Positions 1-64,000 of a stretch of DNA of 64,000 bases are shown here, piece after piece. The stretch is taken from contig JAVZHQ010000001.1 of the NCBI GenBank assembly GCA_038998335.1, positions 672,609-736,608 on the forward strand, in the 5' to 3' direction. A program made the position numbers and the translations under genes. Origin of the DNA: Candidatus Aenigmatarchaeota archaeon (GTDB taxonomy: Archaea > Aenigmatarchaeota > Aenigmatarchaeia > CG10238-14 > SCSR01). Each line of letters starts with the position of its first letter. Position 1 is the first letter of the stretch. The notes beneath the pieces were generated by a model that worked only from the letters and a program-made list of their open reading frames with translations, ran no database searches and was not told where the DNA came from.

Positions 1-82
1 AGCCTATGTAAGTTATTAGAAGGGAAATCGCTACTATCGCTATTAGGATATAAGCTATTGTGCTTAAAGCTATACCTTTCAT
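1..82 (-). CDS. Partial gene (N-terminus only, runs off window start): class III signal-peptide pilin-like protein (MKGIALSTIAYILIAIVAISLLITYIG...)
   Basis: ATG at 82..80 forms an ATGA overlap with the TGA stop (81..79) of the upstream ORF; MKG followed by >20 hydrophobic residues, same pattern as the mini-pilins at 16.2-17.4 kb. Confidence 0.4.
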   Translation of the reverse strand, partial: MKGIALSTIAYILIAIVAISLLITYIG

Positions 83-474
83 TCAAACTCGACCAAACTT
101 ATTTCTTCCCCTGTATAATTGTATCTAACTTTAATCGTATAATTTTGATCTTTTTCTAAAAAATCGAAATAAGCTTTGACTGGAATTAAAAAAAAGCTTT
201 CTATTTCGCTTTTCTCTATTTTTTCTGAGCTACTTATTCTTACGATATAACAATCGTCATTATAAACATCCTTGCCAAAATCGTGCTTGCTCCAACAATT
301 TTCTACACAAACTTTTAAAGAAGTTAAGATTTTATACTTACTTCCTGTTAAAAATTCTTCGCAAGTTTTTGAAGGGGAATATAAAAATGAGATATAGATA
401 TAAACAGCAAATACCGCTACCATAATCAAAATCATGCTCATTAAAATTTTTCCTGTTTCCATATCATCAACCAA
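79..474 (-). CDS. Small membrane protein (131 aa), N-terminal hydrophobic helix; possible pilin-like/minor pilin
   Basis: ORF track; N-terminal TM segment ILMSMILIMVAVFAVYIYISF; 8-nt overlap with upstream TadC/FlaJ-like gene. Confidence 0.35.
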   Translation of the reverse strand: MVDDMETGKILMSMILIMVAVFAVYIYISFLYSPSKTCEEFLTGSKYKILTSLKVCVENCWSKHDFGKDVYNDDCYIVRISSSEKIEKSEIESFFLIPVKAYFDFLEKDQNYTIKVRYNYTGEEISLVEFE

Positions 475-2542
475 GCTCGATTGAAATTCCTAAACTGTAA
501 AATAGGAGTAGGCCAAAGAAAGAAACCATTCCATATACAAGAATTGCAGTAATCAAAGTTTTTCCTATTGTGTAATCCCTTGCAACTTTATCAAAACCGT
601 TTTCTATTCCGCTTAAAAGCATAGCAAGTAAAGCAACAGTTTCAACAGTATAAATGCCTATTGCCGCTTGAAGGACTGTAAGAGGAACTAATTCTTTAAA
701 ACTTCCTATTAGAATGTTTATAAAATTCTCTCCTCCTGTTAAAACGCCAAAACCGAGACTTTTCTCTATTTCTGCAAGCTTATCGGCAAGAATTCTCAAA
801 ACATTTATTATAAAAATTGTTAGAGAACCTATTATCCCACAAATAAGCGGAACTACAAAACTTGCTTGAAGCCTTATTGCGGATCTTGTGTTTTCTAACA
901 ATTCTCTTATCTTTAATTCGATAGAATGAACGTTATCCAAGTAGTTTGCTATTGTTCTTGCTATAACTCCTAGCAAAACTGTGCTTTTTTCGGAAGCGTC
1001 AGACAAAACCTTCATTATATCCTCTATAAGGCGAGAAGGAAAGTACCTTAAAATTCCATGCTTTTCGTCGAACAAAGCCTTTCTAAAAGTCATACCAAAA
1101 TTCCTTATGTTTATCAAAAGTTTTGTTAGGAATGAATGAATTGCCCTTTTCTGCATCCCAAGCTTTTGATACTCTTCTAAGCTTTTGTTTATCGCAACTT
1201 CTATAGGCATTCCTTCTGATAAAAAATTACCAAGAGTTACTAAGCCTGTTCTAAACTCGTCTTCTATGTTTTTAATCTGGTTTCTTATTTTTACTCTTTG
1301 GAAACTTCTAAAGTAAAAATAAGAAATTACCATAGCAGCAAAACCTGCTGTTATAGAAAAGGTTGAAAGCAAATTTTCTAAGTTCATCTCTGCTTCTTTT
1401 TTCAAAATAGCTTCTTTGGCTGTTTCTGATGCTACTGAAAGGGAAGTATAAAGGTCAATAAAGTGGAAAATTCCGTAAAGCATCATAAGCAAGCCTATAA
1501 GAAAAGAGAAGAAAATTATTGGGATATAAAGATTAGTTTTTCCTAACTTTAAAACAAAAAAATTCTCTCTTGGTAGTTCAGGGTGTTTAGAAATGTCTGG
1601 TGAAATAAAAGCTCCTGGTCTTTTCTTAAGTATTCTGTGGATGAAAAATAGGTTTAACAGCGGTAAAAGAACTGTATAACCTAAGATTAGCTGAAAAACA
1701 TTTACTTGCTGATGTAAAAAGATTGCTACCATAGGAAACATAACTATTCCAAGAGCTGGAAGCATTATGCCAAAAAGATGGATCAACATTAAAGGAGAGG
1801 AAATTTCCTCAACATAGAGTTTCATTCTTTCATGAGTTGATTCAAGAATATAACTTAAAGCTTTTCTTAAAGTTGCCTCTCTTCTTTCTTCTGTAGCTTC
1901 TCTTAAAGTTCCGTACAATAAATTTACCGAGCGAACAAAATCTTCGTTCCAAATTGCCCATTTTGGCATGTAATAACTTAAGGCTTCTTCAACTGTTGTA
2001 TACTTTCCAACTTGCAAATCCCACATAGCTTTTTTCATATCGTTTGTTATTGGCCCAGAAATGTGAGTAGTTACAAAGTTTACTGCACCTTCAAAAGTTG
2101 GATTAAGTTTTAAATAAATAACCATGTACAAGATTATTTTTATTGATTCATCCCCTGCCTGAATCCTAATAACTTGGGAAAGAAATGAAGGGTAAGTCAA
2201 GATGTACCAAAAGATTATAAAAGGTAAAATTGAAAGAAAAATTAAGGTTACAAAATCTTGAATTATCAAGGAAAACAAGGCAAAAACTATAAAGGAAAGG
2301 ATAAGAGCAAGGATTGAAGAAGAAAATACTCCTTCTGGGCTTGCTACGAGAGAAGAAAATGCTATATCTGTTTTAAGTTTTTCTTCCAAACTTTTTGGAG
2401 GTTTTATCCTTAACTTTTCTCCTATTTTACAAAACTTTTCGTAAAAAGTTTGTGGCTTTCTTGTTTTTTGCTCAGCTAGAAGGAAATCCAAATATTCCTT
2501 GGAAAAATACTTTTTTTCCTCTTCTTTTTTCTTTCTTATCAT
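467..2542 (-). CDS. TadC/FlaJ-family (T2SS-F domain) polytopic membrane protein, paralog of 17441..19486
   Basis: Multiple TM blocks; colinear similarity to 17441..19486 (IWDLETQRYFSVDDAL vs MWDLQVGKYTTVEEAL; FDEKIGAIKAYPSDLI vs FDEKHGILRYFPSRLI; GIENGEDRVGE vs GIENGFDKVAR). Longest ORF starts TTG at 2545; ATG at 2542 used. Confidence 0.6.
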   Translation of the reverse strand: MIRKKKEEEKKYFSKEYLDFLLAEQKTRKPQTFYEKFCKIGEKLRIKPPKSLEEKLKTDIAFSSLVASPEGVFSSSILALILSFIVFALFSLIIQDFVTLIFLSILPFIIFWYILTYPSFLSQVIRIQAGDESIKIILYMVIYLKLNPTFEGAVNFVTTHISGPITNDMKKAMWDLQVGKYTTVEEALSYYMPKWAIWNEDFVRSVNLLYGTLREATEERREATLRKALSYILESTHERMKLYVEEISSPLMLIHLFGIMLPALGIVMFPMVAIFLHQQVNVFQLILGYTVLLPLLNLFFIHRILKKRPGAFISPDISKHPELPRENFFVLKLGKTNLYIPIIFFSFLIGLLMMLYGIFHFIDLYTSLSVASETAKEAILKKEAEMNLENLLSTFSITAGFAAMVISYFYFRSFQRVKIRNQIKNIEDEFRTGLVTLGNFLSEGMPIEVAINKSLEEYQKLGMQKRAIHSFLTKLLINIRNFGMTFRKALFDEKHGILRYFPSRLIEDIMKVLSDASEKSTVLLGVIARTIANYLDNVHSIELKIRELLENTRSAIRLQASFVVPLICGIIGSLTIFIINVLRILADKLAEIEKSLGFGVLTGGENFINILIGSFKELVPLTVLQAAIGIYTVETVALLAMLLSGIENGFDKVARDYTIGKTLITAILVYGMVSFFGLLLFYSLGISIELG

Positions 2543-2599
2543 CAATTAATTTTTGGCTTTTTCTTGAATTAAATTTAAAAAAAGAAAGAAAAGAAGACA

Positions 2600-2881
2600 T
2601 TACTTTGCTAAAGTAATGTCTATGGTTGAAACATTCACTTTTGTTTTGTCTTCTAGTTCTCTTTCCTCTGTTCCTATCTCTATTGATTTTATTTTCACTC
2701 CTTCGACAAACCTTCTTCTTACTATTTCTGCAACGTCTACTGCTCTACTAATAGCTTTTCCTCTTGCCTTTATGTGAACCTCTGGCTTTCCGTCAGAGAA
2801 CTGAGTTATTACTCCTAACACATAAGCCATACTTGGTTTGCATTCGGTCGATGCTGCTTTGACAGCATCAATGTCCGACAA
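2600..2881 (-). CDS. albA: Alba (Sso10b-family) DNA/RNA-binding chromatin protein
   Basis: 93 aa; core [23 protein letters not shown] matches the Alba signature (IKARGRAISKAVDxxEIVR); start codon is TTG at 2881 (internal ATG would truncate the fold). Confidence 0.85.
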
Positions 2882-2923
2882 AGATTACATTGTCCTCAGT
2901 TTTTTCCTGTTTTTCTACCATTT

Positions 2924-3712
2924 CTATTCACCTCCTATTAATCTGTTTAATTTTTCCATTTTTTCCGGATAGTTAAAGCCTACAAGCTCCGAAAATCTCT
3001 TCATGGACTTATGGCTTATTACTAGCTCGTATTTTGGATTTTTTCCAAAACTATTCTTAGGTAATATTTTGTAAATAAACGATCTAATTCCTAAGGAAAA
3101 CAAAAGTTTTTGAATACCTTCGATTAGTTTTTTATCTGAATTGTAAATAACTATTTTATAGTTTCTTTTATATTTTTGTCTATTCTTATCGAAACTTTTA
3201 AATATAGTTACAGAACCTTCTGCGTCAGCAACACCTCTTATAAAACTTACAATTTCTTCATCAGTCCTCAAAGAAGATAAATCTAAAAATTTGAACAACT
3301 TTACCGCTTCTATAGAGTTTAAAAATATATACCATAAAAAGTTTCCATTACCGGTCCTGTATTTTTTAATCGTAACATTTAACCCGCTCCAGTTTTTAAG
3401 CTTTTCTTTCAATATTTGGGCGAATTCTTGGTTAGAAGTAGTTATATGAATGAAATTTTTTGCGATGTGTCCATTACCTTTTATCACACCAAACAGATAT
3501 GCTAACTCTGGACTCATACTTTTAGAAATAAGCTTTTTTGATTTTTTTTCACTGATTTTCTTTTTAGTTTCTTCAGTATGATGCTTACCCAACATAGGTC
3601 TTGGGTGTGTATGTACCTTACCACATTTTTTACATAAACAAAAATTATAACCACGAAAACTTGGAATCTTACTAACTAGTTTTCCAGGCGTTTCTGAGAT
3701 TTCTGTTTCCAT
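2924..3712 (-). CDS. Free-standing LAGLIDADG-type homing endonuclease-like protein with N-terminal Cys/His cluster and NUMOD3-like motif
   Basis: Two LAGLIDADG-type motifs (LAYLFGVIKGNG and FIRGVADAEGSV); GKHHTEETKKKISEKKSKK resembles a NUMOD3 DNA-binding motif; CLCKKCGKVHTH putative Zn site; ORF track start is GTG at 3721, ATG at 3712 used. Confidence 0.7.
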   Translation of the reverse strand: METEISETPGKLVSKIPSFRGYNFCLCKKCGKVHTHPRPMLGKHHTEETKKKISEKKSKKLISKSMSPELAYLFGVIKGNGHIAKNFIHITTSNQEFAQILKEKLKNWSGLNVTIKKYRTGNGNFLWYIFLNSIEAVKLFKFLDLSSLRTDEEIVSFIRGVADAEGSVTIFKSFDKNRQKYKRNYKIVIYNSDKKLIEGIQKLLFSLGIRSFIYKILPKNSFGKNPKYELVISHKSMKRFSELVGFNYPEKMEKLNRLIGGE

Positions 3713-3791
3713 TAAATACACACCCTGTGTTAGTTATTGAAATACTGTTAAACTTATTTTAATTTAGAGAAATATCTTTAAAAGCTTTTTC

Positions 3792-6700
3792 TTAATAGTA
3801 GTATTCTTCTTCTGGTTTTTTCCAGAGTTTTATCTTAAGATAACCAAACTTCCATAAAACTATGAAAATTCCAGCAACTACCCCAACAACCACTAAGATT
3901 ATTAAAATTGTTGAAAAGTCTGATGATGGTTTTATAAACCTTTGAAGTAATTCGTCTACAATTTGCCTTAAAGTTTGATACCTCCTATTAGCTTCATTAT
4001 ACTTTGATAAAGCAGTTGAATAATCTCCTTGATTTAGAGCATTCTTGGCTTCATTCAATAAGTTTTTAATTTGGCCGAGCTCTGACCATAATGTTGAGTT
4101 AACTTTATCTCCCAAACTTTCCATATCCTTTTCTAAGGAGCTTACTCTTGAGGTAAGGTTATTTATTTTGCTTTCCAATTCTTTTTGGGTTTGAGGACAA
4201 TCTTGAGAACAAGTTATTTCTTCACCAGGTTCACAAATTTTATTACCACAATAAAATCCTGGACAATCAGAGCAGCTCGGATAACTTTCTCCTTCTTCAC
4301 AGATTCCATTATTGTTGCATGTAACTGAAGGACAATCTCTTGGGCAAGTTGTTCTATTCTCGTCTATATTGCAAACGCCGTCACCACAATAACAATCTTT
4401 TGGACAAGAAGTTGAATTTTCTTCTACATCGCATACCCCATTTCCACATTTTTGCTCTACGCATAAGTTTAACGCTCTGTCACAAACTTTTCCTGTAGGA
4501 CAACCACAATCTAAACAACAATTATCTTTGTTTTCTCCTTTTGAAGATTCACACTTTCCATCCCCGCAAGAAGGTAAAATAGAAGTTACTTTTACTTTTA
4601 AACTTACTGTTTTTATCCCAGCATCACTTTCTATTCTAACATAACCTTCATATTCTCCTGTTCTAAACAAAGTGCCGATTATAGAATAAGTTTTTGATTT
4701 TGAAGGTTGAATAGTATCAGTACCATAAAAGTTTGTACTTGTGTTTTCCACTCCATAAACTTCTATGCTGTAAATAGTTACTGCTACCTTTCCGTTGTTT
4801 GTTAAAGTAATCTTTTGTTCAAACCTTTGACCAGAGACTGCTACAATTGAAATTTCTAAAGGCGAGACAGAAATTTTTGGTGTTTCTTTTATTGAAATAG
4901 AAACTGGTATGCTTATTGTTTTTCCAGCATATTTTACAAAAATTTTTCCGTTGAAATTCTTTTCACCGATTTCAAAAGTTAAAGAAACATTTTGGCTTTC
5001 ACCAACTTTAAGTTCTCTCTCAAAACTTATGCTGGTAAATTGTTTGATTTCATCTGAAGCTTCTACAAGCAAATCAGTTATATCGGAATTACCGATATTT
5101 TTTAAAGTTATGTTTGTTTTAAAAGTTTTATTTGGGTAGGATTCGCCAGAAATTGCTGAAGGAGTAACGTTAAGTAAAAAGTTTGGCTTTTCAAGACCGA
5201 AAGCTAGAACTTTTCCTCCTGTTGATTTACCACTAGCCAAAATCTCAACAAAAAATTGATCTAAATCTAAGCCAATAATTTCTGCCTGAAAATTTGTGCC
5301 ATAGTTTGTGAAATCTCCTTGTTTATATAAAGACAGATCGAAAACTTTCCATACTCTGTAACTAAGGTTTGCGTTTTGATCGCTAGAGGAAACCAATAAA
5401 GCTAATCTTTTTTGGTCTTTGTTCCAATCAGTTTGCTTCACATCTATAATAATTTCTCCAGGGACTATCAGTCCGTCCATTCTTTCAACAAGATTGTTGC
5501 TGACAACTTCTCTTGCGCTAATTTTAACTCCGGAAATTTGTATATTGTCAAATGGGATGTTATAGCTTTTTGGTAATTTTTCATTTATCACCCAGAACTT
5601 TCCGACATTAAGGTAAAGATTTGGAAAATAAGAAAAAGAGTATTGAGTTGTTGTATATCCTGGATAAGTGTAAAGAAAAGAAGTGGTAGAAGGTGTTAGA
5701 GGATTTCCAGATGAATCTTTTACATCAAGAAAAAGAAAAAATTCTTTTTCCTTGGTTGGCCATTCAGGTAAAAGTTTCCAGTTGATTGAATAGCTACCAT
5801 AATTTTCGTTAAGGATGTTTAAACCATAAGCAAAAACAAAAATTGAAGCGTTAAGGCTTGGTGGACTAGCTGAAACTTCGTAAGTATAAACACCAAGCTT
5901 TTCAGGAGCAACAAAACAAGTTTGGTTTATACAAACTGAGCCTGAAAAAGTGCAAGTACACATGAGATTGCCTGTTGAAATATCCTTTATTTTAGCTGTC
6001 TTACCTTCGCAATTATCGCCTTGAATAATTGCTTTTACTGTCTCACCCTTTCTTACTGCAGGAGTTCCTGAAAGAGTTCCTAATAATTGAAAGCTAGTAA
6101 TGTTACAAGGCAATGGTGGCAAAACTTTAACATAAGAAAAACAAGCAGTAGATTTTGGTTCTGAACCAATCTGGTACGGAATTGCAACTTTAAAGTAGGT
6201 TTCAATTTCTTTTTGAACAGTTGGATAATAACATTCTAAGCTTATTCCGTCTCTTGATAGACCTTGGTCAACTAAGTTGTCAACTGTTACTACTTCTTCT
6301 TCAAGATAATCAGCACACTGCTTATGTAGTTTATTATAAGTAATCACGCTTCTCCAAGTAATTGAAGTATCTTTTCCATTTTTCAGCTTGAGTGTAAAGT
6401 TTGCTTTTCTATCACTATAAACTGTTTTGCTAGAAGGCTCTATAACACAATAAGGTTCGTTTGGTATATCTTTAACTTCTATCTTAAATATCGGGGAGAA
6501 GACATCTCTGTTTTTATTTCTTAGGTGAATTCTGCAGGTCCAGTTTCCTGCTTTGTCGACAAATATTTTTCCTGTGTAGGTTTCTTTTATTTGATCCTCC
6601 ATAGTACTTGAAACACAAGGAGTTGACGGCCTTCCTACATAAGGATCACATTCGTCTATCCAACCTCTAACATCATTTTCATCTGGTGGAACTATACCTG

Positions 6701-8702
6701 GCGGAAAACAATGAAGATTTGTATGGCACCTATATTGTTCCCTACCACACTTTTCCGGACTTTCTAAGGTTTCCCAGAGTTGCCAAGTTACTGTCACTAA
6801 ACTATTGACTATTACTCCTGTTGGAGGATACTCTATCCTCCCTATAGAAAATGGCTCTGAAATATTAATAGTTATTGGTGCAGGACCTTCCTGCCCGGTT
6901 ATATTGATTGTTCTTGCTAGAGCATCATCCCACCATTCGTCTATCCTTCCATCTTTGTCTGCATCAAAATTTGAAATTCTCGTATGAGCCCAAATCATAA
7001 CTCTTTGATTTCCTGTTGTTATAGGATAGAAGGAAGCTGGAAGTTTGCATCGAACAGTTATATTTTTCTGTGGTGTTAAAGCTATTTCAGAAGTTAAAAC
7101 TTCACAGGTTGCACCTTCTGGACAACTTCCTCTTTCGTTTGCACAACCTCCTCTATTGTTTTTAGCATCAAAGTAAAGGTCTACTCTTCCTTTTCCGTCT
7201 CTAGTTTCCCATGGATTGTTAAAATCAGAAACGTTCCAAAATTCTACTCCCACAAACCAATCTGTTTGCTCCTTTGAACCAACATTTTTAATAACAATGT
7301 TTACAGTTATATTATAATTCTGAAAGACTTGAGCTGTTCCTTGAGTAATTTTGTTTACAGAAACTTCTTCTATCCATGAATCATACATAACGTTACATTC
7401 ACACTCACTAGAGTTTTTATTTTTATATTCCCTTACTTGGTAAGCTGAAGAATATTTTTCATACTTGTAGTACTCTGGCTTAGAACATTTTACTGGGTTT
7501 TCTGTGTTGTCAGGATAAACTCCAGTAAAGTAAGAGCAATCTACATGATACTTACAATTGTTATCACATGAATAGGGATTTTGGGACCAACCAGGAGGTT
7601 TTTCGTCACAGGCTTCATCAGCACCACATGCAAACTCGCATTGAGCTCCACCATTATTACAGTTTCTTTCTGTACCTCCACTACAAACTGTACAATTCAC
7701 GCATTTTTTTGTTGTATTATCACATCTCCATTTTCCACCTGACCAAATACAATGATTATTATCATCGCAAGGACAATCTTCACGATTTTGTTTACATACA
7801 CCAGTTTTTTTGCAACAGTAATAACCTGAAGCACAATCAGAGTCAGATTGGCAAGAAGTTAAACAATTACCATTTCTACAGGCATAAGGCGAACAATCTG
7901 TTGAATATAGAAAACAAGTTTCTCCACATTTTTTTCTAACAGTTCCATCGCATGTACTATAACCTACAGGTTTTTCATCACATTCCTCACTCGCACCACA
8001 AGCTGACTCACATACAATCTCAACATTACAACCAACTGTTTCACAATCCCAAATCCCTGTAAATTCTATGCAACTTTTAGGAGTACCATAACATCTTTTG
8101 TATTGATTTGAATATTTACACCCTGCTAATTCGCATCTTTCCTTTCTTGTCTGTTCATCAGAAATTTCATTATAGGAGTCACATGACTTAGGAGTACCTT
8201 TACAAATTAAAGAAGAGGGAGGATGGTACAGCCCATTCCTGTCACCAAATTTCTTCCATTGATAGGAACCTAGACATTCGATGCACTGCTTTTCGCTTTT
8301 ATCCCATACGCCCATGTATTTGTGTTCTTTACATCCCCAGTCCCAATAATCTATACTGACTACGCAAGGCTCACCATTCCATTTATTGACATCTGGGCAC
8401 CTATACTCTTCACAAGCACAAGTGTTTGGTACTTCTTCTGGTGGGATGCCATCAGGACAACTACTCATACCATAGTAAATATAACCTTCACACCATTCTC
8501 CAAAATCCTGGCACTCGTTATTTTTATTTATTAAACATCTAGAAGTTCCTGAAAGATCGATTACTGCTTCGAAACAATAACCACAACCTAACACACCTAT
8601 CCAGTCCCCAGCGCATCTATAGTGACAACCAGCCCTCGCATCAGTAAATAGAACTAAAAAAGTTAAGAAAAACGATAATAAAACTATTTTATACCATTTC
8701 AT
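3792..8702 (-). CDS. Giant (~1636 aa) cysteine-rich secreted surface protein with N-terminal signal peptide, tandem Cys repeats, coiled coil and C-terminal TM anchor
   Basis: Signal peptide MKWYKIVLLSFFLTFLVLFTDARAG; >100 Cys in EGF/laminin-like spacing; five ~21-aa CGxGxC..CPxDC repeats (nt ~4194..4568); heptad-rich segment then TM ILIILVVVGVVAGIFIVLW and cytoplasmic tail KKPEEEYYY; many N-x-S/T sequons. Longest ORF starts TTG at 8714. Confidence 0.75.
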   Translation of the reverse strand: MKWYKIVLLSFFLTFLVLFTDARAGCHYRCAGDWIGVLGCGYCFEAVIDLSGTSRCLINKNNECQDFGEWCEGYIYYGMSSCPDGIPPEEVPNTCACEEYRCPDVNKWNGEPCVVSIDYWDWGCKEHKYMGVWDKSEKQCIECLGSYQWKKFGDRNGLYHPPSSLICKGTPKSCDSYNEISDEQTRKERCELAGCKYSNQYKRCYGTPKSCIEFTGIWDCETVGCNVEIVCESACGASEECDEKPVGYSTCDGTVRKKCGETCFLYSTDCSPYACRNGNCLTSCQSDSDCASGYYCCKKTGVCKQNREDCPCDDNNHCIWSGGKWRCDNTTKKCVNCTVCSGGTERNCNNGGAQCEFACGADEACDEKPPGWSQNPYSCDNNCKYHVDCSYFTGVYPDNTENPVKCSKPEYYKYEKYSSAYQVREYKNKNSSECECNVMYDSWIEEVSVNKITQGTAQVFQNYNITVNIVIKNVGSKEQTDWFVGVEFWNVSDFNNPWETRDGKGRVDLYFDAKNNRGGCANERGSCPEGATCEVLTSEIALTPQKNITVRCKLPASFYPITTGNQRVMIWAHTRISNFDADKDGRIDEWWDDALARTINITGQEGPAPITINISEPFSIGRIEYPPTGVIVNSLVTVTWQLWETLESPEKCGREQYRCHTNLHCFPPGIVPPDENDVRGWIDECDPYVGRPSTPCVSSTMEDQIKETYTGKIFVDKAGNWTCRIHLRNKNRDVFSPIFKIEVKDIPNEPYCVIEPSSKTVYSDRKANFTLKLKNGKDTSITWRSVITYNKLHKQCADYLEEEVVTVDNLVDQGLSRDGISLECYYPTVQKEIETYFKVAIPYQIGSEPKSTACFSYVKVLPPLPCNITSFQLLGTLSGTPAVRKGETVKAIIQGDNCEGKTAKIKDISTGNLMCTCTFSGSVCINQTCFVAPEKLGVYTYEVSASPPSLNASIFVFAYGLNILNENYGSYSINWKLLPEWPTKEKEFFLFLDVKDSSGNPLTPSTTSFLYTYPGYTTTQYSFSYFPNLYLNVGKFWVINEKLPKSYNIPFDNIQISGVKISAREVVSNNLVERMDGLIVPGEIIIDVKQTDWNKDQKRLALLVSSSDQNANLSYRVWKVFDLSLYKQGDFTNYGTNFQAEIIGLDLDQFFVEILASGKSTGGKVLAFGLEKPNFLLNVTPSAISGESYPNKTFKTNITLKNIGNSDITDLLVEASDEIKQFTSISFERELKVGESQNVSLTFEIGEKNFNGKIFVKYAGKTISIPVSISIKETPKISVSPLEISIVAVSGQRFEQKITLTNNGKVAVTIYSIEVYGVENTSTNFYGTDTIQPSKSKTYSIIGTLFRTGEYEGYVRIESDAGIKTVSLKVKVTSILPSCGDGKCESSKGENKDNCCLDCGCPTGKVCDRALNLCVEQKCGNGVCDVEENSTSCPKDCYCGDGVCNIDENRTTCPRDCPSVTCNNNGICEEGESYPSCSDCPGFYCGNKICEPGEEITCSQDCPQTQKELESKINNLTSRVSSLEKDMESLGDKVNSTLWSELGQIKNLLNEAKNALNQGDYSTALSKYNEANRRYQTLRQIVDELLQRFIKPSSDFSTILIILVVVGVVAGIFIVLWKFGYLKIKLWKKPEEEYYY

Positions 8703-9690
8703 TTTTAACACCAATCAAAATAATCCGATTATCATAAGAATAGTAAAATACGACATTTTTACCGTTTCTCGCTATTACCGAATTTTCACATTTTTTGCAT
8801 GGAGTTTGTGTTAATTTAGTTTTATCAACTGGTATGACAACAAATTTATTTAGGAAATTACCACAAACTTCATATTGGCAGTCGATTTTATAACCTGCAA
8901 ACTCTTTATCAAAATAATAAAGTAGTGTTAAATTTGCTCCTTCGCAGAAAGAGGATACCTCTACATATTTATTAAATTCTAAATTATCTATCGGACAATT
9001 AAAAACTTTTCTAAAAGATAATTCAGCTCTATCTTTTTCTTGAAGATTGTCTATCAAGATAGGTGGATATAAAGAATAGGTACCCATGTCTACCCATATC
9101 TTATAATTTCCATCAGTACACTTTACAACCAAGACAATAGTTGTAAAGTTTTTAATGTATGAGGAAAAATCGATAGAATGATTTTTAATTTCACAAGTAG
9201 AAAAAGATGGATATTTTTCTTTTATCTCTCTAAAAAGATAATCTAAAAAATTACTTTCTGAAACTTTTTTAAGCAAATTTGATTGGAAATCAAAAATAAA
9301 TGTCTTCAATTTATTTTCATAGACGCAATAAAATGATAATTGATATTCATTCTCGTATTCTTTTGAATCATAAAATTTACAATTTTCCAATTCTTCCCAT
9401 ACTTCTGGTTCTTCCCAAAGAAAGCTCCATCCATTCAGCTTGTAACTAATATTTCCACTTTTATACTCTGTATAGAAAGGCCTTCCGTTACAAACAAGCC
9501 AAAATTCACCATTATCGCCAAAACCATTTATTTTTTCTTTGACAATCTTACAAAATTCCAACTTTTCTTCAAGTAAATTTATCACTCTATTTCTAATATT
9601 ATTTGGAACTACTAAAAAGTACCAATAACAAATCACGATAATGACTATACCAAGTATTAAGAAAATCAAAGTTAATATCTTAATATTCAT
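8689..9690 (-). CDS. Membrane-anchored (N-terminal TM) Cys-containing extracellular protein, 333 aa, unknown function; co-transcribed with giant surface protein
   Basis: ATG start; N-terminal TM LILGIVIIVICYWYFLVV; stop overlaps start of 3792..8702 gene by 14 nt. Confidence 0.45.
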   Translation of the reverse strand: MNIKILTLIFLILGIVIIVICYWYFLVVPNNIRNRVINLLEEKLEFCKIVKEKINGFGDNGEFWLVCNGRPFYTEYKSGNISYKLNGWSFLWEEPEVWEELENCKFYDSKEYENEYQLSFYCVYENKLKTFIFDFQSNLLKKVSESNFLDYLFREIKEKYPSFSTCEIKNHSIDFSSYIKNFTTIVLVVKCTDGNYKIWVDMGTYSLYPPILIDNLQEKDRAELSFRKVFNCPIDNLEFNKYVEVSSFCEGANLTLLYYFDKEFAGYKIDCQYEVCGNFLNKFVVIPVDKTKLTQTPCKKCENSVIARNGKNVVFYYSYDNRIILIGVKNEMV

Positions 9691-9774
9691 AATCCTTCAA
9701 TTTAATTTTTCATTTTTAGTCATATAAAAATTGCAGTTTTATAATTTCTCAAAACCAATTTTAAATTAGAGAAA

Positions 9775-11109
9775 ATGGCAAAATGCCCTTATTGTGGTTC
9801 AGAAAAAACCACATCTTACAAAACACCAGAAGGAGAAAAGGGTCATTATTGCTATGATTGCAAAAGAGAATTTAAAACTATAGGAGATAAAATTCTAACC
9901 GGAATTTTTAAAAAGAAAGAAACAAAAAAAGAAGGCGAGGAAGGAAAAAAGAAAGAGAAAAGAACTTCTATAATTCCTGCTTTGTTTCTTTTAGCTGCTC
10001 TTGTAATAACTTTTCTTGTTCCTCTTGACCATACAACAAAAACTCTTATTGTTGCAGCAATGGGTATATTTGTAATGGTGGTTTATGGTTTTTTCAGTCT
10101 TGCAAGCTTTGGGTTTATAATCTTAATAATTTACTTGGTTTTTAACTTGCCAGTAGTACATGCTGAACTTGAAAAATATGAAGTTTATGAGCATTTTAAA
10201 AGAATTCAGCAAGAGTTTTGCATAGGCACTTGCATTTTATCAAATGCTTTTTATACAAGAGCAGACCCAAGGGCTTATTGTGAATCTCAATGTGGAGTTG
10301 TTCAAATAAGTAAAGTAGCAGGAGCTTGCACAGAATGCTTAACTTATGAAAAGTATGAAAGAATATACCCTGCAAGAGAAGGTTCTTCTGAAATCGTTGA
10401 TATAAACTTGAAAATGGCAAAATCGAACACGATAGCAAAAAATGTTTGGGTTGAAGTCTTTACTGATAAAGAAAATTTACCTGCAGAAATAAGTAAATGC
10501 AGCTTTAGCGAAACTTGCGAGCTTAGAAGTGAGGAAGAAAAAAGAGTAATAGCTACTTTTAATGAGAATGATGTGAAATGTGAAGGCTCTTTTTTCAAGT
10601 ACAGAATAAAAGTTGGCTATGATTTTGAAACAAAATCAGACAACTCTTTTGATTTGGTAAAAGAGTTTACAGGAACTATAACTGAAATTAAAAGTCCATC
10701 CTCAGAAGGGCCTTTAAGCGTAAGTATAGGAGGGCAAAAATACTATGTAGTTGGAGAAGATGATTATGCCTATATTTCAATATATGTTTCAAACGAAGGA
10801 AAAGGTTCTGTTAAAATTAAAGAGATAAAAGTTTATCAAATTCCACCATACGGACAAGAAGAATTAAGCTTTACTTATGATTGTACAAAAGGCTATATTT
10901 TCAGTAAAGCCGATTACTATTATTCAGAAAAAACTTTAACTGTTAGTGGAACTATTTCTTCACTTGGAAAAAATGAAAAGGATGCTATAATTTGCAAGTT
11001 TTCACTTCCTAGCGACATTCCTTCTTCAAGGCTAACTTACAGTTTTAAAGCAGAAGTAAGTTATTCTTATGAGCTAGAGAATAGCTACAGTATACCATGC
11101 AAAAAATAG
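9775..11109 (+). CDS. Membrane protein with N-terminal cytoplasmic zinc ribbon (CPYCG..17..CYDCK), 2-3 TM helices and a large Cys-rich, beta-rich extracellular domain
   Basis: CxxC..CxxC at residues 4-29; Lys/Glu linker; TM segments IIPALFLLAALVITFLV / LIVAAMGIFVMVVYGFF / FIILIIYLVFNL; ATG start. Confidence 0.5.
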   Translation: MAKCPYCGSEKTTSYKTPEGEKGHYCYDCKREFKTIGDKILTGIFKKKETKKEGEEGKKKEKRTSIIPALFLLAALVITFLVPLDHTTKTLIVAAMGIFVMVVYGFFSLASFGFIILIIYLVFNLPVVHAELEKYEVYEHFKRIQQEFCIGTCILSNAFYTRADPRAYCESQCGVVQISKVAGACTECLTYEKYERIYPAREGSSEIVDINLKMAKSNTIAKNVWVEVFTDKENLPAEISKCSFSETCELRSEEEKRVIATFNENDVKCEGSFFKYRIKVGYDFETKSDNSFDLVKEFTGTITEIKSPSSEGPLSVSIGGQKYYVVGEDDYAYISIYVSNEGKGSVKIKEIKVYQIPPYGQEELSFTYDCTKGYIFSKADYYYSEKTLTVSGTISSLGKNEKDAIICKFSLPSDIPSSRLTYSFKAEVSYSYELENSYSIPCKK

Positions 11110-11110
11110 T

Positions 11111-11494
11111 TTAGCAACCACAAGCTTGTGCACATTTTTGGTAATCGGTATAACCTGCATATCTACAAACCTCATCCATAGTAACTTTTCCGTCAATTTC
11201 GCCTAAAATACCATCTATACATCTCGTGTTTGGGATTAAAGCTAGAGGAACTGTGTAATTTACATTTGACTTACCGTCAGACTTGCAATTAGTTGACCAA
11301 GCTTTACATGCTGTTTTAAAGATTGTTTCAGGATCAGAACAAGGTGGACAGCATACGATGTACCACCACCAGATAGCCCCTATAAAGAAAACTAAACATA
11401 TAACAAAAATAAAACAATAGAAAATCTTAAGAATAGTTTTTACTCTGTTGTGCAAATGAAAAGGTGCTAACCTCCACAACATTTTTGTCGGCAA
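11111..11494 (-). CDS. Cys-rich membrane-anchored protein with EF-hand-like Ca-binding loop, paralog of 11467..11781
   Basis: TM ILKIFYCFIFVICLVFFIGAIWWWYIV then CCPPCSDPE...ALIPNTRCIDGILGEIDGKVTMDEVCRYAG aligning with neighbour; N-terminus/start uncertain (28-nt overlap with upstream gene). Confidence 0.4.
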   Translation of the reverse strand: MPTKMLWRLAPFHLHNRVKTILKIFYCFIFVICLVFFIGAIWWWYIVCCPPCSDPETIFKTACKAWSTNCKSDGKSNVNYTVPLALIPNTRCIDGILGEIDGKVTMDEVCRYAGYTDYQKCAQACGC

Positions 11495-11781
11495 TCTGAT
11501 ACTCCAGCATAACTACAGGCTTCTTCCATTGTTACCTTACCATCACCATCAATATCTACACATCTTGTGTCTGGAATTAAAGCTGGAGGAACTATGTAAT
11601 CAGCTGGGTTATCCTGACAGTGGGAAGTTGCCCAACCTCTACAGGCTTGGGTAATGACATACTCTGGATCAGGGCAATGTGGGAAAAACCACAGATACCA
11701 AACAACTACTGCAAGCAAAACAACTACTGCAATTATCAGAATCACAAGATATTCAACTGGTAAAGCAATTCCTTTGCTCAT
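11467..11781 (-). CDS. Pilin-like (class III signal peptide) Cys-rich protein with canonical EF-hand/dockerin-like loop DIDGDGKVTMEE
   Basis: MSKG|IALPVEYLVILIIAVVVLLAVVVWYLWFF (KG then hydrophobic helix with Glu); C-terminal domain with 9 Cys and 12-residue DxDxDGxVxxxE loop. Confidence 0.5.
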   Translation of the reverse strand: MSKGIALPVEYLVILIIAVVVLLAVVVWYLWFFPHCPDPEYVITQACRGWATSHCQDNPADYIVPPALIPDTRCVDIDGDGKVTMEEACSYAGVSDCRQKCCGG

Positions 11782-11812
11782 AAAATAAATTTCGATTTTT
11801 TTATTCTTAAAG

Positions 11813-12277
11813 CTAAGCTTTTATTTCATAAGCTATCTCAGAAACAGTCTCGGCAGAAAAGTCAAGCATACCAGCTTGAGAATATTTTTCAGCGGAAAAT
11901 TTTAATCTTACGATAACTTTTGTCAAATCGGAATTGAAATCCAGAGAAATCTTTTCCAACTTAATTGAAGATTCTAATGGTATAGGATCAAAATTTTCGT
12001 TCAATCTTTCTAAAAAGGTTTGCCTTAAGCTATCATCGTTTTTCAAATCATCAAATGTTATGCCCATATCTGAAAGTGTTTTTTCAAAAGAAAACTTTAA
12101 AGCTTGTTTAGCGTTTAGCTTTGCAAACTCTATTTTATTTATAAGGTTGTAAACTCTAGAAACATAGTCAGAAAATTCGCATTCTTGGCTAAGCCTGCTT
12201 GCAAGGAAAAAATCAACTAAAACAAAAATTACTAGCACCACAACAAAACCAGCAAGATATTTTACGTATCCTTTCAT
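11813..12277 (-). CDS. Pilin-like protein (class III signal peptide-like N-terminus), 154 aa
   Basis: MKG|YVKYLAGFVVVLVIFVLVDFFL; in-operon position, 4-nt gap to next gene. Confidence 0.45.
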   Translation of the reverse strand: MKGYVKYLAGFVVVLVIFVLVDFFLASRLSQECEFSDYVSRVYNLINKIEFAKLNAKQALKFSFEKTLSDMGITFDDLKNDDSLRQTFLERLNENFDPIPLESSIKLEKISLDFNSDLTKVIVRLKFSAEKYSQAGMLDFSAETVSEIAYEIKA

Positions 12278-12281
12278 TCTT

Positions 12282-12833
12282 TCACCCTGTAACCAAAATT
12301 ACTTTTAACTTTTGAAGGTTTGGTAAAGTTAAAGTAGTGTATGAAGAATACCTTCCACCAAACTGAAAGTAAGTTAGCATACTTCCAAGGTTGCAAGGGT
12401 TATACTCTTTAGTTTCTATTTCAGAATTGCCAAATTCAAGGATATTCTCCTCTTCGTTTCTCACAGCAAGGTAATAATCCCTATTCGGAATGATTGTTTC
12501 CATCTTGGTTCTAATTAATTCTTCTAAATCAATTTCATTATTATCAACAACAATTCTTTTACTTTTTTCAAGAGCACCATAAGCCAAAAGCTCTTGAACT
12601 TGCTTGTTTGTTTTTGTTTCAGTTGAACCTAAAAGAGTGAACAAAGCATGGTCTGAGGTTAAAGGGGTGTGAAGCGGGCTTAAAGTAACTTTAACTGTTA
12701 CTGGAGCATGTAACCAGCCGTGAGTAAGTCCGGAAACATACTGCCAGCCCCATAAAAAGTTTGGCAAAAGCATAAGTATTATGAAGCATGTTAGTACTAC
12801 TATCGCAAAAAGAATAGCCTCAGTTACAGCCAT
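12282..12833 (-). CDS. Pilin-like / pilus-associated protein with N-terminal hydrophobic helix, 183 aa
   Basis: MAVTEAILFAIVVLTCFIILMLL N-terminus; tight operon spacing. Confidence 0.4.
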   Translation of the reverse strand: MAVTEAILFAIVVLTCFIILMLLPNFLWGWQYVSGLTHGWLHAPVTVKVTLSPLHTPLTSDHALFTLLGSTETKTNKQVQELLAYGALEKSKRIVVDNNEIDLEELIRTKMETIIPNRDYYLAVRNEEENILEFGNSEIETKEYNPCNLGSMLTYFQFGGRYSSYTTLTLPNLQKLKVILVTG

Positions 12834-12837
12834 TCCT

Positions 12838-13269
12838 CTAATAAATTCCCACCTCCATTCTTCCTTCTACAAACTTATCAGGATATTTTATTAAAACAGG
12901 GTAGGATAAAGTATCTTCTATCTCAAAACCTTTTGAGCCTATAACCCAATGGCCGTTCTCACTGTCTGTAATTTCGACATAGAAGTTTTTCTTGAAAGAA
13001 ATGCTGCAGCTAGGATTTGAATCTAGTTTGCTTTTATCAAAAACTCCACGCCAGTTATTGCCGTTTTCCTTATAAACCAAGCATTCATGATTTAAAAGAT
13101 TCTCCATCAAATCTATAAGATATCTCGCATCTTCTCTTGCCTCAAAAGTTACTTGGTATTGCATAACCCCTAACAAACAGCCTAGAATTGTCATGGTCAG
13201 AAGAAGAAAAGAAATAACTTTAAGCATAACCTCTGGTGGAATTGAAACCTGACCTTTCAGGAAAGCCAA
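12838..13269 (-). CDS. Pilin-like protein (class III signal peptide-like: KGQ then hydrophobic helix), 143 aa
   Basis: MAFLKG|QVSIPPEVMLKVISFLLLTMTILGCLLGV. Confidence 0.45.
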   Translation of the reverse strand: MAFLKGQVSIPPEVMLKVISFLLLTMTILGCLLGVMQYQVTFEAREDARYLIDLMENLLNHECLVYKENGNNWRGVFDKSKLDSNPSCSISFKKNFYVEITDSENGHWVIGSKGFEIEDTLSYPVLIKYPDKFVEGRMEVGIY

Positions 13270-13721
13270 ATTTTATCACCTTCTTTTCTTGAACTAATAA
13301 AAAGGCCTTGCTCAGTGCAATATTTGTCAAACTTTTCAACGTTGATGTAATTCGGCTTAACTATAACAAAAGTAATTTCGGAAGTTTCCTTAATAATCAT
13401 TTCAGGACCTTCACCTTCCTCTGGCTCTATTTTCACTCCACCAGGAACTTTAAACTTTACTTTTTCTTCACTTATGTTAACAGTACATTTTGATAAACCT
13501 TTAACTCTAAATTCGAAAGAAAAGTTTCCATAAAAGCTTGAAGAAGCAGAAATTAAAGAGCTTAACCTTTGAGCGTTAGCCCTTGCATCGTAAAAACCCA
13601 TGCTTGTGGCTATTCCTACTCCACCGTAAAGAATAACATAAATCAAGACTAAAGCAACTATTATTCCGCCAATGAACATCATAAAATAGGTTGTGAATAA
13701 GGAACCTTTTACCATGAGCAT
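13257..13721 (-). CDS. Pilin-like protein (class III signal peptide-like), ~154 aa from internal ATG
   Basis: Longest ORF (to 13880) overlaps upstream gene by 172 nt; internal starts ATG 13721/13715 give M(LM)VKG|SLFTTYFMMFIGGIIVALVLIYVIL immediately after the upstream stop (13709..13711). Confidence 0.45.
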   Translation of the reverse strand: MLMVKGSLFTTYFMMFIGGIIVALVLIYVILYGGVGIATSMGFYDARANAQRLSSLISASSSFYGNFSFEFRVKGLSKCTVNISEEKVKFKVPGGVKIEPEEGEGPEMIIKETSEITFVIVKPNYINVEKFDKYCTEQGLFISSRKEGDKIWLS

Positions 13722-15910
13722 TCGCCAAAATTGCTTGCCCCCATTATATTTTGAGGAATGTAAGGATAGTTTACAACCAGGTCTCTTGTTACATCTATAA
13801 ATAACCTTACAGCATTTCCTAAGAATCCGCACACTGATTTTATCTTGTCGGCATCCGGCACTAGCCCAAGAGTTAAACATTTAACTATATCCATCCAATT
13901 TAAAGCTATTTCGGTAGGTAAGAATAAACTGCAAACTATAGCTGTAATGCAATCACCAAACCAAGCAGCAGCTTCTGCACCTACATAAAAATTAACAACT
14001 CCTTCTGTAGCATAGCAGTAATTCGGAACATCCTTAAACTCTTCTGGTTTTGTTTCGTCTGTGCAAAGAATCGGTTTGACATAAACAGTATCAGGCTCAT
14101 TACCACTAACATAAAGACGTAATTTTGCAAAGCAGGGACTTACCAAATAAAATCTGGGGTTTGATGCAACCACAGAATTTCTTTCTAATTTAATATTTTT
14201 AATTCCCCTTTCTTTGCAACTTTCTGGAAGAGGAAGTCTTGTGACATGATACCCTTTTTGCAAACAAATATAACCTTCTCCACAATAAGTTCCTGTTGTT
14301 GTATAATAAGAAATTTGTTTATCCCAATAAGTTGCACCTATAGGAGTATACATGTCTTGAAAACGAAGCCAAATATAGCCATAAGGTTCTAATTTTTCTT
14401 TTACACCTTCTACAAGATGGTATAAAGTTCCTTTTTTCGCATGAAAAAGATACTTTGCTTCTTTTGGGTCATTAGGTACTTCTTTAAGGTATTCCATAAA
14501 TTTATCACCAAGAACTTCATCAGAAGATAAACCATAATTTTTTATCAAACCTAAAAGTTTAGAATCCTTTGGCATAAGCAGAACACTTCCATCATCAGCC
14601 ATATGCCTTAGCTTTTCGGCAAATTCTATCATAAATTTTTGGGCCTCTTTTTTTGAAGTAACATCAACAGGAAGACCTTCTTTCATCATAGTCTCAACAA
14701 CTTCCCAAGATAATTCTTCATCGTATTTACCAACATACTCTAATTGATTGGCAAGAGTATGCAAACCTTTACCAGCCATAGCCTCGTCCCCAAAAGCTTC
14801 ACCAATTCTTGCTTTTAAAGAATTCCAACCTTCAGAAATTCTTTCCTTGATTCTTTGTCTTAAACTATTTTCGTCTATTTCTATATCCCCACTCTCTGTA
14901 AATATAACTCCGGCTAGATTTTCTGTCCCACCACGCTCTCCAGCTAATATGTATAAAGCATCTTTTACTTCCTTCCCTTCATTTGTACTGATATCAACAA
15001 CCCATTTAACTCCAACTTTTTTAACTTTACCTTGAGTCTGTAGGTCATACATTACACTTTCGAAACCTTCGTCTGCTGTTTCTTCATAAACTCTTGAAAA
15101 TTCTTCTGCAAGCTTCATTGACCTTGAAATTCTTGCTCTTTCAGCAAGTTTTGAAACAGCTTTTGGAATAATTATACTTGCTGTCCTTAAAGCTGGATAA
15201 ACCCATGCAGCATAATAAGCACATTCTCCCAAAGTTAAATCTGTTAATGAAAGACAAACTAATGTTGTAGCTATAGTAACTTCTGCAAAATGTTTAGCCT
15301 CTGTGATGATTACTTTTCCTGCTTTAACCACTATCTTACCAGAGTCTATTAATTTTTTAATTTTTTCATGAGCTACTTTAAAAGCTTCTATTCTTCCTGC
15401 TGCTTTTCCAAATGCATCTTTTATCTTGCTATAACCTGGGCTCATTCCTAGATATAGCATATCTATAGTAAGAGTTACCATCATGTTAGAAGTCCAGGGT
15501 GTGTCTTCTGACCAAGGAATAACCAAAGCTGAAATTGGATCTTGAACTCTTACATTATTAATATAAGTTTCCCACATAGACCATGAATACGAAGGAAATT
15601 CCTCATAATAAACATAAAAGTAAGGATCTGAACCTAAGTTTGCTCCTGAAATTCCTAAGAACTGATGAGTTAAACCTTTTAATCCTGTACTTTGGGCAAG
15701 CATAAAGTTTGTGTAGGCTTCGCCATTTTGACAAGCCAGATCTAAAGCATTGTAAAGTTTTGCAAAATTTTGATCTGCTATATTTTCATAGTAATTCTGA
15801 AAAAGGAATAGATAAATTGCAAAAGCTATTCCTATAGCTATTAACAAGCCTGCCAAAAACTTTAGCATTTGAGCACTTATAGTTAAACCTTTCATTTTAT
15901 ACAACCACAA
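13709..15910 (-). CDS. Large (733 aa) protein with class III signal peptide-like N-terminus; candidate pilus tip/minor pilin-adhesin
   Basis: MWLYKMKG|LTISAQMLKFLAGLLIAIGIAFAIYLFLF then ~700 aa soluble domain with several Cys; in pilus operon. Confidence 0.5.
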   Translation of the reverse strand: MWLYKMKGLTISAQMLKFLAGLLIAIGIAFAIYLFLFQNYYENIADQNFAKLYNALDLACQNGEAYTNFMLAQSTGLKGLTHQFLGISGANLGSDPYFYVYYEEFPSYSWSMWETYINNVRVQDPISALVIPWSEDTPWTSNMMVTLTIDMLYLGMSPGYSKIKDAFGKAAGRIEAFKVAHEKIKKLIDSGKIVVKAGKVIITEAKHFAEVTIATTLVCLSLTDLTLGECAYYAAWVYPALRTASIIIPKAVSKLAERARISRSMKLAEEFSRVYEETADEGFESVMYDLQTQGKVKKVGVKWVVDISTNEGKEVKDALYILAGERGGTENLAGVIFTESGDIEIDENSLRQRIKERISEGWNSLKARIGEAFGDEAMAGKGLHTLANQLEYVGKYDEELSWEVVETMMKEGLPVDVTSKKEAQKFMIEFAEKLRHMADDGSVLLMPKDSKLLGLIKNYGLSSDEVLGDKFMEYLKEVPNDPKEAKYLFHAKKGTLYHLVEGVKEKLEPYGYIWLRFQDMYTPIGATYWDKQISYYTTTGTYCGEGYICLQKGYHVTRLPLPESCKERGIKNIKLERNSVVASNPRFYLVSPCFAKLRLYVSGNEPDTVYVKPILCTDETKPEEFKDVPNYCYATEGVVNFYVGAEAAAWFGDCITAIVCSLFLPTEIALNWMDIVKCLTLGLVPDADKIKSVCGFLGNAVRLFIDVTRDLVVNYPYIPQNIMGASNFGECSW

Positions 15911-16200
15911 TGTCTAAAAAACTCTTCTGCACTATAGCCTGCATCACTTCTTATTTGATCTAAAGAACAACCATAAACATCGTTAATCATCTTTATATCA
16001 TCCTCATCCATATCACGATCATTATCAACATCGCATCCTCTGTTCCTCAATTCCAAACATCCTAACTCAACCAAAGAACCACAACCTGTTTGAGGAGGAA
16101 AAAGGTACAAATAAGCTATTATCGAAACCAAAACTATAAGAGCAACTATAACTATTACTGCAGTGTTTACAGGTAAACTAATCCCCTTGATTTCCACCAC
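15892..16200 (-). CDS. Pilin-like Cys-rich protein with acidic EF-hand-like loop (DVDNDRDMDEDD)
   Basis: MVEIKG|ISLPVNTAVIVIVALIVLVSIIAYLYLF; C-terminal domain with 7 Cys and DxDxDxD loop. Confidence 0.45.
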   Translation of the reverse strand: MVEIKGISLPVNTAVIVIVALIVLVSIIAYLYLFPPQTGCGSLVELGCLELRNRGCDVDNDRDMDEDDIKMINDVYGCSLDQIRSDAGYSAEEFFRHCGCIK

Positions 16201-16339
16201 CTTTTATCAAATCCCAGAACAGTTTTGTAAGATCTTCAGCCCATTTTTTTCCTGCGGTTAAGAAAATTAAAGCAACAAGAAGAATTATTGCAAAAGCTAC
16301 TATCATTACCACAACTTTAAAGCTTATTTTTCCTTTCAT
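16178..16339 (-). CDS. Unannotated mini-pilin (53 aa, below ORF-track cutoff): MKGKISFKVVVMIVAFAIILLVALIFLTAGKKWAEDLTKLFWDLIKGGGNQGD
   Basis: Hand translation, ATG 16339..16337, stop TAG 16180..16178; class III-like MKG + hydrophobic helix; 3' end overlaps start of 15892..16200 in another frame. Confidence 0.4.
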   Translation of the reverse strand: MKGKISFKVVVMIVAFAIILLVALIFLTAGKKWAEDLTKLFWDLIKGGGNQGD

Positions 16340-16346
16340 CCTAATT

Positions 16347-16472
16347 CTACCCTGGTGGGTTATATCTCCACTCCCAAAAACTTGGAAGTCTTAAAACAAC
16401 AAAAACTATGACAAAAAGAATAATCGCTGCTATTATTATTCCAATTATCAGCCATAGCATATCCTCGTCCAT
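16347..16472 (-). CDS. Possible 41-aa single-TM micro-protein (MDEDMLWLIIGIIIAAIILFVIVFVVLRLPSFWEWRYNPPG)
   Basis: Hand translation only; sits between mini-pilin genes; no further support. Confidence 0.2.
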   Translation of the reverse strand: MDEDMLWLIIGIIIAAIILFVIVFVVLRLPSFWEWRYNPPG

Positions 16473-16491
16473 TATAATCCTTAATTTTTAG

Positions 16492-16683
16492 CTACAACGT
16501 GCTACAATCAAAGTTCGGATCTGAAACTTTTCTTATAAGGCATTCTATATACTTCCCCACATTAAACAAATTGCTCAAAGCTTCAGCTCCGTAACCTCTC
16601 ACATAAAGTGCAAAAACTACAATTATTAACAAAATTATAACAGTAACTACTACTGCTATTATCACGTTCATCGGTAGTTCCAT
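16492..16683 (-). CDS. Small single-TM protein (63 aa), possible minor pilin
   Basis: MELPMNVIIAVVVTVIILLIIVVFALYV; in tandem small-gene array. Confidence 0.35.
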   Translation of the reverse strand: MELPMNVIIAVVVTVIILLIIVVFALYVRGYGAEALSNLFNVGKYIECLIRKVSDPNFDCSTL

Positions 16684-16692
16684 AATTAATAT

Positions 16693-16905
16693 TTATCCTC
16701 TTGTAAATATATCGCATACGCCTGCTATAGGGTTTCCCTTACCAAAAACTTGCTCAAAAACTTGTTTACAAAGAACAACAGCACCCTCAGCTAAATTTCT
16801 TCCTGTAACTAAACTAAAAACAAGAACTGAAACTATAATAATCGCAATAATTGCTACAATTATTCCTACTATAACCTTCCAGCTTAGTTGTATAGCTCCT
16901 TTCAT
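16693..16905 (-). CDS. Mini-pilin (70 aa), class III signal peptide-like
   Basis: MKG|AIQLSWKVIVGIIVAIIAIIIVSVLVF; C-terminal CDIF motif shared with 17089..17316. Confidence 0.55.
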   Translation of the reverse strand: MKGAIQLSWKVIVGIIVAIIAIIIVSVLVFSLVTGRNLAEGAVVLCKQVFEQVFGKGNPIAGVCDIFTRG

Positions 16906-16906
16906 T

Positions 16907-17086
16907 TTACTTCCTTTCCGTGATTTTTTTCCAAAGTTCTACTAAATCCCTAATCGTAATGTTTTTAAAAAAATTAACTATCTCGTCAGAAAGTCCTGTA
17001 GTAAAAAGCAAGATTATCAAAAAAGCAGCTATAGAAGCTATTATAATCAAAAGTACTTTCCAGTTAAGCTCTATTACACCTTTCAT
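16907..17086 (-). CDS. Mini-pilin (59 aa from MKG start), class III signal peptide-like
   Basis: Internal ATG 17086 gives MKG|VIELNWKVLLIIIASIAAFLIILL; the first 30 nt are identical to the 5' end of 17089..17316; the longest ORF would overlap the upstream stop. Confidence 0.55.
   Translation of the reverse strand: MKGVIELNWKVLLIIIASIAAFLIILLFTTGLSDEIVNFFKNITIRDLVELWKKITERK
17057..17086. repeat. 30-nt segment identical to 17287..17316 (5' ends of two tandem mini-pilin genes)
   Basis: tttccagttaagctctattacacctttcat in both; encodes MKGVIELNWK. Confidence 0.7.
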
Positions 17087-17088
17087 TC

Positions 17089-17316
17089 TTATCCTTGCGG
17101 ACATTCTTGAAATATATCACAAATTCTAAGAGCACTTGCTCCATACCCCAAAAACTGCAACTTGCTAATCAAAAGCAAGCATCCTTCCCTTGCCCCTGCA
17201 CTCAAAGCACAAGTGTTAATCATTCCAAAAAGTATCAAAATAACTATTAGTAAGAGAATTATACCTGAAATTAAAAATACCAAGATTTTCCAGTTAAGCT
17301 CTATTACACCTTTCAT
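17089..17316 (-). CDS. Mini-pilin (75 aa), class III signal peptide-like
   Basis: MKG|VIELNWKILVFLISGIILLLIVILILF; ATGA overlap with upstream 43-aa gene. Confidence 0.55.
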   Translation of the reverse strand: MKGVIELNWKILVFLISGIILLLIVILILFGMINTCALSAGAREGCLLLISKLQFLGYGASALRICDIFQECPQG

Positions 17317-17444
17317 ACAAACTCAACTTTTATTGGAATTATTTTCATGTAAAAGACTGCGATGAAAACAAAAATTAAGATTATAGCCAAGCCTATAACT
17401 ATCCAAAGCAATGTTTGAACATGACTTTCTAACACACCTTTCAT
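17313..17444 (-). CDS. Unannotated mini-pilin (43 aa): MKGVLESHVQTLLWIVIGLAIILIFVFIAVFYMKIIPIKVEFV
   Basis: Hand translation; ATG 17444..17442 overlaps TGA stop of TadC/FlaJ gene (ATGA) and its own TGA overlaps next ATG (ATGA). Confidence 0.4.
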   Translation of the reverse strand: MKGVLESHVQTLLWIVIGLAIILIFVFIAVFYMKIIPIKVEFV

Positions 17445-19486
17445 CTTGGCGCACCCAAAAGCAAAACTTTTAGTATATCACCAAAAACTAAGTAAGTTAC
17501 AAACAAAACAATTACATAAACAATTGTTGAAACTAAGGTAATTTTTCCTATCAAGTTAACTTCGCCTACACGGTCTTCCCCATTTTCTATTCCGTTAACG
17601 AACATCCCTATTAAAAATGATGTTTCTATAACATAAATTCCTAATACAAGCTGGAAAATATCTGGAGAAATCCCTATTCCACCCCTCCAAAGTTTTAATA
17701 AAAAGCTTGCTGAACCAGGAACTTCAACGTTAGACATACTTCCAAACTGCAGAGAAAGAATAGCCAAAATGTTAATAACTATAACTGCCATCGCAACAGT
17801 TACTCCTGCAACCAAAGGAGCCAGGAAAAAACCTAGAAACTTCATGCTAGTTGCTGCCTCGCTTAAAATTTCCTGAATTTGTTCTTCTACTTGGTGCATC
17901 CCTTTCAAGTATCTTGAAATTGTCAAAGAACTTGTTGCAACAGCATTATAACCTTTTCTTGATGCATCAACTATTATTTTCATCACAGAGTAAATCAAAT
18001 CAGAAGGGTAAGCTTTTATAGCTCCTATCTTTTCGTCAAAAACAGATTTTTCAAAAGTCAAACCAAAGAGCTTTATGTTTCTTATTATCTTTTCGTAAAA
18101 GTTTGCTATTTCCATTTTCTTAAGGTTAAGCTTAGCCTTTTCTAGAGCAAACTCTATGGAATGGCCTGACTTAATTTGATGACCCAACTGGAATAAAGCT
18201 TCTCTGAATTCTCTTTCTAAGTTTTTAACCTTTTCTCTCAACTTGAGCTTTGGTTGACTAACCAAAAGACATGCAAAACCAATAGAAATTCCTATTCCTA
18301 AAATTATCGAAGAAGAAGAGATTGTAGGAGTTAAAGTATCAGTAATAACTTTTTTGCATTCATCAGAGCTCAGCTCTAAACCTTTAGGCTTAGAAGCGTT
18401 AAAACCAACAACCTGCCATTCTCTACAAAGAGATGAAAGTGTAGTATAATGATAAAGCATGGGTGCACCAAAAATTAAGAAGGCAAGAAGTATAGGAAAA
18501 ATTATCGTCAAGACCGAAATTTCAATTTTATTTTTTCCGATTTCTATCACTAAGCTATGGGCGCTTCCCTTTATTTGAGGCTGGGAAGTTGCTGGTGGTT
18601 TTCTTTCTAAAGTCTGATTCATTAACCAATAAAGAAGTAAAGGTAGAGCAACATCATAACCCAAAATTAAAAACCAAACGTTAAAAATTCCTTGCATAAA
18701 TATCATAACTATAGGGAAAATTATCAAAGCTATGACTGGTAGAATTATTCCTAAGGAATAGATTAGCATAACTGGCATTCTTAAGCCTAAAGCATAATGT
18801 TTCATTCTTTCAACAGTCCCGTTTAGCAAAACGTCTATTGCTTCATCAATTAAAGCAAGTCTTTGCTCACCAAGCTGGGAAGTAGAACTTTGGAGTATTT
18901 TAACAGTTTCAACAAACTCCTCGTTTTCTTTTCCCCATTTTTCAAGAAAATCGTCTAAAGCGTCATCAACAGAAAAATATCTTTGAGTTTCTAAGTCCCA
19001 AATTATTTTCTTTAAGTCTAAACCTATAACACCTCTTGAGTTTTCTGCCGCAAACCTTACCGCATTCTCTAGGTTAGAAGTTTCTCTCAAGGCAACTGCC
19101 ATGTAAAGAGTTGCCAAAATCATTTCAGTAGAAGCCCTTGCTCTTATTACTTTAACTTTTAAAAAAGGGTAATTGTACAAATAGAATAAAAAGAAAAGGA
19201 AGAGAAAAATTAAGCCAGCTAGTGCTATTGCATTTATTAAACCAAGCAATAAAAGAACAATTAAAACTGGAAAAACGATTAAGAACAAAACAGTAACTAA
19301 AGAGACTGGACCAGAAGGAGAAATGTTCAAATAGCAAAACCTTATTGCAGATTCAAACCTTTGTTCAGTTTCTTTACTTGCTCTAACCTTTAAAATTTTT
19401 TCAGCAAAGTTACAAGCTTTTTCATAAAGAGAAAGTTGTGGCTTCACGCTTTTTAAAAACTCTTGATACTCTTTTGAAATCATCAT
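17441..19486 (-). CDS. Type IV filament platform protein, TadC/FlaJ (T2SS-F) family, 681 aa
   Basis: Polytopic membrane protein with two cytoplasmic helical domains, immediately downstream of and overlapping (ATGA) the FlaI/VirB11-type ATPase; canonical operon partner. Confidence 0.7.
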   Translation of the reverse strand: MMISKEYQEFLKSVKPQLSLYEKACNFAEKILKVRASKETEQRFESAIRFCYLNISPSGPVSLVTVLFLIVFPVLIVLLLLGLINAIALAGLIFLFLFFLFYLYNYPFLKVKVIRARASTEMILATLYMAVALRETSNLENAVRFAAENSRGVIGLDLKKIIWDLETQRYFSVDDALDDFLEKWGKENEEFVETVKILQSSTSQLGEQRLALIDEAIDVLLNGTVERMKHYALGLRMPVMLIYSLGIILPVIALIIFPIVMIFMQGIFNVWFLILGYDVALPLLLYWLMNQTLERKPPATSQPQIKGSAHSLVIEIGKNKIEISVLTIIFPILLAFLIFGAPMLYHYTTLSSLCREWQVVGFNASKPKGLELSSDECKKVITDTLTPTISSSSIILGIGISIGFACLLVSQPKLKLREKVKNLEREFREALFQLGHQIKSGHSIEFALEKAKLNLKKMEIANFYEKIIRNIKLFGLTFEKSVFDEKIGAIKAYPSDLIYSVMKIIVDASRKGYNAVATSSLTISRYLKGMHQVEEQIQEILSEAATSMKFLGFFLAPLVAGVTVAMAVIVINILAILSLQFGSMSNVEVPGSASFLLKLWRGGIGISPDIFQLVLGIYVIETSFLIGMFVNGIENGEDRVGEVNLIGKITLVSTIVYVIVLFVTYLVFGDILKVLLLGAPR

Positions 19487-21723
19487 TTCAACCTAGATTT
19501 TAACCATTCCAACCATTTCTCATAAATCATCTTTGAATCCAAAGCACCAACTTCTTGCCTAACTTGCTCAGAAATTATGTGAAATGCATCGTTAGCGTCG
19601 CAAACAAAGTCTGCTTCAAGAATTTCTGGCTTGTTTAACCTTTCTGCATACTCAACTAAAGTCTGCTTAATTTTTGCTCTTAGTAAAATATTATCCCAAA
19701 CATCATCCCATCTTCCGTGCCATTCCCTTACTCTTTTAGCAATTTCGTTCAAAACATAGGATTCTCCATCTATTAAAGTATCAGTTGGTTTAAGTTTGTC
19801 TTCTTTTGCTGAGTATTGCATCAACGGAACAAAACCTCCCTCATCTAAAGGATCCTGCTTCCAATGTTTTCTCACTTCTGTTAATTCAACGACTCTTCTG
19901 AATCTATGTAAGCCATCAGGAGAGCGAAGCATGTTACAAATTGTGATTAAATCGATTGCCTTAAAGCTGGTTGGAGCTACACCCAAATCATGAACTACTC
20001 TGTCATAAACTCCGTAAGGAGACTCGCCGTGAATTGTTCCTGCAACAACATTAGCTAAAGCACCGATCCTCATTGCCTCAAAAAGAACTGTACTCTCTAC
20101 TGAGCGTACTTCTCCTACTATCAAGCAAGAATCTCCCAACCTTAAAGCAGTCCTTAAGGCTTCGTCAGCAGGTACTTCAGTTTCAACTCTTGTTATTACA
20201 GAGCGAGATTTTAGCCTTTCAATGTTATATCCTAGCTGTCTTAAATGAGATACAGGAAGCTCCAAAGTATCCTCTTGTATAATAATCCTAAACTTTCTCA
20301 TTATCTCCAAAAGTAAGGAAGAAAGTAATGAAGTTTTTCCTGAACTTCTTCCTCCTGCTATAAGAATTGCTCTTCCTCCATCAACAACAAAACTCATTAG
20401 TCCTGCGTACAAAGGATCAAACATTCTTGCCTTCAAAAACAAAGGGAATGTCCAGGGCCTTTCCCTATGCCTTCTGAAAGCAAAGGCTAAACCTTCAGGG
20501 CTTAAAGTTCTTGTTATTGCTGCAACTCTTGCCCTTCCTCCTGGAACTTCTAACTCGCAATCTAAAACTGGGTTTGCCTCGTCTAAAGGCCTACCAGAAT
20601 AAAGCCTAAAACGAGTTGCCCATGCTTCTGCATCTTCCTTAGTTGGTATTAAATTTGTTTCACATTCTTCAAAATCTGAGTGAAAAATAAAAATTGGTGT
20701 TAAGCCTATGGGTGAATTTATGTAAATGTCTTGGATTTTCTCATCGCTCAACAAAAGCTCGAGTACACCAAAACCTGCTGTGTAACGCGCTAAAAGCATT
20801 GCAAGCTCTTCAATTTCCTCTGGATTTAAATCCAAATTCATGCTTCTTCCAATTTCTCTAACCAAATCCTTTCCTATGTTGAAGAAAATTTCCCTTGCTT
20901 TTTGTGGTTCAGTAATTTCTGTTTCTGTAGGCTTATGAGCAGCTAGATAATTTTTTGTTCTGTCAAGAACCATAAACTTTTTCTCGTTTAGCTTGAATTC
21001 CGGAGGTGTTATATGGTAGAGCAGCCTAACTTTTCCTGGAACTTTGAAAATTTCAACCACAACATTTCCTGGTAAGTAGTACTTATCTAAAAGCTGACCT
21101 TCCCTTGGAGGAAGAAGCATAAAGCGAGTAAGCATAAAGTTTGGTTTTGTTAATGGATGGAAAATTTGCCTGTAAATTTTTCTATCCCCTGGTTTATAGC
21201 CTTCTAGCTTTTCTTTTGCCATTTTTATTAGCTTGCAAGAAGAAAGAATTTTTTCTATAGGCAATAAAGCATTTTCTAGGTAATGGGTATAACACTTTTT
21301 CATTTCTGGTGGAGCTTTTTCTTCGTTTATTTTTGCTGCTAAGATCATTTTTTGTAGTCTTAAATAAGCTGCAACAGGATCTTTTCTCAAAAGCTCAAGA
21401 ATTAGAAATTGCAAGGCAGAAAACCTTTTTGAGAATAAATTCTCACAACCAGGACAAACAAGTTTTTCCATGGTTAAAAACTTCTCCTCGTTTAAAATTT
21501 TGTTGTAAGCTTCTGCTATTTCTCTTAAAATTTTTACTTGCTCAAAGTCATATTCATTTTCCCTAGTTTCTGCAAGTATTATCCTTTCAACATTTTTTAC
21601 TTCTAAAAGTTTGTCTATGGTTTTTGCCATACAAGCTTGAAAATCCTCTATGCTTGAACCATAAATACAGCCCAAGCAATTTACTCTTAAAGTATTCTCC
21701 CTAAGCTCGTAATCGCAGACCAA
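19483..21723 (-). CDS. Type IV filament assembly ATPase (FlaI/TadA/VirB11/GspE superfamily) with ~300-aa N-terminal extension
   Basis: Walker A GGRSSGKTSLLSSLL; family-typical IVGEVRSVE box and ALANVVAGTIHGESPYGVYDRV His box region; start is TTG at 21723 (next ATG at ~21630). Confidence 0.85.
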   Translation of the reverse strand: MVCDYELRENTLRVNCLGCIYGSSIEDFQACMAKTIDKLLEVKNVERIILAETRENEYDFEQVKILREIAEAYNKILNEEKFLTMEKLVCPGCENLFSKRFSALQFLILELLRKDPVAAYLRLQKMILAAKINEEKAPPEMKKCYTHYLENALLPIEKILSSCKLIKMAKEKLEGYKPGDRKIYRQIFHPLTKPNFMLTRFMLLPPREGQLLDKYYLPGNVVVEIFKVPGKVRLLYHITPPEFKLNEKKFMVLDRTKNYLAAHKPTETEITEPQKAREIFFNIGKDLVREIGRSMNLDLNPEEIEELAMLLARYTAGFGVLELLLSDEKIQDIYINSPIGLTPIFIFHSDFEECETNLIPTKEDAEAWATRFRLYSGRPLDEANPVLDCELEVPGGRARVAAITRTLSPEGLAFAFRRHRERPWTFPLFLKARMFDPLYAGLMSFVVDGGRAILIAGGRSSGKTSLLSSLLLEIMRKFRIIIQEDTLELPVSHLRQLGYNIERLKSRSVITRVETEVPADEALRTALRLGDSCLIVGEVRSVESTVLFEAMRIGALANVVAGTIHGESPYGVYDRVVHDLGVAPTSFKAIDLITICNMLRSPDGLHRFRRVVELTEVRKHWKQDPLDEGGFVPLMQYSAKEDKLKPTDTLIDGESYVLNEIAKRVREWHGRWDDVWDNILLRAKIKQTLVEYAERLNKPEILEADFVCDANDAFHIISEQVRQEVGALDSKMIYEKWLEWLKSRLK

Positions 21724-21775
21724 GATTATCTCCTTTATTTAAATTTATCTTTTTCCTTTCACAAATTCTTTATTA

Positions 21776-22171
21776 ATGGCAGAAGAAAAGCCAATACCTA
21801 TTAGGCCAATTATAAACGAGATTGTTAGAAGGTTGAACGAAAGCGAAAGAAGAATAAGGGATATGGAAATAAGAATGGAAAGAATTGAAACAACTCTTTC
21901 TACAATAGAAGAAAAGCTACTCAACCAACTAAACGATTTAAAAATAGATGTAACAAAAGTTGGAAAGAAGCTTGAAAGTTTTGTTGAAAAAATTAATTTT
22001 TACGAAAGCGAGATTTTAAGGCTAAACAAGGAATTGGCAAAAGCTGCAACTAAGGCTGATTTGAAAAAAGTTGAAACTTATGTTGAGATTTTAAACCCAG
22101 TAACTTCTAAGTTTGTCACGAGAGAAGAAATGGAAAGAGCTTTAGAAGAAATTAAGAAGAAGAGGTTTTAA
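21776..22171 (+). CDS. Coiled-coil protein, 131 aa, unknown function
   Basis: ATG start; heptad-rich, charged; divergent from pilus operon. Confidence 0.45.
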   Translation: MAEEKPIPIRPIINEIVRRLNESERRIRDMEIRMERIETTLSTIEEKLLNQLNDLKIDVTKVGKKLESFVEKINFYESEILRLNKELAKAATKADLKKVETYVEILNPVTSKFVTREEMERALEEIKKKRF

Positions 22172-22212
22172 GCTTATTATTTTAAAAAAACAAAAAATAA
22201 TTTAGTGGTTTA

Positions 22213-22884
22213 ATGCCTGTCCCTTTAACAAAAAAAGAAGAGGTTTTACCAAAACCTTCTGTTTTAAGTAGAATAGAGGAACTTTCTTCTCGTGGTTTGT
22301 CAGAAATTGAAATTATCGATACTTTGAGAAAAGAAGGTTACTCTCCTGACGAGATAGATAAAGGCTTGACAGAAGCTTTGAAGTTTAGTGCTACTCAACC
22401 AAAAGCTCCACCTCTACCAAAACCAAAAGAAGAACCGAAAAAGCTTCCTTCGCCGCCTGAACCACCAAAACTTCCTGCAAGCTTACCTGCTCCTCTTGAG
22501 CTTCCTTCAGAACCTGTACCGCAAATTCCTGAAATTTCTGTTCAGCAAGATTATTTTTATCCTGAATATACTACTGAAGAATATATCGACTACATGATAA
22601 AAGAAAAGACAGAAGAGCTTAACAGAAAAATAAGTGAGTTTATGCTTAAACAGAAAGAATTAGAAGCAAAGATTTTAAGCTTACATGAAAAGTTGAGCGA
22701 AGTTTCTCAAACAAAAGTTACCGAGCAGCAACTAATAGGGACAAAAATAGATTCTTTAAAAGAAATTGTAGAAGAAATGAATATAAGAGTTGAGAGTTTG
22801 GAAAAAGCTTTTAAGGAAACACTACCTGCACTAATCGAAAGCATAAGGGCTTTAAGCGAACTAACACAAAAACTTAAAGTTTAA
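22213..22884 (+). CDS. Protein with small N-terminal domain, Pro-rich linker (PLPKPKEEPKKLPSPPEPPKLP) and C-terminal coiled coil, 223 aa
   Basis: ATG start; composition/pattern only. Confidence 0.45.
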   Translation: MPVPLTKKEEVLPKPSVLSRIEELSSRGLSEIEIIDTLRKEGYSPDEIDKGLTEALKFSATQPKAPPLPKPKEEPKKLPSPPEPPKLPASLPAPLELPSEPVPQIPEISVQQDYFYPEYTTEEYIDYMIKEKTEELNRKISEFMLKQKELEAKILSLHEKLSEVSQTKVTEQQLIGTKIDSLKEIVEEMNIRVESLEKAFKETLPALIESIRALSELTQKLKV

Positions 22885-22885
22885 A

Positions 22886-23107
22886 CTATTCGAACATCTC
22901 GTAAATTTTTAATCTAGCAAGATCTTCGATTGCTTTTTCTCTTCCTTCTCTGAGAATTTTTATTTTCCTTTCTAAAGCATCCACAACATTATCTTGAGCT
23001 TGAGGAATGTAACTTGCTGTCTGTGCTTCATAACTTGCTAACAATCCTAACAATTTTGATACATGCTCTTTTGATTTGTTAAGATACTTATCTCTCATAT
23101 TCACCAC
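22886..23107 (-). CDS. Small helical hypothetical protein (73 aa)
   Basis: ORF track only. Confidence 0.3.
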   Translation of the reverse strand: MVNMRDKYLNKSKEHVSKLLGLLASYEAQTASYIPQAQDNVVDALERKIKILREGREKAIEDLARLKIYEMFE

Positions 23108-23140
23108 TTAAAAGTAATAAGAATAGAAAAGTATTTAAAT

Positions 23141-23836
23141 CTATAACTCATGGCTTGTTTTTAAACTTCTCATTTGCTCCCTTACTGTATCTAGTCTATC
23201 TTTAAGGGTTTGAATTTTTTTATTAATCTTATTCATTTTATCAGCAGCTCGAGGGTCGCCAGGTTTTATGTTTGAAAGTTCCTCATAAAGCCTTGCTATT
23301 TCCATGGTTAATATCTTTTCTTCTTTGCTTAGCCTGCCCATGCTTTTTCTATAATACTTGTAAAGATCTGCTCTACTTCCCCATTTTCTTAAGTAGGCCA
23401 AAGAATACAACGCCCATCCTCCTATAAATAAAATAAGAAATATCGTGTAAGCTGCAACAGTACCAAGAGCCATTGTGATATAAACATAAGTTATGAAAGC
23501 CTTGCTTGGCAAAGTACTGAAAGCAAAGGCAAAAGCTACTACTATTTCTATAGCAGGAGTTCTCCAGAAAATTCTTAATTGCCTTAAAATTCCTAGAATA
23601 ATAGCATAAAGAGCGAGAAAAGGAACCATGAAGTTAAAAATAAAGTTCCTAATGTTTTGAGTAGGCATCCATTCCTCTGGCAAACCAAAAACTTTTGTCC
23701 AAAAATATTCAACACTCCAAAAGTCGCCATATTCTTGTGCTTTTACTGAAACTGCTAAAGATGAGAAAAAAATTAAAAAAAGAAATAATAAGCATAGTTT
23801 TTTACTCATCCTTATCAATATTATTTTCTTTTTCAA
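23141..23836 (-). CDS. Membrane protein of local paralog family (signal peptide + F-x-F-x-x-P-F-L motif + 3-4 TM) with C-terminal cytoplasmic coiled coil
   Basis: NFIFNFMVPFLALYAIILGIL motif; C-terminal KINKKIQTLKDRLDTVREQMRSL coiled coil. Confidence 0.5.
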   Translation of the reverse strand: MKKKIILIRMSKKLCLLFLFLIFFSSLAVSVKAQEYGDFWSVEYFWTKVFGLPEEWMPTQNIRNFIFNFMVPFLALYAIILGILRQLRIFWRTPAIEIVVAFAFAFSTLPSKAFITYVYITMALGTVAAYTIFLILFIGGWALYSLAYLRKWGSRADLYKYYRKSMGRLSKEEKILTMEIARLYEELSNIKPGDPRAADKMNKINKKIQTLKDRLDTVREQMRSLKTSHEL

Positions 23837-23895
23837 AAATTTAAATCATGTTCAAATTTCATTAGCATCTGAAAAACTTAAGAAAAATTAACGAA

Positions 23896-24633
23896 ATGTT
23901 TAAATTTCTTTATTTTATAACCATCATTATGCCGAAATCTTTAGTTCAGGAAATGTTCCAAGAAGCAAAAAAGTTTGTTAGGTTACATAACAAAAAGGGA
24001 GCAAGTGATGTAGAAATCAACGAAATTCTCAGAAAAAAACCTTTTGTCCAAGGAGAGTTTATTATAGATACTGTGGTAGAAGTTAATTCTAAGTATCTTG
24101 AGAAAATCGGGGTTTCAGAAAGAAGTTATGATTACAAAAGTTTGCAACAAGCAACTAAGGAATGGAAAAAGGTTATTAGAGAAAGAGAAGGCTTAGTTCC
24201 TTCTGCCAATACTTATCCTTGGTATTTTGGTTCGACAAAACTTAATCGTAAAATTTCCTTAACAGATAAAAAAATAGAAAATTTTGGAAAAAAATACAAA
24301 CTTGAATGTGTTTATTGCACAGAAAAGGATAAATGGGGCGAGAAACAAATAAGCCACGTTTGCTTAGTCAGTCCTTTAATCGATTTGGATGAAGCAACCC
24401 TTTATACTACTGGATACTATGTAGGAACAACTTTAGATTTGAACGAAACTAGAGATGGAAAATTGTACGAAAGTATAGGGAAGGAAATTTATGGTTTGAA
24501 AGAGAAGACTTGGGTTCTGGGAAGAAAAATAAACTCTCTTAGAAGAAGGTGGAGAGGATACTGGGAAGAAATAGACAGAAGGATGGACGAAGCTTTAGAT
24601 GCATCTTCTATAGATTCCTTTGAAGAAGAGTAA
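23896..24633 (+). CDS. Hypothetical protein 245 aa (possible Cys/His metal site CVYCTEKDKWGEKQISHVC)
   Basis: ORF track; no recognisable family. Confidence 0.4.
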   Translation: MFKFLYFITIIMPKSLVQEMFQEAKKFVRLHNKKGASDVEINEILRKKPFVQGEFIIDTVVEVNSKYLEKIGVSERSYDYKSLQQATKEWKKVIREREGLVPSANTYPWYFGSTKLNRKISLTDKKIENFGKKYKLECVYCTEKDKWGEKQISHVCLVSPLIDLDEATLYTTGYYVGTTLDLNETRDGKLYESIGKEIYGLKEKTWVLGRKINSLRRRWRGYWEEIDRRMDEALDASSIDSFEEE

Positions 24634-24646
24634 CGTAAAAAGTTAA

Positions 24647-25276
24647 TTACACAGCACCTGTGGCCATTTCTCTCTGTTTTCTTTCTATAAATTGAAGTTC
24701 GGCTTGTATTGCATCTATTTGTGATTTTAAGTCTGCTGCTTTCTTCCATTGTCTAGCTTGTACTGCTTTTTGATGCTCTATTAAGAGTTGTTGTAATTTT
24801 TGTGTGAGCTCTGCAACAGATTTAGTTGTAGTAAGAACAAGAAACTTTTCAGGTTTTTTGAGAAACCTTTTTGTCATAACAGCAGAACCAACAATAAATA
24901 TAACTGTCCATACAATAATGGAATACATACCTAAAATCCCAAACATACCCCAAATAAACCATCTAAGCGGGGTTGCCATCAGCACTCCAACCCAAGATAA
25001 AGCTATTAATAAGTTAAGGTTTTTATCAGTAACAAACCAGCCTGTGGCCATATTAATTATTGCTAACACCATAGCAGTTGAACCTATAAGAGGAAGCATA
25101 AACATCCATATAAAATTAGGAAAGAATAGATCCTCTGCCGGAAGACCCGTGATATCAGAAAGGTACTGAACTAAACTCTTTCCTTCCCAATAGATTGGCA
25201 CAAAATTTACTGCAGCACCAATAACAAAAAGGATAATTGCCAAATAAACTAAAGTTCTAGTTTGTCCTTTTCCCAT
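24647..25276 (-). CDS. Membrane protein of local paralog family with C-terminal coiled coil
   Basis: FFPNFIWMFMLPLIGSTAMVLAII motif; C-terminal QKLQQLLIEHQKAVQARQWKK..IQAELQFIERKQREM. Confidence 0.5.
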   Translation of the reverse strand: MGKGQTRTLVYLAIILFVIGAAVNFVPIYWEGKSLVQYLSDITGLPAEDLFFPNFIWMFMLPLIGSTAMVLAIINMATGWFVTDKNLNLLIALSWVGVLMATPLRWFIWGMFGILGMYSIIVWTVIFIVGSAVMTKRFLKKPEKFLVLTTTKSVAELTQKLQQLLIEHQKAVQARQWKKAADLKSQIDAIQAELQFIERKQREMATGAV

Positions 25277-25367
25277 AAATTTTATTTGAACTTTTAAATT
25301 TATATTCTTGACAATCCACTTTTAGAGAAGCGAAGATTTAAAAAATTTTTTAAACATTAATTAATCG

Positions 25368-26042
25368 ATGAGCATATACGAAAAAGAAAGTGCAATAGAT
25401 AGATTTGAAACTCATATAAGACTATTAAGCGAGGATTTGGACTTTCTTCCAGAAACTATAAGCAGCTTTAGCGAGCTTGCTGAATACTTTCCGGATTTGA
25501 AAAATAGAGAAGAATATAAAAGAGTTGAAGAAATTTTAAACTCACTAGCAAACCCATTAAAAAGAATTGGTTACAAACTTTACATAAAAAATTTAAACAA
25601 GTATGCAGGAAGACTTGTTGCATCTGCTAAGGAAAAGATAGAAGAATTAAGAAAATATGAGAAGCCTGTGGAAATCAAGAAAGAAGTAATAGCGGTTAAA
25701 ATTCCCCCTTCCCCTTGGTATAAGGTAATAGAAGATGTAAACAAACTTTCAGATAGTATGTGGATAGATAGAACAATAATCAGAAACGTAATCCCAATGT
25801 TTGAAGACCTTATTGCTGACCTGCAAGATTTGGGAGCTCCAAAAGAGTTTTACGAAGATTTAAACCAACACTTGGAATATTTATTGTCAGTGGAAGATGC
25901 AGAATTAACAATTCCTCAATTTAAAAAACTTACCCCTAGCTATATTTCCAAAGACAGACAATTGAGAAAATTGCTTACGCAAATAAAACATTACGCAGAA
26001 AGGAAAATTGAGAAAGAGAAAAGAAAAGAAATGCTATTATAA
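25368..26042 (+). CDS. Hypothetical soluble protein, 224 aa
   Basis: ORF track only. Confidence 0.4.
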   Translation: MSIYEKESAIDRFETHIRLLSEDLDFLPETISSFSELAEYFPDLKNREEYKRVEEILNSLANPLKRIGYKLYIKNLNKYAGRLVASAKEKIEELRKYEKPVEIKKEVIAVKIPPSPWYKVIEDVNKLSDSMWIDRTIIRNVIPMFEDLIADLQDLGAPKEFYEDLNQHLEYLLSVEDAELTIPQFKKLTPSYISKDRQLRKLLTQIKHYAERKIEKEKRKEMLL

Positions 26043-26073
26043 TTTATTTCTGCTTAACTAACAAAAATTAATT

Positions 26074-26562
26074 ATGAGTATCTTTGATTTTTTGGCTCAA
26101 GAATCTTTACAATCAATTTTTTACAATTTTTTCCTTCCTTTTATAGTTATGTTTGCAATTCTTTTTGGATCTTTGGAAGGAATAAGAATTTTCAACAGAA
26201 AAATTAACTTGATTCTTTCCTTAGCAATAACTTTTGCTGCAGCTTATGGTGGAGCTTTTTCATTTTTCTCTCAATATCTTTTGATTCTCGGCCCTTACAC
26301 TGCTTTTGGAGCTTTCATACTAGTTTTCTTTGTTGGTGTTTTAATCTGGGCATTTGGAAGAGGAAAAGAAATCTATTATGAGAGTGCAGCTCCACACAAA
26401 AAACTAGAAAAAATAAACAAGGAAATAGAAAAGCTTTATGAAAAGTATAGAAGAGAAAACAATCCAGAGAAAAAAAGAGCCATAGACAGGCAAATAATTG
26501 AACTTGAAAGAATGAGAGAACATTTGAGAAGGGAAGTAGAATCAAGAAGTTTATATTCTTAA
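26074..26562 (+). CDS. Membrane protein of local paralog family with C-terminal coiled coil, 162 aa
   Basis: FYNFFLPFIVMFAILFGSLEGIRIF motif; KKLEKINKEIEKLYEKYRREN tail. Confidence 0.5.
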   Translation: MSIFDFLAQESLQSIFYNFFLPFIVMFAILFGSLEGIRIFNRKINLILSLAITFAAAYGGAFSFFSQYLLILGPYTAFGAFILVFFVGVLIWAFGRGKEIYYESAAPHKKLEKINKEIEKLYEKYRRENNPEKKRAIDRQIIELERMREHLRREVESRSLYS

Positions 26563-26580
26563 CAAAACAAATTTTAAATA

Positions 26581-27126
26581 ATGGCAGATTTGTTTACGCC
26601 AATAATTGAACAGTTAGACAAATTGGGTTTTTTCAATTTTTTCTTTCCTTGGCTTGTGACTCTTGCTATAATGTACGCTATCTTACAGAAATCAAAAATC
26701 TTAGGAGAATCTGTTTTAATAAATGGTATTGTAGCTTTAAGCATAGCTTTTCTTGTTTTTGCTTTTCCTGTTCTTTCTGGCGTAAGCCTTTCACTTCCTT
26801 TAAGCATGCTTTTTACCCAAACATTTTCTATTTTATTGTTTTTCTTTGTTGGTTTCTTGCTAGCAAGTTTGTTTTACCCAAACTTAACCCAATTCCTTAT
26901 CCAACAATTCACAAGAAGAACAACTTTGTATGCTATGATTGCTTTGGGTATAGCTTTGTTTATTACTAGCGGTTTAATCGGAACTTTTTGGTCGCAAACA
27001 ACTAAGCCTCCTGAACCTGGTAAAGCTGTTTTGCCACCAGATGTTGTTTATTTAACAGTAGGTATAATATTATTTGTAGTGGTTTTAATCATAGCAGGCT
27101 CTGTAGCAAGGATGGGAGGAAGTTAA
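26581..27126 (+). CDS. Membrane protein of local paralog family (tandem copy 1 of 3), 181 aa
   Basis: MADLFTPIIEQLDKLGFFNFFFPWLVTLAIMYAILQKSKILGES; 5-6 TM. Confidence 0.5.
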   Translation: MADLFTPIIEQLDKLGFFNFFFPWLVTLAIMYAILQKSKILGESVLINGIVALSIAFLVFAFPVLSGVSLSLPLSMLFTQTFSILLFFFVGFLLASLFYPNLTQFLIQQFTRRTTLYAMIALGIALFITSGLIGTFWSQTTKPPEPGKAVLPPDVVYLTVGIILFVVVLIIAGSVARMGGS

Positions 27127-27678
27127 ATGGCAGACCCTTTCACAACAGTAATTTTAAAGTTGAAAGGAACAGGTTTTTTTGAGTTTATGCTACCTTTCAT
27201 GCTTACCTCTGCAATTTTCTATGGTTTGCTAAGAAAATCACAAATATTTGGAGACCCAGACAAAAACATTGCTGTTAACGCTGTAGTTGCCTTAACAGCA
27301 GGTTTTATGGTTTGGGCTTATCCTATTCTTGCAGGAGTAAGCTTTATGGACAAGCTTCCTGTTTTTTTTGCTCAAGCAATGAGTGCAATGCTTGTTGTTC
27401 TAGTTGGTTTACTAACAACAAGCATGTTTTTGCCTCCTGATTTACCAAGCAAGTTAGAAGCAAAATTGGGAGGTAGAGCTTTTGGTATAATTTTGATAGC
27501 AGGAATTTTGATAGGCGGAGGAATTTTGGTAGCTAGCGGTTTAATAAACGTTTTCTTCCCTGCAGGAGGTTTAGAGATTACAGGACTTTCTGAAGATACT
27601 ATTTTAACAATAGCTATAGTAATTCTCTTTTTCATAACTATTCTTGTGATGGTTTGGGGTGGAGGAGGTAAGAAATAA
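27127..27678 (+). CDS. Membrane protein of local paralog family (tandem copy 2 of 3), 183 aa
   Basis: MADPFTTVILKLKGTGFFEFMLPFMLTSAIFYGLLRKSQIFGDP. Confidence 0.5.
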   Translation: MADPFTTVILKLKGTGFFEFMLPFMLTSAIFYGLLRKSQIFGDPDKNIAVNAVVALTAGFMVWAYPILAGVSFMDKLPVFFAQAMSAMLVVLVGLLTTSMFLPPDLPSKLEAKLGGRAFGIILIAGILIGGGILVASGLINVFFPAGGLEITGLSEDTILTIAIVILFFITILVMVWGGGGKK

Positions 27679-28250
27679 TGGACTATTATGGAATTACAGA
27701 ATTTTTGAAGAACATAGGAGTTTTTGAGTTTTACTTGCCTTTTGTCATACTTTTTGGTTTGCTTTTTGGTTTGCTAGAAAAATCAAAAATAATTCCTGAA
27801 AGAAGGATAAACATAATAATAGCATTAGCCTCTGCCTTTTTCATAATGGCGTATACTCCTGCTGGCATAACTCTAACTCAATTCTTCTCAAACTTTTTCG
27901 CTAACGTTGCAGTTGTAATGGTTACTCTTCTTTCCTTTGTGCTAATGATTTATCTAATAATACCCATAACAGGAAGAAAAGAACCAGAATTTCCTAAAGC
28001 TGCTAAGTACATAGCTTTCTTAATAGCCTTAATAGTAGTTGGAATTTTCTTAACATCAGGTGGCTTATCCATATTTTTACCGCAGCTTGCCGAAACAACA
28101 GTTCCTATTCCTGGCTTAGAAATAGATCCTCAAGACTTAGTCATAATCATCTTGATTGCCATAACAATCTTGGTAATTTACTTTGTAAGTAAGGGTGAAA
28201 AAGAAGAGAAAAAAGAGGGTAAAGTCTTTAAGTTTGTTCAAGAGGATTAG
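27678..28250 (+). CDS. Membrane protein of local paralog family (tandem copy 3 of 3), 190 aa
   Basis: MDYYGITEFLKNIGVFEFYLPFVILFGLLFGLLEKSKIIPERR. Confidence 0.5.
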   Translation: MDYYGITEFLKNIGVFEFYLPFVILFGLLFGLLEKSKIIPERRINIIIALASAFFIMAYTPAGITLTQFFSNFFANVAVVMVTLLSFVLMIYLIIPITGRKEPEFPKAAKYIAFLIALIVVGIFLTSGGLSIFLPQLAETTVPIPGLEIDPQDLVIIILIAITILVIYFVSKGEKEEKKEGKVFKFVQED

Positions 28251-28840
28251 ACAGTTATTCTATTCAATTCACTTTCTAGACTTTCTGCTCTTGCAATTTC
28301 TTTGTTGAACGGTTCTAATTTAGCTTGTTTTTCCTCTTCAAGTTCCTCTTCTAGTTGTGTTTTTATTATTTGATGTGCACCTTTGTAAATCTTAAGCATG
28401 TCTCTTGCAAAAGCTCTTGTTATTCTTGCGTATTTTTTGATTGGCTCTAAAGCAGCTATTAGGTGATCATAACCATTTCTAATATCCTCAACAGTTGTTT
28501 GTTGCTTCTTTCTAATAAGGTTATTCTCATAAACCTGAATAGCTTTCATAAACTCCTTCGAAGCCTCAGCAAATTGTATAGGAGGTTTATAAGGCTGCCT
28601 TACAACTCTTTTTTCTCCTGTTCTAGGATCTTCTATCTCAACCATTTCAGCATATAGGTCAGTAGCACCAAAATGAAGAAGTACTCTTAACCACTTTTCA
28701 TAAGAGTCGAAAATAGAATACTTTTTCCCTGTTTCATCCTTAACTTCATCAGCAAAGTATTGTTTAATATAATGCTTAAGTTGTCCACCAACTTCTATCA
28801 AATCTAGCAAGTTGTAAGTTTCTCCTATTTCTTGTGTCAT
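28247..28840 (-). CDS. Hypothetical soluble protein, 197 aa
   Basis: ORF track only. Confidence 0.4.
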   Translation of the reverse strand: MTQEIGETYNLLDLIEVGGQLKHYIKQYFADEVKDETGKKYSIFDSYEKWLRVLLHFGATDLYAEMVEIEDPRTGEKRVVRQPYKPPIQFAEASKEFMKAIQVYENNLIRKKQQTTVEDIRNGYDHLIAALEPIKKYARITRAFARDMLKIYKGAHQIIKTQLEEELEEEKQAKLEPFNKEIARAESLESELNRITV

Positions 28841-28876
28841 ATTTAATTGTTACCACTAACTAGTATTTAAAGATTT

Positions 28877-29641
28877 CTATTCTTCACTATATAATAGTAA
28901 AAACTCTTTTTCAGTAAAGTGCAAAATCCCTGGAAATATTATGACCGCAGGTATTTCTATATCTTTTTTTATTAAATTCTTTATTTTACCAAAAACAATT
29001 AAAGGCTTTTCGCTTCCTGCTTTCGAAAAAATTATTGCTTCTGATTCTTCAGAAATCACTCCTTCTTTCCTTTTTTTCTCGATTTCAAGTAGAATTTTTA
29101 ACCCTTCTCTTGGTTCCATATACCTTTTTTCCTCTGCCAAAACGTCTAGCAAGCATAAAGTATGTAAACCTCTAGCTTTATTCATTTTTATAACCTCATA
29201 AACAGATTCAGGAAGCTTTCCTTTTGTTCTTTCAAGAAAAGGAATAGTAACATAAGGTCCAAACTTTTGTAAGTGTAAACCAGTTTCTCCTATAGCTGAA
29301 ATTATAGAAGCGTTATGGATGACTTTTGTTTCTATTCCAAGCTTTTTTGCTTCTAGCATTAGAGAAGAATGAGTTGTTTGAACTAAGGCATCGCCTTGAA
29401 CGAACAAAATCACTTTTTGGTTTTTTGCAATTTCGAGAATTCTTTCGGAATTTTCTTCCAAATCTTTTCTTTCCAAAACTTCAATTTTCTTTCCAACAAG
29501 CTTTTCCAAGTTTTCTATGCTTCCATACCATTTGCTGGTATAAAGCTCGATAAAAATTTTGTCTGCACTTTTTGCTTCTTCTATTTCTCTTAAGCTTAAG
29601 TCCTTTTCGTCATACAAACCTAAACCAGCTAGTATTAACAT
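28877..29641 (-). CDS. dphB: Diphthine synthase (EF-2 diphthamide biosynthesis methyltransferase)
   Basis: MLILAGLGLYDEKDLSLREIEEAK...FVQGDALVQTTHSSL..VIHNASIISAIGETGLHLQKFG closely matches archaeal DphB/Dph5 (GLGLYDE, PGDPLVATTH, H.ASI.SA.G.TGL). Confidence 0.9.
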   Translation of the reverse strand: MLILAGLGLYDEKDLSLREIEEAKSADKIFIELYTSKWYGSIENLEKLVGKKIEVLERKDLEENSERILEIAKNQKVILFVQGDALVQTTHSSLMLEAKKLGIETKVIHNASIISAIGETGLHLQKFGPYVTIPFLERTKGKLPESVYEVIKMNKARGLHTLCLLDVLAEEKRYMEPREGLKILLEIEKKRKEGVISEESEAIIFSKAGSEKPLIVFGKIKNLIKKDIEIPAVIIFPGILHFTEKEFLLLYSEE

Positions 29642-30502
29642 CTATACCACAACACAATTTTTAATTAGTTCGTAAGCATTCTTTGCTTTTTCCTCAAGTT
29701 TAATCTTTAAAAAAGCTGCTTTTCCGCCATAAACTTTTGTTGAGGAAATTGTTAAAATTTTTCCTTTATGATTAACTTTTGCTCCCTCAAAAGGAGGTTG
29801 ATGGCTTCTTATCAAAGTTTTAACCTTTAAAATTTCCAGGCATTTTTCTGTTATGTCTTGTCCAAAAAGATAACCAATTCCTCTGTTAAAGTTTGGAATA
29901 AATCCTTGAATCTCGTAAGGATCGTTCCATAAAATTTCTATCAAGTCAGACTTTTCTGGGAAATTTTCCTTTGCTTTTTCTATGTCTTTAAAAGAAGAAA
30001 GGCTTACCGGAAAGCCTGCATGAAGAAAAATATATTTTTCAGGAAGAATTGCTCCTAATTGTAGCTTATCAAAAAGTTTGTAAAGTTTTCTGTAGATGTT
30101 TTCACCTTCTTTTCCATATTTTTCACACAACCTGAAAGGCAGATCATGAGGAGAAAAATCAACATATTGAGGAGCTTCATGATTTCCCCTTAACAAAAAA
30201 ACCCTTTCTGGATATTTTGCTTTCAAACTTAAAACAGTGTAAAAAACTTCTGGAGAATTTTCTCCTCTATCGCCATAATCCCCAAGAAAAAGGAAAAAAT
30301 CTTTTTTTAAATTACTTTTCTTAAGTATAGAGCAAAGACTTTCAAAATCTCCGTGCAAATCACCTATAGCTATCAAACTACCTTTTGAAGGTAAGTAGCA
30401 AAGGCTTTTCTCTTCCAAAACTTCTGAAGCTTTTTCTATAACTTCTATCATTTCTTGAAAAGAAGCTCTTCTAGCTTTTTCGAAAATTTCATCTATTTCC
30501 AT
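29642..30502 (-). CDS. PPP-family Ser/Thr protein phosphatase (metallophosphoesterase)
   Basis: GDLHGDF, GDYGDRGENS, RGNHE signature motifs. Confidence 0.8.
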   Translation of the reverse strand: MEIDEIFEKARRASFQEMIEVIEKASEVLEEKSLCYLPSKGSLIAIGDLHGDFESLCSILKKSNLKKDFFLFLGDYGDRGENSPEVFYTVLSLKAKYPERVFLLRGNHEAPQYVDFSPHDLPFRLCEKYGKEGENIYRKLYKLFDKLQLGAILPEKYIFLHAGFPVSLSSFKDIEKAKENFPEKSDLIEILWNDPYEIQGFIPNFNRGIGYLFGQDITEKCLEILKVKTLIRSHQPPFEGAKVNHKGKILTISSTKVYGGKAAFLKIKLEEKAKNAYELIKNCVVV

Positions 30503-30555
30503 GTTTATAGATTGGAGAAAAAATTAAAATTTGTTATAGCTGGCTAAATATAATT

Positions 30556-31419
30556 ATGGTAATTCCTTTAATAGAAAAGTTAAAAGAAATTTTTAAAGAG
30601 AAATTAACAGAAGAGGAAATGAAGCTTTTACCTTCTAGCTTTGATATAATTGGTTCAAGAGAAAAAGCTGTAGCTATAGTTGAAATTCCTGAAGAGCTTA
30701 AGGATAAACAAGAAATAATAGCAAAAGCTATAATGAAACTTCATAAAAACGTGAAAACTGTTTTGAAAAAGGCTTCTGAAAGGAAAGGCAAGCTAAGGAT
30801 AAGAGAATATGAGTTAATAGCTGGCGAAACTAATACAGAAGTTTTACATAAGGAATATGGATACTTGCTAAAGCTTGACCCTCAAAAAGTTTATTTCTCG
30901 CCAAGAGAGGCTACAGAAAGACAAAGAATTGCAGAACAAGTTAAACCTAGTGAAAATGTTTTAGTTATGTTTAGTGGAGTTTGTCCTTATCCTTTGGCTA
31001 TATTCAAAAAACAACCAAAAGTGAATAAAATTGTTGCTGTTGAAATTAACCCTGATGCACATAAGTATGCAGAAGAAAATGTTAAATTGAACAAAGCTGA
31101 GAAAAAGGTTTTCCCTGTTTTAGGCGACGTAAAAGAAGTTTGTCCAAAATATTACGGAAAATTTGATCGCATAGTAATGCCTTTGCCCTTAGGGGCTGAA
31201 AGTTTTCTTGACATTGCTATTAAATGCTTAAAGTCTCAAGGCGGAATCGTTCATTTTTACAATTGGGGTAGTGAGGATGATTTATACTCAAGAGCTTTAA
31301 GCTTAATAGAGAAACACGCAAGAAAGCTAAGGAAAAAAGTTGAAATTTTGAATAAAAGAAAAGTTCTACCTTATGCTCCAAAAAAGTATAAGGTTTGTAT
31401 AGATTTTAAGGTAGTTTGA
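30556..31419 (+). CDS. trm5: tRNA (m1G37) methyltransferase Trm5 / Taw2-like class I SAM methyltransferase
   Basis: SFDIIGSREKAVAIVEIP, KVYFSPREATER, VLVMFSGVCPYPLAI, VAVEINPDAHKYAEENVKLN pattern typical of Trm5/TYW2. Confidence 0.6.
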   Translation: MVIPLIEKLKEIFKEKLTEEEMKLLPSSFDIIGSREKAVAIVEIPEELKDKQEIIAKAIMKLHKNVKTVLKKASERKGKLRIREYELIAGETNTEVLHKEYGYLLKLDPQKVYFSPREATERQRIAEQVKPSENVLVMFSGVCPYPLAIFKKQPKVNKIVAVEINPDAHKYAEENVKLNKAEKKVFPVLGDVKEVCPKYYGKFDRIVMPLPLGAESFLDIAIKCLKSQGGIVHFYNWGSEDDLYSRALSLIEKHARKLRKKVEILNKRKVLPYAPKKYKVCIDFKVV

Positions 31420-32171
31420 TGGTAGTTTGTGTAATTCATGCAGGTGGAAAAGGAGAAAGACTTTTACCTTTAACTTTAACAACACCAAAACCTTTGATAG
31501 AAATTGGTCTAGAGAAAAAACCTTTGATTTACTGGAGCATGCTTCCTGCCATAAGCTATGGAATAAAAAAGTTTGTTATAACAACGAATTACTTAAGCGA
31601 GAAAATTGAAGAGTATTTTAAGAGAGAAGAATGGAAGGATTTTGAAATAGTAATTTATAGAGAAAAAGAAAAATTAGGAAGTGCAGGAGCAACAAAGTAT
31701 TGCATAGAAGAAGGAATCCTAGACAAAAAAGAAACTGTTCTTATGCAAAATGCTTCTGACATAACAAGAAATTTTATAGCAGAACTTCTTAAATATCACA
31801 AAAAACAGGAAGAAAAAGGTTTCGAGTTAACAATAGTATGCGCTGAAAGATGCGTGATACCTTCCAGCAAAGTAGAATATAATATAAAAACAGGAAAAGC
31901 TTTAAGCTTGAAAAGAAAGCCAATTCATGTTTGGGATAAGGGAAGTGCAAGCCATACAGGAAGTTTTGTTTTTAGCCCAAAAGCTTTAGGAAAGTTTGAG
32001 AACGTTAAAATACCTTCAAACCCTGAGGATAGTGTTGTTCAAGATTTGATAGAAGAAGGGAAAGCTTGTGTTTATGTTACTGATACATGGATACCGATAA
32101 AATATTATTCAGATATAGAAGAAGCAAATAAAATTGATTTAAGAGAATTTATACTTGGAAGGCAGGGGTAG
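31419..32171 (+). CDS. Sugar-phosphate nucleotidyltransferase (NDP-sugar pyrophosphorylase)
   Basis: VIHAGGKGERLLPLTLTTPKPLIEIG N-terminal motif; longest ORF begins TTG at 31416, ATG 31419 gives ATGA overlap with trm5 stop; stop codon lies inside 5' end of tRNA-Leu. Confidence 0.7.
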   Translation: MVVCVIHAGGKGERLLPLTLTTPKPLIEIGLEKKPLIYWSMLPAISYGIKKFVITTNYLSEKIEEYFKREEWKDFEIVIYREKEKLGSAGATKYCIEEGILDKKETVLMQNASDITRNFIAELLKYHKKQEEKGFELTIVCAERCVIPSSKVEYNIKTGKALSLKRKPIHVWDKGSASHTGSFVFSPKALGKFENVKIPSNPEDSVVQDLIEEGKACVYVTDTWIPIKYYSDIEEANKIDLREFILGRQG

Positions 32172-32247
32172 CCAAGTCTGGTCAAAGGCGCAGGCTTCAG
32201 GAGCCTGTGGCTTAGTGCCTTCCTGGGTTCAAATCCCAGCCCCTGCA
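32162..32247 (+). tRNA. tRNA-Leu (anticodon CAG), class II with long variable arm; no encoded CCA
   Basis: Acceptor GCAGGGG/CCCCTGC + discriminator A; D-arm GCC..GGC; anticodon stem CAGGC/GCCTG loop TTCAGGA; 15-nt variable arm; T-arm CTGGG-TTCAAAT-CCCAG. Confidence 0.85.
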
Positions 32248-32316
32248 CTAATTTAATTTAAAAGAGTTAAGATTATGATCATGCACCAAAGATTAAGAAA
32301 GTTTTAAAAAGTAGCT

Positions 32317-32817
32317 CTAGATTAAATCGACCATATAGTCATATTTGTACTCTTCTATGATTGAAGATGTTTCGTAATCCTTAATTATTCCAGGAAACTT
32401 CTTCCTAATTTCACTTATTATTTCATCGAAATGTTTGAGATTTTTAGCAGCGATGTTTATTATGAAATCCCATTTTCCTGTAGTTTTTGCTACATACACT
32501 ATATTTGGGTGTGTAATTAAAAATGAAATAAAGGATTTTTCAAGTTCTTCGGTCAGGTTAGAAAGAGTTATATTAACGAAGGCATACACAGGATAACCTA
32601 AAATTAAGGGATTTAAAACAGTATGAAAAAATCTTATTACTTTAAGTTTTTCCATTCTTCTAATCCTGTATAAGATTGTATCTCTTTGGATACCAGTCTT
32701 TAAGGAAATATCACTAATTGGAAGCCTTGCATTCTTGTCCAATACTTTTAATATTTTTTTATCCTTTTCGTCAAGCTTAACCACTCTACCGGGTTCTGTT
32801 AAGTAATCTTTTTGCAT
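32317..32817 (-). CDS. lrp: Lrp/AsnC-family transcriptional regulator
   Basis: N-terminal HTH LDEKDKKILKVLDKNARLPISDISLKTGIQRDTILYRIRRMEKLKVI and C-terminal RAM-like domain. Confidence 0.85.
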   Translation of the reverse strand: MQKDYLTEPGRVVKLDEKDKKILKVLDKNARLPISDISLKTGIQRDTILYRIRRMEKLKVIRFFHTVLNPLILGYPVYAFVNITLSNLTEELEKSFISFLITHPNIVYVAKTTGKWDFIINIAAKNLKHFDEIISEIRKKFPGIIKDYETSSIIEEYKYDYMVDLI

Positions 32818-32922
32818 ATTTTCTTATTTAAAAAAATAAATTGATAAATATTTCGTTTTATAAGAAAAAATTTTTAGAAAAATTTATTAATTAAAAAAAT
32901 GCTTTTTTAAAAGGCGAATAAC

Positions 32923-33309
32923 ATGAGCAGAAGAAGAGAAAGAATAAGATTATCTTCAGGTGTAGAATGGTATTTAGAAGAAAACAGTACTCGAAGAGAA
33001 AACTGTCTAGCCATTTTAGCACGCAGAACGGAAAACTGTTTGTTTGAATTAACACCAGCTACTATTTGGGAAGAGTTAATGAAGAATAGCAAGTATGCTA
33101 ATGTTTATAATCTCTCAAGCAGACCAATTGAAAATGAAGAAAGCGTAGCCTATATGCTATTTGACCTACCTCCAGAATTTTCTAGGCAGTTGCTTCAAAG
33201 ATATAGAAAAAAAGGATACTTGGAAAGAAAAGATGTAGAAGAAGTATACAATTCTGTTTGTAAATCCCAACACAAAAAAGTCTTCTTTAAAAATTCAGAA
33301 ATCGTTTAG
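32923..33309 (+). CDS. Hypothetical protein 128 aa (Arg-rich N-terminus, internal RRENCLAIL/RRTENCLFEL repeat)
   Basis: ORF track only; weak. Confidence 0.3.
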   Translation: MSRRRERIRLSSGVEWYLEENSTRRENCLAILARRTENCLFELTPATIWEELMKNSKYANVYNLSSRPIENEESVAYMLFDLPPEFSRQLLQRYRKKGYLERKDVEEVYNSVCKSQHKKVFFKNSEIV

Positions 33310-33560
33310 AGTTAGCTTGTTATCTAATACTGGAGCGCTGAAAAGATGAGTTCAGAAACATGTTCATATCTAAATTTATTTAAAAGCTGTAATTTCCTTT
33401 ATTAAATTTAAACTTTATCCGAAAACTTTAAAAGAAAGAAACCAGCACAACTTCCTTAAAAACTTATCGGTTAATTTTATATTCTCGATTTTTTATGCTG
33501 TTAATAATAGATGATTCCTTTGATTTAAAAGGATGAAAAAAATCCTTAGGAGGCGAAAAA

Positions 33561-33620
33561 ATGCCAAAGAAAAAGAAGGAAGAACCAAAACCTGAGGAGC
33601 AAACAACTCCTCCTGCCTAA
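33561..33620 (+). CDS. Possible 19-aa micro-ORF (MPKKKKEEPKPEEQTTPPA) with strong Shine-Dalgarno
   Basis: GGAGG at 33549..33553, 7 nt before ATG; stop codon inside a hairpin followed by T-run. Confidence 0.2.
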   Translation: MPKKKKEEPKPEEQTTPPA

Positions 33621-33657
33621 GTTATAGGCAGCCTTTTTTTCTTTTTTATTTTTTTAA
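33613..33657 (+). terminator. Hairpin (CTGCCT-aagttat-AGGCAG) followed by 24-nt T-rich run; intrinsic-terminator-like
   Basis: Stem 33613..33618 / 33626..33631, T-run 33634..33657. Confidence 0.35.
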
Positions 33658-33672
33658 AACCAATATCATATA

Positions 33673-34857
33673 ATGTTAGACATTTACCAAGCTTCCATGA
33701 TAATTTTTTTTGTTATACTTGCGATTTGGGCATACTTTGACAGGAAGAATATTGAGTTTAAGTATATAATTCTTCTTAGAAAAACCAAGAAAGGGTTAAA
33801 AATTTTGGACAAGATTGCTAGTTTTAAAAGATTCTGGAAGGTTGTTGGAGCAATAGCAATAGTTTCTTGCTTTTTAATGATGGTTGATGGACTAAGAGGT
33901 ATTGTTATAGCATCTTTTATGATAATTTCTGGGCAAATAAAGGAATCCCTAGGAGGTTTAGTTTTACCAGTTCCAAGTGCTACTCCTGTTTTTGGCCCAG
34001 GCTTCATAGGTTTGCCTTTTCTTTTCTGGATAATTATTTTGCCAACAATTTTATTCCCTCACGAGATTGCCCATGGAATAATGTGCAGGCTTGAGAAAAT
34101 TAAGATAAAGTCTATGGGAGTAATATTGCTTCTTGTTTTACCAGGAGCTTTTGTTGAACCTGATGAAGATGAAATAAAAAAATCAAGGCTTATAACCAAG
34201 CTAAGAATATTTAGTGCAGGAAGTTTTGCAAACCTTTTAGTTGCTTGCTTAATTTTTACTCCTTTTTTTGGAATTGGATTACTTCCAAATCTTATCTGGT
34301 CTAATATAGCTACAGGCTACTTAAAAATAACTGAGGTTAATTCAACTTCACCTGCTGGAAGGGCTGGTTTAGAATCAGGAATGATAATAACAGAAATTAA
34401 CGGGAATAAAGTGGAAATAAGTTATCTTGATTTTCTATCAGCTAACTATTTGACAAAATATATCAAAAAAATAAAAGCTGGGGATACGATAAACATTACT
34501 GCCAACGGAAAGTTATACGAAATTCCTGTAGAAGAAATAAAAATAAACAATGTAACAAGACTTTTTATAGGAATTAATAATGAAAATGTTTTGCCTGATC
34601 CAAAATGCGATGAAGCAACTTTTTACTTTGTTTCTAACCTTTTTACCTGGATGTGGATCTTAAATTATGCTGTTGCTGTTTTCAACATTTTACCGGTTTA
34701 TCCTTTGGATGGTGGCTTAATTCTTAAGTCATTAACTGAGAAAATTTCAAAAAAATATTCAGACCAAATCGTAATCTCAATCACAACATTAGTTTCCCTA
34801 CTTGTTTTATTCACGATAATAGGTCCTTACATCATGAGAGTACTTCAGTTTTTCTAA
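33673..34857 (+). CDS. Site-2 protease (M50 family intramembrane metalloprotease) with PDZ domain
   Basis: HEIAHGIM (HExxH) in TM helix, multi-TM, central PDZ-like region, C-terminal LPVYPLDGG (LDG motif). Confidence 0.8.
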   Translation: MLDIYQASMIIFFVILAIWAYFDRKNIEFKYIILLRKTKKGLKILDKIASFKRFWKVVGAIAIVSCFLMMVDGLRGIVIASFMIISGQIKESLGGLVLPVPSATPVFGPGFIGLPFLFWIIILPTILFPHEIAHGIMCRLEKIKIKSMGVILLLVLPGAFVEPDEDEIKKSRLITKLRIFSAGSFANLLVACLIFTPFFGIGLLPNLIWSNIATGYLKITEVNSTSPAGRAGLESGMIITEINGNKVEISYLDFLSANYLTKYIKKIKAGDTINITANGKLYEIPVEEIKINNVTRLFIGINNENVLPDPKCDEATFYFVSNLFTWMWILNYAVAVFNILPVYPLDGGLILKSLTEKISKKYSDQIVISITTLVSLLVLFTIIGPYIMRVLQFF

Positions 34858-35395
34858 CCTCAAAATTCCTTATAGGATAAACTTTTCTTGCTTCCTGCAT
34901 AACTCTGTTTTTTATTGAATTGTCTATGAGCTTTTTAACAAATTCAGAAATCTTTGATTTTTCCACTTCTTCTTTTATTATCTCACTGATCTTCTTTCTC
35001 ATAAACTTTTTTGTCTTGCTGTTTATTTTCCTTGAAACTATGGCTAAACCTTTTACCCTTATTTTAACTCCATCGCTAGTGGTTAAGTCTTGAATTGTAT
35101 CTATCCTCCTTATTTTCCTCAATACAAGCCTTGAAATGTAATCGCGCAAACATTCAGAACCGTCAAAATCGGCAAAAGCCTTTTCTCCTTCAACCCTTTT
35201 TATCTTGAAAGTAAACTTCATATAATATTTTGACAAATCGTTTGTTAGCTCGACTAAATTGATTGTTATTCTTCTCCCTATCAAAGAATTTGGCTCTTCT
35301 GCTAAAGTTTTCCCTATTTCCTTATTTTCTAGGTAATCAGGAGCTATTACTGCAAACCAATGCTTTGCCTTAGCTTTTTTCACCAAGCGCTTCAC
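34832..35395 (-). CDS. rps3ae: 30S ribosomal protein S3Ae (eS1)
   Basis: KHWFAVIAPDYLENKEIGKTLAEEP..GRRITINLVELTND..KFTFKIKRVEG..VRKTEVL matches archaeal S3Ae; GTG start. Confidence 0.85.
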   Translation of the reverse strand: MKRLVKKAKAKHWFAVIAPDYLENKEIGKTLAEEPNSLIGRRITINLVELTNDLSKYYMKFTFKIKRVEGEKAFADFDGSECLRDYISRLVLRKIRRIDTIQDLTTSDGVKIRVKGLAIVSRKINSKTKKFMRKKISEIIKEEVEKSKISEFVKKLIDNSIKNRVMQEARKVYPIRNFEVRKTEVLS

Positions 35396-36734
35396 CCAAT
35401 AACTTTTCTATTGTTTCTATAAATTTTTCTTCTTTTCCCTTTGGTATTATTCCACCTGCTGCTTTTTGATGGCCTCCACCTTCTCCCTCAAGCTGTGAAG
35501 TCGAAACTCTAATAATTTCTTTAAGGTTTATCGAGTTAAAAAGCTTCGGTATTCTTGCCGAAATTTTTACTTCATCATCAGAGTAAGCTAAACCAAACAA
35601 TGGCTTGCTATCTACTAAGGAAGAATTTAAAAGTATTGAAGTTATTGTTCCTATGAGAGTGTCTGGGATTTTATCTTTTGCTATCAAAAAGTTTGCGTGC
35701 TTTTTCTTGATTATAGGGTTTTCTTCCTTTATCCAAGCTAAAATCCTGCTTATTTCTTTTCTGTATTCTTCGAATATTTTCAAGGCTTCTTCTAAGGCTT
35801 CTTTATTTCTTAAACAAACTTTTATCGCTATATCTGTTCTTCCTAGCCTTCCGCAAGCGTTTATTAAAGTTGCAAACTCTCTTGCGTCTTGAATTTCTTC
35901 AGGCCTTTCAACCAAAGTGTAAATATCGCCAAAAATGTCTTCCGCGTTTTCAAGTTTAAACCTTTCGGCTATTAAAGCAGAAGCAAGCTTTCTTTGCTCT
36001 TCCATGCTTAAATCTTTAAGCTTTCTCCATTTTCCGTTTTCTTTCAAAGGAATCCCTATTTCAGACAAAAGTTGAACTGCATTGGATTCTGAGCCACTTA
36101 TTCCTGGGATGTAAGGATCAAAGGAAAGTTCTAAGGCTTTGTGAATAGCTCTTGTGTTTCTTCCGTAAAGTCTTAAACCTTTTGTTATTCTTACTTTCCC
36201 AAGGTTTTCCGCTTCTTCTAAAACTTTTTTTGCTAAACCTTTAAGCTCCCATTTTTCATCAATCATATCACCAATTGCTCCAACTATAGCTAAATCTATA
36301 AGCTCAGAATTTCTTATATCAAAAAATTTCGCAAAGAAATAACAAACTATTGATGTTGACACTTCTTCTTCTCCAAAAAGAATTGGGTTTAAATGATAAA
36401 GGTTAAAATGAGAAAAATCTTTTGGTTGATGATGATCTATAACAAAAACTTGAGTTTTTTCCAAAAATTTTTTTAACAAGTCAAGCTGCCCGCTACCCAA
36501 ATCAAGAAAAAGCAAAATTGTTTTCTCATCAAAATCAAGTTTTTCAACTTCCTTTGCAGTAAGCTGCTTGATTATTCTTAAAATAAAGTTTTTATTTTCT
36601 CTTAGAAGCATTTTAGCTATAATCGAAGCAGAAGTTAAGCCATCGCAATCAAAATGAGAAATTATAGCTACACTTTTCTCTTTTATCATCCCTTTAAAAA
36701 CTTTAGAAAACCTCTCAACATTTTCTAAAAACAA
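35370..36734 (-). CDS. DHH-family phosphoesterase, archaeal RecJ-like (GAN/HAN-type) nuclease
   Basis: DHH motif region VAIISHFDCDGLTSASI, DHHA1 GGGHQKAAGG; conserved position between rpS15 and rpS3Ae; TTG start (ATG 45 nt downstream). Confidence 0.75.
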   Translation of the reverse strand: MFLENVERFSKVFKGMIKEKSVAIISHFDCDGLTSASIIAKMLLRENKNFILRIIKQLTAKEVEKLDFDEKTILLFLDLGSGQLDLLKKFLEKTQVFVIDHHQPKDFSHFNLYHLNPILFGEEEVSTSIVCYFFAKFFDIRNSELIDLAIVGAIGDMIDEKWELKGLAKKVLEEAENLGKVRITKGLRLYGRNTRAIHKALELSFDPYIPGISGSESNAVQLLSEIGIPLKENGKWRKLKDLSMEEQRKLASALIAERFKLENAEDIFGDIYTLVERPEEIQDAREFATLINACGRLGRTDIAIKVCLRNKEALEEALKIFEEYRKEISRILAWIKEENPIIKKKHANFLIAKDKIPDTLIGTITSILLNSSLVDSKPLFGLAYSDDEVKISARIPKLFNSINLKEIIRVSTSQLEGEGGGHQKAAGGIIPKGKEEKFIETIEKLLGEALGEKS

Positions 36735-36738
36735 GCGA

Positions 36739-37164
36739 TCACTTCTGCACCAAAAGCTTTGCTTCTTCCGGAGAATACTTCCAATCTTTTGGCAAAATTC
36801 CTTTTCTTATGTAATACTTTGCTAACTTTCTTATTCTTGATTCTAAAAGTTGCAAACCTCTTAAAGAATGTTTATCAGCTTTATTCTTTTCTAAATGCTC
36901 TCTAAGTTTTACTGCCCTTCTAAAAAGACTTAGTAAATCTTCTGGATAAGAAGGATAAAGCTTATGCTCTTTCATTATTTGCGTTATGCTTTTTCCTGTT
37001 ATTGCTTTAACGTCAGGAATTCCGTACTGATCTCTTAAGATTAATCCTATTTTTGCAGAGGTGTTTCCTTCCTTAGCCAATTTTACTACCAATTCTTCAA
37101 CTTCCTCTTTCTTAAGCTTGACCCATTTTGGAACAAATCTTATTGGTAAGCGTTTAGAAGCCAT
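36739..37164 (-). CDS. rps15: 30S ribosomal protein S15 (uS15 / S13e)
   Basis: [75 protein letters not shown]; longest ORF starts GTG at 37173, ATG at 37164. Confidence 0.9.
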
Positions 37165-37169
37165 ATAAA

Positions 37170-37409
37170 TCACTTAAAGACCCAGATAAAAATCAAAGTC
37201 ACTGTTGAGAGAAAACTTAAAGAAGCTCCTACCATAGCTAAAATCGCAGGAAAACCTTGAGGTGAAACTATTGTTAAGCCTATGCCTAAGCTAAAGAAAA
37301 TTGCTCCTAAAAATATCAACAATATCGAAATGTTTTCTGCAGTTTCAATTCTATTCTTTCCCTTTATTTTTTCTTTCCATATATCTTGCACGCCTTTCAA
37401 TTTCTTCAA
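37170..37409 (-). CDS. Small 2-TM membrane protein (79 aa), doubtful
   Basis: ORF track; 59-nt overlap with bud32 3' end. Confidence 0.3.
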
Positions 37410-37992
37410 CCTTCCTCAAAACTTTTTCTGCATCCTTATATTCTTTTTTATAACCTTTAACTATATTATTCCAGCAAAGCTTTAAAACTTTAAAATGAGC
37501 TGATTTTATAGCTTCATAAAGCAAGTTTAGATCAACACCAAAATCTTCTATTCTTTTTGAAAAATCTCCTAGGCTAAAATCTAAAAAATAAATTTTATCG
37601 TCTTTTAAAATCATGTTGCTTGTTGTTAAATCGCCATGAACGATTCCAGAAGAATGAAGCTTTCCTATTAATTTACCGAGCTCAAAGCAAACTTTTTCTA
37701 TTTCTTCTTTTTTTGCTGAGTTTAAAAACTCTTTAAGCCTTATTCCTTCTATAAATTCCATTATTATCTTATGATTTTTCTCGTCAACAAAAAGAACTTG
37801 TGGAGTTGCTATTCCTATGCTTCTTGCTTCTCTCAAAAGACTGACTTCTTTTCTTGTCCTCACTTTTCTCAATTTTGTATCTATTTCTTCAATTCTGTAT
37901 TTTTTCTCTATTCTTTCCTTGACTAAAACCTTCTTTCCTTCAAAATAATCAAGATAAAGAATTGCCTCTGCTCCTCTGTAGATAATTTCCAT
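37351..37992 (-). CDS. bud32: Bud32 atypical protein kinase (KEOPS complex, RIO-like)
   Basis: 213 aa; RGAEAILY, VLVKERIEKKYR, catalytic loop HGDLTTSNMIL, FLDFSLG. Confidence 0.8.
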   Translation of the reverse strand: MEIIYRGAEAILYLDYFEGKKVLVKERIEKKYRIEEIDTKLRKVRTRKEVSLLREARSIGIATPQVLFVDEKNHKIIMEFIEGIRLKEFLNSAKKEEIEKVCFELGKLIGKLHSSGIVHGDLTTSNMILKDDKIYFLDFSLGDFSKRIEDFGVDLNLLYEAIKSAHFKVLKLCWNNIVKGYKKEYKDAEKVLRKVEEIERRARYMERKNKGKE

Positions 37993-38001
37993 AGAATCAG
38001 C

Positions 38002-41000
38002 TTAAGGGTCTTTTAAACCATTTTCTGTAATCTTAAAAACACATTCTCCTTCTGGTAAATCAGGAGCATCTACTAATCTAGCAATTCTTGCCCCTTCTTT
38101 TCCTCTTCTCAAGTAAATTCTATAAGTTGAGTTATGAACTAAATAACCGTTTGCCAAGAAGTTTGCGCAATCTGTTTCTATATCTATTAATTTTTCATTG
38201 TTTTGCAACTTTTTTATCGAGTAAATTTTTTCGAAGTTTAAGCCTAATAAACTACCAAAGATTTTGTTCACTTCTTCATACTTCTTACACAATTCTTCAA
38301 GCTCAGGATAGCTAACGTTATTTTCTAAATGCTTGAAATCATAGCTTATTCCAATTTCTTTAAGTAGTTGCATGAGCTTTTTCCTTTTCAAAGGAATTTT
38401 TTCTTCTTTTCTTAGCTTTCTATCTTCAAGCTTTTTGTTTTTTCTAGAAGATGTGAAACCAATCTCTTTAAACTTGTTTGGATTAACCATCAACCTATAA
38501 TATATTCCATGCTTATTTCGAACTATAGAGATAGTTGAATGAATACCAAGTCTTAATAGCAAAAGTTTAACGAAAACAAGGAAATCCTTATCTTTCATCG
38601 TTAAGTTAGCCATGCTGTTTATGCTTCCTTCTGCGTCAAACAAACCTTTAACAAAAGCTTTAATTACGCTTTTTCTTTCAAAGAACAACTCATAAATATT
38701 CTCAATTAGAAACTTGAAAACATTAGCTACATACTTGTTTGCAAACTTGAGCTCAAAACAATTTTTATTCTTAACCTTTGAAATTTTTGGTTCTACGTTA
38801 AAAACACTTTTGAACAAGCTAGCATAAAACTCTAGAACTTCCTTATTTTCATCTTTTATTTGGATAGAATTGTTATAAAAGTCCTTAGAACCATCGCCGA
38901 CAAAATATCCTAAAATCTGAGCTAGCTCTTCTGTCAGCTCTCTAACTTCTTTAACATCCTTATGCTTAACTGTTTCTTTAACTTCATACTCAATTTTTCC
39001 TATAAACCTTTCGATTCTTCTTATAATCTTTAAGGAAGTTGGAAGTGAAGAGTTTAAAATTCCTCTAAGATGTCTAGCTCCTATTCCTAAAAAGTTTTTG
39101 CATTCAGCATTATGCTTAATTGAGAAGATTTGTTGAAGTCTTTTTTTAACTTTCTCTGGGTTTTTGATTACGTATACCTTTTCTGGATTAAACTTCTTTA
39201 TCTTAAGCTTTTTCTCAGGAACATCGATTAATTTTGGAAGAATAAGATAATCTCCAGTTTTTAAATCCTTACTTTTAACTTCTTTAAAACCTTCTTCTGT
39301 AAAGATAAAAACAGTATGGTCTGGTGAAACTCGAAGGTTATGATTAATTTCTAATATTGTTGGCCTTTCAGTTTCAACTTTTTCCACAACTTTATAAAAT
39401 CTAAAACCATCTTTATAACCAAGTATATTCATAGGATTATGAACATCTTTTATCTTCTTCATTCCTTCGTTTGTTACTATTAAAGAGTTAGAATCCACAC
39501 AAAGATGCCCAAGCACATGACCCCCTACAGGAGCTGTTGGGTCGCCAAATAAAACATCAGGCCTTGCCATTACCTGATTGGTAATATAAACTGCTAAATT
39601 GTAAGCATCAGCAAGCTTTTGTAAATGATGCAAATGTTTGTTTAATTTTTGCTGTCTTTCAGCAAGCTCTCCTCTTCCTATGAATTCTGCTCTGAAATGA
39701 GAAGTAAGAGAATTATGAACCAAAAAACCGTTAGCTACATAACACTCATAGCCTGGTACTGTCATATCATAAACAAAAGTTGGTAGTTTTTTCAGTTCTT
39801 TTACTTTTTTTATCTTGAAAAAACCTAAGTTAGAGTTAACTATTTTCTTCAAGAATTCTAATTCTTTACAACTTCCAATTTTTTCAAAATTCTCTATAAG
39901 TTTTTTGAGAGTAGGTCTTTGTGGATAGTAGAATTTTCTGTAGGTTGAAAGCCCAAAACCAAATTTATTTTGAACCGTATAAACTGAAACTCCAAGTTTT
40001 TTTGCTATAACTTCTATTACATCCATAGAAATAGGAATAGGATCTTTGTGTAAGAATTTCTTATTTAAGAATTCAACCATTTTATTGAGCTTAGCGAGCT
40101 TCTTTTTGTGATTAAAACTAATGAATTTTTGAAAATTCATTATACTTTGACAATCTATTATTCTAATTTCATAAGTTTTTCCCCAACGATTCTTACAGGT
40201 CTTAATTTCTGTACTTTCTATACCAAACCTTAATAATGCATACTTTACTTGTTCTACTAATTTTTTACTTGCAGAAGCAAATATGATATGATGGATTCTG
40301 GCCTTTCTGGTAATTTTTTCCTTCCCTCTTCTGAAAATGGTATTATAAGGCTTTCCAAAATATACCGAACCTTCTGCATCAAATAAACCTCTCAAAAAGG
40401 CTCCTAATTCTTCATCAGTAGAAGTTAGAATTTCCTTTGGAATTTCTTTTTCTTTTGAACTTTTTCTTAAACCCAAACTCGTAAGAAATTCTATAAGTTT
40501 AACAGAATTTATATCGAAATAATAACAATTTTTGTTCTTAGCTCTTTTAATAGGCCTTGGAGAGAAAGAAAGTTTTCTAGCCAGAAAATGGTAATATTTT
40601 AAGAGTGTTTTGTTACTGTCCCAAAAATCTATCTTATTCCTACTTATCCCACCATCTCCCAAGAAATAACCTATAAACTCTAGCCATTCCTTCCCCAAAA
40701 ATTTTTTCCCTTTAACCTCTAATTTTTTAATTCCAACAACATAATCTCCTCTTTTTAACTCTTTAGCAAATTTCTCTTTTATCCCATCTTCATCTAAAAC
40801 AAAAAACCTATGGTTTGGTGTAACTTTAATCTTTCTCGTACCAACATCTATTTCTACCATCTTTTCAGGTAGCTTCTTGTATAAAGCTGAAACAAAAGCT
40901 GGTTCTTGAGAAAAATTGTTTAGGTCAACTGATAATAACGGATTTTCTGACATGACTTGTATTGGTTTAACGATATGACCATTAGCTGTTATTATATTTG

Positions 41001-42861
41001 TTTCAGGATGCACGCAATCGATGACTATTAAACCAATGTTTTTCTCTTCTATTAGTTCGTTAGCCTTTTCTACTAAAAGCATTTGATGCTCTGCGTTAAA
41101 AGCTCTTGCAACGAAAATGTTTTTAAGTGTTTCTTGTGGTTCAAGCTTTAAAGCTTTTGCTATGTTTAAAATTCTAGAAGGCGAAAAAGTATTTTCTGTA
41201 TCTATCCACAAACAGCTTCTTTTAAGTCCACCTTTTTCTTCAGGAAGTTGAACGTTAACTGCAAGCTGAAAGCCTAGTTGTGTCTTTCCTGAGTTATGAG
41301 AAACTAAACTGTTTGCTATAAAATTGTGTGTTCCTGGCACTTCTAGATCATAGACCTTTCCGTCGGGAGTAGAAATTTCAGAAATGTTAACCACTTTAAG
41401 ATAGTTAGAACGTGGAAGATTTCTTTCTCTTTTATAGCTTTTTACAACTTCAATTATTCTATCCTTTAACCTTATCGAAAACTTTCCAATCTCTTCCAAG
41501 AAACGGATTATGGAGTTTCTATCCCTAATACATAGTCTTAAATAAGTTACTTCTTTACCATTCCTTTTAGTTTTTTCTTTGTTTATGCGTGAAAAAATGC
41601 CGAACTTAGCTAAAAGAAGTTGTACATCCTCTATCAACCTACAGCTAGAACTTCTAAGACTAACTTCCCTTGAATAGGCTGGTAAGGTATAAATGTAAGA
41701 TTTTATACCTTCTTTACAAACTCTTATATGTTTTCTTGTTCTTTCTCTCATATCCAATACTACACTACCTTCACCGTCAAACAAGGCTGATAAGAATCTT
41801 GCTATCACATCTTTTGGTGATTGAAAAATTTGCTCAGGCACGTGTTTTTCTGAAGAACGATTAAAAATTCCTTCAAATTGCCTTAGAAACTCTCCTACCA
41901 CAACAGAATTTATATCAACTATTTTTACTTTTTCTTCAGCCTTTCTTCTACTCGTATCTATACCAAAAACAGACTTAACCAAGTACTCAAACCTTTCGAT
42001 AATATCCTTGTTCTTATTGACAATAGAAACTCTGGAAATTGTATTGGTCTTGCTTTGTGTTTCTTTCCATCCTTCCGAGATTATAAAACCTAAAATTTCT
42101 GCAAGTTCTGGAGTTAAAAAGGATGGCAACTTTGGTTTAGATAACTTACTTATTGGAGTATTCTTAGCAAGTTTAATTTGAGTGTTTAGTCTAACGTATT
42201 CTTTTGGAAATATACAGTCTGAAACCATCAATACAGCATCACCAACATGCATATTTTCTGCATTTTTCCAACCAAAAGGAGTTAAAAGAGGATGATTTGG
42301 AGTTACCGATAAAGTAATGCCATTCTCGAACAAAATTTTCAAAACTTTCTCGCAAGAATACACATGTAATTTTGTAGCAACCGTTGGTTTGACAGACCCA
42401 TTTAAAGTTAATATGGGCAGCCTTATAGGATATACTCCTTCAGGAAGATTCTTAGCGATGGAAGAAATTGGTACAATTCTACCATCACCTAGAGTTATTT
42501 TAGTATTTCCTACCAAACATCCATAAGCCCCGTACGTTTCTGTTATGGCTTGAGTTTGAATTCCTCCTCCCAACAAATTGTCAAGATTCTTGCTTCCTGT
42601 TGTTATTCTTAAAGCCTTTTCCTTTCTTTCAAGAATTTTGTCAGCAGACTCAAAACCAATATCGAGCATTTGTCTTACTGCGTTTATTATCTTAGCAGCT
42701 TGACCCTCGCCAATTTCAGCTATTCTTGCAAGCTCAGAAGGAGAAGTTACAGCAATAACCATAGGGTCAACATAACCTACTTCCCTAAGCTTTTGAGCTA
42801 TTTTCTCTCCAACTCCAGGAATATCCTCAAGCTTAATTTCTTTCTTCATTCTTTTTCCCAT
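38002..42861 (-). CDS. radA: DNA repair and recombination protein RadA interrupted by three in-frame inteins (host extein ~318 aa; precursor 1619 aa)
   Basis: Extein: HhH N-domain, [17 protein letters not shown]|...|SGKTQ (Walker A split), LIVID|...|[31 protein letters not shown]|...|[29 protein letters not shown]; each insert starts with Cys and ends with HN followed by Ser. Confidence 0.9.
38131..39501 (-). mobile_element. RadA intein 3 (457 aa) in [15 protein letters not shown] region with LAGLIDADG endonuclease domain
   Basis: CVDSNSL...YLVHN then STYRIYL; [14 protein letters not shown] and [12 protein letters not shown] motifs. Confidence 0.85.
39712..41016 (-). mobile_element. RadA intein 2 (435 aa) after LIVID (Walker B region) with LAGLIDADG endonuclease domain
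   Basis: CVHPETNII...FLVHN then SLTSH; [12 protein letters not shown] and [12 protein letters not shown] motifs. Confidence 0.85.
41293..42519 (-). mobile_element. RadA intein 1 (409 aa) in P-loop (G114/S524 junction) with LAGLIDADG endonuclease domain
   Basis: CLVGNT...LVSHN; [13 protein letters not shown] and [12 protein letters not shown] motifs; boundaries checked codon-by-codon. Confidence 0.85.
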
Positions 42862-42894
42862 ATTTCTTTTCTTCTTATATTTAAATATATTCTC

Positions 42895-43905
42895 CTATCT
42901 TACTTCCTCGGGTGGTAAATTTATTTTCTCGATCAAATTTTTAATCTCTTGTTCAACATTCAACTCTTCAAAATCGTTAACTATTAACTCAAGCCTATCA
43001 AAAATTTTATTCTTCTTTATCCTTCCTCTTATTATAAGCTCCTTTCCCAAAAGTTTTTCCTCAACTGTTCTAAAACTTTCTTCTGAATTTTGAAGCTCTT
43101 TTGCGCTTAAACCTAAAAGCTTTTCTGCATTATCCCTAAAAAAAACTGTTCTTACAGTTGAAGTACCATCGTCAAGGATACAAGAAATTACAAGCTCTGG
43201 AACTGCTTCTACTTCACCATGCTCTTCACACTTGTTTTCCTCTATTGTTTCACTACAAACAGGACAAACATAAAAAAATAGCTTGTTTTTAAAAACATGA
43301 ACTATTGTTCCTTTAACCTCAAAATTTCCTGGTTTTATATCCTTAAGCAAAATTCTTTCTGTTTTTTTGAAAGAATTTAAAATTTCTTCTAGGCTTGGTA
43401 AATCTTCAGCTTCAACCTCCTTTATACTTCCATATCTTCCTAGGGAAATTTCAACATCACCAAAAATGTTTTCTTTTGCTATTCCATTTATTACTTGAAC
43501 TGCAATTCCAGGAGTTATTAATCCTTCTTCTATTATTTTTACTTGATCATTCCATAAAGGTAATCTTATAAAGCCTGTATTATCAGCAAGAAAAATGCTT
43601 GCAACTTTTCCTTCGTTACCATCAGCTCTTTTAAACTTGATTATTTCTGAAACCTTGAAAACCCTTCCTATTATGTTAACGTTTCTCATTCCAGCTACTA
43701 TGTTCTTTATTTCTAGTCTTCTTTTTCTTGGTTCAAGCTCAATTCCAAGCTCTCTTGCAACTAAGTAAGCTGCTCCTTCCCTAGAAATTAAACCAGAAAG
43801 CTCTTCTTGTTTAGAAAAAATCATTTTCTCTATTTCTTCCCTTGAAATGTTGCTTCTTTTAATTATTTCTTCCAAAATTTTCTCGTACTCTAGCATAAAA
43901 CTCAA
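42895..43905 (-). CDS. rpa: Replication protein A-like ssDNA-binding protein (OB folds plus C-terminal Zn ribbon)
   Basis: N-terminal winged-helix-like region, OB-fold segments, CPVCSETIEENKCEEHGEV Zn ribbon; immediately upstream of radA; TTG start (ATG at 43896). Confidence 0.7.
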   Translation of the reverse strand: MSFMLEYEKILEEIIKRSNISREEIEKMIFSKQEELSGLISREGAAYLVARELGIELEPRKRRLEIKNIVAGMRNVNIIGRVFKVSEIIKFKRADGNEGKVASIFLADNTGFIRLPLWNDQVKIIEEGLITPGIAVQVINGIAKENIFGDVEISLGRYGSIKEVEAEDLPSLEEILNSFKKTERILLKDIKPGNFEVKGTIVHVFKNKLFFYVCPVCSETIEENKCEEHGEVEAVPELVISCILDDGTSTVRTVFFRDNAEKLLGLSAKELQNSEESFRTVEEKLLGKELIIRGRIKKNKIFDRLELIVNDFEELNVEQEIKNLIEKINLPPEEVR

Positions 43906-43982
43906 ATAATTATTCTAAAGTAAAAGATAAATCTTTCGCTTAGCTTAAACTATTTTAAATTAAATTCTTTAATAAGGATAAA

Positions 43983-45347
43983 ATGAAAGTTTTATTAATA
44001 AACCCTCAGTTTGTTGAAGGTTATATACATTCTGCTAGATGGGATTCTTTAACAATTTCTGGAAGCCATTGGTATCCGATTTTTCTTGCGTATTGCACAG
44101 GACTTTTAGAAAAGTATGGACATGAATGTAAGTTAATCGATGCAGAAGCAGAAAATCTTAGCGACGAAGAGGTTGTAAAAATAGCTGAAAAATTTCAACC
44201 AGATTTTTCTGTTATTTATGTTTCTGAAAGAGGATTAAAACAAAACTCTGAATTGGCAAGAAAAATAAAAGAAATTACCGGAAGCAAAATAATTTTTGTT
44301 GGTCCTTGGTGTTCTATAGCAAAGAATGAAATGATGAAAATTAATTTTTTAGATCATATAATAGAGGGAGAGTTTGAATTCGTAGTTAAAAGTATAGTTG
44401 AAGGAAAAGAGAAGAGAAGATTCATCATTTCCTCAAGGCTGACAAAAGAACAAATCGATGAACTACCATGGGTAACAAAAGTTTATAAAAAGCACTTAAA
44501 CATAAAAAATTATAAAGTAAGCTCGCTATGGTATCCTTTTGTTGATTTGTTCACAGGAAGAAAATGTTATTGGGGGAAATGCACCTTTTGCCTTTGGCCT
44601 TTCACTATTTTCAAAGGAGGGACTTATGTGTTAAGAGATATCGAGGATGTTTTAGACGAAATAGAATGGGTTTCAAAGAATCTTAATGTAAAAGAAGTTT
44701 TTATTCAAGACGATACACTTTCTGGGCCAAGAGCAAAGCAAATAGCAGAAGGTATACTTGAAAGAGGAATAAAAATAAACTGGTCTGCTTATGCGAGAGG
44801 GGATTTAAGCATGACTCCAGAAATTTTAAAGAAGATGAAAGAATCAGGATGCCATTGCTTACATGTTGGTTATGAAAGTGGAAATGATGAAATCCTTAGA
44901 AATGTAAACAAAGGAGTTACAGTTAAAGATTTGGAAAAATTCACGGAATGGGCAACAAAAGCAGGAATAGATATTCATGGTGATTTTATGATTGGTTTGC
45001 CAGGAGAGACAGAAGAAACTGCAAGAAAAACCATAGATTGGGCAAAAAGGCTTAACATAGTAACTTACCAGTTTGCGCCACCAAAACCTTATAAGTGCAC
45101 CCCTTACTGGGAATGGCTTGAGAAAAACAATTTGATAGACGAAAACGGAAATCCAAACCTTCCTAACATGAGTTATGAGAGAATGGTTGAGCTATGTAAA
45201 ATTGCTATGAAAGAGTGCTACTTTAACTTAGGGTTTGTTAGAAGAGTTATTTTCAAGCCAAAGGAAATTTCAAGACTCATGCGCTCAGCGTTTCATCTTT
45301 TACCTTATATTTTCTCAAAGAAAATGGATATACCGATGGGAGAATGA
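43983..45347 (+). CDS. B12-binding-domain radical SAM protein (class B-like) with non-canonical CX4CX2C cluster motif
   Basis: N-terminal MKVLLINPQF..Rossmann-like B12-type domain; CYWGKCTFC; ATGA overlap with downstream GT2. Confidence 0.6.
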   Translation: MKVLLINPQFVEGYIHSARWDSLTISGSHWYPIFLAYCTGLLEKYGHECKLIDAEAENLSDEEVVKIAEKFQPDFSVIYVSERGLKQNSELARKIKEITGSKIIFVGPWCSIAKNEMMKINFLDHIIEGEFEFVVKSIVEGKEKRRFIISSRLTKEQIDELPWVTKVYKKHLNIKNYKVSSLWYPFVDLFTGRKCYWGKCTFCLWPFTIFKGGTYVLRDIEDVLDEIEWVSKNLNVKEVFIQDDTLSGPRAKQIAEGILERGIKINWSAYARGDLSMTPEILKKMKESGCHCLHVGYESGNDEILRNVNKGVTVKDLEKFTEWATKAGIDIHGDFMIGLPGETEETARKTIDWAKRLNIVTYQFAPPKPYKCTPYWEWLEKNNLIDENGNPNLPNMSYERMVELCKIAMKECYFNLGFVRRVIFKPKEISRLMRSAFHLLPYIFSKKMDIPMGE

Positions 45348-46336
45348 AAGAAAAATCTGTAACTGTTTTAATAACTGTTAAAAATTCAAGAAGCACTATC
45401 AAGGATTGTATAGATTCTATTCTTAGATTAAACTACAAGAACTACAAGGTTTTTGTAGTTGATGCTTTTTCAATAGACGGAACTTATGAAATACTTAAAA
45501 GTTATGGCAAAAAGATAAAAGTTGAGCAGTATAAAGGAAACCCACCAAAAGCTTATAACTATGCTATTAAAAAAATAAACACAGAATTTACCGCTTTTAC
45601 TGATGGGGATTGTGTAGTTGATAGAGATTGGCTTAAAAATCTTGTTTCATCTTTCGAATCGGAAGAAATTGGAGCAGTCGTAGGCTTTTGCAAAACTCCA
45701 GAAAAGGTAAATTTTTTACAAAAGCTTATTGGGGTAGAGTTGGAAGCTAGGTTTAAAAAATTTCCAAAGTTTATTTCTAGAGGCCCTACTATGAATCTTT
45801 GTGTTAGAACCAATATCGCTAAGAATTTAAAATTTGATGAAAATTTGGATGTGAGCTACGATGCAGATTTTGGTTATAGAATGATTGAAAAAGGAAAAAA
45901 GATTGTTTATCAACCAAAAGCAATCGTTTACCATTACCATAGAGCAAGTTTAAAAGGATTTTTCAAACAACAACTAACTTATGGAAAATTCGTTCCCTTG
46001 CTTTATTTAAAGCACAGGAAAATGGTAAAAGGAGATCATATTTCTAAACCTTCAATGATGGTTCAACCTTTTATCTTTTACTTTGCAATTTTATTTTTAA
46101 TTCTATCTTTCTTCTTTTCTAATTTTTTAGAGTTGAGCATAGCCATTTTTACACTTTTATTCTTAATATATCTCTTTGATTTCTTAGAACTTAAAACAAA
46201 AAAAGTTTATTTTTTCCCTTATCTTTTTATCTTCTTTTTAAGAACACTTGCTTGGTCTCTTGGCCTAGCTTTAGGATTAAAAATAGTTTTAGATTTTTTA
46301 GGAAAAAATAAATTAAAACAAAAAAGATATTTATGA
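45344..46336 (+). CDS. GT2-family glycosyltransferase with C-terminal TM anchor region
   Basis: VLITVKNSRSTIKDCIDSIL..YKVFVVDAFSIDGT, DGDCVVD (DxD) motifs. Confidence 0.75.
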   Translation: MKEKSVTVLITVKNSRSTIKDCIDSILRLNYKNYKVFVVDAFSIDGTYEILKSYGKKIKVEQYKGNPPKAYNYAIKKINTEFTAFTDGDCVVDRDWLKNLVSSFESEEIGAVVGFCKTPEKVNFLQKLIGVELEARFKKFPKFISRGPTMNLCVRTNIAKNLKFDENLDVSYDADFGYRMIEKGKKIVYQPKAIVYHYHRASLKGFFKQQLTYGKFVPLLYLKHRKMVKGDHISKPSMMVQPFIFYFAILFLILSFFFSNFLELSIAIFTLLFLIYLFDFLELKTKKVYFFPYLFIFFLRTLAWSLGLALGLKIVLDFLGKNKLKQKRYL

Positions 46337-47406
46337 AAGTTTTACTTACTCATGAGCTTTTTTTACCAGACCATCCAATTGGCGGAGAATTAGCTGTTTA
46401 TGAGATTGCAAGAAGGTTAAAAGAAAGAGGAATAGAAATAACTGTATTAACAACAGGAAATCCAAAGATAAAAGAATACAAGGGAATACCAACGATTCGC
46501 ATTCCTGTTCATAGGTATATGATGAATCTTGCTTTACCTTTTATATTGAAGTATGCAAAAAAAGTTGATTTAATTCAAACGAACAATTATAATGCTTGTT
46601 TTCCGTCTTGGGTTGCTGCAAAAATTCTTAAAAAACCTGTGGTTTGTATAGTTCATGGGATGTATGGTAATGGTTGGATCGAGATGAGAGGCCATATTCT
46701 AGGAAGGATTTCAAAAATAGTAGAAAAAATTCAGATAATTCCTAGCTATGATAAAGTAATTTTTTTGAGCGAGTATGCAAGAAGAGAAGGAATAAAACAA
46801 GGAGTTAAACCGGAAAGAACAGAAGTTTTATTGCCAGGATTACTTAAAAAAGTAAGTTATAAAAAAACAAAAAAAGAGCCTTTTGTCTTGTTTGTTGGAA
46901 GAATAGCAAAACAAAAAGGAATAGATTATTTGATTGAAGCGGCAAGGAAATTGCCAGAAATAAAGTTTGTTGTTGTTGGTAAAGGAGAAGAGGAAAGAAG
47001 AATTAAAAGCATTAGCCCTGAAAACGTTGAGTTTTTAGGTTTTGTTAGCGATGAAAAACTTGCTGAACTTTACTCTAAAGCTTTAGTTTTTTGCTTGCCT
47101 TCTGTTGGAGAAGGATTTGGTTTTGTTTTGTTGGAAGCTATGGCTTCAGGCTGTGCAATAGTCTCTACTGTCCCTTTGGATTTTTATGGTATGCATGTAA
47201 AGTTTGGTAATGTAGAAGAGTTGGCTAACTCGATTAAGTGCTTGATTGAGAATAAGGAAAAAGCAAGAAAAATGGGAAAGAAGAATAAAGAAAAAGTTAG
47301 AGTATATGATTGGGATGTTTTTATAAATAGGTTGATTGAAATTTACAAAGAAGTTTTACAAAAGAAGTTAAGTATTAACTCAAAAATTTCTTTTTTGCGG
47401 CTATAA
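46333..47406 (+). CDS. GT4-family glycosyltransferase
   Basis: EGFGFVLLEAMASGCAIVST (E-x7-E region). Confidence 0.8.
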   Translation: MKVLLTHELFLPDHPIGGELAVYEIARRLKERGIEITVLTTGNPKIKEYKGIPTIRIPVHRYMMNLALPFILKYAKKVDLIQTNNYNACFPSWVAAKILKKPVVCIVHGMYGNGWIEMRGHILGRISKIVEKIQIIPSYDKVIFLSEYARREGIKQGVKPERTEVLLPGLLKKVSYKKTKKEPFVLFVGRIAKQKGIDYLIEAARKLPEIKFVVVGKGEEERRIKSISPENVEFLGFVSDEKLAELYSKALVFCLPSVGEGFGFVLLEAMASGCAIVSTVPLDFYGMHVKFGNVEELANSIKCLIENKEKARKMGKKNKEKVRVYDWDVFINRLIEIYKEVLQKKLSINSKISFLRL

Positions 47407-47584
47407 CATCTTCTCCTAGAATTGTTTTTCTTCCTGCATGCCTTGCTAATAAAGCTGCCTCTTTCGCTACCTCATAGACCTTTTCTTCCATAATTCTTGC
47501 AAATTCTTCCATGGCTCCTTTCGAAACCCTTTTTGCTCCTGCTTTTTTCAAAATTCTTTCAAACGGAGCTGCTGAAAAAGTCAT
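47375..47584 (-). CDS. Archaeal histone (HMf-type histone fold)
   Basis: 69 aa; ..AGAKRVSKGAMEEFARIMEE...EAALLARHAGRKTILGEDVIAAKKKF matches HMfB (AGAERVS...KLARHAGRKTIKAEDI); 32-nt convergent overlap with GT4 3' end. Confidence 0.9.
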   Translation of the reverse strand: MTFSAAPFERILKKAGAKRVSKGAMEEFARIMEEKVYEVAKEAALLARHAGRKTILGEDVIAAKKKFLS

Positions 47585-47594
47585 ATTCTCACTA

Positions 47595-49736
47595 TTAAAA
47601 TATTACTTTATAGATTTTTAATTCTGCGTTTCCATAAACATACTCAAAATGCTTTAAGCCTTGGCCATTCCAGAAGAACATTCTTGTGAATAAACAATCT
47701 CTAACTTTTGGAGGCATAAAAATAACATAGCTATAACTTGAATCAACCCAAAGCAAACCATTAATTAATTGAGCGTTAGTCTGATTTGCATAACTAACAT
47801 ACTTATAGCCTTGATAAGTAGGATAATAAATTTCTTCGATTAAGTATCTGTTATTTAATATTGGATAAAGAGTGCAATTTTCTCCTGCTAAACATTGACT
47901 AAAAGATTTTCCTGGAGAAGGAGTTAAAGCAACACCAATGTCTCTACTGAAATAGTAGAGTGGGTTTCCGGAAGGATCAAAATCAGAGAAAGTAGTTTGC
48001 CAGAAGCACCAGACATAAGTGTTAGCAGGCTCAACATAGCAAGCTCCGGGTGAGCCTGGAGGAGCTCTAAAGCCGCCAAAGAAATTCATCCAAACATATT
48101 TCCCAATCAAATCAGCGCTTGCTATTATGTACATATCGCTAACAGGGTTGCAAGCATCTTTCGGAACTTTATCGCCAAAAGCTTTTTTTACCTTTTCACA
48201 ATCTTCAAAACTTAATTCCTTGTATTTTTTAAGAATGTCAATTGCTTCTTCTTCACTTGAAGTTGAAAAAATTCTTCCCATGTCTTGAATTCTTATGTTA
48301 TGGTTATAAGGGATACACATTCCTGGAGTACAATGTGCTCCATCTGCATGAACTTTTAAAGGCTTACCTTTATCGTAAGAATAACCTGCAATTATATGAC
48401 CAGGATCCCACCAGGTCACTATCAAAGAATCTTTGTCTGCGTTTTTAACTAACCAGTCTAAAGCGTTAATCCAATTTTGGCTTATTTCCATCCCTCTCGA
48501 AGCGTTACCTACTTGAATTGCGGTAGAAACAAAAATTAAAGAAAGAATTGCTATTGCTCCAAAGATTGTTGCTCCAATAAAATCTCTTTTCAAATATTTT
48601 ACTAAATTTCCTACAACATAGCCTGCTGTCGCAGCTGCTGCAACTGAAAAAGAAAGCGCAAACCTTATTCCGCTTAAAATCATGTAAAAAGTTGCGAAGT
48701 ACCATAAAATTAGAAAAATTTCTGTAAGTTCAAGCTTGGATTTTCTGTAAAGTTTAAGGATCAGTAAAGGAATAATTAACAAAGAAATAAGAAATGGAGC
48801 GTAGCCTATTCTTCCTACGATTTCTAAAAATCCTGAAGGTGAGAAAACGTTTATTCTTTGAAGTTCTGCTACCGAAATGTTAACTAGCAAACCTCTGCTA
48901 GGGTCCATAAAACCAAGCATCACAAAAAACGCAGAGAGTATGTTACCCCAACCCAAAAGAAATGCTACGATGTTTGTTGGAATTAAGATTATGAAATAAG
49001 GAATTAAAAGACCTTTAATTTCTTGAATCGGCTTTCCTATCTCGATTATCAATTTTCTTTGATGTATCATTTCCTCTATGATTCTGAAAAAGAAAAGAAA
49101 CACTAAGCAAGCAGTAAGAAGAATTAAAATAAACCAACCTCCACCCCAGTTCCAAACAAAAAGTAGGTTAGAAACTATTGCGAAAATGTAAAAAGGGATT
49201 GATTTTTTCTTCAGGGCAAGGAAAATTGACAGAACGCAAAGAAAAGTGTAAAAAACTACTACAGGATCGTTATCACAATAACCTGCCATACTTACGCCAA
49301 TAAAAGTTGGAGTTAGAACAGCAAACAAAGCAGTAGCCAAGCCTCCCCATTTATTTGACAAAGATTTACCTAAAAGAAAAGCTACGATTGCTCCTAAAAC
49401 AACCATTATCAAAGGGGAAATTTTAGCTATGTAAATAAAGGAAATGCTACCAAATAAAAATTGTGCAATTTTGTAAAATAAGATCATTGTGTACATAAAA
49501 CCTAATTGGAAGTCAAAAGGTCTTCCTGGAGGATAATAACTCTGAATATCCCATTTTAAAGGGAAAAAATTATTTTCCATTATTAATAGGGAATATCTAT
49601 AGTACCACCAAGGATCGTAATCTAAAATTGTCTGAGCATCTAAGGTAGAAAGTCTGACATAAACTGAAAGATAAATGATTAAAAATAACACAAAAAAAAC
49701 TATCAAATTTTTTATTACAGAATCTCCGATTAACAT
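47595..49736 (-). CDS. aglB: Archaeal oligosaccharyltransferase AglB (STT3 family)
   Basis: 713 aa, ~13 N-terminal TM helices, WWDxG-type motif (TWWDPGHIIAGY), C-terminal soluble domain. Confidence 0.8.
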   Translation of the reverse strand: MLIGDSVIKNLIVFFVLFLIIYLSVYVRLSTLDAQTILDYDPWWYYRYSLLIMENNFFPLKWDIQSYYPPGRPFDFQLGFMYTMILFYKIAQFLFGSISFIYIAKISPLIMVVLGAIVAFLLGKSLSNKWGGLATALFAVLTPTFIGVSMAGYCDNDPVVVFYTFLCVLSIFLALKKKSIPFYIFAIVSNLLFVWNWGGGWFILILLTACLVFLFFFRIIEEMIHQRKLIIEIGKPIQEIKGLLIPYFIILIPTNIVAFLLGWGNILSAFFVMLGFMDPSRGLLVNISVAELQRINVFSPSGFLEIVGRIGYAPFLISLLIIPLLILKLYRKSKLELTEIFLILWYFATFYMILSGIRFALSFSVAAAATAGYVVGNLVKYLKRDFIGATIFGAIAILSLIFVSTAIQVGNASRGMEISQNWINALDWLVKNADKDSLIVTWWDPGHIIAGYSYDKGKPLKVHADGAHCTPGMCIPYNHNIRIQDMGRIFSTSSEEEAIDILKKYKELSFEDCEKVKKAFGDKVPKDACNPVSDMYIIASADLIGKYVWMNFFGGFRAPPGSPGACYVEPANTYVWCFWQTTFSDFDPSGNPLYYFSRDIGVALTPSPGKSFSQCLAGENCTLYPILNNRYLIEEIYYPTYQGYKYVSYANQTNAQLINGLLWVDSSYSYVIFMPPKVRDCLFTRMFFWNGQGLKHFEYVYGNAELKIYKVIF

Positions 49737-49754
49737 AAATTATTATTCCTTCGT

Positions 49755-50471
49755 TTAAATATTAAAATCCTTTATTTTTCTAATTCGCATCGTTAGAAAT
49801 GCAGTATAGCATGGAAATAACTCAGAAAAAATTTTATTAAGAGTTGGTGGTAAAAAGAGAAAACCGTAACCTTTCAACTTTTCAAGCTTAAAACCATAAA
49901 CTTGAGCCAAATCTTTAAGTGAAGAAATAGTGAAAGCTTTCATATGGCTTGGCCAACTTAGTTTTGTGCCCCTCAAAAAATTTCCAAGCTGTACGTCAGT
50001 TAAATGAAGAGTAGTTGGTTGTTGTCCTAGCAATATGAAAAAAATGTTATGAATTGAAGATAAATTTGGAACCGAAATAACAGCGTAACCATCTTTCTTT
50101 AACACCCTATTTACCTCCTTAAAAAAGTTTGGAGTATTCCAAAGATGTTCTAAAACCTGGTTTGCTGAAACTACATCAAAAAAATTGGAAGGATAAGGAA
50201 ATTTATGATTTAAATCGCTGATTTTAACTTTTATACCTTTTTTTCTCGCAACATTAGCGCTCTTTTTATCCAATTCAATACCATAAAGATTGGTTGAATT
50301 TAAAGTTTGTCCTATTTTAAGAGTTAAACTACCATTACTACAACCTAAATCTAAAATTTTTGGATCTTTCTTTTCTTTAATAAAAAATGATAAGAAAAAT
50401 TCTTGATTTTGTTTATAGAGGAAGTCCGAAACAACAAAAAATTTGCATTTTTCCCAATCTTTCTTTAGCAT
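49755..50471 (-). CDS. Class I SAM-dependent methyltransferase
   Basis: ILDLGCSNGSL motif I, VISVPNL region. Confidence 0.65.
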   Translation of the reverse strand: MLKKDWEKCKFFVVSDFLYKQNQEFFLSFFIKEKKDPKILDLGCSNGSLTLKIGQTLNSTNLYGIELDKKSANVARKKGIKVKISDLNHKFPYPSNFFDVVSANQVLEHLWNTPNFFKEVNRVLKKDGYAVISVPNLSSIHNIFFILLGQQPTTLHLTDVQLGNFLRGTKLSWPSHMKAFTISSLKDLAQVYGFKLEKLKGYGFLFLPPTLNKIFSELFPCYTAFLTMRIRKIKDFNI

Positions 50472-51394
50472 TTTAATCCTTTATAAAAATTTACAGTTCT
50501 TTCTATAGCTTCCTTTATGCTTACTTTTTGTTCCCATCCAAGCCTCTTAATTTTATTAACATCGAGAAGCATTAAATGAACATCACCTTTCCAACCAGCT
50601 TTTCCACCAGTAAATTTAAATTTTGGTTTTAAATTCATTTTTTCACAAACTATTTCAGCTATTTCCTTAACAGTTATCCAATCTTCAGAACCTATGTTAA
50701 AAATTTCTAGCTTTTTGGAAGATTTTCTTGCTCCGATTAGCATAGCATCTATACAATCACTTATATAAATGTAAGATTTTTTTTGTTTACCATTTCCTAG
50801 AATTTCTAATTCGTTTGGATTTTTCTTTAATTTGTTAAAAAAATCAAAAATTACTCCGTGAGAAGACCTTGGACCAATAACGTTTGCTAACCTAAAAATT
50901 ACAGATTTAAAACCAAAAGTATTACAATAAGCAGAAATTAAAGCTTCGCAAGCTAATTTTGTTGCTCCATATAAGGAAATCGGTTCAAGAGGAGAATTTT
51001 CTGGGGTTGGTATTTTTTTAGCTAACCCGTAAACTGTTGAAGAAGAAGTAAAATAAATTTTTTTCACGTCATTTTTTCTCATAGCTTCTAAAACATTATA
51101 AGTTGCTAAAAAATTTTGTTCTATATCTATTTTTGTATTTTTTAAAGCAGCTCTCACATCAGGATTGGCAGCCAAATGCCAAACTTCTTCTACATTTTTA
51201 AAATAACTATCAATGCTATCCTTAACTATATCCACTTTAAAAAATTTGAATTTTGAATTGGTTAAGTTGTGTTGAATGTTTTCTTTTTTACCTGTACTTA
51301 GATTATCTAAGACTATTATTTCGTTATTCTTTAAAAGAACATCAACTAAATGTGAACCAATAAAGCCTGCCCCGCCTGTAATTAAAATTTTCAT
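50465..51394 (-). CDS. NAD-dependent sugar epimerase/dehydratase (UDP-glucose 4-epimerase-like, SDR)
   Basis: MKILITGGAGFIGSHL, YxxxK (YGATKLACE); longest ORF extends to TTG 51499 but canonical N-terminus starts at ATG 51394. Confidence 0.8.
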   Translation of the reverse strand: MKILITGGAGFIGSHLVDVLLKNNEIIVLDNLSTGKKENIQHNLTNSKFKFFKVDIVKDSIDSYFKNVEEVWHLAANPDVRAALKNTKIDIEQNFLATYNVLEAMRKNDVKKIYFTSSSTVYGLAKKIPTPENSPLEPISLYGATKLACEALISAYCNTFGFKSVIFRLANVIGPRSSHGVIFDFFNKLKKNPNELEILGNGKQKKSYIYISDCIDAMLIGARKSSKKLEIFNIGSEDWITVKEIAEIVCEKMNLKPKFKFTGGKAGWKGDVHLMLLDVNKIKRLGWEQKVSIKEAIERTVNFYKGLKC

Positions 51395-51499
51395 AATAAA
51401 ATAAAGTTTAAGAACATATTTAAAAGGAGATGAATAAATCTTAAAAAATAAGTTTACTGGTTTTAAATTTTTCTTAACACAATAACTAACTCTTGACAA

Positions 51500-51640
51500 G
51501 GAAAGAATATCGGAATTTCCTCGTAAATAAACGGAAGTTTATTAGCAAACCATTCTAAGAATTTTCCGTATGTTGAAGCTAATACTTTACCCCTTAGGTT
51601 TATTTCCTTTAACTTGATTTTTCATTTCTGTTTTAGTTTC
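51500..51640 (-). pseudogene. Fragment of a methyltransferase paralog 3' end (duplicate of 51726..52379 C-terminus)
   Basis: 83-nt perfect repeat (51524..51606 = 51787..51869); flanking bases still translate to homologous residues (KEINLRGKVLASTYGKFLEWFANKLPFIYEEIPIFFPCQELVIVL vs ...IYEQVPVFFPIPDLVVIM). Confidence 0.5.
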
Positions 51641-51725
51641 TCTAAATTTTTAGTTATACCGCTTGTTAAAAATAATAAGAAAGCTAAAGTAGACAGAAGA
51701 AGAAAACTATTTTTGGTAGATGTAA

Positions 51726-52379
51726 TTAAATTTTTTTCATTATTACTACCAAATCAGGAATTGGGAAAAATACAGGAACTTGTTCATAAATAAACGGAAG
51801 TTTATTAGCAAACCATTCTAAGAATTTTCCGTATGTTGAAGCTAATACTTTACCCCTTAGGTTTATTTCTTTTCTTTGCCAATCATGATATTCAAATTTT
51901 CTCTTTAAAATTTTAAAATGAAAACCAAAGTCGATAAAAAATTTATTGTTTTTTTCAAAGTATTCGAAAGTCTCGTAAGAAATAAAATGTTTATGTGTGG
52001 GATCTCTAAATGAACCTTTATGCTTAAAATGAGGTAATCTTGCAAACAAAAGTCCTTGGGGTTTTAAAACTCTATGAATTTCTTTCATTACCGATACTAA
52101 ATCACTAGCGTGCTCTAGAAAATGAGAAGCAAAAACAATGTCATACTCGTTAGATTTAGCAAATTCCCAAGGGATTTTATCCAAATCGTAGTTTATATCT
52201 GCGGGTGAATACTTATCTACCGATATTATTCTTATTTTGTTTTTAAACTCGATAAAATCTTTAAGATAGGTATACAAATATTCATTTGTTACTTTGAACT
52301 TACCACTACCTATGTCCAACACTTTCATATATTTTTTCATGTTGTCTTGCAAAATTTTCCCATGTAAATTTTTTTGCAT
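51726..52379 (-). CDS. SAM-dependent methyltransferase (type 11-like)
   Basis: VLDIGSGKF, DIVFASHFLEH, LKPQGLLF motifs. Confidence 0.6.
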   Translation of the reverse strand: MQKNLHGKILQDNMKKYMKVLDIGSGKFKVTNEYLYTYLKDFIEFKNKIRIISVDKYSPADINYDLDKIPWEFAKSNEYDIVFASHFLEHASDLVSVMKEIHRVLKPQGLLFARLPHFKHKGSFRDPTHKHFISYETFEYFEKNNKFFIDFGFHFKILKRKFEYHDWQRKEINLRGKVLASTYGKFLEWFANKLPFIYEQVPVFFPIPDLVVIMKKI

Positions 52380-53316
52380 ATTTCATACCTTCTTTAGCTA
52401 TATATTTATATTTTTTCTTGTCTTCTGTAAGTTCTAAAATTTTCTTTACCATATCCGTTGGGTCCTTACAGGCAATAGCTTTTTTCCTCGTTTCTTTAGG
52501 TATTTTTGCGTCTCTAAGAATTAAAGTTGGAATACCGCAAGCCTGTGCCTCAATAATTGGAAGACCAAATCCTTCGTACAAGGAAGGAAAAATAAAAAAA
52601 TCAAATGAATTGTATAAATCGACGAGTTTTTCTTCCTCTATATTACCAAGAATTACTATATCTTTCAGGTTTTTTGGTATTTGCTTATCTATATATGTTT
52701 GAAAAAACGCAGGAGAAGTACCACCTGCTAAAATTAATTTACAGTCTATTTTCTTTTTAAGTATCTTAAATACTTCTATTGCCTTATCAACACCCTTTCT
52801 GATCGAAAAATTAGAAAAGAAACCTAAAGTAACTTTCTCTTTTTCTATGCGTTTTGGTTTGAATTTTTTATCTACACCAGGAGGAATTATAATAGATTTA
52901 CGATTGAAATATTTTTTGACTTCTTCAGCAGTTTGTGAAGAATTTGCAATTATAATCTTACATTTTGAGGCCAATCTCCACATCGCTTTTGTATAAAACT
53001 CTGAAATAGAAGAGAACTTATACCTAAATTTTTTGCCAAACTCAAAAGGAATAAAATCATGAAAGGTAACTATGGTTTTTTTCCAAGGGATAAATGGTAG
53101 AAAAGAAGCACTTTCTGGAACAAGGGAATGGACTATATCTGAAGTGCTCAGTAACTCTTTTAAAGGAACTTTAATTAAATTATCCCAAATTAAAGGTAAA
53201 TCTCCATAAACCTCAAAGATTTCTTCATACTTTACTCTTTTAATAAGCTCTGAGGAAATTCGAGCTATTCCTTTAAATTTTGGGACATCTAAACTAGGAA
53301 CGATAAGAAGAACCAC
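52306..53316 (-). CDS. GT4-family glycosyltransferase
   Basis: EGFGLPIIEAQACGIPT. Confidence 0.75.
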   Translation of the reverse strand: MVLLIVPSLDVPKFKGIARISSELIKRVKYEEIFEVYGDLPLIWDNLIKVPLKELLSTSDIVHSLVPESASFLPFIPWKKTIVTFHDFIPFEFGKKFRYKFSSISEFYTKAMWRLASKCKIIIANSSQTAEEVKKYFNRKSIIIPPGVDKKFKPKRIEKEKVTLGFFSNFSIRKGVDKAIEVFKILKKKIDCKLILAGGTSPAFFQTYIDKQIPKNLKDIVILGNIEEEKLVDLYNSFDFFIFPSLYEGFGLPIIEAQACGIPTLILRDAKIPKETRKKAIACKDPTDMVKKILELTEDKKKYKYIAKEGMKYAKKFTWENFARQHEKIYESVGHR

Positions 53317-53460
53317 TATATCACCTTAATAAATATTTTATTCCAAACAAAACTCCAAGAGTTTGACCTATTACTCTTAAAAAATAGAAAAAAATACCTT
53401 TTGACTTTAAAGCTTCTTGTTCAGGCCATCTGCTTTCTCTGCTTATCTTGAATTTAAAGG

Positions 53461-55206
53461 GTGGGTTTAAAAATAAAACTTTCATTTTCTCTACCTAAAC
53501 TTTATAATAATAAAGGAGTAGAATTTAAAAAGATAAACTTGAAGGAAATAGAACTAACAATAGAGACAAAACATTTAAGAATTATTTCTTTGTTTGGAAT
53601 TTTGATAGCTTTGTTAGTAGCTGAAATAGTTTGGCCTTGGAATACGCCAATAAACTTTGGTGACGAAGGCTACCATACAATACTTATTCAATGGCTCTCT
53701 AACAAAAAAGAATTTCCAGTTTGGACTCCTTTCTTTTCTACAGAAACAACAAAAAGTGGGATAACAGGAGCTTATCTTTACCATCTAGCAACTGCTGGTT
53801 TTATGCTTTTTGGTTTTCAAGAAGGTTTTGTTAGGTTTATAGTTCCTTTTTGTGCCATTCTTTCAGGCTTAGCTGTTTTTGTCCTTGCAAAAAGGATTTT
53901 TAACGAAAACGTTGGCTGGTTTGCTGCAATTATTTTAGTAACATTTCCTTCTTTCGTAACCTATTCAGTTTTTCTTTATAGAGATGCCTTCTTTACTTTT
54001 TACCTAACAGTTTTCTTCCTAACTTTCATTCTGGCCATAAAAGAAAATAGCAAAAAGTATTGGCTCTTATCTGGAGTCTTTGGAGCATTTACCATATTCT
54101 CAAAAACTGCAGGTTTCGGGATTTTATTCTTCGTTGCTTTTGTTTTTCTTTATGAGATTTTTACAGAAAAGAAATTTTTCCAAACTTTTAAAAAGTACCT
54201 GATTTGGTTTGGTGTCGTGATTTTAATTCTAGCTTTGCCATACTTAAGAAACATTTATTATTTTAAAAGTCTTTGCTACTATCCTTATTACCCAAGCTTT
54301 TTCGACAAGTTTCCTTTACTTAACAATAAAGGTTGTAACATAGATTTATATGAGGAAAAGCATCAGTTTGCAGGAAGGGTTGAGCAGGTAGGAACAGAAG
54401 CAAATGTTTTTGCTATTGGCTTAACTTCTTATCTTGAATTTGCATACGGAAATCTTTTTATCTTATTTTTCCCTTTCTTGGCAGGGGTTTTTCTCCTTTA
54501 CTTTTGGAGAAAAAAAACTGACATTCTAGTTTTGTTGATTTTGCTAAGCTTAATTCCAATATTTTTCATTTCAGTAGGAAGGGCTGAAGACACAGCAAGG
54601 TATACTTTAGGATGGGCTCCAATAATAGCTTTAGTTTCTGGCCTTTGGTTCGATGAAGCAAACAAATTCTTGAATAAATATTACAAGTATCTTGGAGTTA
54701 TTGTTTTTGTTTTAGTCTTGATTTATTCGATTTGGGGTTTAAGATTTTTAGGAATAAGTGGTTATGGTTTTCTTGACAGAGTTAATGTTTTACTTCAGGT
54801 CAGACAATTTTCTTCTTTATTCTTTGATGCTTGTAAATGGGTAAAAGAAAATTTGCCAGAAAACGTTAGACTTATGACAATTTGGTGTTATAGGGCTGTG
54901 TATAATTGTCAAAGAAACGCCGCGGGTAATCTTGCAGATATTGCCCTAAGCAAAGATTTAAACACTACTTTAGAAGCAGCAAAAGCTAATGGTATAACTC
55001 ATATTTTCATTCAAAAGTTTAGCATCGATCCAGCAAACAAACATTACTTGGAGCATTATGACTTAGAGTTTGTTCAGTTTTTAGAAGCTAACCCAGAACA
55101 TTTTGTTAAAGTTTATGAGAATGGTCCTTCCTTACAAGAATGCCAACTCTACTGGCAAAGGGGCTATCAGTGTGATGGAAATATAATTTATGAAATTAAG
55201 TATTAG
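53461..55206 (+). CDS. Polytopic membrane protein, probable GT-C fold glycosyltransferase (ArnT/PMT-like)
   Basis: ~12 TM helices, 581 aa, first extracytoplasmic loop with DEGYH; start uncertain (GTG at 53461, no early ATG). Confidence 0.45.
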   Translation: MGLKIKLSFSLPKLYNNKGVEFKKINLKEIELTIETKHLRIISLFGILIALLVAEIVWPWNTPINFGDEGYHTILIQWLSNKKEFPVWTPFFSTETTKSGITGAYLYHLATAGFMLFGFQEGFVRFIVPFCAILSGLAVFVLAKRIFNENVGWFAAIILVTFPSFVTYSVFLYRDAFFTFYLTVFFLTFILAIKENSKKYWLLSGVFGAFTIFSKTAGFGILFFVAFVFLYEIFTEKKFFQTFKKYLIWFGVVILILALPYLRNIYYFKSLCYYPYYPSFFDKFPLLNNKGCNIDLYEEKHQFAGRVEQVGTEANVFAIGLTSYLEFAYGNLFILFFPFLAGVFLLYFWRKKTDILVLLILLSLIPIFFISVGRAEDTARYTLGWAPIIALVSGLWFDEANKFLNKYYKYLGVIVFVLVLIYSIWGLRFLGISGYGFLDRVNVLLQVRQFSSLFFDACKWVKENLPENVRLMTIWCYRAVYNCQRNAAGNLADIALSKDLNTTLEAAKANGITHIFIQKFSIDPANKHYLEHYDLEFVQFLEANPEHFVKVYENGPSLQECQLYWQRGYQCDGNIIYEIKY

Positions 55207-55214
55207 TGGGGGTT

Positions 55215-56207
55215 ATGAGCGATTCAATCCTTATCAATTTATTTTTGTTGATAATTTCTACTTCTTTTTTTGCAACGTTTTTCCTTACAAAATTGTGGAT
55301 AAGAATTGCTAAAAAATCAAGGCTTGCAGGAAAAGATTTAAACAAGTATAACAAACCTGAAATTCCTGAAGCTGGGGGAATAGCTTTTGTTATTGGAACA
55401 ACATTTGCAATTCTTCTTTACATTTTCATAAAAACTTTTTACTTGTTATCAACATCAAACTTGGTTGAAATTTTAGCTGTTCTTTTAACTTTGCTTTTAG
55501 CTGGATTTCTCGGGTTTATTGATGACATTTTGGGTTGGAAGAAAGGTTTAGCCCAATGGCAAAAACCTTTGCTTACCATTCCAATAGCTATTCCTTTGAT
55601 GGTAATTAACGCTGGAAATTCAGTTATGAGCATTCCTTTTTTTGGACGGGTAGATTTTGGAATTTTATATCCTCTTTTAATAGTTCCTGTAGGAATTGTA
55701 GGTGCTGCTAACGGCTTTAACATGCTCGCAGGCCTTAATGGATTAGAAGCTTCTATTGGTTTAATAATTCTTAGCACCTTAGGAGTTTTTACTTGGCTTT
55801 TAAATTCTTTATGGGTTGCTACAATTGCTTTTTCGGCAGTTTTTAGCTTAATCGCTTTCTTGATTTTTAACAAGTATCCTGCGAAAGTATTCCCTGGTAA
55901 CACTCTTACTTATGCTACAGGAGCTTTAATCGCTTGCATAGCAATCTTGGGAAACATGGAAAAAATAGCTGTTTTTCTCTTTATTCCTTACTTTCTTGAG
56001 TTTTTGATAAAAGCAAAGAATAAGTTTAAAACTGAATGTTTTGGTATACCACAAAAAAACGGAAGCTTAAAAGCTCCTGAAAGAATAGGCTCTTTAACTC
56101 ATGTTTTTCTAAAATTTGTTAGAAGCGAAAAAGGAGTTGTTTTTTCTATTGTAACAATAGAATTACTACTTGTTTTTCTAGCCTTTATTTTCTTCAAGCC
56201 GTTTTGA
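55215..56207 (+). CDS. Polyprenyl-phosphate sugar-1-phosphate transferase (MraY/WecA/AglH family)
   Basis: GFIDDILG and NGFNMLAGLNGLEA motifs; ~10 TM; longest ORF begins GTG 55206, ATG 55215. Confidence 0.75.
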   Translation: MSDSILINLFLLIISTSFFATFFLTKLWIRIAKKSRLAGKDLNKYNKPEIPEAGGIAFVIGTTFAILLYIFIKTFYLLSTSNLVEILAVLLTLLLAGFLGFIDDILGWKKGLAQWQKPLLTIPIAIPLMVINAGNSVMSIPFFGRVDFGILYPLLIVPVGIVGAANGFNMLAGLNGLEASIGLIILSTLGVFTWLLNSLWVATIAFSAVFSLIAFLIFNKYPAKVFPGNTLTYATGALIACIAILGNMEKIAVFLFIPYFLEFLIKAKNKFKTECFGIPQKNGSLKAPERIGSLTHVFLKFVRSEKGVVFSIVTIELLLVFLAFIFFKPF

Positions 56208-57698
56208 TAAAAAGCTTGCAAGTTTAAAGAAAAGGTTTTTGAAAAAAGGCGATCTTCTTCCTAAATAGTTTAGAATTCTAACTTCTTCTTTTTGGTAGAA
56301 TTTAAGAGGAATAAGTAAAAGGAAGTAAAGTAAGCCTGAAAAAACAAGAACCGAAAGCTTTAGGTAAACTCTCAGGAAAAATATTTCTGAAGATAGGAGC
56401 AAAAGTGCAAACGCAGAAGAAGCTAAGATAATCTTCATAAAAGGTTTTGCTAATTGTTTTACTCTAAGCAGTTTTTTAACGAAAGCATAGGTTACAAACA
56501 AATAGAAAAGCATAGAAAGAAAGTAAGCTAAAGCTAGGCCCCAAGAAGAGAAAAGGTATGTTAAAGGTATAGCTAATGAAAGGAACAAAGAAGTAAAAAT
56601 AAGTGAAACATTTCTTGCAAGTTCTGTTTTTTTAATTCCATACAAACAAGTCAGGAAAAAGTTTCCAACACCAAAGAGTATAGAAGCCAAAGTAAGAATT
56701 GGTAAGAATTCAGAAGATTGAAGATAACTTTTACCAGCAAAAAATAGCACAAGCTCTTTTGAAAATATGGAAAAAACAAGAACAGAAGGAATGGAAAACA
56801 AAAGAATGTAGCGAGTAACTATGCTTGTTAAGTAAGATTGCTTTTGCTCTTTTCCTTTAACAACAGAAAGCTGGGAAATTATTGGGAAAAAAGAGGCAGA
56901 AAAAATGTTTGGGATTAGAGTTATGACAAAAGAAGCTGTTAAGGCTGTACCAAAAATTCCTGTTGCCTCTGGATTCTGAACAAAAGTTAAGATTACATAC
57001 TGAGAGTTGTTTATGAACAAAGAGAAAATTCCCATAAAAAATGCTGGTAAAGCATAATTTTTAAGTATAAATTTTTTGTCTATGGAATTGGAAGAAAAAA
57101 ACCATTTCTTTTCAAACCTTATAAAAAATCCTATTACATAGCTTAAGGCAAAGGGAATTAAAGCTCCTAGATAGCCAAAACCTAGGAAAAGAAGTAGAAA
57201 AGTGAGTAAAAATTTTAGGAAGTAGCTTACAGCATCTGAAACAAAATATTTTTTCATGTTTTGTAAACCGTAAAGAAGAGAGCCAGAAATTCCGTAGATT
57301 ATTATTAGAAAGATAGAGATTAAAGCTAAAGCAAAAGAATCAAAAGGAAGCTTGAAAATTGAAGGAAAAGATAAATAGAAAAATGATATTGCTGCTAAGA
57401 AAAAGAGAAAAAGAATAGACGAAACAATAAGAGAAAATTTAAGCAATGTGCTAATTTTATCAAATTGTTTCTTTTGATAATATTCCGAAATAAGCTTTAC
57501 GTTTGCTGTTCCAAAACCCAGAAAACAAATGTTTGAAGCTAGTAGAGAAAAGTTGGTAGCTGTCGCTGCTATTCCATATTCTCCTGGAGGTAAAAACCTC
57601 CACATTGTTAGGACATAAAAAAGGCTGAACAAGTTTATTGAAAACAACTGTAAGAAAAGGTAAAAAGCGTTTGAAAAAAGTTTTTTTTCTTCTTTCAT
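56178..57698 (-). CDS. Polysaccharide biosynthesis flippase (MOP/Wzx-like, AglR-type)
   Basis: 506 aa, ~14 TM helices, in glycan cluster. Confidence 0.6.
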   Translation of the reverse strand: MKEEKKLFSNAFYLFLQLFSINLFSLFYVLTMWRFLPPGEYGIAATATNFSLLASNICFLGFGTANVKLISEYYQKKQFDKISTLLKFSLIVSSILFLFFLAAISFFYLSFPSIFKLPFDSFALALISIFLIIIYGISGSLLYGLQNMKKYFVSDAVSYFLKFLLTFLLLFLGFGYLGALIPFALSYVIGFFIRFEKKWFFSSNSIDKKFILKNYALPAFFMGIFSLFINNSQYVILTFVQNPEATGIFGTALTASFVITLIPNIFSASFFPIISQLSVVKGKEQKQSYLTSIVTRYILLFSIPSVLVFSIFSKELVLFFAGKSYLQSSEFLPILTLASILFGVGNFFLTCLYGIKKTELARNVSLIFTSLFLSLAIPLTYLFSSWGLALAYFLSMLFYLFVTYAFVKKLLRVKQLAKPFMKIILASSAFALLLLSSEIFFLRVYLKLSVLVFSGLLYFLLLIPLKFYQKEEVRILNYLGRRSPFFKNLFFKLASFLSKRLEENKG

Positions 57699-57854
57699 CC
57701 TTATTCACTATAAATCTTAAACCTTTCTTTTGTCGTTTTTTAAGTAGATGCTTCTAACTCTTGATTCCTCCTTTTTGGATAATTTTCTTACGTAAGATTT
57801 TTCATAAATTATTATTTATGATTTAAAATAGTTTTTAACATTCACTAATCATCC

Positions 57855-59174
57855 TTAAACCCATTCTAAGAGCCACTTCCAGAGAGGTAAACAAGCAATT
57901 GTTTTATTGTTAGTTTTAATTTCATCTTCATAGTCCCATGTTATTAACAATAAATTTTTGCATTTTAACTCATTACTCGCTCTTATTAAAGCATCAATCT
58001 CTCTTTTTTCAATTTCTCTTTTGTTAGAAGCATACGTTACTTGAATTAGTTTCTTAACATTCATGTTTTCTTTAACAACAAAATCTACTTCTCTTCCAGT
58101 ATAATCTTTCCAGTAGAATATTTCGATTAGTGGGTTTTCAACATGTTTTCTTAGCAGTTCAAGGAAGACAACATTTTCAATCAACCTTCCAATGTTTTCT
58201 GAAAACCTTAATCCCATAACGTTCGAAATCCCTGTATCTATGCAGTAAACCTTCCTAGGGGCCTTTTCTTGCATTTTAATAGATTTAGAAAACACTTTGA
58301 TGAAAAATATTAAAAAACTCGATTCAAGGTAGTAAGAAAACCTCTCTATCGTGCGCAAGGGCATACCTAAGAAGTTTTTAATTTTACCGAATGTTATGAG
58401 ATTAGAAATGTTTGTCACGTAGAATTTTGCAAGAGTTCTTAATTTTTCAACTTCCTTTATTTTAAATTTATTAACAATATCCCTTGTAAGTATATCCTCA
58501 TAATAATTCTGCAATATTTTGACTTTTTCTGTTTTCAAAACCACTTCAGGGAAACCTCCAAACTCTAAATACTCTCTAAGCAATTTCTTTATTTCAATTC
58601 TTTTAGCTAGAAGTTCAAGCCTATCCTTTATCTCCAAACCTTTGAAGTTCAAGAAAGACTTAAAATCGAGTGGAAAAACAAACAAAGAAAGATGCCTACC
58701 TGTTAAAAGAGTTGATAGCTCTTTCGTGGAAAGCTGAGAAGTTGAGCCTGAAACTACAAGAAATGCTTCTTTTTTTTCATGTAAACTCCTTACGAATTTT
58801 TCCCATTCCTTAACCTTATGAACTTCATCTAAAAATATGTACGGCTTTTCTTTTGTCTTTTTGATTCTTTCTAAATAAACTTCAAGTATTTGTTGCAAGA
58901 GTTGAAGCGAAAATTCTGTGAACCTCAAGTCCTCAAAATTAACTATTAAAGTATCTCTTGAGTCAATATTTTTTTCTCGAATTAAATAATCTACAAACTG
59001 TTTAAGGATTGTTGATTTTCCGCTTCTTCTTACGCCTATTACATCGACTATAAATCCTGTACTAACAAGTTTTTCCAGTCTTTTTAAATATTCAACACGC
59101 CTAATTCCAACATCTTGTTCCTTAACCCAAAAGTTCCAATCTAAAAGTATTGTCTCTATTTCTTCTTTTTTCAT
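57855..59174 (-). CDS. AAA-superfamily ATPase (DUF4143-type ATP-binding protein)
   Basis: Walker A GVRRSGKST, Walker B FLDEVH; architecture of common archaeal ATPase family. Confidence 0.65.
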   Translation of the reverse strand: MKKEEIETILLDWNFWVKEQDVGIRRVEYLKRLEKLVSTGFIVDVIGVRRSGKSTILKQFVDYLIREKNIDSRDTLIVNFEDLRFTEFSLQLLQQILEVYLERIKKTKEKPYIFLDEVHKVKEWEKFVRSLHEKKEAFLVVSGSTSQLSTKELSTLLTGRHLSLFVFPLDFKSFLNFKGLEIKDRLELLAKRIEIKKLLREYLEFGGFPEVVLKTEKVKILQNYYEDILTRDIVNKFKIKEVEKLRTLAKFYVTNISNLITFGKIKNFLGMPLRTIERFSYYLESSFLIFFIKVFSKSIKMQEKAPRKVYCIDTGISNVMGLRFSENIGRLIENVVFLELLRKHVENPLIEIFYWKDYTGREVDFVVKENMNVKKLIQVTYASNKREIEKREIDALIRASNELKCKNLLLITWDYEDEIKTNNKTIACLPLWKWLLEWV

Positions 59175-59203
59175 ACTTTTAAGTTAATGAGTTAATATAT
59201 TTA

Positions 59204-59231
59204 AATTTTAGCTCACAAGTGAGCTAAAATT
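59204..59231. promoter_or_regulatory. Perfect palindrome AATTTTAGCTCAC-AA-GTGAGCTAAAATT next to a TATA-like element upstream of the ATPase gene; candidate operator
   Basis: 13-bp arms, 2-nt spacer; centre ~43 nt upstream of ATG 59174; ATATAT at 59195..59200. Confidence 0.4.
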
Positions 59232-59364
59232 AATTTATAAGTACAACGTTCGTAAGTTTTGTTCTCTAACAAATGTAAACTCTAGGAAGATAAAATTTCC
59301 ATACAAATTTTTTAGTTACGTTTCTTTTTTTCTTTTTAAAAGATTGAAAAAAGTTTGTCTCTTC

Positions 59365-60474
59365 TTATTCACTATAACTCTTAAAAGTTTCTCTTATCAT
59401 TTTTTCTAAAGTAAAGTATTTTAAAACTCTTTTTCTTGCGTTTATTCCCATTCTTTTTCTTAATTCTTCGTTCTCTAAAAGGAAGAGAATTGCTTTCGCT
59501 AAAGCTTGAGGGTTTTTTGGCTCAACAACTAAGCCTGTTTTCATATGTTGATTAACCCAAGGTACTCCTGAACCTTTTAGGTTAGTTGAAATTACTGGCT
59601 TACCACAAGCCATCGCTTCAAGTTGAGAAATACCGAAAGCTTCTGACTTGTGAATAGAAGGGAGAATAAAAATATCGCACAAATTATAGTATTTAACTGC
59701 TTTTTTATCTGAAACTTTTCCGGTAAACTCAACAAAATTATTTATTCCTAAATTTTTTGCAAGCTTTTCTAGTTTTTTTCTTAGCTTACCTTCACCAACT
59801 ATTAAAAGTATAAAGTCTTTTCTTTTTTCAGAAATGATTTTTATCGCTTCCAAAAGATATTCCAAACCTTTGTAGGGAAAAAGCCTTCCCAAAAAAAGTA
59901 AAACATTCTTTTTTGGTTTTTTGACCTTAATTGGTTTAAATTTTCTCGTGTCAACACCTAAAGGAATTATTTTAACTTTTCTCTTAAACTTTTTAAGAAC
60001 AAGAGAACCTTCAACATAGTTTTGACTTGTAGCAATTATTTTTCTTGAAACTTTAAGTAAAGGAAAAAGGTAGATTCTTCGGAAAATTTCTCCCAAGAAA
60101 TGAAAGAAAGTGTAGTAGATTATATCTGAATGATACGTTACAACAATTTTTGCCTTCCTATAGACTAAAGAATAAAGAAATAAGTTGAATTCGAACCATG
60201 GATTTGGAATGTGCAAGTGAATTATGTCTGGGTTAATTTTTTTAATTAGACAAACAAAAGGTGGAGTAAAAGGTAAATGAAGATAGTAAAAAATTCTTGG
60301 CAAGCGAAAAACTTTTATTCCCTTAATTTTTTCATATTTGAATTTTTTGGAAGTATTTGAAACTACTACATAAACTTCATGTTTTTTACTTGCTTCTTTT
60401 GCTAAAATGTAAGTATAGTTTTCTATTCCCCCCTTTTCTGGATAAAAGTATTTACCCAAGTGTAAAATTTTCAT
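59365..60474 (-). CDS. GT4-family glycosyltransferase
   Basis: SEAFGISQLEAMACGKPVIST. Confidence 0.75.
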   Translation of the reverse strand: MKILHLGKYFYPEKGGIENYTYILAKEASKKHEVYVVVSNTSKKFKYEKIKGIKVFRLPRIFYYLHLPFTPPFVCLIKKINPDIIHLHIPNPWFEFNLFLYSLVYRKAKIVVTYHSDIIYYTFFHFLGEIFRRIYLFPLLKVSRKIIATSQNYVEGSLVLKKFKRKVKIIPLGVDTRKFKPIKVKKPKKNVLLFLGRLFPYKGLEYLLEAIKIISEKRKDFILLIVGEGKLRKKLEKLAKNLGINNFVEFTGKVSDKKAVKYYNLCDIFILPSIHKSEAFGISQLEAMACGKPVISTNLKGSGVPWVNQHMKTGLVVEPKNPQALAKAILFLLENEELRKRMGINARKRVLKYFTLEKMIRETFKSYSE

Positions 60475-60761
60475 ATTTGATTATTTTGTACAAATAAATA
60501 AAATGTTCATATACACAAACCAGAATCTCCCTATCTTGTATTCTTTAATTTTAAGGTCTACTTTCGTTAAAAGCTCACACATGCATTTGGGAGAGTAAAA
60601 CCTTATATGAAGAGTCTTAAAACAAAAAATCTAAAATAGGTTTATCTTTGAAATAACTTAAGGTAGAGGAAATAGGAATTGGTAGTAGTGGGTTAAAGAT
60701 TATTAAACTAATGTTTAACTCGTTTGAATTAATTTAACTTTATTTAAAATAAAATTTTATT

Positions 60762-61925
60762 ATGAAAATCTTAATGATTACTGAAAGTTTCCCACCAGAA
60801 ATGAGTGGTAGTGCTATTTATGCTTATGAAATGGCAAAAAGATTTGGAAAATTAGGTATTGAAACAACCATTATAACCAGGAAATTTGGTTCCAACTATA
60901 AAGATGAGAAGATAAAAAATGTAAAAGTAATAAGGATAAATGTTCCTTCGTATGAAGCAGCAGGTAAGAAAATAAATCTTAATAGATTTAGATTCATATT
61001 AGCTCTAATTAAAACAATTCTAGCTATTCATAAAAATTATGATATTATTCATTTACACTCTGGTCTAGCTTCTGAATGTGCTGCCTGGGCGCTCAAAAAA
61101 GTTTTTAGAGTAAAGACACCGATAGTAATGACTCTTCATGCTACTTTTGCTGGCTATTGGAAATTACTTTATCCTTTTCCTATCTACATTCTTTTTGATA
61201 GTATAAGCAAAGAATTGATAGCTGGTAGTAATTGTGATAGGTATTTTGTAGTGGACGATGGAATGGGTGGGGATGTATTTCTCAGAAAGAATGGCGTGTC
61301 GTCTAAAAAAATAAAAAAACATTTTCATGCTGTCGACACAAATATTTTCCGACCTATGAATATAAAGAAAAGTAAGAACACTATTGCCTACATAGGAAGA
61401 TTAGACCCTTTTAAAGGAGTAGATTTGGTTATAGAAGCTATGAAATTCCTACCAGAGCCAATAAAACTAGAAATATACGGAAATGGTCCTCTTAAAGAAA
61501 AACTTATTGACTTAACGAAAAAATTAAATCTTTCCAAAAGAGTAAAATTTCATAACTCAATACCACATAAAAAAATTCCTTACTACTTAAATAGATTTGA
61601 AATTTTAGTTCTTACTGACATAAGAGGAGAAAAAAATAGGAACGGATTAGGTTTGATTATGTGTGAAGCCATGGCATGTAAAGCTCTTTATTTGACTTCT
61701 TTTTTCCCCAGAAAAGAATGGAAATGTAAAACATGGATAAGTGTTTGTAAAAATGACCCAAAACAAATAGCAAATAAAATCTTAGAGTATTTCAAGAATA
61801 AGAAAAAATACGAAAGAATAAGAAAGAATGCAAGAAAAATAGCATTAAAATATTTCAGTTGGAATAAAATTATTAATCTTTATTTAAATGAATTTAGAGA
61901 ACTTAAAATTATAACATCATTATAA
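60762..61925 (+). CDS. GT4-family glycosyltransferase
   Basis: GT-B fold pattern, GLGLIMCEAMACKA. Confidence 0.7.
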   Translation: MKILMITESFPPEMSGSAIYAYEMAKRFGKLGIETTIITRKFGSNYKDEKIKNVKVIRINVPSYEAAGKKINLNRFRFILALIKTILAIHKNYDIIHLHSGLASECAAWALKKVFRVKTPIVMTLHATFAGYWKLLYPFPIYILFDSISKELIAGSNCDRYFVVDDGMGGDVFLRKNGVSSKKIKKHFHAVDTNIFRPMNIKKSKNTIAYIGRLDPFKGVDLVIEAMKFLPEPIKLEIYGNGPLKEKLIDLTKKLNLSKRVKFHNSIPHKKIPYYLNRFEILVLTDIRGEKNRNGLGLIMCEAMACKALYLTSFFPRKEWKCKTWISVCKNDPKQIANKILEYFKNKKKYERIRKNARKIALKYFSWNKIINLYLNEFRELKIITSL

Positions 61926-61945
61926 AAGTAATATGAAAAAAATTT

Positions 61946-62674
61946 TTATTGTTTTTTAATTGGTAAAGTACATCTAACCCATATCTCAGCACAATACTCA
62001 GGGGGTAATTGCTTACCTAATTCATAAAATGCATCTATAATTTTTGAGTTAAACATTTCCATTTGTTTATTAGAAAGTGGTTTAAAAAATATTCCGCCAA
62101 AGCTTTCTATTTTTAAACCGCTTTTAATTATATCTTTTCGAAGCATTTTTAAATCATAGTATCTTTTATGATTAACTGCAATATCTTGTTCGGTTAATTC
62201 GTGGAGATCTGAAATAACTCCCATAATCTTTCCAATCCGACGATGTATAGACTCTGCGTTTGGTACCACTATAACTATATAACCATCTTCATTAATAAAT
62301 TTCTTATATTTTTTAAGAATTGAAATTGGATCTTCTACATGTTCTAATATTCCTGACATTAGTATAGTATCGAAAAGATAAGTAGGATTAAAATCTTCAA
62401 AAAGAGAGATGAAAAATTTCACTTTATTTTTAAACAATGACACTCGTTTTTGGGCTCGCTCAACACGAATTTTAGAACCATCAACAGCCACTACCTCATT
62501 AAAATTTTTTAACAATTCCAACGTGATTAAACCGTCACCACATCCTAGCTCTAGAATTTTAGGACCTTTACATAGTTCAACAATAGTCCTAGCTCTATAT
62601 TTTATTAACATCTTGTTGAATCCCTCGTCATGTCTAACTTTTTTTGCGATTTCGTCTAATCGTTCTTTTAACAT
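61946..62674 (-). CDS. Class I SAM-dependent methyltransferase
   Basis: ILELGCGDGLITLEL, VIVVPN. Confidence 0.65.
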   Translation of the reverse strand: MLKERLDEIAKKVRHDEGFNKMLIKYRARTIVELCKGPKILELGCGDGLITLELLKNFNEVVAVDGSKIRVERAQKRVSLFKNKVKFFISLFEDFNPTYLFDTILMSGILEHVEDPISILKKYKKFINEDGYIVIVVPNAESIHRRIGKIMGVISDLHELTEQDIAVNHKRYYDLKMLRKDIIKSGLKIESFGGIFFKPLSNKQMEMFNSKIIDAFYELGKQLPPEYCAEIWVRCTLPIKKQ

Positions 62675-62764
62675 TTAAAATCTTCCTATAAATTTTTTTG
62701 GAATAATTATTTAAAATTTTATTAAAAGCATATCTTTATTTTTCAATTCACAAATAAGTAAAAT

Positions 62765-63760
62765 ATGAAAAAAGTAAGAGTTGCTGTTATTGGCGTTGGA
62801 AATATGGGAAAACATCATACCAGAATATATTCTAAATTGCCTAATGTGAAATTGGTAGCTGTTTCTGACATCAATAAAAATATTGGAGAAATGGTAGCAA
62901 AAAAATATGGTTGTAAATTTTATCGCGATTATAAAGAAATGTTAAAAAAAGAAGAAATAGACGCTGTATCAATTGCAACACCGACAACACTCCATAAGGA
63001 TATTGCTCTTGATGCCATAAACACTGACAAACATGTTTTAATCGAAAAACCTATCGCAGATACGGTAGAAAATGCAAAAAAAATTATTAAAGCAGCAAAG
63101 GAAAAAAATGTAAAATTGATGGTAGGACATATAGAAAGATTTAACCCAGCTGTCAGAAAGTTGAAGGAAATATTAAATAAAGGAAAATTGGGAGACATAA
63201 AAACAATTATTATAAGAAGAGTTGGTTTATTCCCACCCCAAATTAAAGACACTAATGTTATCATAGATCTTGCAGTACATGATATTGATATTTGCAATTA
63301 TTTACTTGGTAGAGAGCCAGTTGTACTCTATGCAACAGCTGGAAAAGCATTAACAAACAGACAGGAAGATTATGCAGATATTTTTTTAAGATATGGTACA
63401 ATAAATGTTTTTATTCAAGTAAATTGGATCACTCCGGTTAAAATTAGAAATCTATCAATAACTGGAACCAAGGGTTATGCTGAATTAAACTACATAACTC
63501 AAGACTTAAAAATTTATGAAAGCATTTTCGAAAAATCGAGAGACGAAACATTCGAAGAAATTGTTAAATTTGGACAACCCAAAGAAATTCATATTAGTGT
63601 AAATAAAAAAGAACCTTTAAAAGAAGAACTTAAATCCTTTATTTCTTATATAAATGGTGGTGTATGCGAAGCATCTGGTGAGGAGGCGTTAAAGGCTCTT
63701 GAAGTAGCCACTGAAATTATCAATTTCTATAGAAAACAAAAATTATTTCTTAAAAAATAA
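62765..63760 (+). CDS. Gfo/Idh/MocA-family NAD(P)-dependent sugar oxidoreductase (WbpB/UDP-GlcNAc 3-dehydrogenase-like)
   Basis: VAVIGVGNMGKHH Rossmann N-terminus, EKP motif (LIEKPIA), GHIERFNPAV. Confidence 0.8.
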   Translation: MKKVRVAVIGVGNMGKHHTRIYSKLPNVKLVAVSDINKNIGEMVAKKYGCKFYRDYKEMLKKEEIDAVSIATPTTLHKDIALDAINTDKHVLIEKPIADTVENAKKIIKAAKEKNVKLMVGHIERFNPAVRKLKEILNKGKLGDIKTIIIRRVGLFPPQIKDTNVIIDLAVHDIDICNYLLGREPVVLYATAGKALTNRQEDYADIFLRYGTINVFIQVNWITPVKIRNLSITGTKGYAELNYITQDLKIYESIFEKSRDETFEEIVKFGQPKEIHISVNKKEPLKEELKSFISYINGGVCEASGEEALKALEVATEIINFYRKQKLFLKK

Positions 63761-64000
63761 TTTTTATTAATTGTGAGATAGTATCAATAACCTTATCAGC
63801 TCCAAATTTTTTAGAATGCTCTTCATCAATATTTTTGGATAAAATTCCAACTGATTTAATGCCACAATTCTTTGCTGCCATAATGTCATATGGATGATCG
63901 CCAACAACAAGCGCTTGAGACGGTTTTACATTCAAGTACTCAAGAATTTTATGCAAACCTTCAGGGTGTGGTTTTTGACTTTTTACATCGTCCCTCGTAA
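63750..64000 (-). CDS. HAD-superfamily hydrolase, C-terminal part only (gene continues past window end)
   Basis: VVGDHPYDIMAAKNCG (HAD motifs III/IV); N-terminal DxD motif would lie beyond 64000. Confidence 0.5.
   Translation of the reverse strand, partial: TRDDVKSQKPHPEGLHKILEYLNVKPSQALVVGDHPYDIMAAKNCGIKSVGILSKNIDEEHSKKFGADKVIDTISQLIKIIF

What the first reader, a model, noticed from the sequence alone, without database searches (positions are those of the whole stretch)
3792..8702. Giant cysteine-rich surface protein with internal tandem repeats, coiled-coil stalk and C-terminal membrane anchor
The ~1636-aa protein has a cleavable signal peptide and a huge ectodomain with Cys spacing reminiscent of EGF/laminin/furin-like modules, plus very many N-x-S/T sequons. 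It then has five ~21-aa CG(D/N)GxC..EN..(S/T)CP(K/R)DC repeats, an ~85-aa heptad segment, one TM helix and a short cytoplasmic tail ending YYY. It is co-oriented with, and overlapped by, an upstream membrane-anchored protein gene (8689..9690), and sits next to the pilus locus and an AglB-containing glycosylation island. Proteins of this kind are candidate host-cell adhesins or S-layer-like components in episymbiotic archaea. The repeat type and the YYY tail are not features I can assign to a known family.
Basis: partly seen in the sequence, partly recalled or inferred. Interest (0 to 1): 0.7.

Follow-up and report, generated by a model that had tools for sequence, protein, structure and literature searches.

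The report
Surface spike protein with swappable head
A tiny symbiotic archaeon (Aenigmatarchaeota) encodes a real 1636-residue membrane-anchored surface protein whose cysteine-rich outer tip has been swapped wholesale between near-identical strains, which makes it a good but unproven candidate for what the cell uses to recognise or hold on to a partner.

Summary
The gene is real. It is an intact 1636-aa ORF (window 3792-8702, minus strand), and the identical protein occurs in independent assemblies, including a 938-kb contig. Most of the described anatomy holds: signal peptide, 98 Cys, five short Cys repeats, a helical segment, one TM helix, a ...EEEYYY tail, and a 14-nt overlap with an upstream membrane-protein gene.

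- No EGF, laminin or furin-like module is detectable.
- The "85-aa heptad stalk" is three separate amphipathic helices.
- The Cys repeat is not unique. It recurs in many DPANN/CPR surface proteins, although Pfam has no model for it.
- AglB lies about 39 kb away, not next door.

New findings:
- Residues 391-1375 form an array of about eight Ig-like beta-sandwiches. The first (D1) is a mobile module otherwise found on DPANN secreted subtilases.
- The family is very rare: 52 hits among 1.84 billion cluster representatives.
- The head is mosaic. Against a hot-spring relative the gene is 95.6% identical in DNA from codon 231 onward and unrelated before it. The junctions sit on a conserved CxxACGAxExCDEKxPG motif.
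- The upstream partner gene travels with the head, even next to a protein that has a different body.

Best reading: a membrane-anchored surface spike or S-layer-like adhesin with an exchangeable recognition head. Whether it also forms the S-layer lattice is unresolved.

The parts
8689..9690 (-). Partner gene: 333-aa protein with an N-terminal TM anchor and 13 Cys. Its last 14 nt overlap the start of the giant gene.
   Evidence: The partner is conserved and overlaps the following head-bearing gene in L001, L006, L002 and L014, and is followed by an overlapping signal-peptide ORF in L013. It has no Pfam, NCBIfam, PADLOC or PDB match.
8625..8702 (-). Start codon and putative Sec signal peptide (aa 1-26, MKWYKIVLLSFFLTFLVLFTDARA|G).
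   Evidence: (hydropathy). Judged by eye; no signal-peptide predictor was available.
8025..8624 (-). Head cassette 1 (aa 27-226): Cys-rich and hypervariable. It contains the GVWDxSxxxCxxCxG motif and two CxGTPKSC...CExxGC modules.
   Evidence: Only 25-37% identical to relatives whose shaft is 70-99% identical. There is no DNA similarity to L005 upstream of gene nt 691. It resembles the truncated second copy in L001 (48%). AlphaFold2 confidence is mostly below 50, except aa 170-210.
7533..8024 (-). Head cassette 2 (aa 227-390). It is bounded by two copies of the junction motif C(E)xACGA(S/D)ExCDEKxPG (aa 227-245 and 355-372).
   Evidence: 87% identical to L005 and 72% to L001_full, but only 26% to P0003. 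The giant-versus-L005 breakpoint sits on the motif. No Pfam match even at E<=10.
6843..7532 (-). D1 domain (aa 391-620): a conserved beta-sandwich with an insert and a DxDxDG-like loop (DADKDGRIDE, aa 580-589).
   Evidence: pLDDT 85-96. It is the family-defining module in the exhaustive search and occurs in about 45 other proteins, mostly after Peptidase_S8 and before dockerin. Fold searches return only generic Ig-like matches.
4578..6842 (-). Shaft (aa 621-1375): about seven further beta-sandwich (Ig-like) domains, rich in sequons.
   Evidence: AlphaFold2 secondary structure is all-beta. Confident blocks are aa 710-740, 870-940 and 1085-1375. Foldseek hits to tandem ASH/HYDIN/CEP192-type Ig arrays have E 1e-16 to 1e-10. 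Pfam hits to CARDB and HYDIN-VesB Ig are sub-threshold. dN/dS is 0.07-0.20. Sequon density over aa 391-1375 (D1 plus shaft) is 17 per 1000 aa.
4194..4577 (-). Five 4-Cys mini-repeats CG(D/N)GxC-x3-5-E(N)-x3-CPxDC (aa 1376-1503).
   Evidence: The module recurs, in one to seven copies, between ectodomain and TM helix in relatives and in other DPANN/CPR surface proteins. No Pfam or NCBIfam model matches. AlphaFold2 confidence is low.
3936..4193 (-). Membrane-proximal helical segment (aa 1504-1589): three amphipathic helices. The third carries the conserved QGDYxxAxxxYxxA motif.
   Evidence: pLDDT 78-93; heptad analysis; conservation in P0008, P0010, P0004 and P0052.
3849..3926 (-). Single transmembrane helix (aa ~1593-1618).
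   Evidence: Kyte-Doolittle peak of 3.27. Helix in the model at aa 1597-1618.
3792..3848 (-). Cytoplasmic tail KFGYLKIKLWKKPEEEYYY plus the stop codon (3792-3794).
   Evidence: The tail is basic, then acidic, then Tyr. YYY is conserved only in close relatives.

Best explanation
The gene encodes a type I membrane-anchored surface spike, in effect an S-layer-like adhesin.

Inferred steps
- After Sec export the protein stays anchored by its C-terminal TM helix.
- The three membrane-proximal amphipathic helices probably drive oligomerisation.
- The five disulfide-locked mini-repeats and about eight glycosylated Ig-like beta-sandwiches form a conserved shaft tens of nanometres long.
- The sequon-poor, disulfide-rich N-terminal head (aa 27-390) sits at the distal end and acts as the recognition or binding module.
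- The translationally coupled upstream membrane protein acts on or with the head, for example as a folding or assembly factor or as a co-receptor subunit.

Shown
- The head is built from two cassettes that are exchanged between strains by recombination at a conserved CxxACGAxExCDEKxPG junction motif, while the shaft evolves under strong purifying selection.
- Also shown are the domain anatomy, the rarity of the family, the conserved synteny, the conservation gradient, the sharp recombination junction, and the linkage of the partner gene to the head.
For: 1. Topology and anatomy. Signal peptide, one C-terminal TM helix and a short tail. D1 and the C-terminal beta-sandwiches are modelled with pLDDT 80-96.

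2. Fold matches. Hits are only to multi-Ig ectodomains and structural arrays: HYDIN/CFAP/CEP192 ASH arrays, leptin receptor, PTP-delta, ICAM, Bap, and the Haloferax S-layer 7ptp at E 3e-8. No enzyme fold appears.

3. Conservation gradient. aa 1-200 are 25-37% identical to relatives whose aa 400-1636 are 70-88% identical. Shaft dN/dS is 0.07-0.20.

4. Sharp junction. Against L005, DNA identity is 95.6% over gene nt 691-3733 (dS 0.05-0.26), with no DNA similarity upstream and 25% aa identity for aa 131-230. The breakpoint lies on the CESACGA(S/D)ExCDE motif. A second junction lies at aa ~355-420 against P0003 and L006.

5. Mosaic combinations of head cassettes among six alleles. L001 carries both a full gene and a truncated copy with the window-type head.

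6. Glycan pattern. Sequons run at 17-18 per 1000 aa in shaft and stalk but 5.5 per 1000 in the head, a glycan-shielded shaft with a bare tip. An AglB N-glycosylation island lies in the same window.

7. Partner gene. It is conserved and overlaps the head-bearing gene in the window, L001, L006 and L002. In L014 the downstream protein shares the head motifs but has a wholly different body.

8. Context. Type IV pilus-like loci lie on both sides. Such loci commonly include large, C-terminally anchored, Cys-containing 'S-layer-like' or adhesin proteins (PMC4858521). Greater divergence of the outward-facing surface is also reported for colossal Ig-rich archaeal S-layer proteins (bioRxiv 10.64898/2026.08.21.746120).
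Against: - There is no experimental or expression data. Surface exposure, oligomeric state, glycosylation and binding are all inferred.
- The head is modelled with low confidence (pLDDT mostly below 50), so its fold and any binding site are unknown.
- The sharp junction rests on one very close pair (window versus L005). The wider mosaic rests on six alleles, because the family is so rare.
- A variable outer face with a conserved inner part is equally expected of a lattice-forming S-layer protein under viral or competitor pressure. 'Adhesin' therefore cannot be separated from 'S-layer' with these data.
- No host is known for this organism.
- The head similarity to the L014 protein is weak (26% identity, pairwise E 8e-7, largely motif-level).
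Confidence: 0.55

Rival explanations
1. It is the main S-layer protein of this archaeon. The conserved Ig-rich core would form the two-dimensional lattice. The Cys repeats, helices and TM helix would form the stalk that holds the lattice above the membrane. The variable head would simply be the outer face, diversifying under virus or competitor pressure rather than acting as a dedicated binding module.
For: - The architecture (tandem Ig-like domains, membrane-proximal element, TM helix, short tail, Cys residues, more divergent outer face) parallels the single-polypeptide colossal S-layer proteins of Thermoproteota. Its C-terminal third parallels SlaB, which has Ig domains, a coiled coil and a TM helix (bioRxiv 10.64898/2026.08.21.746120, section 7).
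- Foldseek hits include the Haloferax S-layer protein 7ptp (E 3e-8) and SbsB.
- Very strong purifying selection on aa 621-1375 (dN/dS 0.07-0.10) fits lattice contacts.
- Sequon density is four times the background of the window.
- There is a single copy in the window, in conserved synteny next to Alba.
Against: - No Pfam or NCBIfam S-layer family matches, and there is no PDB sequence hit.
- 6% Cys, and 13% in the head, is far from the usual low-sulfur composition of S-layer proteins (criteria quoted in bioRxiv 10.1101/2021.04.28.441871).
- The family is confined to a handful of genomes, although Aenigmatarchaeota are widely sampled.
- Relatives carry quite different heads on the same anchor (a beta-helix head in P0010). 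Several other surface proteins use the same Cys-repeat + TM module. Both point to one member of a toolkit of spikes rather than the wall protein.
- The helical segment is short (three helices of 22-30 aa) compared with known S-layer stalks.
Confidence: 0.3
2. It is an accessory component of the flanking type IV pilus-like machinery, for example an envelope-spanning anchor or collar through which the filament passes, or a filament-associated tip or adhesin. It would not be an independent spike.
For: - The gene lies between two pilus-type loci: an ATPase, a TadC-like platform and pilin-like genes upstream, and a paralogous TadC-like gene plus pilin-like genes downstream.
- This arrangement is conserved in L001 and L006.
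- A 284-aa protein in the downstream cluster carries the same Cys repeats and TM anchor.
- PMC4858521 lists such large C-terminally anchored proteins as recurrent extra components of archaeal pilus loci.
Against: - The protein has a Sec-type rather than a class III (pilin) signal, so it cannot be a filament subunit.
- Alba and, in this genome, a homing-endonuclease gene separate it from the downstream locus.
- More distant family members (L003, L011) and the L014 pair were not seen in pilus contexts, within the limits of short contigs.
- Head swapping is not explained by a purely structural collar.
Confidence: 0.1
3. It is a scaffold for extracellular enzymes. The D1 domain, shared with DPANN secreted subtilases that carry dockerins, would recruit proteases to the cell surface, in the manner of the protease-bearing stalk of Staphylothermus tetrabrachion.
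For: - D1 occurs in about 45 proteins, most of them Peptidase_S8 subtilases with dockerin repeats.
- The CxGTPKxC...CExxGC head motif also appears as an insert in those subtilases.
- The tetrabrachion precedent comes from the author's own knowledge plus a mention.
Against: - No cohesin or dockerin is detectable in the giant protein.
- A shared domain is evidence of a common module toolkit, not of interaction.
- There is no protease gene in the conserved neighbourhood.
Confidence: 0.05

Closest known systems
Colossal Ig-rich, C-terminally anchored S-layer proteins of Thermoproteota (PySLP of Pyrobaculum arsenaticum; bioRxiv 10.64898/2026.08.21.746120)
   Same: A single very large polypeptide with a signal peptide, a long tandem array of Ig-like domains, a membrane-proximal element, one C-terminal TM helix and a short cytoplasmic tail. 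Both contain Cys residues, and in both the outward-facing part is more divergent than the membrane-facing part.
   Different: No sequence relationship was detected here. The membrane-proximal element is made of Cys mini-repeats plus three helices rather than a beta-hairpin. The tail is basic, then acidic, then Tyr (…KKPEEEYYY), not basic ending in Lys. The distal end is a 13%-Cys head exchanged by recombination. The organism is a DPANN archaeon, not a member of Thermoproteota.
SlaB (Sulfolobales S-layer stalk protein) and Staphylothermus tetrabrachion
   Same: The C-terminal third (Ig-like domains, then amphipathic helices, then a C-terminal TM helix) has the SlaB layout. Tetrabrachion is likewise a protein of about 1500 aa that combines a distal region, a helical stalk and a TM anchor in one chain (as summarised; partly the author's own knowledge).
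   Different: The helical part here is only about 86 aa in three segments, against more than 100 to 500 aa of continuous coiled coil. There is no sequence hit to any solved chain. Cys repeats lie between the Ig domains and the helices. A separate N-terminally anchored partner protein replaces the SlaA/SlaB division of labour.
Type IV pilus-locus-associated 'S-layer-like' proteins of archaea (e.g. arCOG05471; Makarova et al. 2016, PMC4858521)
   Same: A large secreted protein encoded inside a pilus locus, with a single C-terminal TM domain and conserved cysteines thought to form disulfides.
   Different: Membership of those arCOGs could not be tested with these tools. The described examples come from Thermoproteales, Thaumarchaeota and Euryarchaeota. 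No head-cassette exchange or coupled partner gene is described for them.
Exchangeable receptor-binding tips of phage tail fibres and polymorphic bacterial adhesins or toxins (analogy, from the author's own knowledge)
   Same: A conserved shaft with a distal module replaced by recombination at a conserved junction sequence, often together with a small adjacent gene specific to the tip (a tail-fibre chaperone or an immunity protein).
   Different: This is a cellular, membrane-anchored archaeal protein. No viral relative was found in IMG/VR. The partner gene lies upstream and encodes a membrane protein.
SPEARE giant surface proteins of Nanohaloarchaeota (from the author's own knowledge; the paper was listed but not read)
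   Same: Giant secreted proteins of DPANN archaea that have been proposed to mediate host contact.
   Different: SPEARE proteins carry protease, adhesion and restriction-endonuclease-like domains and are far larger. None of those domains was found here.

Membership tests
Curated archaeal S-layer protein families (Pfam/NCBIfam S-layer models) | A significant match to an S-layer family profile | tested here: not met
   The hmmscan of the full protein against Pfam-A and NCBIfam at E<=0.1 lists no S-layer family. The profile and the single sequence find no PDB chain.
PySLP-like colossal S-layer proteins | Tandem Ig-like domains plus a single C-terminal TM helix | tested here: met
   The AlphaFold2 models are all-beta from aa 391 to 1375, and fold hits are to Ig arrays. 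The TM helix lies at aa 1593-1618.
PySLP-like colossal S-layer proteins | A conserved membrane-proximal beta-hairpin and a basic C-terminal tail ending in Lys (bioRxiv 10.64898/2026.08.21.746120) | tested here: not met
   The membrane-proximal region consists of five Cys repeats plus three helices. The tail is KIKLWKKPEEEYYY.
PySLP-like colossal S-layer proteins | Detectable sequence or profile homology to PySLP and its relatives | not tested
None of the 52 hits of the exhaustive profile search was examined for this.
SlaB-type stalk proteins | Ig-like domains followed by a long trimeric coiled coil and a C-terminal TM helix | tested here: inconclusive
   The domain order matches. However, the helical part is three short helices without a continuous heptad register. 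The oligomeric state is not testable here. There is no sequence hit to solved chains.
PGF-CTERM and other archaeosortase/exosortase C-terminal sorting signals | A signature motif (e.g. PGF) immediately before the TM helix, a very short basic tail, and an NCBIfam CTERM model hit | tested here: not met
   No CTERM model appears in the NCBIfam scan. The sequence before the TM helix is KPSSDFS, and the tail is 18 aa long with an acidic stretch.
EGF, laminin-EGF and furin-like Cys-rich modules | A profile match and the characteristic 6- or 8-Cys spacing | tested here: not met
   The head (aa 27-390), scanned on its own against Pfam at E<=10, gave 0 families. The full protein gave none either.
Myxococcus-type cysteine-rich repeat / DUF4215 | A profile match to TIGR02232 or PF13948 | tested here: not met
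   The repeat regions of the giant protein and of P0008, scanned alone against Pfam at E<=10, gave 0 families. NCBIfam gave none.
CARDB / ASH (HYDIN-VesB-CFAP65-like) / choice-of-anchor D Ig-like domains | A profile match above the curated cut-off, plus the fold | tested here: inconclusive
   All sequence matches are below cut-off: CARDB 20.1 bits against 22.7, HYDIN_VesB 17.2 against 25.5, choice_anch_D 17.2 against 45. Fold-level matches to ASH/HYDIN/CEP192 arrays are strong, with E down to 4e-16.
Pilus-locus-associated S-layer-like proteins (arCOG05471-like; PMC4858521) | Encoded in a type IV pilus locus, with a single C-terminal TM helix and conserved Cys | tested here: met
   Pilus genes flank the gene. 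The TM helix and the Cys residues are present.
Pilus-locus-associated S-layer-like proteins (arCOG05471-like; PMC4858521) | Membership of the arCOG profile | not testable with these tools
Class II fusogens (HAP2/fusexin) | A three-domain class II fold with a fusion loop | tested here: not met

The most novel reading that the evidence does not exclude
The N-terminal head together with its translationally coupled partner gene may be a mobile host-recognition cassette. On this reading it is exchanged by recombination at the conserved CxxACGAxExCDEKxPG junction, not only among Aenigmatarchaeota strains but also between DPANN archaea and CPR-like bacteria. In L014 and L013 the partner precedes, with the same overlap, a downstream ORF: in L014 a protein with the same head motifs but an unrelated body, in L013 a signal-peptide ORF cut by the contig end. 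The cassette would then set which host cell an episymbiont can attach to, as a cellular counterpart of swapping phage tail-fibre tips.
Probability: 0.2. Interest if true: 0.8.

Novelty: new variant of a known kind. Interest (0 to 1): 0.55.

Why it matters
How DPANN archaea recognise and attach to their hosts is largely unknown at the molecular level. This locus offers a concrete, testable candidate. It is a rare surface spike with a strongly conserved shaft. Its bare, disulfide-rich tip has been replaced wholesale between strains that are otherwise about 96% identical in DNA across the rest of the gene. A dedicated partner gene follows the tip rather than the shaft.

If the tip proves to be the host-binding module, allele typing of this one region could predict host range in metagenomes. 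It would also explain strain-level partner switching.

The analysis also defines three recurrent extracellular modules of DPANN/CPR proteins that Pfam and NCBIfam do not cover: the D1 domain, the CGDGxC...CPxDC stalk repeat, and the CGAxxECDEK junction motif.

If the protein instead turns out to be the S-layer protein, it would be the first S-layer candidate described for this clade of Aenigmatarchaeota, and an unusually cysteine-rich one.

Tried and rejected
- Assembly chimera or frameshift: rejected. The identical protein occurs in independent assemblies and is colinear with its homologues.
- Viral origin of the window: rejected. RadA with inteins, RPA-like, Alba and AglB genes are present, and no relatives were found in IMG/VR.
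- A paralogous second giant gene (38002-42861): rejected. It is RadA with three inteins.
- EGF/furin-like or Myxococcus-type repeats: no profile matches.
Pfam, NCBIfam, PADLOC and PDB sequence searches were empty or sub-threshold, and fold searches gave only Ig-like arrays.
- DNA-level tandem repeats behind the Cys repeats: none.
- Extra head copies or silent cassettes within this window: none by tblastn. L001 does carry one.
- AFDB fold search: the library was unavailable.
- Viral scan with the deep alignment A3: no searchable conserved stretch.
- Metagenome scan: only two further distant loci.
- Literature search for 'DPANN + cysteine-rich + surface protein': no paper.
- The head and the Cys repeats could not be modelled confidently (pLDDT below 50).
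Full report
**1. The observation**

The window carries one long ORF on the minus strand, 3792..8714. The first ATG, at 8702, gives a 1636-aa protein.

It is not an assembly artefact.
- The exact protein is encoded on four contigs, including a 938,630-bp contig (GCA_044343295.1) and an independent Logan assembly of run SRR27170999.
- Residues 84-1367 are 100% identical in a third assembly.
- Homologues of 1654-1675 aa from other metagenomes are colinear with it.

Most of the described anatomy is there.
- The N-terminus looks like a Sec signal (MKWYK, 14 hydrophobic residues, TDARA|G). This was judged by eye and by hydropathy.
- There are 98 cysteines (6.0%), against 1.2% in the other ORFs of the window. 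51 lie in aa 1-400 and 23 in aa 1379-1502.
- Five 18-21-aa repeats of the form CG(D/N)GxC...E(N)...CPxDC start at aa 1379, 1419, 1439, 1462 and 1485.
- One TM helix lies at aa ~1593-1618, followed by the tail KIKLWKKPEEEYYY.
- The upstream gene 8689..9690 overlaps the start codon by 14 nt, with GGTG just upstream of the ATG. This suggests translational coupling.

Four points need correcting.
- The head matches no EGF, laminin or furin-like profile, even at E<=10.
- Sequons number 23, against 15.6 +/- 3.6 expected from the protein's own composition (p~0.03). Their density is nevertheless four times that of the other ORFs in the window.
- The "85-aa heptad segment" is three helices (1504-1533, 1536-1557, 1561-1589; pLDDT 78-93). 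Each has a good a/d pattern, but there is no continuous register.
- AglB (47595..49736) is real but lies about 39 kb away.

**2. The organism and the neighbourhood**

The window is archaeal. It encodes RadA with three inteins, an RPA-like protein, Alba and AglB.

Genome records holding the closest relatives of the giant protein are titled Candidatus Aenigmatarchaeota, a DPANN lineage. Fragments of this same organism sit in NCBI bins labelled Conexivisphaerales and Micrarchaeia, so bin labels are unreliable here.

The gene order is conserved in the window, L001, L006, L008 and L009. It runs:
- a divergently transcribed 444-aa Zn-ribbon membrane protein;
- the 333-aa partner;
- the giant gene;
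- Alba;
- a 692-aa polytopic protein;
- small proteins.

In this genome a LAGLIDADG endonuclease gene is inserted between the giant gene and Alba.

Type IV pilus-like loci lie on both sides.
- One side has small proteins with class III-type signal peptides, a 681-aa platform protein and a T2SSE ATPase.
- The 692-aa protein on the other side is a 32%-identical paralogue of that platform protein. In L001 it is followed by more pilin-like genes, a VWA protein, and a 284-aa surface protein that carries the same Cys repeats and TM anchor.

**3. What the protein is made of**

No curated family matches above threshold in Pfam, NCBIfam or PADLOC, and no solved structure matches by sequence.

The family is very rare.
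- There are 4 hits among 5.8 billion clusters.
- There are 52 hits among 1.84 billion representatives, using a profile of aa 390-1380.
- There are 4 loci in 185,579 species genomes.
- There are 2 loci in JGI metagenomes and none in IMG/VR.
- Only P0002, P0003, L005, L006, P0008 and, more distantly, P0010 and P0004 share the overall architecture.

Most of the 52 hits share only one module, here called D1 (aa 391-620).
- D1 typically follows a Peptidase_S8 subtilase and precedes dockerin repeats in secreted proteins. In some proteins it sits at the mature N-terminus.
- AlphaFold2 models D1 at pLDDT 85-96 as a beta-sandwich.
- D1 contains a DxDxDG-like loop (DADKDGRIDE, aa 580-589). From sequence alone this looks like a calcium-binding site.

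The rest of aa 621-1375 is all-beta, with confident Ig-like domains at aa 710-740, 870-940 and 1085-1375. Fold searches return only multi-Ig ectodomains and structural arrays, and no enzyme fold.
- Foldseek gives ASH/HYDIN/CFAP/CEP192 arrays at E 4e-16 to 1e-10, plus integrins, alpha-2-macroglobulins, titin and SbsB.

The Cys repeat is not specific to this family. A profile of the C-terminal 262 aa finds it in 69 proteins of Pacearchaeota, Woesearchaeota, Altiarchaeota, Levyibacteriota (CPR), Kofleriaceae and others. Of the eight retrieved and read, three place it between an ectodomain and a C-terminal TM helix. Relatives have from one copy (P0010) to seven (P0008).

The helical segment, with its QGDYxxAxxxYxxA motif, the TM helix and an acidic Tyr-containing tail recur in P0008, P0010, P0004, P0049 and the much smaller P0052. 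The literal YYY ending is confined to close relatives.

**4. The most informative result: the head is a swappable mosaic**

Identity to relatives is 25-37% for aa 1-200 but 70-88% for aa 400-1636.

The closest relative, L005 (an Aenigmatarchaeota MAG from the JZ-1 hot spring), shows this most sharply.
- DNA identity is 95.6% over gene nt 691-3733, which is aa 231-1244. There dS is 0.05-0.26 and dN/dS is 0.08-0.33.
- No DNA similarity is detectable upstream of nt 691.
- Residues 131-230 are only 25% identical.
- The switch falls on the motif CESACGA(S/D)ExCDE(K)xPG, which both sequences retain.

A second copy of this motif (CEFACGADEACDEKPPG, aa 355-372) marks where similarity to P0003 and L006 resumes.

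All-against-all comparison of the heads shows a combinatorial pattern.
- The window's first cassette (aa 1-248) resembles the truncated second copy in L001 (48%) and L006 (32%).
- The window's second cassette resembles L005 and the full-length L001 gene (87% and 72%).
- L005's first cassette resembles that of the full-length L001 gene, while its shaft is of the window type.
- L001 carries both a full-length gene and, just upstream, a truncated head-only copy behind the partner gene.

The same short CGAxxECD motif also precedes D1 in many unrelated D1 proteins.

The shaft, by contrast, is under strong purifying selection, with dN/dS 0.07-0.12 against L001 and P0003. The head carries only 2 of the 23 sequons, 5.5 per 1000 aa against 17-18 per 1000 in shaft and stalk.

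**5. The partner gene goes with the head**

The 333-aa protein has an N-terminal TM anchor and 13 Cys, and matches nothing in any library. It precedes and overlaps the head-bearing gene in the window, L001, L006 and L002.

Its two more distant homologues are informative.
- In L014, P0006 (36% identity, 96% coverage) is followed, with an 11-nt overlap, by a Cys-rich protein of at least 1076 aa. That protein shares the head motifs in the same order: GKWDxSxxxCxxCxG, CxGTPxxC and CExACGASExCDxK (pairwise E 8e-7). It has no D1 and no Ig shaft, and it ends in a T4SS-pilin-like membrane domain.
- In L013, P0007 lies on a 64-kb contig with bacterial genes (NusA, trigger factor, ClpP, PlsY). It is again followed by an overlapping signal-peptide ORF, which is cut by the contig end.

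**6. Mechanism proposed**

Shown:
- a type I topology;
- a conserved Ig-like shaft;
- a stalk of Cys repeats and helices;
- a head exchanged by recombination at conserved junction motifs;
- a coupled partner gene linked to the head;
- a location inside a pilus and surface-structure island.

Inferred:
- The protein projects from the membrane as an oligomeric spike.
- The glycan-poor, disulfide-rich head is the distal binding module.
- Its exchange changes binding specificity, or evades something that targets it.
- The partner helps fold, present or complement the head.

I put 0.55 on this spike/adhesin reading.

The main rival (0.3) is that this is the lattice-forming S-layer protein and the head is simply its outer face.
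- In favour: the architecture parallels single-chain colossal Ig-rich S-layer proteins, whose exposed surface is likewise the most divergent.
- Against: the extreme Cys content, the narrow distribution, the interchangeable heads on a common anchor (a beta-helix head in P0010), and the presence of other proteins with the same anchor module.

The data cannot settle the choice. Minor rivals are a pilus-machinery accessory (0.1) and an enzyme scaffold acting through D1 (0.05).

**7. Comparison with what is known, and novelty**

Archaeal pilus loci are already known to encode large, C-terminally anchored, Cys-containing "S-layer-like" or adhesin proteins (PMC4858521). Ig-rich anchored giants are now structurally characterised as S-layers in Thermoproteota. 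The kind is therefore known.

What is new is this particular family, which is built from modules with no curated model:
- the head cassettes;
- the junction motif;
- D1;
- the Cys stalk repeat;
- the helical anchor module.

Also new are the demonstrable head swap between near-identical strains and the head-linked partner gene.

I rate it a new variant of a known kind, with interest 0.55. The most novel reading that the evidence does not exclude is a mobile head-plus-partner host-recognition cassette shared between DPANN archaea and CPR-like bacteria. I give that a probability of about 0.2; it would be of high interest if true.

Noticed in passing
window 38002-42861 (-), with 42895-43905 (-): The other giant ORF of the window (1619 aa) is RadA interrupted by three inteins with homing-endonuclease domains. 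An OB-fold RPA-like gene lies just upstream of it.
   Followed up: partly
window 2924-3721 (-): A free-standing LAGLIDADG/NUMOD3 homing-endonuclease gene is inserted between the giant gene and Alba. It is absent at this position in the relatives L001, L002 and L006, where Alba follows the giant gene directly.
   Followed up: partly
window 11111-21723 (-) and 79-2545 (-): This is a type IV pilus-like island. It holds several small proteins with class III-type signal peptides, a 733-aa membrane protein, a 681-aa TadC/FlaJ-like platform protein and a T2SSE ATPase. On the other side of the giant gene lies a 32%-identical paralogous platform protein (467-2545), followed by another pilin-like gene.
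   Followed up: partly
L001 1165-2910 (also P0018): This is a truncated, head-only paralogue of the giant gene, 581 aa with a signal peptide and no TM helix. It sits between the partner gene and a 150-aa membrane-protein gene, upstream of the full-length gene. It carries the window-type first cassette. Relative to P0018, from another sample, it has a 19-aa tandem duplication.
   Followed up: partly
L007 7823-10849; P0009, P0011-P0016 and others: DPANN-type secreted subtilases carry the D1 domain and dockerin repeats. Some also have the CxGTPKxC...CExxGC Cys motif inserted in the protease domain. The same extracellular module toolkit is therefore shared between these proteases and the giant protein.
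   Followed up: partly
L014 1971-6225 and L013 8001-9217: Homologues of the partner protein occur next to, and overlap, a different Cys-rich giant with a T4SS-pilin-like C-terminus (L014). They also occur on a contig with clearly bacterial genes: NusA, trigger factor, ClpP and PlsY (L013). This hints at exchange of the cassette between DPANN archaea and CPR-like bacteria.
   Followed up: partly
window 6933-6962 (giant aa 580-589): A DxDxDG-like loop (DADKDGRIDE) in D1 is conserved as QDAGNNGNAGNDWW in other D1 proteins. From sequence alone it looks like a calcium-binding site.
   Followed up: no
window 43983-57698: This is an N-glycosylation and polysaccharide island. It encodes a radical-SAM/B12 enzyme, GT2 and GT4 glycosyltransferases, AglB/STT3 (47595-49736), a methyltransferase, an NAD-dependent epimerase/dehydratase, a PMT-family mannosyltransferase, a Glycos_transf_4-family (PF00953) transferase and a flippase-like Polysacc_synt protein.
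   Followed up: partly
P0001 and P0005 (NCBI records): Fragments that are 99-100% identical to this locus are deposited in bins labelled Conexivisphaerales and Micrarchaeia, while close relatives are labelled Aenigmatarchaeota. The taxonomic labels of these bins are therefore inconsistent.
   Followed up: no
window 9775-11109 (+): A divergently transcribed 444-aa protein has an N-terminal CxxC...CxxC zinc ribbon, TM helices and a Cys-containing beta-rich C-terminal part. It is conserved in synteny next to the partner gene (L006, L008-L010). Its function is unknown.
   Followed up: no
L001 14889-15740: A 284-aa surface protein in the downstream pilus-like cluster has a signal peptide, a CARDB-like domain, three of the same CGNGxC...CPxDC repeats, a TM helix and a short basic tail. 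It uses the same anchor module as the giant protein on a small scale.
   Followed up: no

What the first reader, a model, noticed from the sequence alone, without database searches (positions are those of the whole stretch)
11111..11781. Pilin-like proteins fused to small Cys-rich domains with a canonical EF-hand/dockerin-type Ca-binding loop
11467..11781 encodes KG|IALPVEYLVILIIAVVVLL followed by a ~70-aa domain with 9 Cys and the 12-residue loop DIDGDGKVTMEE. This matches the EF-hand/dockerin consensus D-x-D-x-D-G-x-V-x-x-x-E exactly. The overlapping downstream gene 11111..11494 is a paralog (ALIPNTRCIDGILGEIDGKVTMDEVCRYAG vs ALIPDTRCVDIDGDGKVTMEEACSYAG). A Ca-binding module on a pilin-type anchor is not a described pilin architecture. 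It could mediate calcium-dependent docking (cohesin-dockerin-like) of other surface proteins or filament-to-filament contacts.
Basis: partly seen in the sequence, partly recalled or inferred. Interest (0 to 1): 0.65.

Follow-up and report, generated by a model that had tools for sequence, protein, structure and literature searches.

The report
Mini archaeal pilins with calcium-type loop
Two adjacent genes, plus a third nearby, in a DPANN archaeon's pilus operon encode very small pilin-like proteins whose 70-residue, disulfide-rich head carries one EF-hand-type calcium-binding loop; this is a real but unstudied lineage-specific family, and the loop is more likely a stabilising calcium site than a dockerin-like docking module.

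Summary
ORF 11467..11781(-) encodes a 104-aa protein, MSKG|IALPVEY... followed by 29 hydrophobic residues. It has 8 Cys (not 9) and the loop DIDGDGKVTMEE (residues 76-87). That 12-residue pattern occurs once in the six-frame translation of the window (0.01 expected). The downstream ORF is a 46%-identical paralog with a degraded loop and no KG motif. A third, distant paralog lies at 15892..16200.

All three sit in one minus-strand operon of a Candidatus Aenigmatarchaeota MAG: a FlaI/TadA-type ATPase, a polytopic platform-like protein, and 15 ORFs with a single N-terminal hydrophobic segment. The protein belongs to a family of about 200 clusters with no Pfam model. Every named member is from Aenigmatarchaeota.

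The family has six conserved Cys. A positionally fixed [FY]-D-x-[DN]-x-[DNS]-G motif occurs in 77 of 255 members (4 expected). AlphaFold (pLDDT 89) puts the loop before an exiting helix, with no entering helix and no second loop. There is no significant PDB fold match.

So this is the pilin's own head, not a fused EF-hand or dockerin module. EF-hand and dockerin Pfam scores are below threshold, and no cohesin was found. The most likely role is a structural Ca2+ site, as in T2SS pseudopilins and archaellins. I call it a new variant of a known kind, of moderate interest.

The parts
19483..21723 (-). Secretion/assembly ATPase of the type IV filament superfamily (746 aa), first gene of the operon
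   Evidence: Pfam T2SSE 49.7 bits, above the 24.9 cut-off. NCBIfam TadA-family 1.5e-35 and FlaI 4.1e-35, both below the equivalog cut-offs.
17441..19486 (-). Polytopic membrane protein (681 aa), inferred FlaJ/TadC-like platform
   Evidence: At least 7 hydrophobic segments. Only a weak T2SSF hit, E=0.026; the ortholog position in L005 is also 'T2SSF (weak)'. No PDB sequence hit. Role inferred from position and topology.
16178..17444 (-). Array of seven tiny ORFs (41-75 aa), each with one N-terminal hydrophobic segment. Five carry MKG directly before that segment (four open with it; 16907..17104 has it after a 6-residue leader); candidate minor pilins.
   Evidence: Called as genes in three independent assemblies.
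15892..16200 (-). Third, distant paralog of the family (102 aa; MVEIKG|ISLPVNTAV..., 6 Cys, C-terminal CGC)
   Evidence: hhalign 97.3% probability, E=2.6e-11 against alignment A1.
15997..16032 (-). Acidic loop DVDNDRDMDEDD(I) in the third paralog; the only PROSITE PS00018 match in the window
   Evidence: 1 match; 0.095 expected per shuffled window; coordinates.
13709..15910 (-). 733-aa protein with a class-III-like N-terminus (MKG|LTISAQMLKFLAGLLIAIGIAF...), 14 Cys, no Pfam hit; candidate large pilin-like or tip protein
11813..13880 (-). Four further ORFs (207/152, 143, 183 and 154 aa) with one N-terminal hydrophobic segment; three carry KG just before it
   Evidence: no Pfam or NCBIfam family.
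11467..11781 (-). The 104-aa Cys-rich pilin-like protein of the finding (identical to NCBI MAG protein QXS48_01505)
   Evidence: AlphaFold pLDDT 83 and 89.
11770..11781 (-). Putative class III leader MSKG (cleavage inferred after Gly4)
   Evidence: Sequence. A [KR]G-type motif before the hydrophobic segment occurs in 241 of 255 family members. Cleavage not tested.
11683..11769 (-). Hydrophobic N-terminal segment IALPVEYLVILIIAVVVLLAVVVWYLWFF, predicted as one long helix (residues 9-32)
   Evidence: Highly conserved in all close homologs except the downstream-paralog lineage (P0008).
11521..11556 (-). 12-residue EF-hand-type loop DIDGDGKVTMEE (residues 76-87)
   Evidence: Model: beta bridge at residues 83-84 (loop positions 8-9); exiting helix starts at residue 85 (loop position 10).
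11111..11494 (-). Downstream paralog (114-127 aa depending on the start; 12 Cys; KT instead of KG)
   Evidence: The ortholog is P0008.
11171..11206 (-). Degenerate loop LGEIDGKVTMDE in the paralog (position 1 Leu, position 3 Glu)

Best explanation
These are small type IV pilin-like subunits of an Aenigmatarchaeota-specific family. They are made with a class III-type leader (MSKG|), presumably cleaved by a prepilin peptidase encoded elsewhere. They are then inserted through their long hydrophobic N-terminal helix into a filament, or a short pseudopilus-like assembly, built by the FlaI/TadA-type ATPase and platform protein at the head of the same operon. The exposed part is a miniature head of about 70 residues, mostly helix and coil. 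It is held together by three family-wide disulfides plus one extra pair in this clade, inferred to be C36-C74. The head also carries a single DxDxDG/EF-hand-type loop lying between conserved Cys2 and Cys3. I take the loop to bind one Ca2+ ion within the same subunit. That would rigidify the segment between a short beta strand and the following helix, making it a structural stabiliser of the head and hence of the filament. Shown here: the sequence features, family membership, operon context and predicted secondary structure. Inferred: leader cleavage, filament assembly, disulfide pairing, Ca2+ binding and the stabilising role.
For: Context:
- The ATPase has T2SSE at 49.7 bits and FlaI/TadA matches near 1e-35.
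- It is followed by a protein with at least 7 hydrophobic segments and by 15 ORFs with a single N-terminal hydrophobic segment, at least 10 of them with KG before it.
- The same gene order occurs in four assemblies.
- Family members sit singly or in tandem at the 3' end of similar loci in other genomes (L005, L006).

Family:
- 187 representatives at 50% identity and 203 clusters at 90% identity, mostly 100-130 aa and matched over their full length.
- C47, C55, C89, C97, C101 and C102 are at least 90% conserved.
- Every hit that carries an organism name is Aenigmatarchaeota or 'archaeon'.
- The family profile's best PDB matches are archaeal T4P/pilin chains (8fk7, 8fjs, 8pfb, 8tib, 8fj5), though not significant at E=0.26-0.64.

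Loop:
- D.[DN].[DNS]G occurs in 77 of 255 members against 4.0 in composition-preserving shuffles.
- 69 of those 77 lie after the second Cys, and 59 of 77 are preceded by F or Y.
- The full 12-residue loop occurs in 17 of 255 against 0.04 expected.
- AlphaFold with two different alignments gives the same topology. The beta bridge falls at loop positions 8-9 and the helix starts at position 10, as in EF-hand loops.
- The top Foldseek ranks are all EF-hand proteins, though not significant.

Precedent for structural metal sites in type IV filament subunits: T2SS major pseudopilin (bioRxiv 10.64898/2026.04.10.717868), an archaellin site required for filament integrity (PMC6500986), and a disulfide-stabilised thermophilic archaeal pilin (PMC7347861).
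Against: - No pilin or class III signal model in Pfam or NCBIfam matches.
- No prepilin peptidase (Peptidase_A24) was seen in the parts of the window surveyed.
- The predicted head has neither the alpha-beta roll of bacterial pilins nor the Ig-like sandwich of known archaeal pilins. It has no significant PDB match.
- The canonical loop is absent or degraded in about 70% of the family, in the adjacent paralog, and in the orthologs P0006 and P0007. Ca2+ therefore cannot be essential for the fold.
- EF-hand Pfam scores (16 bits) are below the cut-offs of about 25 bits.
Confidence: 0.55

Rival explanations
1. Calcium-dependent docking or adhesion. The acidic loop is exposed on the filament surface and uses Ca2+ to bridge to a partner. 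The partner could be a cohesin-like protein, the host cell's S-layer or glycans, or neighbouring filaments (bundling).
For: - The loop resembles a dockerin F-hand half-repeat. Dockerin_1 matches its second half in the family members P0044 and P0070, at 21-22 bits against a cut-off of 22.9.
- DPANN archaea depend on physical attachment to hosts, and pili are proposed mediators (PMC8407114; PMC6393860).
- Ca-dependent adhesion through an EF-hand-like site is known for PilY1 (PMC3248442).
- The loop region is the most variable part of the head, as expected for a surface that is under diversifying pressure.
Against: - There is a single loop, not the duplicated 22-residue dockerin segment. The protein of the finding has no Dockerin_1 hit at all.
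- No cohesin family appears among the Pfam annotations of the genes surveyed.
- The motif is lost in close orthologs and in the tandem paralog.
- Nothing here shows that the loop is surface-exposed.
Confidence: 0.17
2. These are not filament subunits. They are small disulfide-rich surface or secreted proteins that only share a class III-like or signal-anchor N-terminus. They could be displayed at the membrane like the substrates of the Sulfolobus bindosome, or exported as effector or toxin-like peptides by the type IV filament-like machine.
For: - No pilin model matches.
- The head is unlike known pilin heads.
- The paralog at 11111..11494 lacks the KG site and would remain membrane-anchored.
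- The high Cys content and small size recall secreted toxins. There are single weak ShK and thionin hits in the family.
- NCBIfam lists a weak bindosome ATPase (BasE) match, 1e-10, for the ATPase.
Against: - The 28-residue N-terminus is highly conserved among most of the close homologs (the downstream-paralog lineage excepted), which are 49-77% identical overall. That fits helix-helix packing in a filament core better than a passive anchor.
- A KG-type motif is present in 241 of 255 members.
- The genes lie in tandem arrays within T4P-type operons in several genomes.
- The ShK and thionin hits are far below threshold.
Confidence: 0.13
3. The loop binds no metal. It is an acidic Asp/Gly-rich turn that resembles the EF-hand consensus by convergence or low-complexity bias, and the disulfides provide all the stability.
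For: - All EF-hand Pfam scores are below threshold.
- The PDB phmmer E-value of 3e-5 comes from summing four weak repeats in one target. The best single stretch has an i-Evalue of about 1.8.
- PROSITE PS00018 fails at position 13.
- There is no entering helix and no paired loop.
- Many members have long insertions after DxDxDG, so no Glu-12 equivalent follows.
Against: - Enrichment is about 19-fold over shuffles at one fixed position, with a conserved aromatic residue in front.
- Every ligand position (1, 3, 5, 12), Gly6 and hydrophobic position 8 are canonical in this protein.
- Dx[DN]xDG loops bind Ca2+ in near-identical fashion in at least twelve unrelated structural contexts that lack helix-loop-helix (PMC3123361).
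Confidence: 0.12

Closest known systems
Archaeal type IV pilins and DPANN 'dark-matter' pilin loci (Makarova, Koonin & Albers 2016; Makarova, Wolf & Koonin 2019, PMC6393860)
   Same: Short basic leader ending in Gly, a long hydrophobic N-terminal helix, and an operon with a FlaI/TadA-type ATPase, a TadC/FlaJ-like membrane protein and many divergent small pilin-like genes. DPANN loci of exactly this kind, with unrecognisable pilins, have been described in general terms.
   Different: Solved archaeal pilins have beta-sandwich heads. Here the head is predicted to be about 70 residues of helix and coil with 3-4 disulfides and a DxDxDG loop. No pilin Pfam or NCBIfam model matches. This specific family is not named in the papers found.
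Flp/Tad-type small pilins
   Same: Very small subunits encoded downstream of a TadA-like ATPase, often in tandem paralogous copies.
   Different: From my own knowledge, Flp pilins are about 50-60 residues with essentially no globular head and a G|xxxxEY processing motif. Here there is a 70-residue disulfide-rich head. Relationship not tested.
Calcium site of T2SS major pseudopilins (GspG/PulG) and the metal site of archaellin FlaB1
   Same: A structural metal ion within the head of a type IV filament subunit, needed for subunit or filament stability (bioRxiv 10.64898/2026.04.10.717868; PMC6500986). This is the function I propose here.
   Different: The folds and ligand arrangements are different and there is no sequence relationship. 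Those sites are not 12-residue EF-hand loops.
EF-hand / Dx[DN]xDG calcium-binding loops (Rigden et al. 2011, PMC3123361)
   Same: The linear motif D-x-D-x-D-G, with hydrophobic position 8 and Glu at position 12, followed by an exiting helix.
   Different: No entering helix, no paired second hand, and sub-threshold Pfam scores. It fits the broader class of DxDxDG loops in non-EF-hand contexts rather than the EF-hand domain family.
Dockerin type I (F-hand) and the Excalibur domain
   Same: Extracellular loop-helix Ca2+ motifs without an entering helix. Excalibur also combines DxDxDG with conserved Cys.
   Different: A dockerin needs two tandem loop-helix segments and a cohesin partner; here there is one loop and no cohesin was found. 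Excalibur gave no hit in the Pfam scans run, and its DxDxDGxxCE signature (recalled from memory) is not present.
PilY1/PilC EF-hand-like site and modular pilins such as S. sanguinis PilB (PMC3248442; PMC8179133)
   Same: Metal-dependent function associated with type IV pili. Functional modules carried on pilins are widespread (more than 1,200 proteins in 264 architectures).
   Different: PilY1 is a large non-pilin beta-propeller. PilB has a complete pilin module plus a separate vWA module. Here there is no separate module, because the loop lies inside the only head domain.

Membership tests
Type IV pilin / class III signal peptide proteins | Short positively charged leader ending in a small residue (G/A/S), directly followed by at least 20 hydrophobic residues forming the N-terminal helix | tested here: met
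   MSKG|IALPVEYLVILIIAVVVLLAVVVWYLWFF; helix 9-32 in both models; a KG-type motif in 241 of 255 family members. The paralog at 11111..11494 has KT and does not meet this feature.
Type IV pilin / class III signal peptide proteins | Encoded with the assembly ATPase and platform protein of a type IV filament machine | tested here: met
   The ATPase is clear. The platform rests on a weak T2SSF hit plus topology. The operon is conserved in four assemblies.
Type IV pilin / class III signal peptide proteins | Match to curated pilin or class III signal models (Pfam, NCBIfam) | tested here: not met
   No such family at E<=0.1 for the window proteins, nor at E<=0.01 for 112 family members.
Type IV pilin / class III signal peptide proteins | Processing by an A24 prepilin peptidase (PibD/FlaK/EppA type) | not testable with these tools
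   No Peptidase_A24 among the window genes surveyed, and no G.[GH]D motif (a pattern I recalled for these peptidases) in the unannotated polytopic ORFs. The rest of the 938-kb contig could not be read.
Type IV pilin / class III signal peptide proteins | Polymerises into a helical filament | not testable with these tools
   Needs cryo-EM or proteomics.
EF-hand domain | 12-residue loop with ligands at positions 1, 3, 5 and 12, Gly at 6 and a hydrophobic residue at 8 | tested here: met
   D76, D78, D80, G81, V83 and E87.
EF-hand domain | Helix-loop-helix: an entering helix before the loop | tested here: not met
   Residues 65-75 are coil in both AlphaFold models; only the exiting helix (85-92) is present.
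EF-hand domain | Hands occur in pairs; Pfam score above the gathering threshold | tested here: not met
   A single loop. EF-hand_5 scores 16.2 bits against 25.9, and EF-hand_1 scores 14.6 against 25.4. PS00018 fails at position 13 (Ala88; one search lists only the other paralog).
Dockerin type I | Two tandem 22-residue loop-helix (F-hand) segments; Pfam Dockerin_1 above threshold | tested here: not met
   No Dockerin_1 hit for the window protein. The best family members match only the second half of the profile, at 21-22 bits against 22.9.
Dockerin type I | A cohesin partner in the genome | tested here: inconclusive
   No cohesin family among the Pfam annotations for most of the window. The rest of the genome was not searched.
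Excalibur extracellular Ca-binding domain | Match to the Pfam Excalibur model / DxDxDGxxCE signature | tested here: not met
   Not reported in any Pfam scan run. The sequence after the DG is KVTMEEAC.
Dx[DN]xDG calcium-binding loops (context-independent motif, PMC3123361) | The linear motif Dx[DN]xDG | tested here: met
   DIDGDG. The motif is enriched about 19-fold at a fixed position across the family.
Dx[DN]xDG calcium-binding loops (context-independent motif, PMC3123361) | Actual Ca2+ coordination | not testable with these tools

The most novel reading that the evidence does not exclude
These proteins are the main building blocks of an Aenigmatarchaeota-specific host-attachment pilus. Their head would be a previously unseen, mostly helical, disulfide-stapled mini-fold organised around a single EF-hand loop. 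Ca2+ occupancy of that loop would control filament integrity or binding to the host envelope. That would make it a calcium-switched pilin with no structural counterpart among bacterial or archaeal pilins.
Probability: 0.2. Interest if true: 0.65.

Novelty: new variant of a known kind. Interest (0 to 1): 0.42.

Why it matters
DPANN archaea such as Aenigmatarchaeota live attached to other cells. Their surface filaments are the prime candidates for host recognition, yet their pilins are 'hypothetical proteins' that no model recognises. This analysis defines a sizeable lineage-specific family with a clear signature: a KG leader, six conserved Cys, the motif [FY]DxDxDG, and a C-terminal CGC. The predicted head is unlike solved pilins. 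The family gives a concrete target for structural work and for testing whether calcium stabilises or regulates archaeal pili. It would also add another structural context to the list of DxDxDG calcium loops. It does not reveal a new kind of system: the machine is an ordinary archaeal type IV filament locus, and metal sites in such subunits are already known.

Tried and rejected
- The search for related loci with the broad alignment A2 failed for lack of a conserved stretch. With A1 it found only 3 loci among species-representative genomes.
- NCBIfam and PHROGs gave nothing for the Cys-rich proteins.
- The platform protein has no PDB sequence relative.
- A search for a prepilin peptidase among the unannotated polytopic ORFs at 23-28 kb, using a G.[GH]D pattern I recalled for these peptidases, found none.
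- I rejected a true EF-hand pair and a dockerin (single loop, no entering helix, sub-threshold scores).
- I rejected a 'fusion' of a separate module. The family aligns over its full length, and the total length is about 100 aa.
- I rejected chance occurrence of the loop.
- I did not rely on the PDB phmmer E-value of 3e-5 to E. histolytica CaBP1. It sums four repeats that each match the same query loop, and the best single stretch is not significant.
- Disulfide connectivity could not be derived, because no coordinates were available. The C36-C74 pairing is inferred only from the joint presence of these two Cys in one clade.
Full report
**What is in the sequence**

ORF 11467..11781(-) encodes a 104-residue protein. 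It starts MSKG, followed by 29 hydrophobic residues (IALPVEYLVILIIAVVVLLAVVVWYLWFF). A 70-residue C-terminal part follows, with 8 cysteines at positions 36, 47, 55, 74, 89, 97, 101 and 102.

Residues 76-87 are DIDGDGKVTMEE (11521..11556). The pattern D.[DN].[DN]G.[ILV]...[ED] occurs exactly once in the six-frame translation of the 64-kb window, at this site. Shuffled windows give 0.01 matches on average.

The next ORF downstream (11111..11494) is a paralog, 46% identical over 101 residues, E=3e-24. It differs in three ways:
- Its start codon is uncertain: TTG 11494, ATG 11482 or TTG 11455.
- It has KT instead of KG before the hydrophobic segment.
- Its loop is LGEIDGKVTMDE, which lacks the position-1 Asp.

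hhalign gives 97% probability against the close-homolog alignment. It contains the only PROSITE PS00018 EF-hand match in the window, DVDNDRDMDEDDI. The main protein fails that pattern at its 13th position (Ala88).

**Genomic context**

The 104-aa protein is identical to a hypothetical protein of a Candidatus Aenigmatarchaeota MAG, and the longest contig that carries it is 938 kb. The gene order is the same in four assemblies.

On the minus strand, one operon runs as follows:
- A 746-aa ATPase at 19483..21723. Pfam T2SSE scores 49.7 bits, above threshold. NCBIfam TadA-family and FlaI matches are near 1e-35.
- A 681-aa protein with at least 7 hydrophobic segments and a weak T2SSF hit.
- Fifteen ORFs that each have a single N-terminal hydrophobic segment. 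At least ten have KG immediately before that segment.

The two Cys-rich genes are the last in the operon. This is an archaeal type IV filament locus of the kind already described for DPANN genomes, in which the pilins are unrecognisable 'dark matter' (PMC6393860). Aenigmarchaeota MAGs are reported to carry FlaI/FlaJ homologs and type IV pili (PMC8407114).

No prepilin peptidase was seen among the window genes surveyed.

**The family**

A single-sequence search found only nine relatives. A profile search of 1.8 billion representatives found 187 at E<=1e-3. Most are 100-130 aa and are matched from end to end. A second profile search found 203 clusters at 90% identity.

None has a Pfam domain on record. 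Every hit that carries an organism name is Aenigmatarchaeota/Aenigmarchaeota, or in one case simply 'archaeon'. One JGI record calls a member 'Flp pilus assembly protein TadG'.

The family consensus is MKGI(E/S)LPIN-hydrophobic...AC...C...I.I..[FY]D.[DN].[DN]G...D.L..LC...C...CGC. Six Cys are at least 90% conserved. The clade of this window adds two more, C36 and C74.

In other genomes, members lie at the end of comparable operons, singly or in tandem arrays (L005, L006).

The family profile's best PDB matches are archaeal type IV pilin and archaellin-like chains (8fk7, 8fjs, 8pfb, 8tib, 8fj5). They match through the N-terminus and are not significant, at E=0.26-0.64.

**The loop is a family trait, not a graft**

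D.[DN].[DNS]G is present in 77 of 255 members, against 4.0 expected from shuffling each ectodomain. In 69 of the 77 it falls after the second Cys. In 59 of the 77 it is preceded by Phe or Tyr.

The complete 12-residue EF-type loop occurs in 17 of 255 members, against 0.04 expected.

Many members have an insertion of up to about 25 residues between the DxDxDG and the next helix. In the window protein the distance to the next Cys is the shortest seen (13 residues), so the helix follows the loop directly. This supplies Glu at position 12 and produces a textbook loop.

Among the close relatives the loop is canonical in the window protein, P0003, P0004, P0010 and P0015. It is partial in P0002 and P0005. 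It is degraded in P0006, P0007 and the tandem paralog. Metal binding is therefore probably widespread in the family but dispensable for the fold.

**Predicted structure**

AlphaFold2 gave the same topology with a 10-sequence alignment (pLDDT 83) and a 112-sequence alignment (pLDDT 89):
- a long N-terminal helix, residues 9-32;
- a helix at residues 39-51;
- coil, with a two-residue bridge at residues 63-64 paired with residues 83-84;
- a helix at residues 85-92;
- a helix at residues 97-102.

Relative to the loop (D76 is position 1), the bridge falls at positions 8-9 and the exiting helix starts at position 10, as in EF-hand loops. There is no entering helix, because residues 65-75 are coil, and there is no second loop.

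**Comparison with named families**

- EF-hand Pfam models score 14-16 bits against cut-offs of about 25.
- Dockerin_1 does not hit the window protein. In two other members it matches only the second half of the profile, just below threshold.
- Excalibur is not reported in any scan.
- The PDB phmmer hit to Entamoeba CaBP1 (E=3e-5) sums four repeats that each match the same query loop. The best single stretch is not significant.

The protein is therefore not a member of the EF-hand, dockerin or Excalibur domain families. It fits the broader, context-independent class of Dx[DN]xDG calcium loops, which bind Ca2+ in near-identical fashion in at least a dozen unrelated folds (PMC3123361).

**Interpretation**

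The best-supported reading is a miniature type IV pilin-like subunit. Its only head domain is stapled by 3-4 disulfides and probably holds one structural Ca2+ ion.

The precedents are:
- the calcium site that stabilises T2SS major pseudopilins (bioRxiv 10.64898/2026.04.10.717868);
- the archaellin metal site required for filament integrity (PMC6500986);
- the disulfide that stabilises a thermophilic archaeal pilin (PMC7347861).

The closest relatives come from hot-spring MAGs (PMC8407114). The wider family's named source records are other Aenigmatarchaeota MAGs whose habitats I did not check.

It is also weakened by loss of the loop in orthologs.

The claim that a metal-binding element on a pilin is undescribed is too strong. 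PilY1 (PMC3248442) and the MIDAS-bearing PilB among more than 1,200 modular pilins (PMC8179133) are counter-examples. No paper in the searched library describes this family or an EF-type loop inside an archaeal pilin head.

**Verdict**

- Novelty: a new variant of a known kind, namely an uncharacterised lineage-specific pilin family with an unusual head and a recurrent calcium-type loop.
- Interest is moderate, at 0.42.

Noticed in passing
window 38002..42861 (-): A 1619-aa ORF is a RadA/Rad51 recombinase. It is broken into four Rad51 stretches by about three inteins that carry LAGLIDADG homing-endonuclease domains (Rad51 2.3e-74, Intein_splicing 6.9e-57, LAGLIDADG_3 9.2e-63).
   Followed up: partly
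window 16178..17444 (-): Seven tandem tiny ORFs (41-75 aa), each little more than a (M)KG leader and one hydrophobic helix. They are called as genes in several assemblies and may be minimal Flp-like or minor pilins.
   Followed up: partly
window 13709..15910 (-): A 733-aa protein with a class-III-like N-terminus (MKG|LTISAQ...), 14 Cys concentrated in the C-terminal third, and no Pfam or NCBIfam hit. It sits in the middle of the pilin array and is a candidate large tip or adhesin pilin.
   Followed up: no
window 26074..28250 (+), also 23141..23836 (-) and 24647..25276 (-): Four tandem paralogous polytopic membrane proteins (162-190 aa) plus two membrane proteins with coiled-coil tails, all without a Pfam family. 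They lie divergently next to the pilus ATPase gene. None shows a G.[GH]D motif (a pattern I recalled for prepilin peptidases).
   Followed up: partly
window 3792..8714 (-), 8689..9690 (-), 9775..11109 (+): Flanking the pilin genes are three further proteins: a 1640-aa protein (only a weak CARDB hit), a 333-aa protein with a signal anchor and 13 Cys, and a 444-aa protein with an N-terminal zinc ribbon, a TM region and 16 Cys. All may be surface proteins of unknown function.
   Followed up: no
window about 43983..60474 (STT3 gene at 47595..49736, -): A large glycosylation cluster: an STT3/AglB oligosaccharyltransferase, several GT1/GT2/GT4 glycosyltransferases, a flippase-like Polysacc_synt protein and a radical SAM enzyme. 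The Cys-rich pilin head itself has no N-x-S/T sequon.
   Followed up: no
L006 5175..5684: In another Aenigmatarchaeota genome, an unrelated 169-aa MKG-type pilin-like protein also carries a DxDxDG loop (DANKDGTIDSPY). This type of loop may recur in several pilin families of the lineage.
   Followed up: no
family members P0018, P0034, P0116, P0146 (not in the window): Some family members carry C-terminal Cys-rich extensions of 80-120 residues. P0116 has repeated DNDGDGAIDTND / DNDADTKTD motifs. These are genuinely modular versions of the same pilin.
   Followed up: no
window 2600..3721 (-): A free-standing LAGLIDADG_3 protein (262-265 aa) lies next to an Alba chromatin protein gene, according to the precomputed Pfam annotations of the same locus.
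   Followed up: no

Follow-up and report, generated by a model that had tools for sequence, protein, structure and literature searches.

Organization of the locus

The window, a 64-kb stretch of DNA from a Candidatus Aenigmatarchaeota (DPANN) genome, carries a minus-strand operon whose genes follow the order FlaI/TadA-type ATPase, TadC-like platform protein, seven tiny pilin-like ORFs, one far larger ORF that we call BIG, and five or six mid-size pilin-like ORFs. The secretion ATPase (19483–21723) has a long N-terminal extension and matches FlaI/TadA with an E-value of about 1e-35, as against a weak match to BasE (E = 1e-10). The polytopic TadC/FlaJ-like platform protein (17441–19486) is matched weakly by T2SSF. 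The tiny ORFs (43–101 aa) together cover 15892–17444 (17313–17444, 17089–17316, 16907–17086, 16693–16905, 16492–16683, 16178–16339 and 15892–16197); a K-G site is present in six of the seven, the exception being 16492–16683, and these ORFs are candidates for the Flp-like major and minor pilins. Downstream of BIG, the mid-size ORFs d1–d6 (104–183 aa) cover 11111–13715 (13257–13715, 12838–13269, 12282–12833, 11813–12277, 11467–11781 and 11111–11494). None of the 13–14 predicted substrates of this pilus operon matches any curated family, and the operon contains no ABC transporter genes.

BIG occupies 13709–15895 on the minus strand, running for 728 residues from an ATG at 15895 to a stop codon at 13709–13711. 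A preliminary description of this DNA had reported a 733-residue product of 13709–15910, starting at a TTG. That minus-strand ORF is real and appears in the mechanical ORF list, but the five residues that its TTG start would add are unlikely. The ATG (MKGLTISAQ...) is the likelier choice because it overlaps the stop codon of the upstream gene as ATGA, agrees with the NCBI record (P0001) and yields the M-K-G beginning seen in orthologues and neighbors. BIG is coupled translationally on both sides, its start and stop codons overlapping pilin-like genes on the same strand. The order ATPase, TadC, tiny pilins, BIG, d1, d2 is maintained in about 15 loci, down to 26–30% identity, and d1–d4 are syntenic with BIG across the phylum. 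Each operon of this type has exactly one copy of BIG at this fixed position. The ORF list, the K-G motifs and the synteny thus all bear out the earlier placement of BIG among pilin-like genes.

The N-terminal region of BIG

Archaeal prepilins carry a charged residue at position -2 and Gly, Ala or Ser at -1, at a site near the N-terminus ahead of the H-domain (PMC4371748). By this rule the BIG N-terminus, M-K-G|LTISAQ, has a prepilin motif, as do those of its operon neighbors. The predicted leader, M-K-G (15887–15895, minus strand), would be cleaved after G3, and the N-terminal peptide of the predicted processed form is LTISAQMLK, versus MKGLTISAQMLK. We scanned the whole 64 kb for the strict form of the motif, M-x0-3-K-G at an ORF start followed by an H-domain. 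Eleven co-directional ORFs between 11467 and 17444 match, and the twelfth ORF of this block, 12282–12833, has E-A where the others have K-G. Elsewhere in the 64 kb only two ORFs match, one of which begins inside a longer ORF, so the class III-like N-terminus proposed in the preliminary description recurs in this block beyond chance expectation. In orthologues of BIG, the leaders are 3–13 residues long and invariably close with K-G (or K-A or N-G) ahead of a conserved LT(I/L)(S/T)AQxLKF. A K/R-G/A site is absent from many distant superfamily members and from a subfamily of ~890 aa, which suggests that the fold may be able to function without cleavage.

The H-domain and long α1 helix that follow (residues 4–57; 15725–15886, minus strand) form the sole true membrane segment of the protein. 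The N-terminus has a Kyte-Doolittle (KD) peak of 2.66 and a Hessa-type insertion energy (dG) of about -3.5. Every BIG segment beyond it is at +2.3 or above, and the C-terminal tail is at +5. Across 95 relatives the superfamily median is -3.2 for the N-terminal segment versus +6.5 for the tail, and the tail is non-transmembrane in 93. These energies rule out anchoring of BIG at both ends and leave no second convincing membrane segment, in agreement with the soluble region described earlier.

In profile comparisons with hhalign, the N-domain (residues 1–67) matches the neighboring d1 family with 90% probability and p43, p102 and d5 with 79–85% probability, a similarity that lies mainly in the hydrophobic helix, so that composition may inflate these scores. 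The curated pilin families (Pfam Pilin_N and Class_IIIsignal, and the NCBIfam archaeal pilin/flagellin N-terminal families) matched neither BIG nor 27 superfamily N-domains at E-values up to 0.1–1, and a profile search of the PDB with the N-domain recovered no solved pilin. Matches of this profile to Vpu and FliR in the PDB and Pfam searches were dismissed as hydrophobic-helix noise.

Two further observations count against a pilin assignment. A scan of 38 window proteins, among them every polytopic membrane protein of the window, gave no match to Peptidase_A24, and a crude regular-expression search of about 447 kb of related loci found no GxGD-type polytopic ORF. With no prepilin peptidase gene in these regions, cleavage of the leader stays a prediction. 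Archaeal pilins are commonly N-glycosylated, and BIG has no N-glycosylation sequons where about three would be expected.

Domain layout and predicted structure

Beyond α1, BIG can be divided into four regions, all on the minus strand. Residues 58–135 (15491–15724) comprise the conserved strands and motifs of the N-domain (C55..G, PQ, GDPYFYVYYE.FP and PWSED.PW), which are common to the wider superfamily. Residues 136–500 (14396–15490) form a variable, mostly α-helical middle that includes a moderately hydrophobic, conserved hairpin at 205–239 (T..C...TD..LG.C). Residues 501–640 (13976–14395) form a conserved Cys-rich β module, the hallmark of the superfamily, with C538, C544, C560, PRFYLVSPC588 and NYC627YA, and are modeled with a pLDDT of about 90. 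The protein ends in a hydrophobic, non-transmembrane helical tail, residues 641–728 (13712–13975), closing with ..CSW. We count 14 cysteines in BIG, in place of the 11 reported earlier, and every one lies C-terminal to the N-terminal helix. Eight are kept across the family (C55, C214, C225, C538, C544, C560, C588 and C627), a pattern that fits a predicted extracellular, disulfide-bonded domain.

The AF2 model that we use was computed from 30 sequences and has a pLDDT of 71.7 and a pTM of 0.47; a first model from 7 sequences (pLDDT 47.6) was discarded as unusable. It shows a helix at residues 8–57 followed by strands at 59–66, 93–97 and 108–119, with pLDDT up to 96. This order of helix and then strands is the pilin layout, and in the model it suggests a pilin fold for the N-domain. 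The protein as a whole is modeled as mostly helical with one small Cys-rich β module. Neither this model nor Foldseek shows the Ig-like or β-propeller folds that had been thought worth looking for.

Foldseek returned no significant match of the model to a pilin or to any other fold. Searches of Pfam, NCBIfam, PDB sequences and viral structures likewise gave no matches for BIG, and no enzyme fold or family matches it. The best PDB matches in Foldseek, all non-significant, are ClyA-family α-pore-forming toxins (SmhB, AhlB, ClyA and HblL1) and BipD. For the ClyA family the best E-value is 0.31, with a probability of 0.12, target-normalized TM-scores of 0.14–0.17 and rmsd of 25–40 Å. Such scores are what any long-helix model yields, and we dismissed the resemblance.

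Distribution and ectodomain replacement

A word-indexed homologue search in three runs, profiles included, found only 7 relatives of BIG, and an exhaustive profile search found 128. The family is restricted to Aenigmatarchaeota and is invariably at the same operon position; one distant member of the superfamily is again from Aenigmatarchaeota. Shorter superfamily members keep the motifs of the N-domain and the C-module without most of the helical middle, which suggests that BIG, like GspK or ComZ, may have its middle inserted into a conserved core.

Conservation is strong in the N- and C-modules. On average BIG evolves no faster than TadC or d2, the mean pairwise identities of the three being similar. 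General hypervariability of BIG is therefore rejected, and only discrete swaps are supported. One such swap involves the window itself: the tract 13725–15750 (minus strand) has a divergent allele in locus L005, and both flanks are 97–100% identical. In total, the ectodomain has been replaced in two independent locus pairs, with flanks at 99% and ~76% DNA identity, and in a third pair replacement is seen at the protein level. Where the ectodomain is exchanged between near-identical backgrounds α1 is retained, with 96% amino acid identity across the allele swap. Retention of the helix and exchange of the ectodomain would be expected if the helix must fit a machine and the head faces the surroundings of the cell.

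A possible tip subunit

From these observations we propose, with about even confidence, that BIG serves an Aenigmatarchaeota-specific type IV (Tad/Epd-like) pilus as a modular minor pilin, which would prime the pilus and cap it with a swappable binding head. Sec would insert the protein, lodging its N-terminal helix in the membrane, and a PibD/FlaK-type prepilin peptidase encoded elsewhere would cut off the short leader behind K-G. The α1 helix, 50 residues long, may then bundle with the α1 helices of the co-translated d1–d4 above the TadC platform, giving an initiation complex beneath which the ATPase would add tiny Flp-like pilins, so that BIG would become the filament cap. Its ectodomain would be too bulky for the body of the filament and would thus be displayed at the tip. 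There these ~670 residues, a predicted helical stalk and disulfide-rich β module, would act as a binding head whose target is probably a host cell or some other surface.

The chief competitor, which we hold to be rather unlikely, is that BIG is a bitopic accessory outside the filament, cleaved or not, that is fixed in the membrane and serves to anchor the filament or steer it through the envelope, in the manner of archaellum FlaF/FlaG or bacterial PilN/PilO-type proteins. The single copy at a fixed position in every such operon, the strongly conserved N- and C-modules and an average divergence similar to that of the platform protein would all suit such a part, as would the absence of the K-G site from many distant relatives; the authors of a 2026 TFF census also suggest that the cell wall may be primed for passage of a filament by some of the large adhesin-like proteins (bioRxiv 10.64898/2026.04.22.720090). 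Against it, K-G is kept throughout the clade of the window although the leaders in front of it vary in length, α1 resembles that of the neighboring pilin-like proteins, and wholesale replacement of the ectodomain is hard to square with a fit to conserved envelope partners. The leader and the synteny also bear on the idea that BIG is a generic protein of the cell surface, held by an ordinary signal anchor that stays uncleaved, and lies in the pilus locus by chance. Type II signal anchors, too, show a short M-K start ahead of a hydrophobic helix, and no peptidase gene was found nearby. The positive-inside rule alone is nevertheless insufficient to account for a Gly at position 3, or just before the mature end, that recurs in 11 ORFs of the block and behind orthologue leaders of 3–13 residues, and with synteny conserved across the phylum and start and stop codons overlapping pilin-like genes we think this reading quite improbable.

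It is also improbable that BIG is a bindosome-like passenger, borrowing a class III signal and pilus machinery for surface display in the style of the Sulfolobus sugar-binding proteins, and that its function has nothing to do with pilus assembly. BIG is several times the size of a pilin with a class III-like N-terminus, for which large archaeal class III proteins offer a precedent (PMC4371748), and the window ATPase has its weak match to BasE. That ATPase is, however, far closer to FlaI/TadA, the operon lacks ABC transporter genes, and BIG is strictly syntenic in the pilin gene row and coupled to it on both sides. Pfam and NCBIfam furthermore give BIG no homology to solute-binding proteins, the bindosome feature, and no other known domain. 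A pilus-delivered, membrane-active effector, whose helical bundle and hydrophobic hairpins (205–239 and 631–658) would insert into a host membrane and help to open a connection, in the manner of α-pore-forming toxins or the tip/translocator proteins of secretion systems, is very improbable. The attraction of this idea lies in the best, non-significant Foldseek matches to ClyA-family toxins and BipD, in the two conserved and moderately hydrophobic helical stretches beyond the N-terminus, and in the dependence of DPANN archaea on host contact (PMC11291902). Those matches, however, have E-values of at least 0.3, probabilities of at most 0.12 and TM-scores of at most 0.17 over rmsd of 25–40 Å, as for any long-helix model; the hydrophobic stretches have unfavorable insertion energies of +2.3 or more; and nothing links the source organism to a known host.

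Little is known of how DPANN archaea locate their hosts and keep hold of them, and the operon offers in BIG a concrete and testable candidate. One extension of the tip-pilin proposal, tentative and to our minds doubtful, is that BIG is the host-recognition head of a symbiont pilus, plugged into the tip by its conserved α1 and determining which host cell or surface the nano-sized archaeon can grasp, and that recombinational replacement of the head alone changes specificity, as with phage tail-fiber tips and the Tad tips of Myxococcus; if true, this would be the first exchangeable pilus tip in archaea. To our knowledge, Aenigmatarchaeota have no cultured member. If BIG is a tip subunit, it would extend to archaea the bacterial principle of modular pilins and adaptable Tad tips and would provide a marker for host-range variation in metagenomes. 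Even as an assembly accessory, it would be a new core component of an unannotated type of archaeal pilus.

Comparison with known systems

The closest parallels to a tip position for BIG are bacterial, where the bulky pilins TadG/KilN, GspK and PilB occupy the tip and also prime assembly (PMC12075869, PMC8179133). TadG/KilN are large minor pilins of Tad (type IVc) pili that form the TadE/F/G (KilL/M/N) tip complex (PMC12075869). Like BIG, they have a class III-type leader and α1 followed by a very large extra domain of long helices and a β scaffold with no PDB homologue, their genes lie beside tiny Flp-like pilins, mid-size pseudopilin-like proteins and a TadA/TadC-type motor, and their heads are variable or interchangeable with the helix retained. 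BIG differs in being archaeal and without outer-membrane parts, in matching no TadE/TadG-like N-terminal family of Pfam or NCBIfam, and in that its tip variants are allelic replacements at one locus rather than paralogous tip clusters. Modular type IV pilins and GspK-type caps (PilB/PilC of S. sanguinis, CofB/TcpB, ComZ and GspK; PMC8179133) likewise join a pilin module to a bulky effector module compatible only with the tip, and in these systems also the cap primes assembly (PMC8179133). The extra region of BIG, about 600 aa, has by comparison no recognizable domain, with vWA, lectin and β-solenoid all absent.

PilY1/PilC of bacterial type IVa pili, which the preliminary description had invoked, are also large, share their loci with minor pilins, have one conserved and one variable end, and have been proposed to act at the tip and in priming. 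PilY1 is, however, a non-pilin with a C-terminal β-propeller, whereas BIG has a pilin-type N-terminus and, by Pfam and AF2, neither a propeller nor DUF2341, so that a relationship to PilC/PilY1 does not hold.

Among archaea, the size of BIG is less notable than had been suggested, since predictions of class III signal-peptide proteins there, ranging from <150 to far more than 1000 aa, date from 2007 (reviewed in PMC4371748). Large proteins resembling adhesins have also been described in pilus loci of archaea (PMC4858521; bioRxiv 10.64898/2026.04.22.720090), and these, together with the Sulfolobus bindosome substrates (PMC4371748), resemble BIG in being large secreted or class III proteins, in being encoded within ATPase/TadC/pilin loci and in being proposed as adhesins or minor pilins. 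Those families have DUF2341/PilY-like, Ig-rich or substrate-binding domains, whereas BIG has none. Proteins of this kind, large and class III, had thus been predicted for archaeal pilus loci before; the fold and family of BIG are new. Aenigmatarchaeota are absent from both censuses of archaeal pilus loci (PMC4858521; bioRxiv 10.64898/2026.04.22.720090), and the BIG operon type, with an N-extended ATPase and a single platform gene, resembles system 2 of the latter.

Gene context and composition of BIG

The large pilin-like gene BIG is a real feature. Of the ORF originally proposed, 13709..15910 (-) encoding 733 aa, the reading frame stands but the start probably does not. The ATG at 15895 is more probable: it forms an ATGA overlap with the upstream stop, is the start in the public record and is shared by the orthologues. 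The resulting protein has 728 aa and the N-terminus MKGLTISAQMLKF. That record, from a 938,630-bp contig (P0001, 'MAG: hypothetical protein QXS48_01480 [Candidatus Aenigmatarchaeota archaeon]'), is 100% identical to BIG and uses the ATG at 15895.

BIG, which the preliminary description placed among minor-pilin genes, is flanked by tiny and mid-size pilin-like ORFs in a minus-strand row. The row opens with an ATPase of 746 aa (T2SSE; TadA-family E=1.5e-35, FlaI E=4.1e-35) and a TadC-like polytopic protein of 681 aa with a weak T2SSF match; seven tiny ORFs of 43-101 aa lie between the latter and BIG, and the mid-size d1-d6 (152, 143, 183, 154, 104 and 127 aa; 11111..13715) follow it, all on the minus strand. 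Most junctions overlap by 4-13 nt, those on BIG's two sides being -4 and -7, which points to a single translationally coupled operon. None of the small and mid-size proteins matches a curated family. The operon agrees with the description of system 2 in bioRxiv 10.64898/2026.04.22.720090, in that its ATPase is N-extended and it has just one gene for a platform protein.

Two sets of small genes in the operon have features of their own. A 43-aa ORF beginning MKG|VLESHVQTLLWIVIG... (17313-17444, -) falls under the 50-aa listing threshold, overlaps the TadC stop by 4 nt and is kept as the first tiny pilin-like gene in two related loci (L001 and L002). The gene is probably genuine and would encode a very short pilin of Flp size. 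The products of d5 (11467-11781), d6 (11111-11494) and p102 (15892-16197), all (-), are paralogue-like, with a Cys-rich head and an acidic D-x-D-G-D-G-K-V-T-x-E-E loop. This loop may be a candidate calcium-binding site in minor pilins; EF-hand matches of d5 are below threshold (E=0.007).

BIG contains 14 cysteines rather than the 11 first counted, all downstream of the N-terminal helix. Its N-X-S/T sequons number 0, against 3.0 +/- 1.5 in shuffles; G+C of the window is ~33%. An AglB/STT3 oligosaccharyltransferase gene (47595-49736, -) lies 30 kb from the operon in a glycosylation cluster (GT4, PMT-like, flippase, epimerase; 43983-57698), yet BIG is sequon-free.

The N-terminus and its putative cleavage

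BIG starts M-K-G|L and continues into a strongly hydrophobic helix, bearing out the resemblance to a prepilin leader noted in the preliminary description. When the class III rule was applied to every ORF in the window, 11 co-directional ORFs at 11467-17444 were found to begin with its strict form, M-x0-3-K-G, the 43-aa ORF among them; the 12th ORF of this block (12282-12833) has E-A instead of K-G. Elsewhere in the window the strict form occurs in only 2 ORFs, one of them starting inside a longer ORF. The other, MGKG|QTRTLVYLAIILF (24647-25276, -), is the sole full-length strict K-G ORF outside the operon and is probably not a pilin, since it has ~4 TM segments.

Leaders of BIG orthologues range from 3 to 13 residues (MKG, MKVKVKG, MPVKKIVDAKG, MIAKKGAAAKG, VKKRVGGDVVVSKG) and always end in K-G (or K-A, N-G), immediately before a conserved LT(I/L)(S/T)AQxLKF. 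Processed prepilins are classically recognized by this combination of a leader that varies, a junction that does not and a mature end that is conserved, and BIG would by this pattern be cleaved at K-G. The ~890-aa subfamily and many distant relatives lack the K/R-G/A site. No gene for an A24 prepilin peptidase was found in the window, nor did 447 kb of related loci yield one when screened with a crude motif; genes for these peptidases usually lie away from the pilus locus.

Topology and predicted structure

The N-terminal segment is the only stretch of BIG with the properties of a membrane helix (KD 2.66; Hessa-type dG -3.5). The hydrophobic patches at ~205-240 and ~640-670 fall short of this, and in the 95 relatives compared the N-terminus has a median dG of -3.2 and the C-tail one of +6.5. 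BIG is thus a single-helix protein with an outer domain of ~690 residues.

An AF2 model built from 7 sequences was poor (pLDDT 47.6). One from 30 sequences reached pLDDT 71.7 with a pTM of 0.47, at which domain packing is unreliable. It has a helix at 8-57 and strands at 59-66, 93-97 and 108-119, a predicted arrangement that resembles the general layout of pilins, in which a small sheet comes after a 50-residue helix. Residues 136-535 are mostly helical (pLDDT 80-95 in 280-490), followed by a beta module at 542-611 (pLDDT ~90) and low-confidence helices at 631-707. Profile-profile comparison related residues 1-67 of the N-domain to the d1 family with 90% probability; for p43, p102 and d5 the probabilities were 79-85%. 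Hydrophobic composition may inflate these scores. Pilins are usually related to each other through alpha-1 only.

A structure search, of the kind proposed in the preliminary description, returned only weak top PDB matches, and neither an enzyme nor a known fold. These top matches, ClyA-family pore-forming toxins, had TM-scores <=0.17 and rmsd 25-40 A and are not counted as evidence. Membership tests placed BIG outside PilY1/DUF2341, the curated pilin families, binding proteins and ClyA toxins.

A family restricted to Aenigmatarchaeota

A word-indexed search of 5.8 billion clusters returned only 7 relatives of BIG; an exhaustive profile search returned 128 at E<1e-3, 27 of them <1e-30. Conserved blocks at 1-140 (C55, PQ, GDPYFYVYYE.FP, PWSED.PW) and 500-640 (C538, C544, C560, PRFYLVSPC588, NYC627YA) lie on either side of a variable stretch, residues 160-500, and distant matches have the N-domain, the C-module or both in common. 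Since relatives of 380-540 aa keep both motif sets with a much shorter spacer, the helical middle may be an expansion within a conserved core. Pfam domains were found in 0 of 10 representative relatives.

The motif [ND]PxFYLVSPC, scanned in one genome per GTDB species, gave 24 loci: 21 labelled Candidatus Aenigmatarchaeota, 2 labelled 'uncultured archaeon' and 1 on a 'Calescibacterium' contig. This last (L015, AWOA01000066.1, with the bacterial label 'Candidatus Calescibacterium nevadense') carries an Aenigmatarchaeota-type BIG-d1-d2, with ATPase and TadC on the opposite strand, and is probably a mis-binned archaeal contig. A JGI record (P0003) of a 718-aa orthologue, 75% identical, bears the source name 'ribosomal protein L29', evidently a mis-annotation. 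The conservation across related genomes that had been proposed for checking is present: the order ATPase-TadC-tiny pilins-BIG-d1-d2(-d3-d4) recurs in ~15 loci, with BIG identity down to 26-30%.

Replacement of the exposed part

Identity to another Aenigmatarchaeota MAG (L005) falls within BIG. The neighboring p63, p53, d1 and d2 proteins are 98-100% identical, but BIG only 39% (96% over residues 1-49 and 25-53% over the remainder). DNA identity is 97-100% down to ~15750 (BIG codon ~49), 30-60% beyond, and 99-100% again from ~13725, four codons short of the stop. A second small divergent patch (16047-15961, -; 64% DNA identity vs 97-100% around it) falls in the C-terminal, Cys- and acid-rich half of p102, the 101-aa pilin-like protein directly upstream, so the mosaic extends beyond BIG.

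Against a further locus (L016) the window is 90% identical in TadC, 93% in the tiny pilin-like p75 and 37% in BIG. An independent pair (L006 and L007) has 89% in TadC, 70% in d2 and 45% in BIG, with DNA similarity lost at BIG codon ~138 and restored directly after the stop. General hypervariability is rejected, BIG evolving on average no faster than TadC or d2 (mean identity over 55 locus pairs 49.7%, 51.2% and 46.6%). As read from these alignments, the signal is discrete allelic replacement of BIG's exposed part with alpha-1 retained. L005 is a short contig, and its swap may, as a residual possibility, reflect an assembly chimera. However, independently assembled sequences (P0005, P0007 and L016) also have the divergent allele.

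Proposed role

On the best-supported reading, BIG is a modular minor pilin with two tasks, priming the pilus and capping it. This reading draws on what the analysis showed: operon membership, signal-peptide grammar, topology, conservation, the lack of an enzyme or known fold, and head swapping. We infer cleavage, partners, tip location and ligand. After processing at K-G, alpha-1 of BIG and those of d1-d4 would form a bundle on the platform; polymerisation of the tiny Flp-size pilins below BIG would then leave its bulky disulfide-rich head at the distal tip, where it would act as a binding module.

Bacteria provide the closest precedents. The TadE/F/G tip complex of Tad pili has the large pilin TadG/KilN as its backbone; this pilin carries a domain that combines long helices with a beta scaffold and has no PDB homologue, and one tip can be exchanged for another (PMC12075869). 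For modular pilins and GspK, the filament tip is the only compatible position (PMC8179133). BIG would by analogy work like TadG/KilN or a GspK-type cap; it differs from TadG in falling outside the TadG-type N-terminal family.

BIG might instead be an accessory of assembly or envelope passage outside the filament, a role that its strict single-copy conservation and its relatives lacking a K-G site would suit. The head swaps speak against this, and we regard it as possible but doubtful. A bindosome-like passenger is unlikely, BIG having neither a binding-protein fold nor transporter linkage. About as unlikely is a plain signal anchor, which would leave the conserved Gly junction unexplained, and a host-membrane-active effector, whose one basis is the non-significant fold matches, is highly improbable.

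The size of BIG, earlier considered notable for an archaeon, is not so by itself: large class III or secreted adhesin-like proteins have been predicted in archaeal pilus loci (PMC4371748; PMC4858521; bioRxiv 10.64898/2026.04.22.720090), and the kind is known. What is new in the minor pilin proposed here is a family restricted to Aenigmatarchaeota, with no detectable sequence or fold relative and absent from both censuses (PMC4858521; bioRxiv 10.64898/2026.04.22.720090), whose exposed part is replaced as a cassette.

Other genes in the window

A second TadC-like platform protein (467-2545, -; 692 aa, ~9 TM, no Pfam match) is ~31% identical to the operon TadC by tblastn against related loci, with a closer relative (36%) in locus L025. 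This second platform protein suggests a second pilus system extending past the window's left end. Adjoining the pilus operon is a giant protein of 1640 aa (3792-8714, -) with a signal peptide, many Cys-rich repeats, a C-terminal membrane anchor and CARDB/Ig-like matches below threshold; it brings to mind the S-layer-like proteins, likewise rich in Cys and anchored at the C-terminus, that have been reported from other archaeal pilus loci (PMC4858521). Between these two genes sits a free-standing LAGLIDADG homing-endonuclease-like gene with a NUMOD3 motif (2924-3721, -; E=2.4e-21). Four tandem paralogous small membrane proteins (26074-28250, +; 162-190 aa, 3-5 TM) have similar N-termini such as MADLFTPIIEQL..., and the two scanned gave no Pfam match. 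The RadA/Rad51 recombinase gene (38002-42861, -; 1619 aa) is intein-interrupted, with Intein_splicing in 3 stretches and LAGLIDADG_3 in 5.
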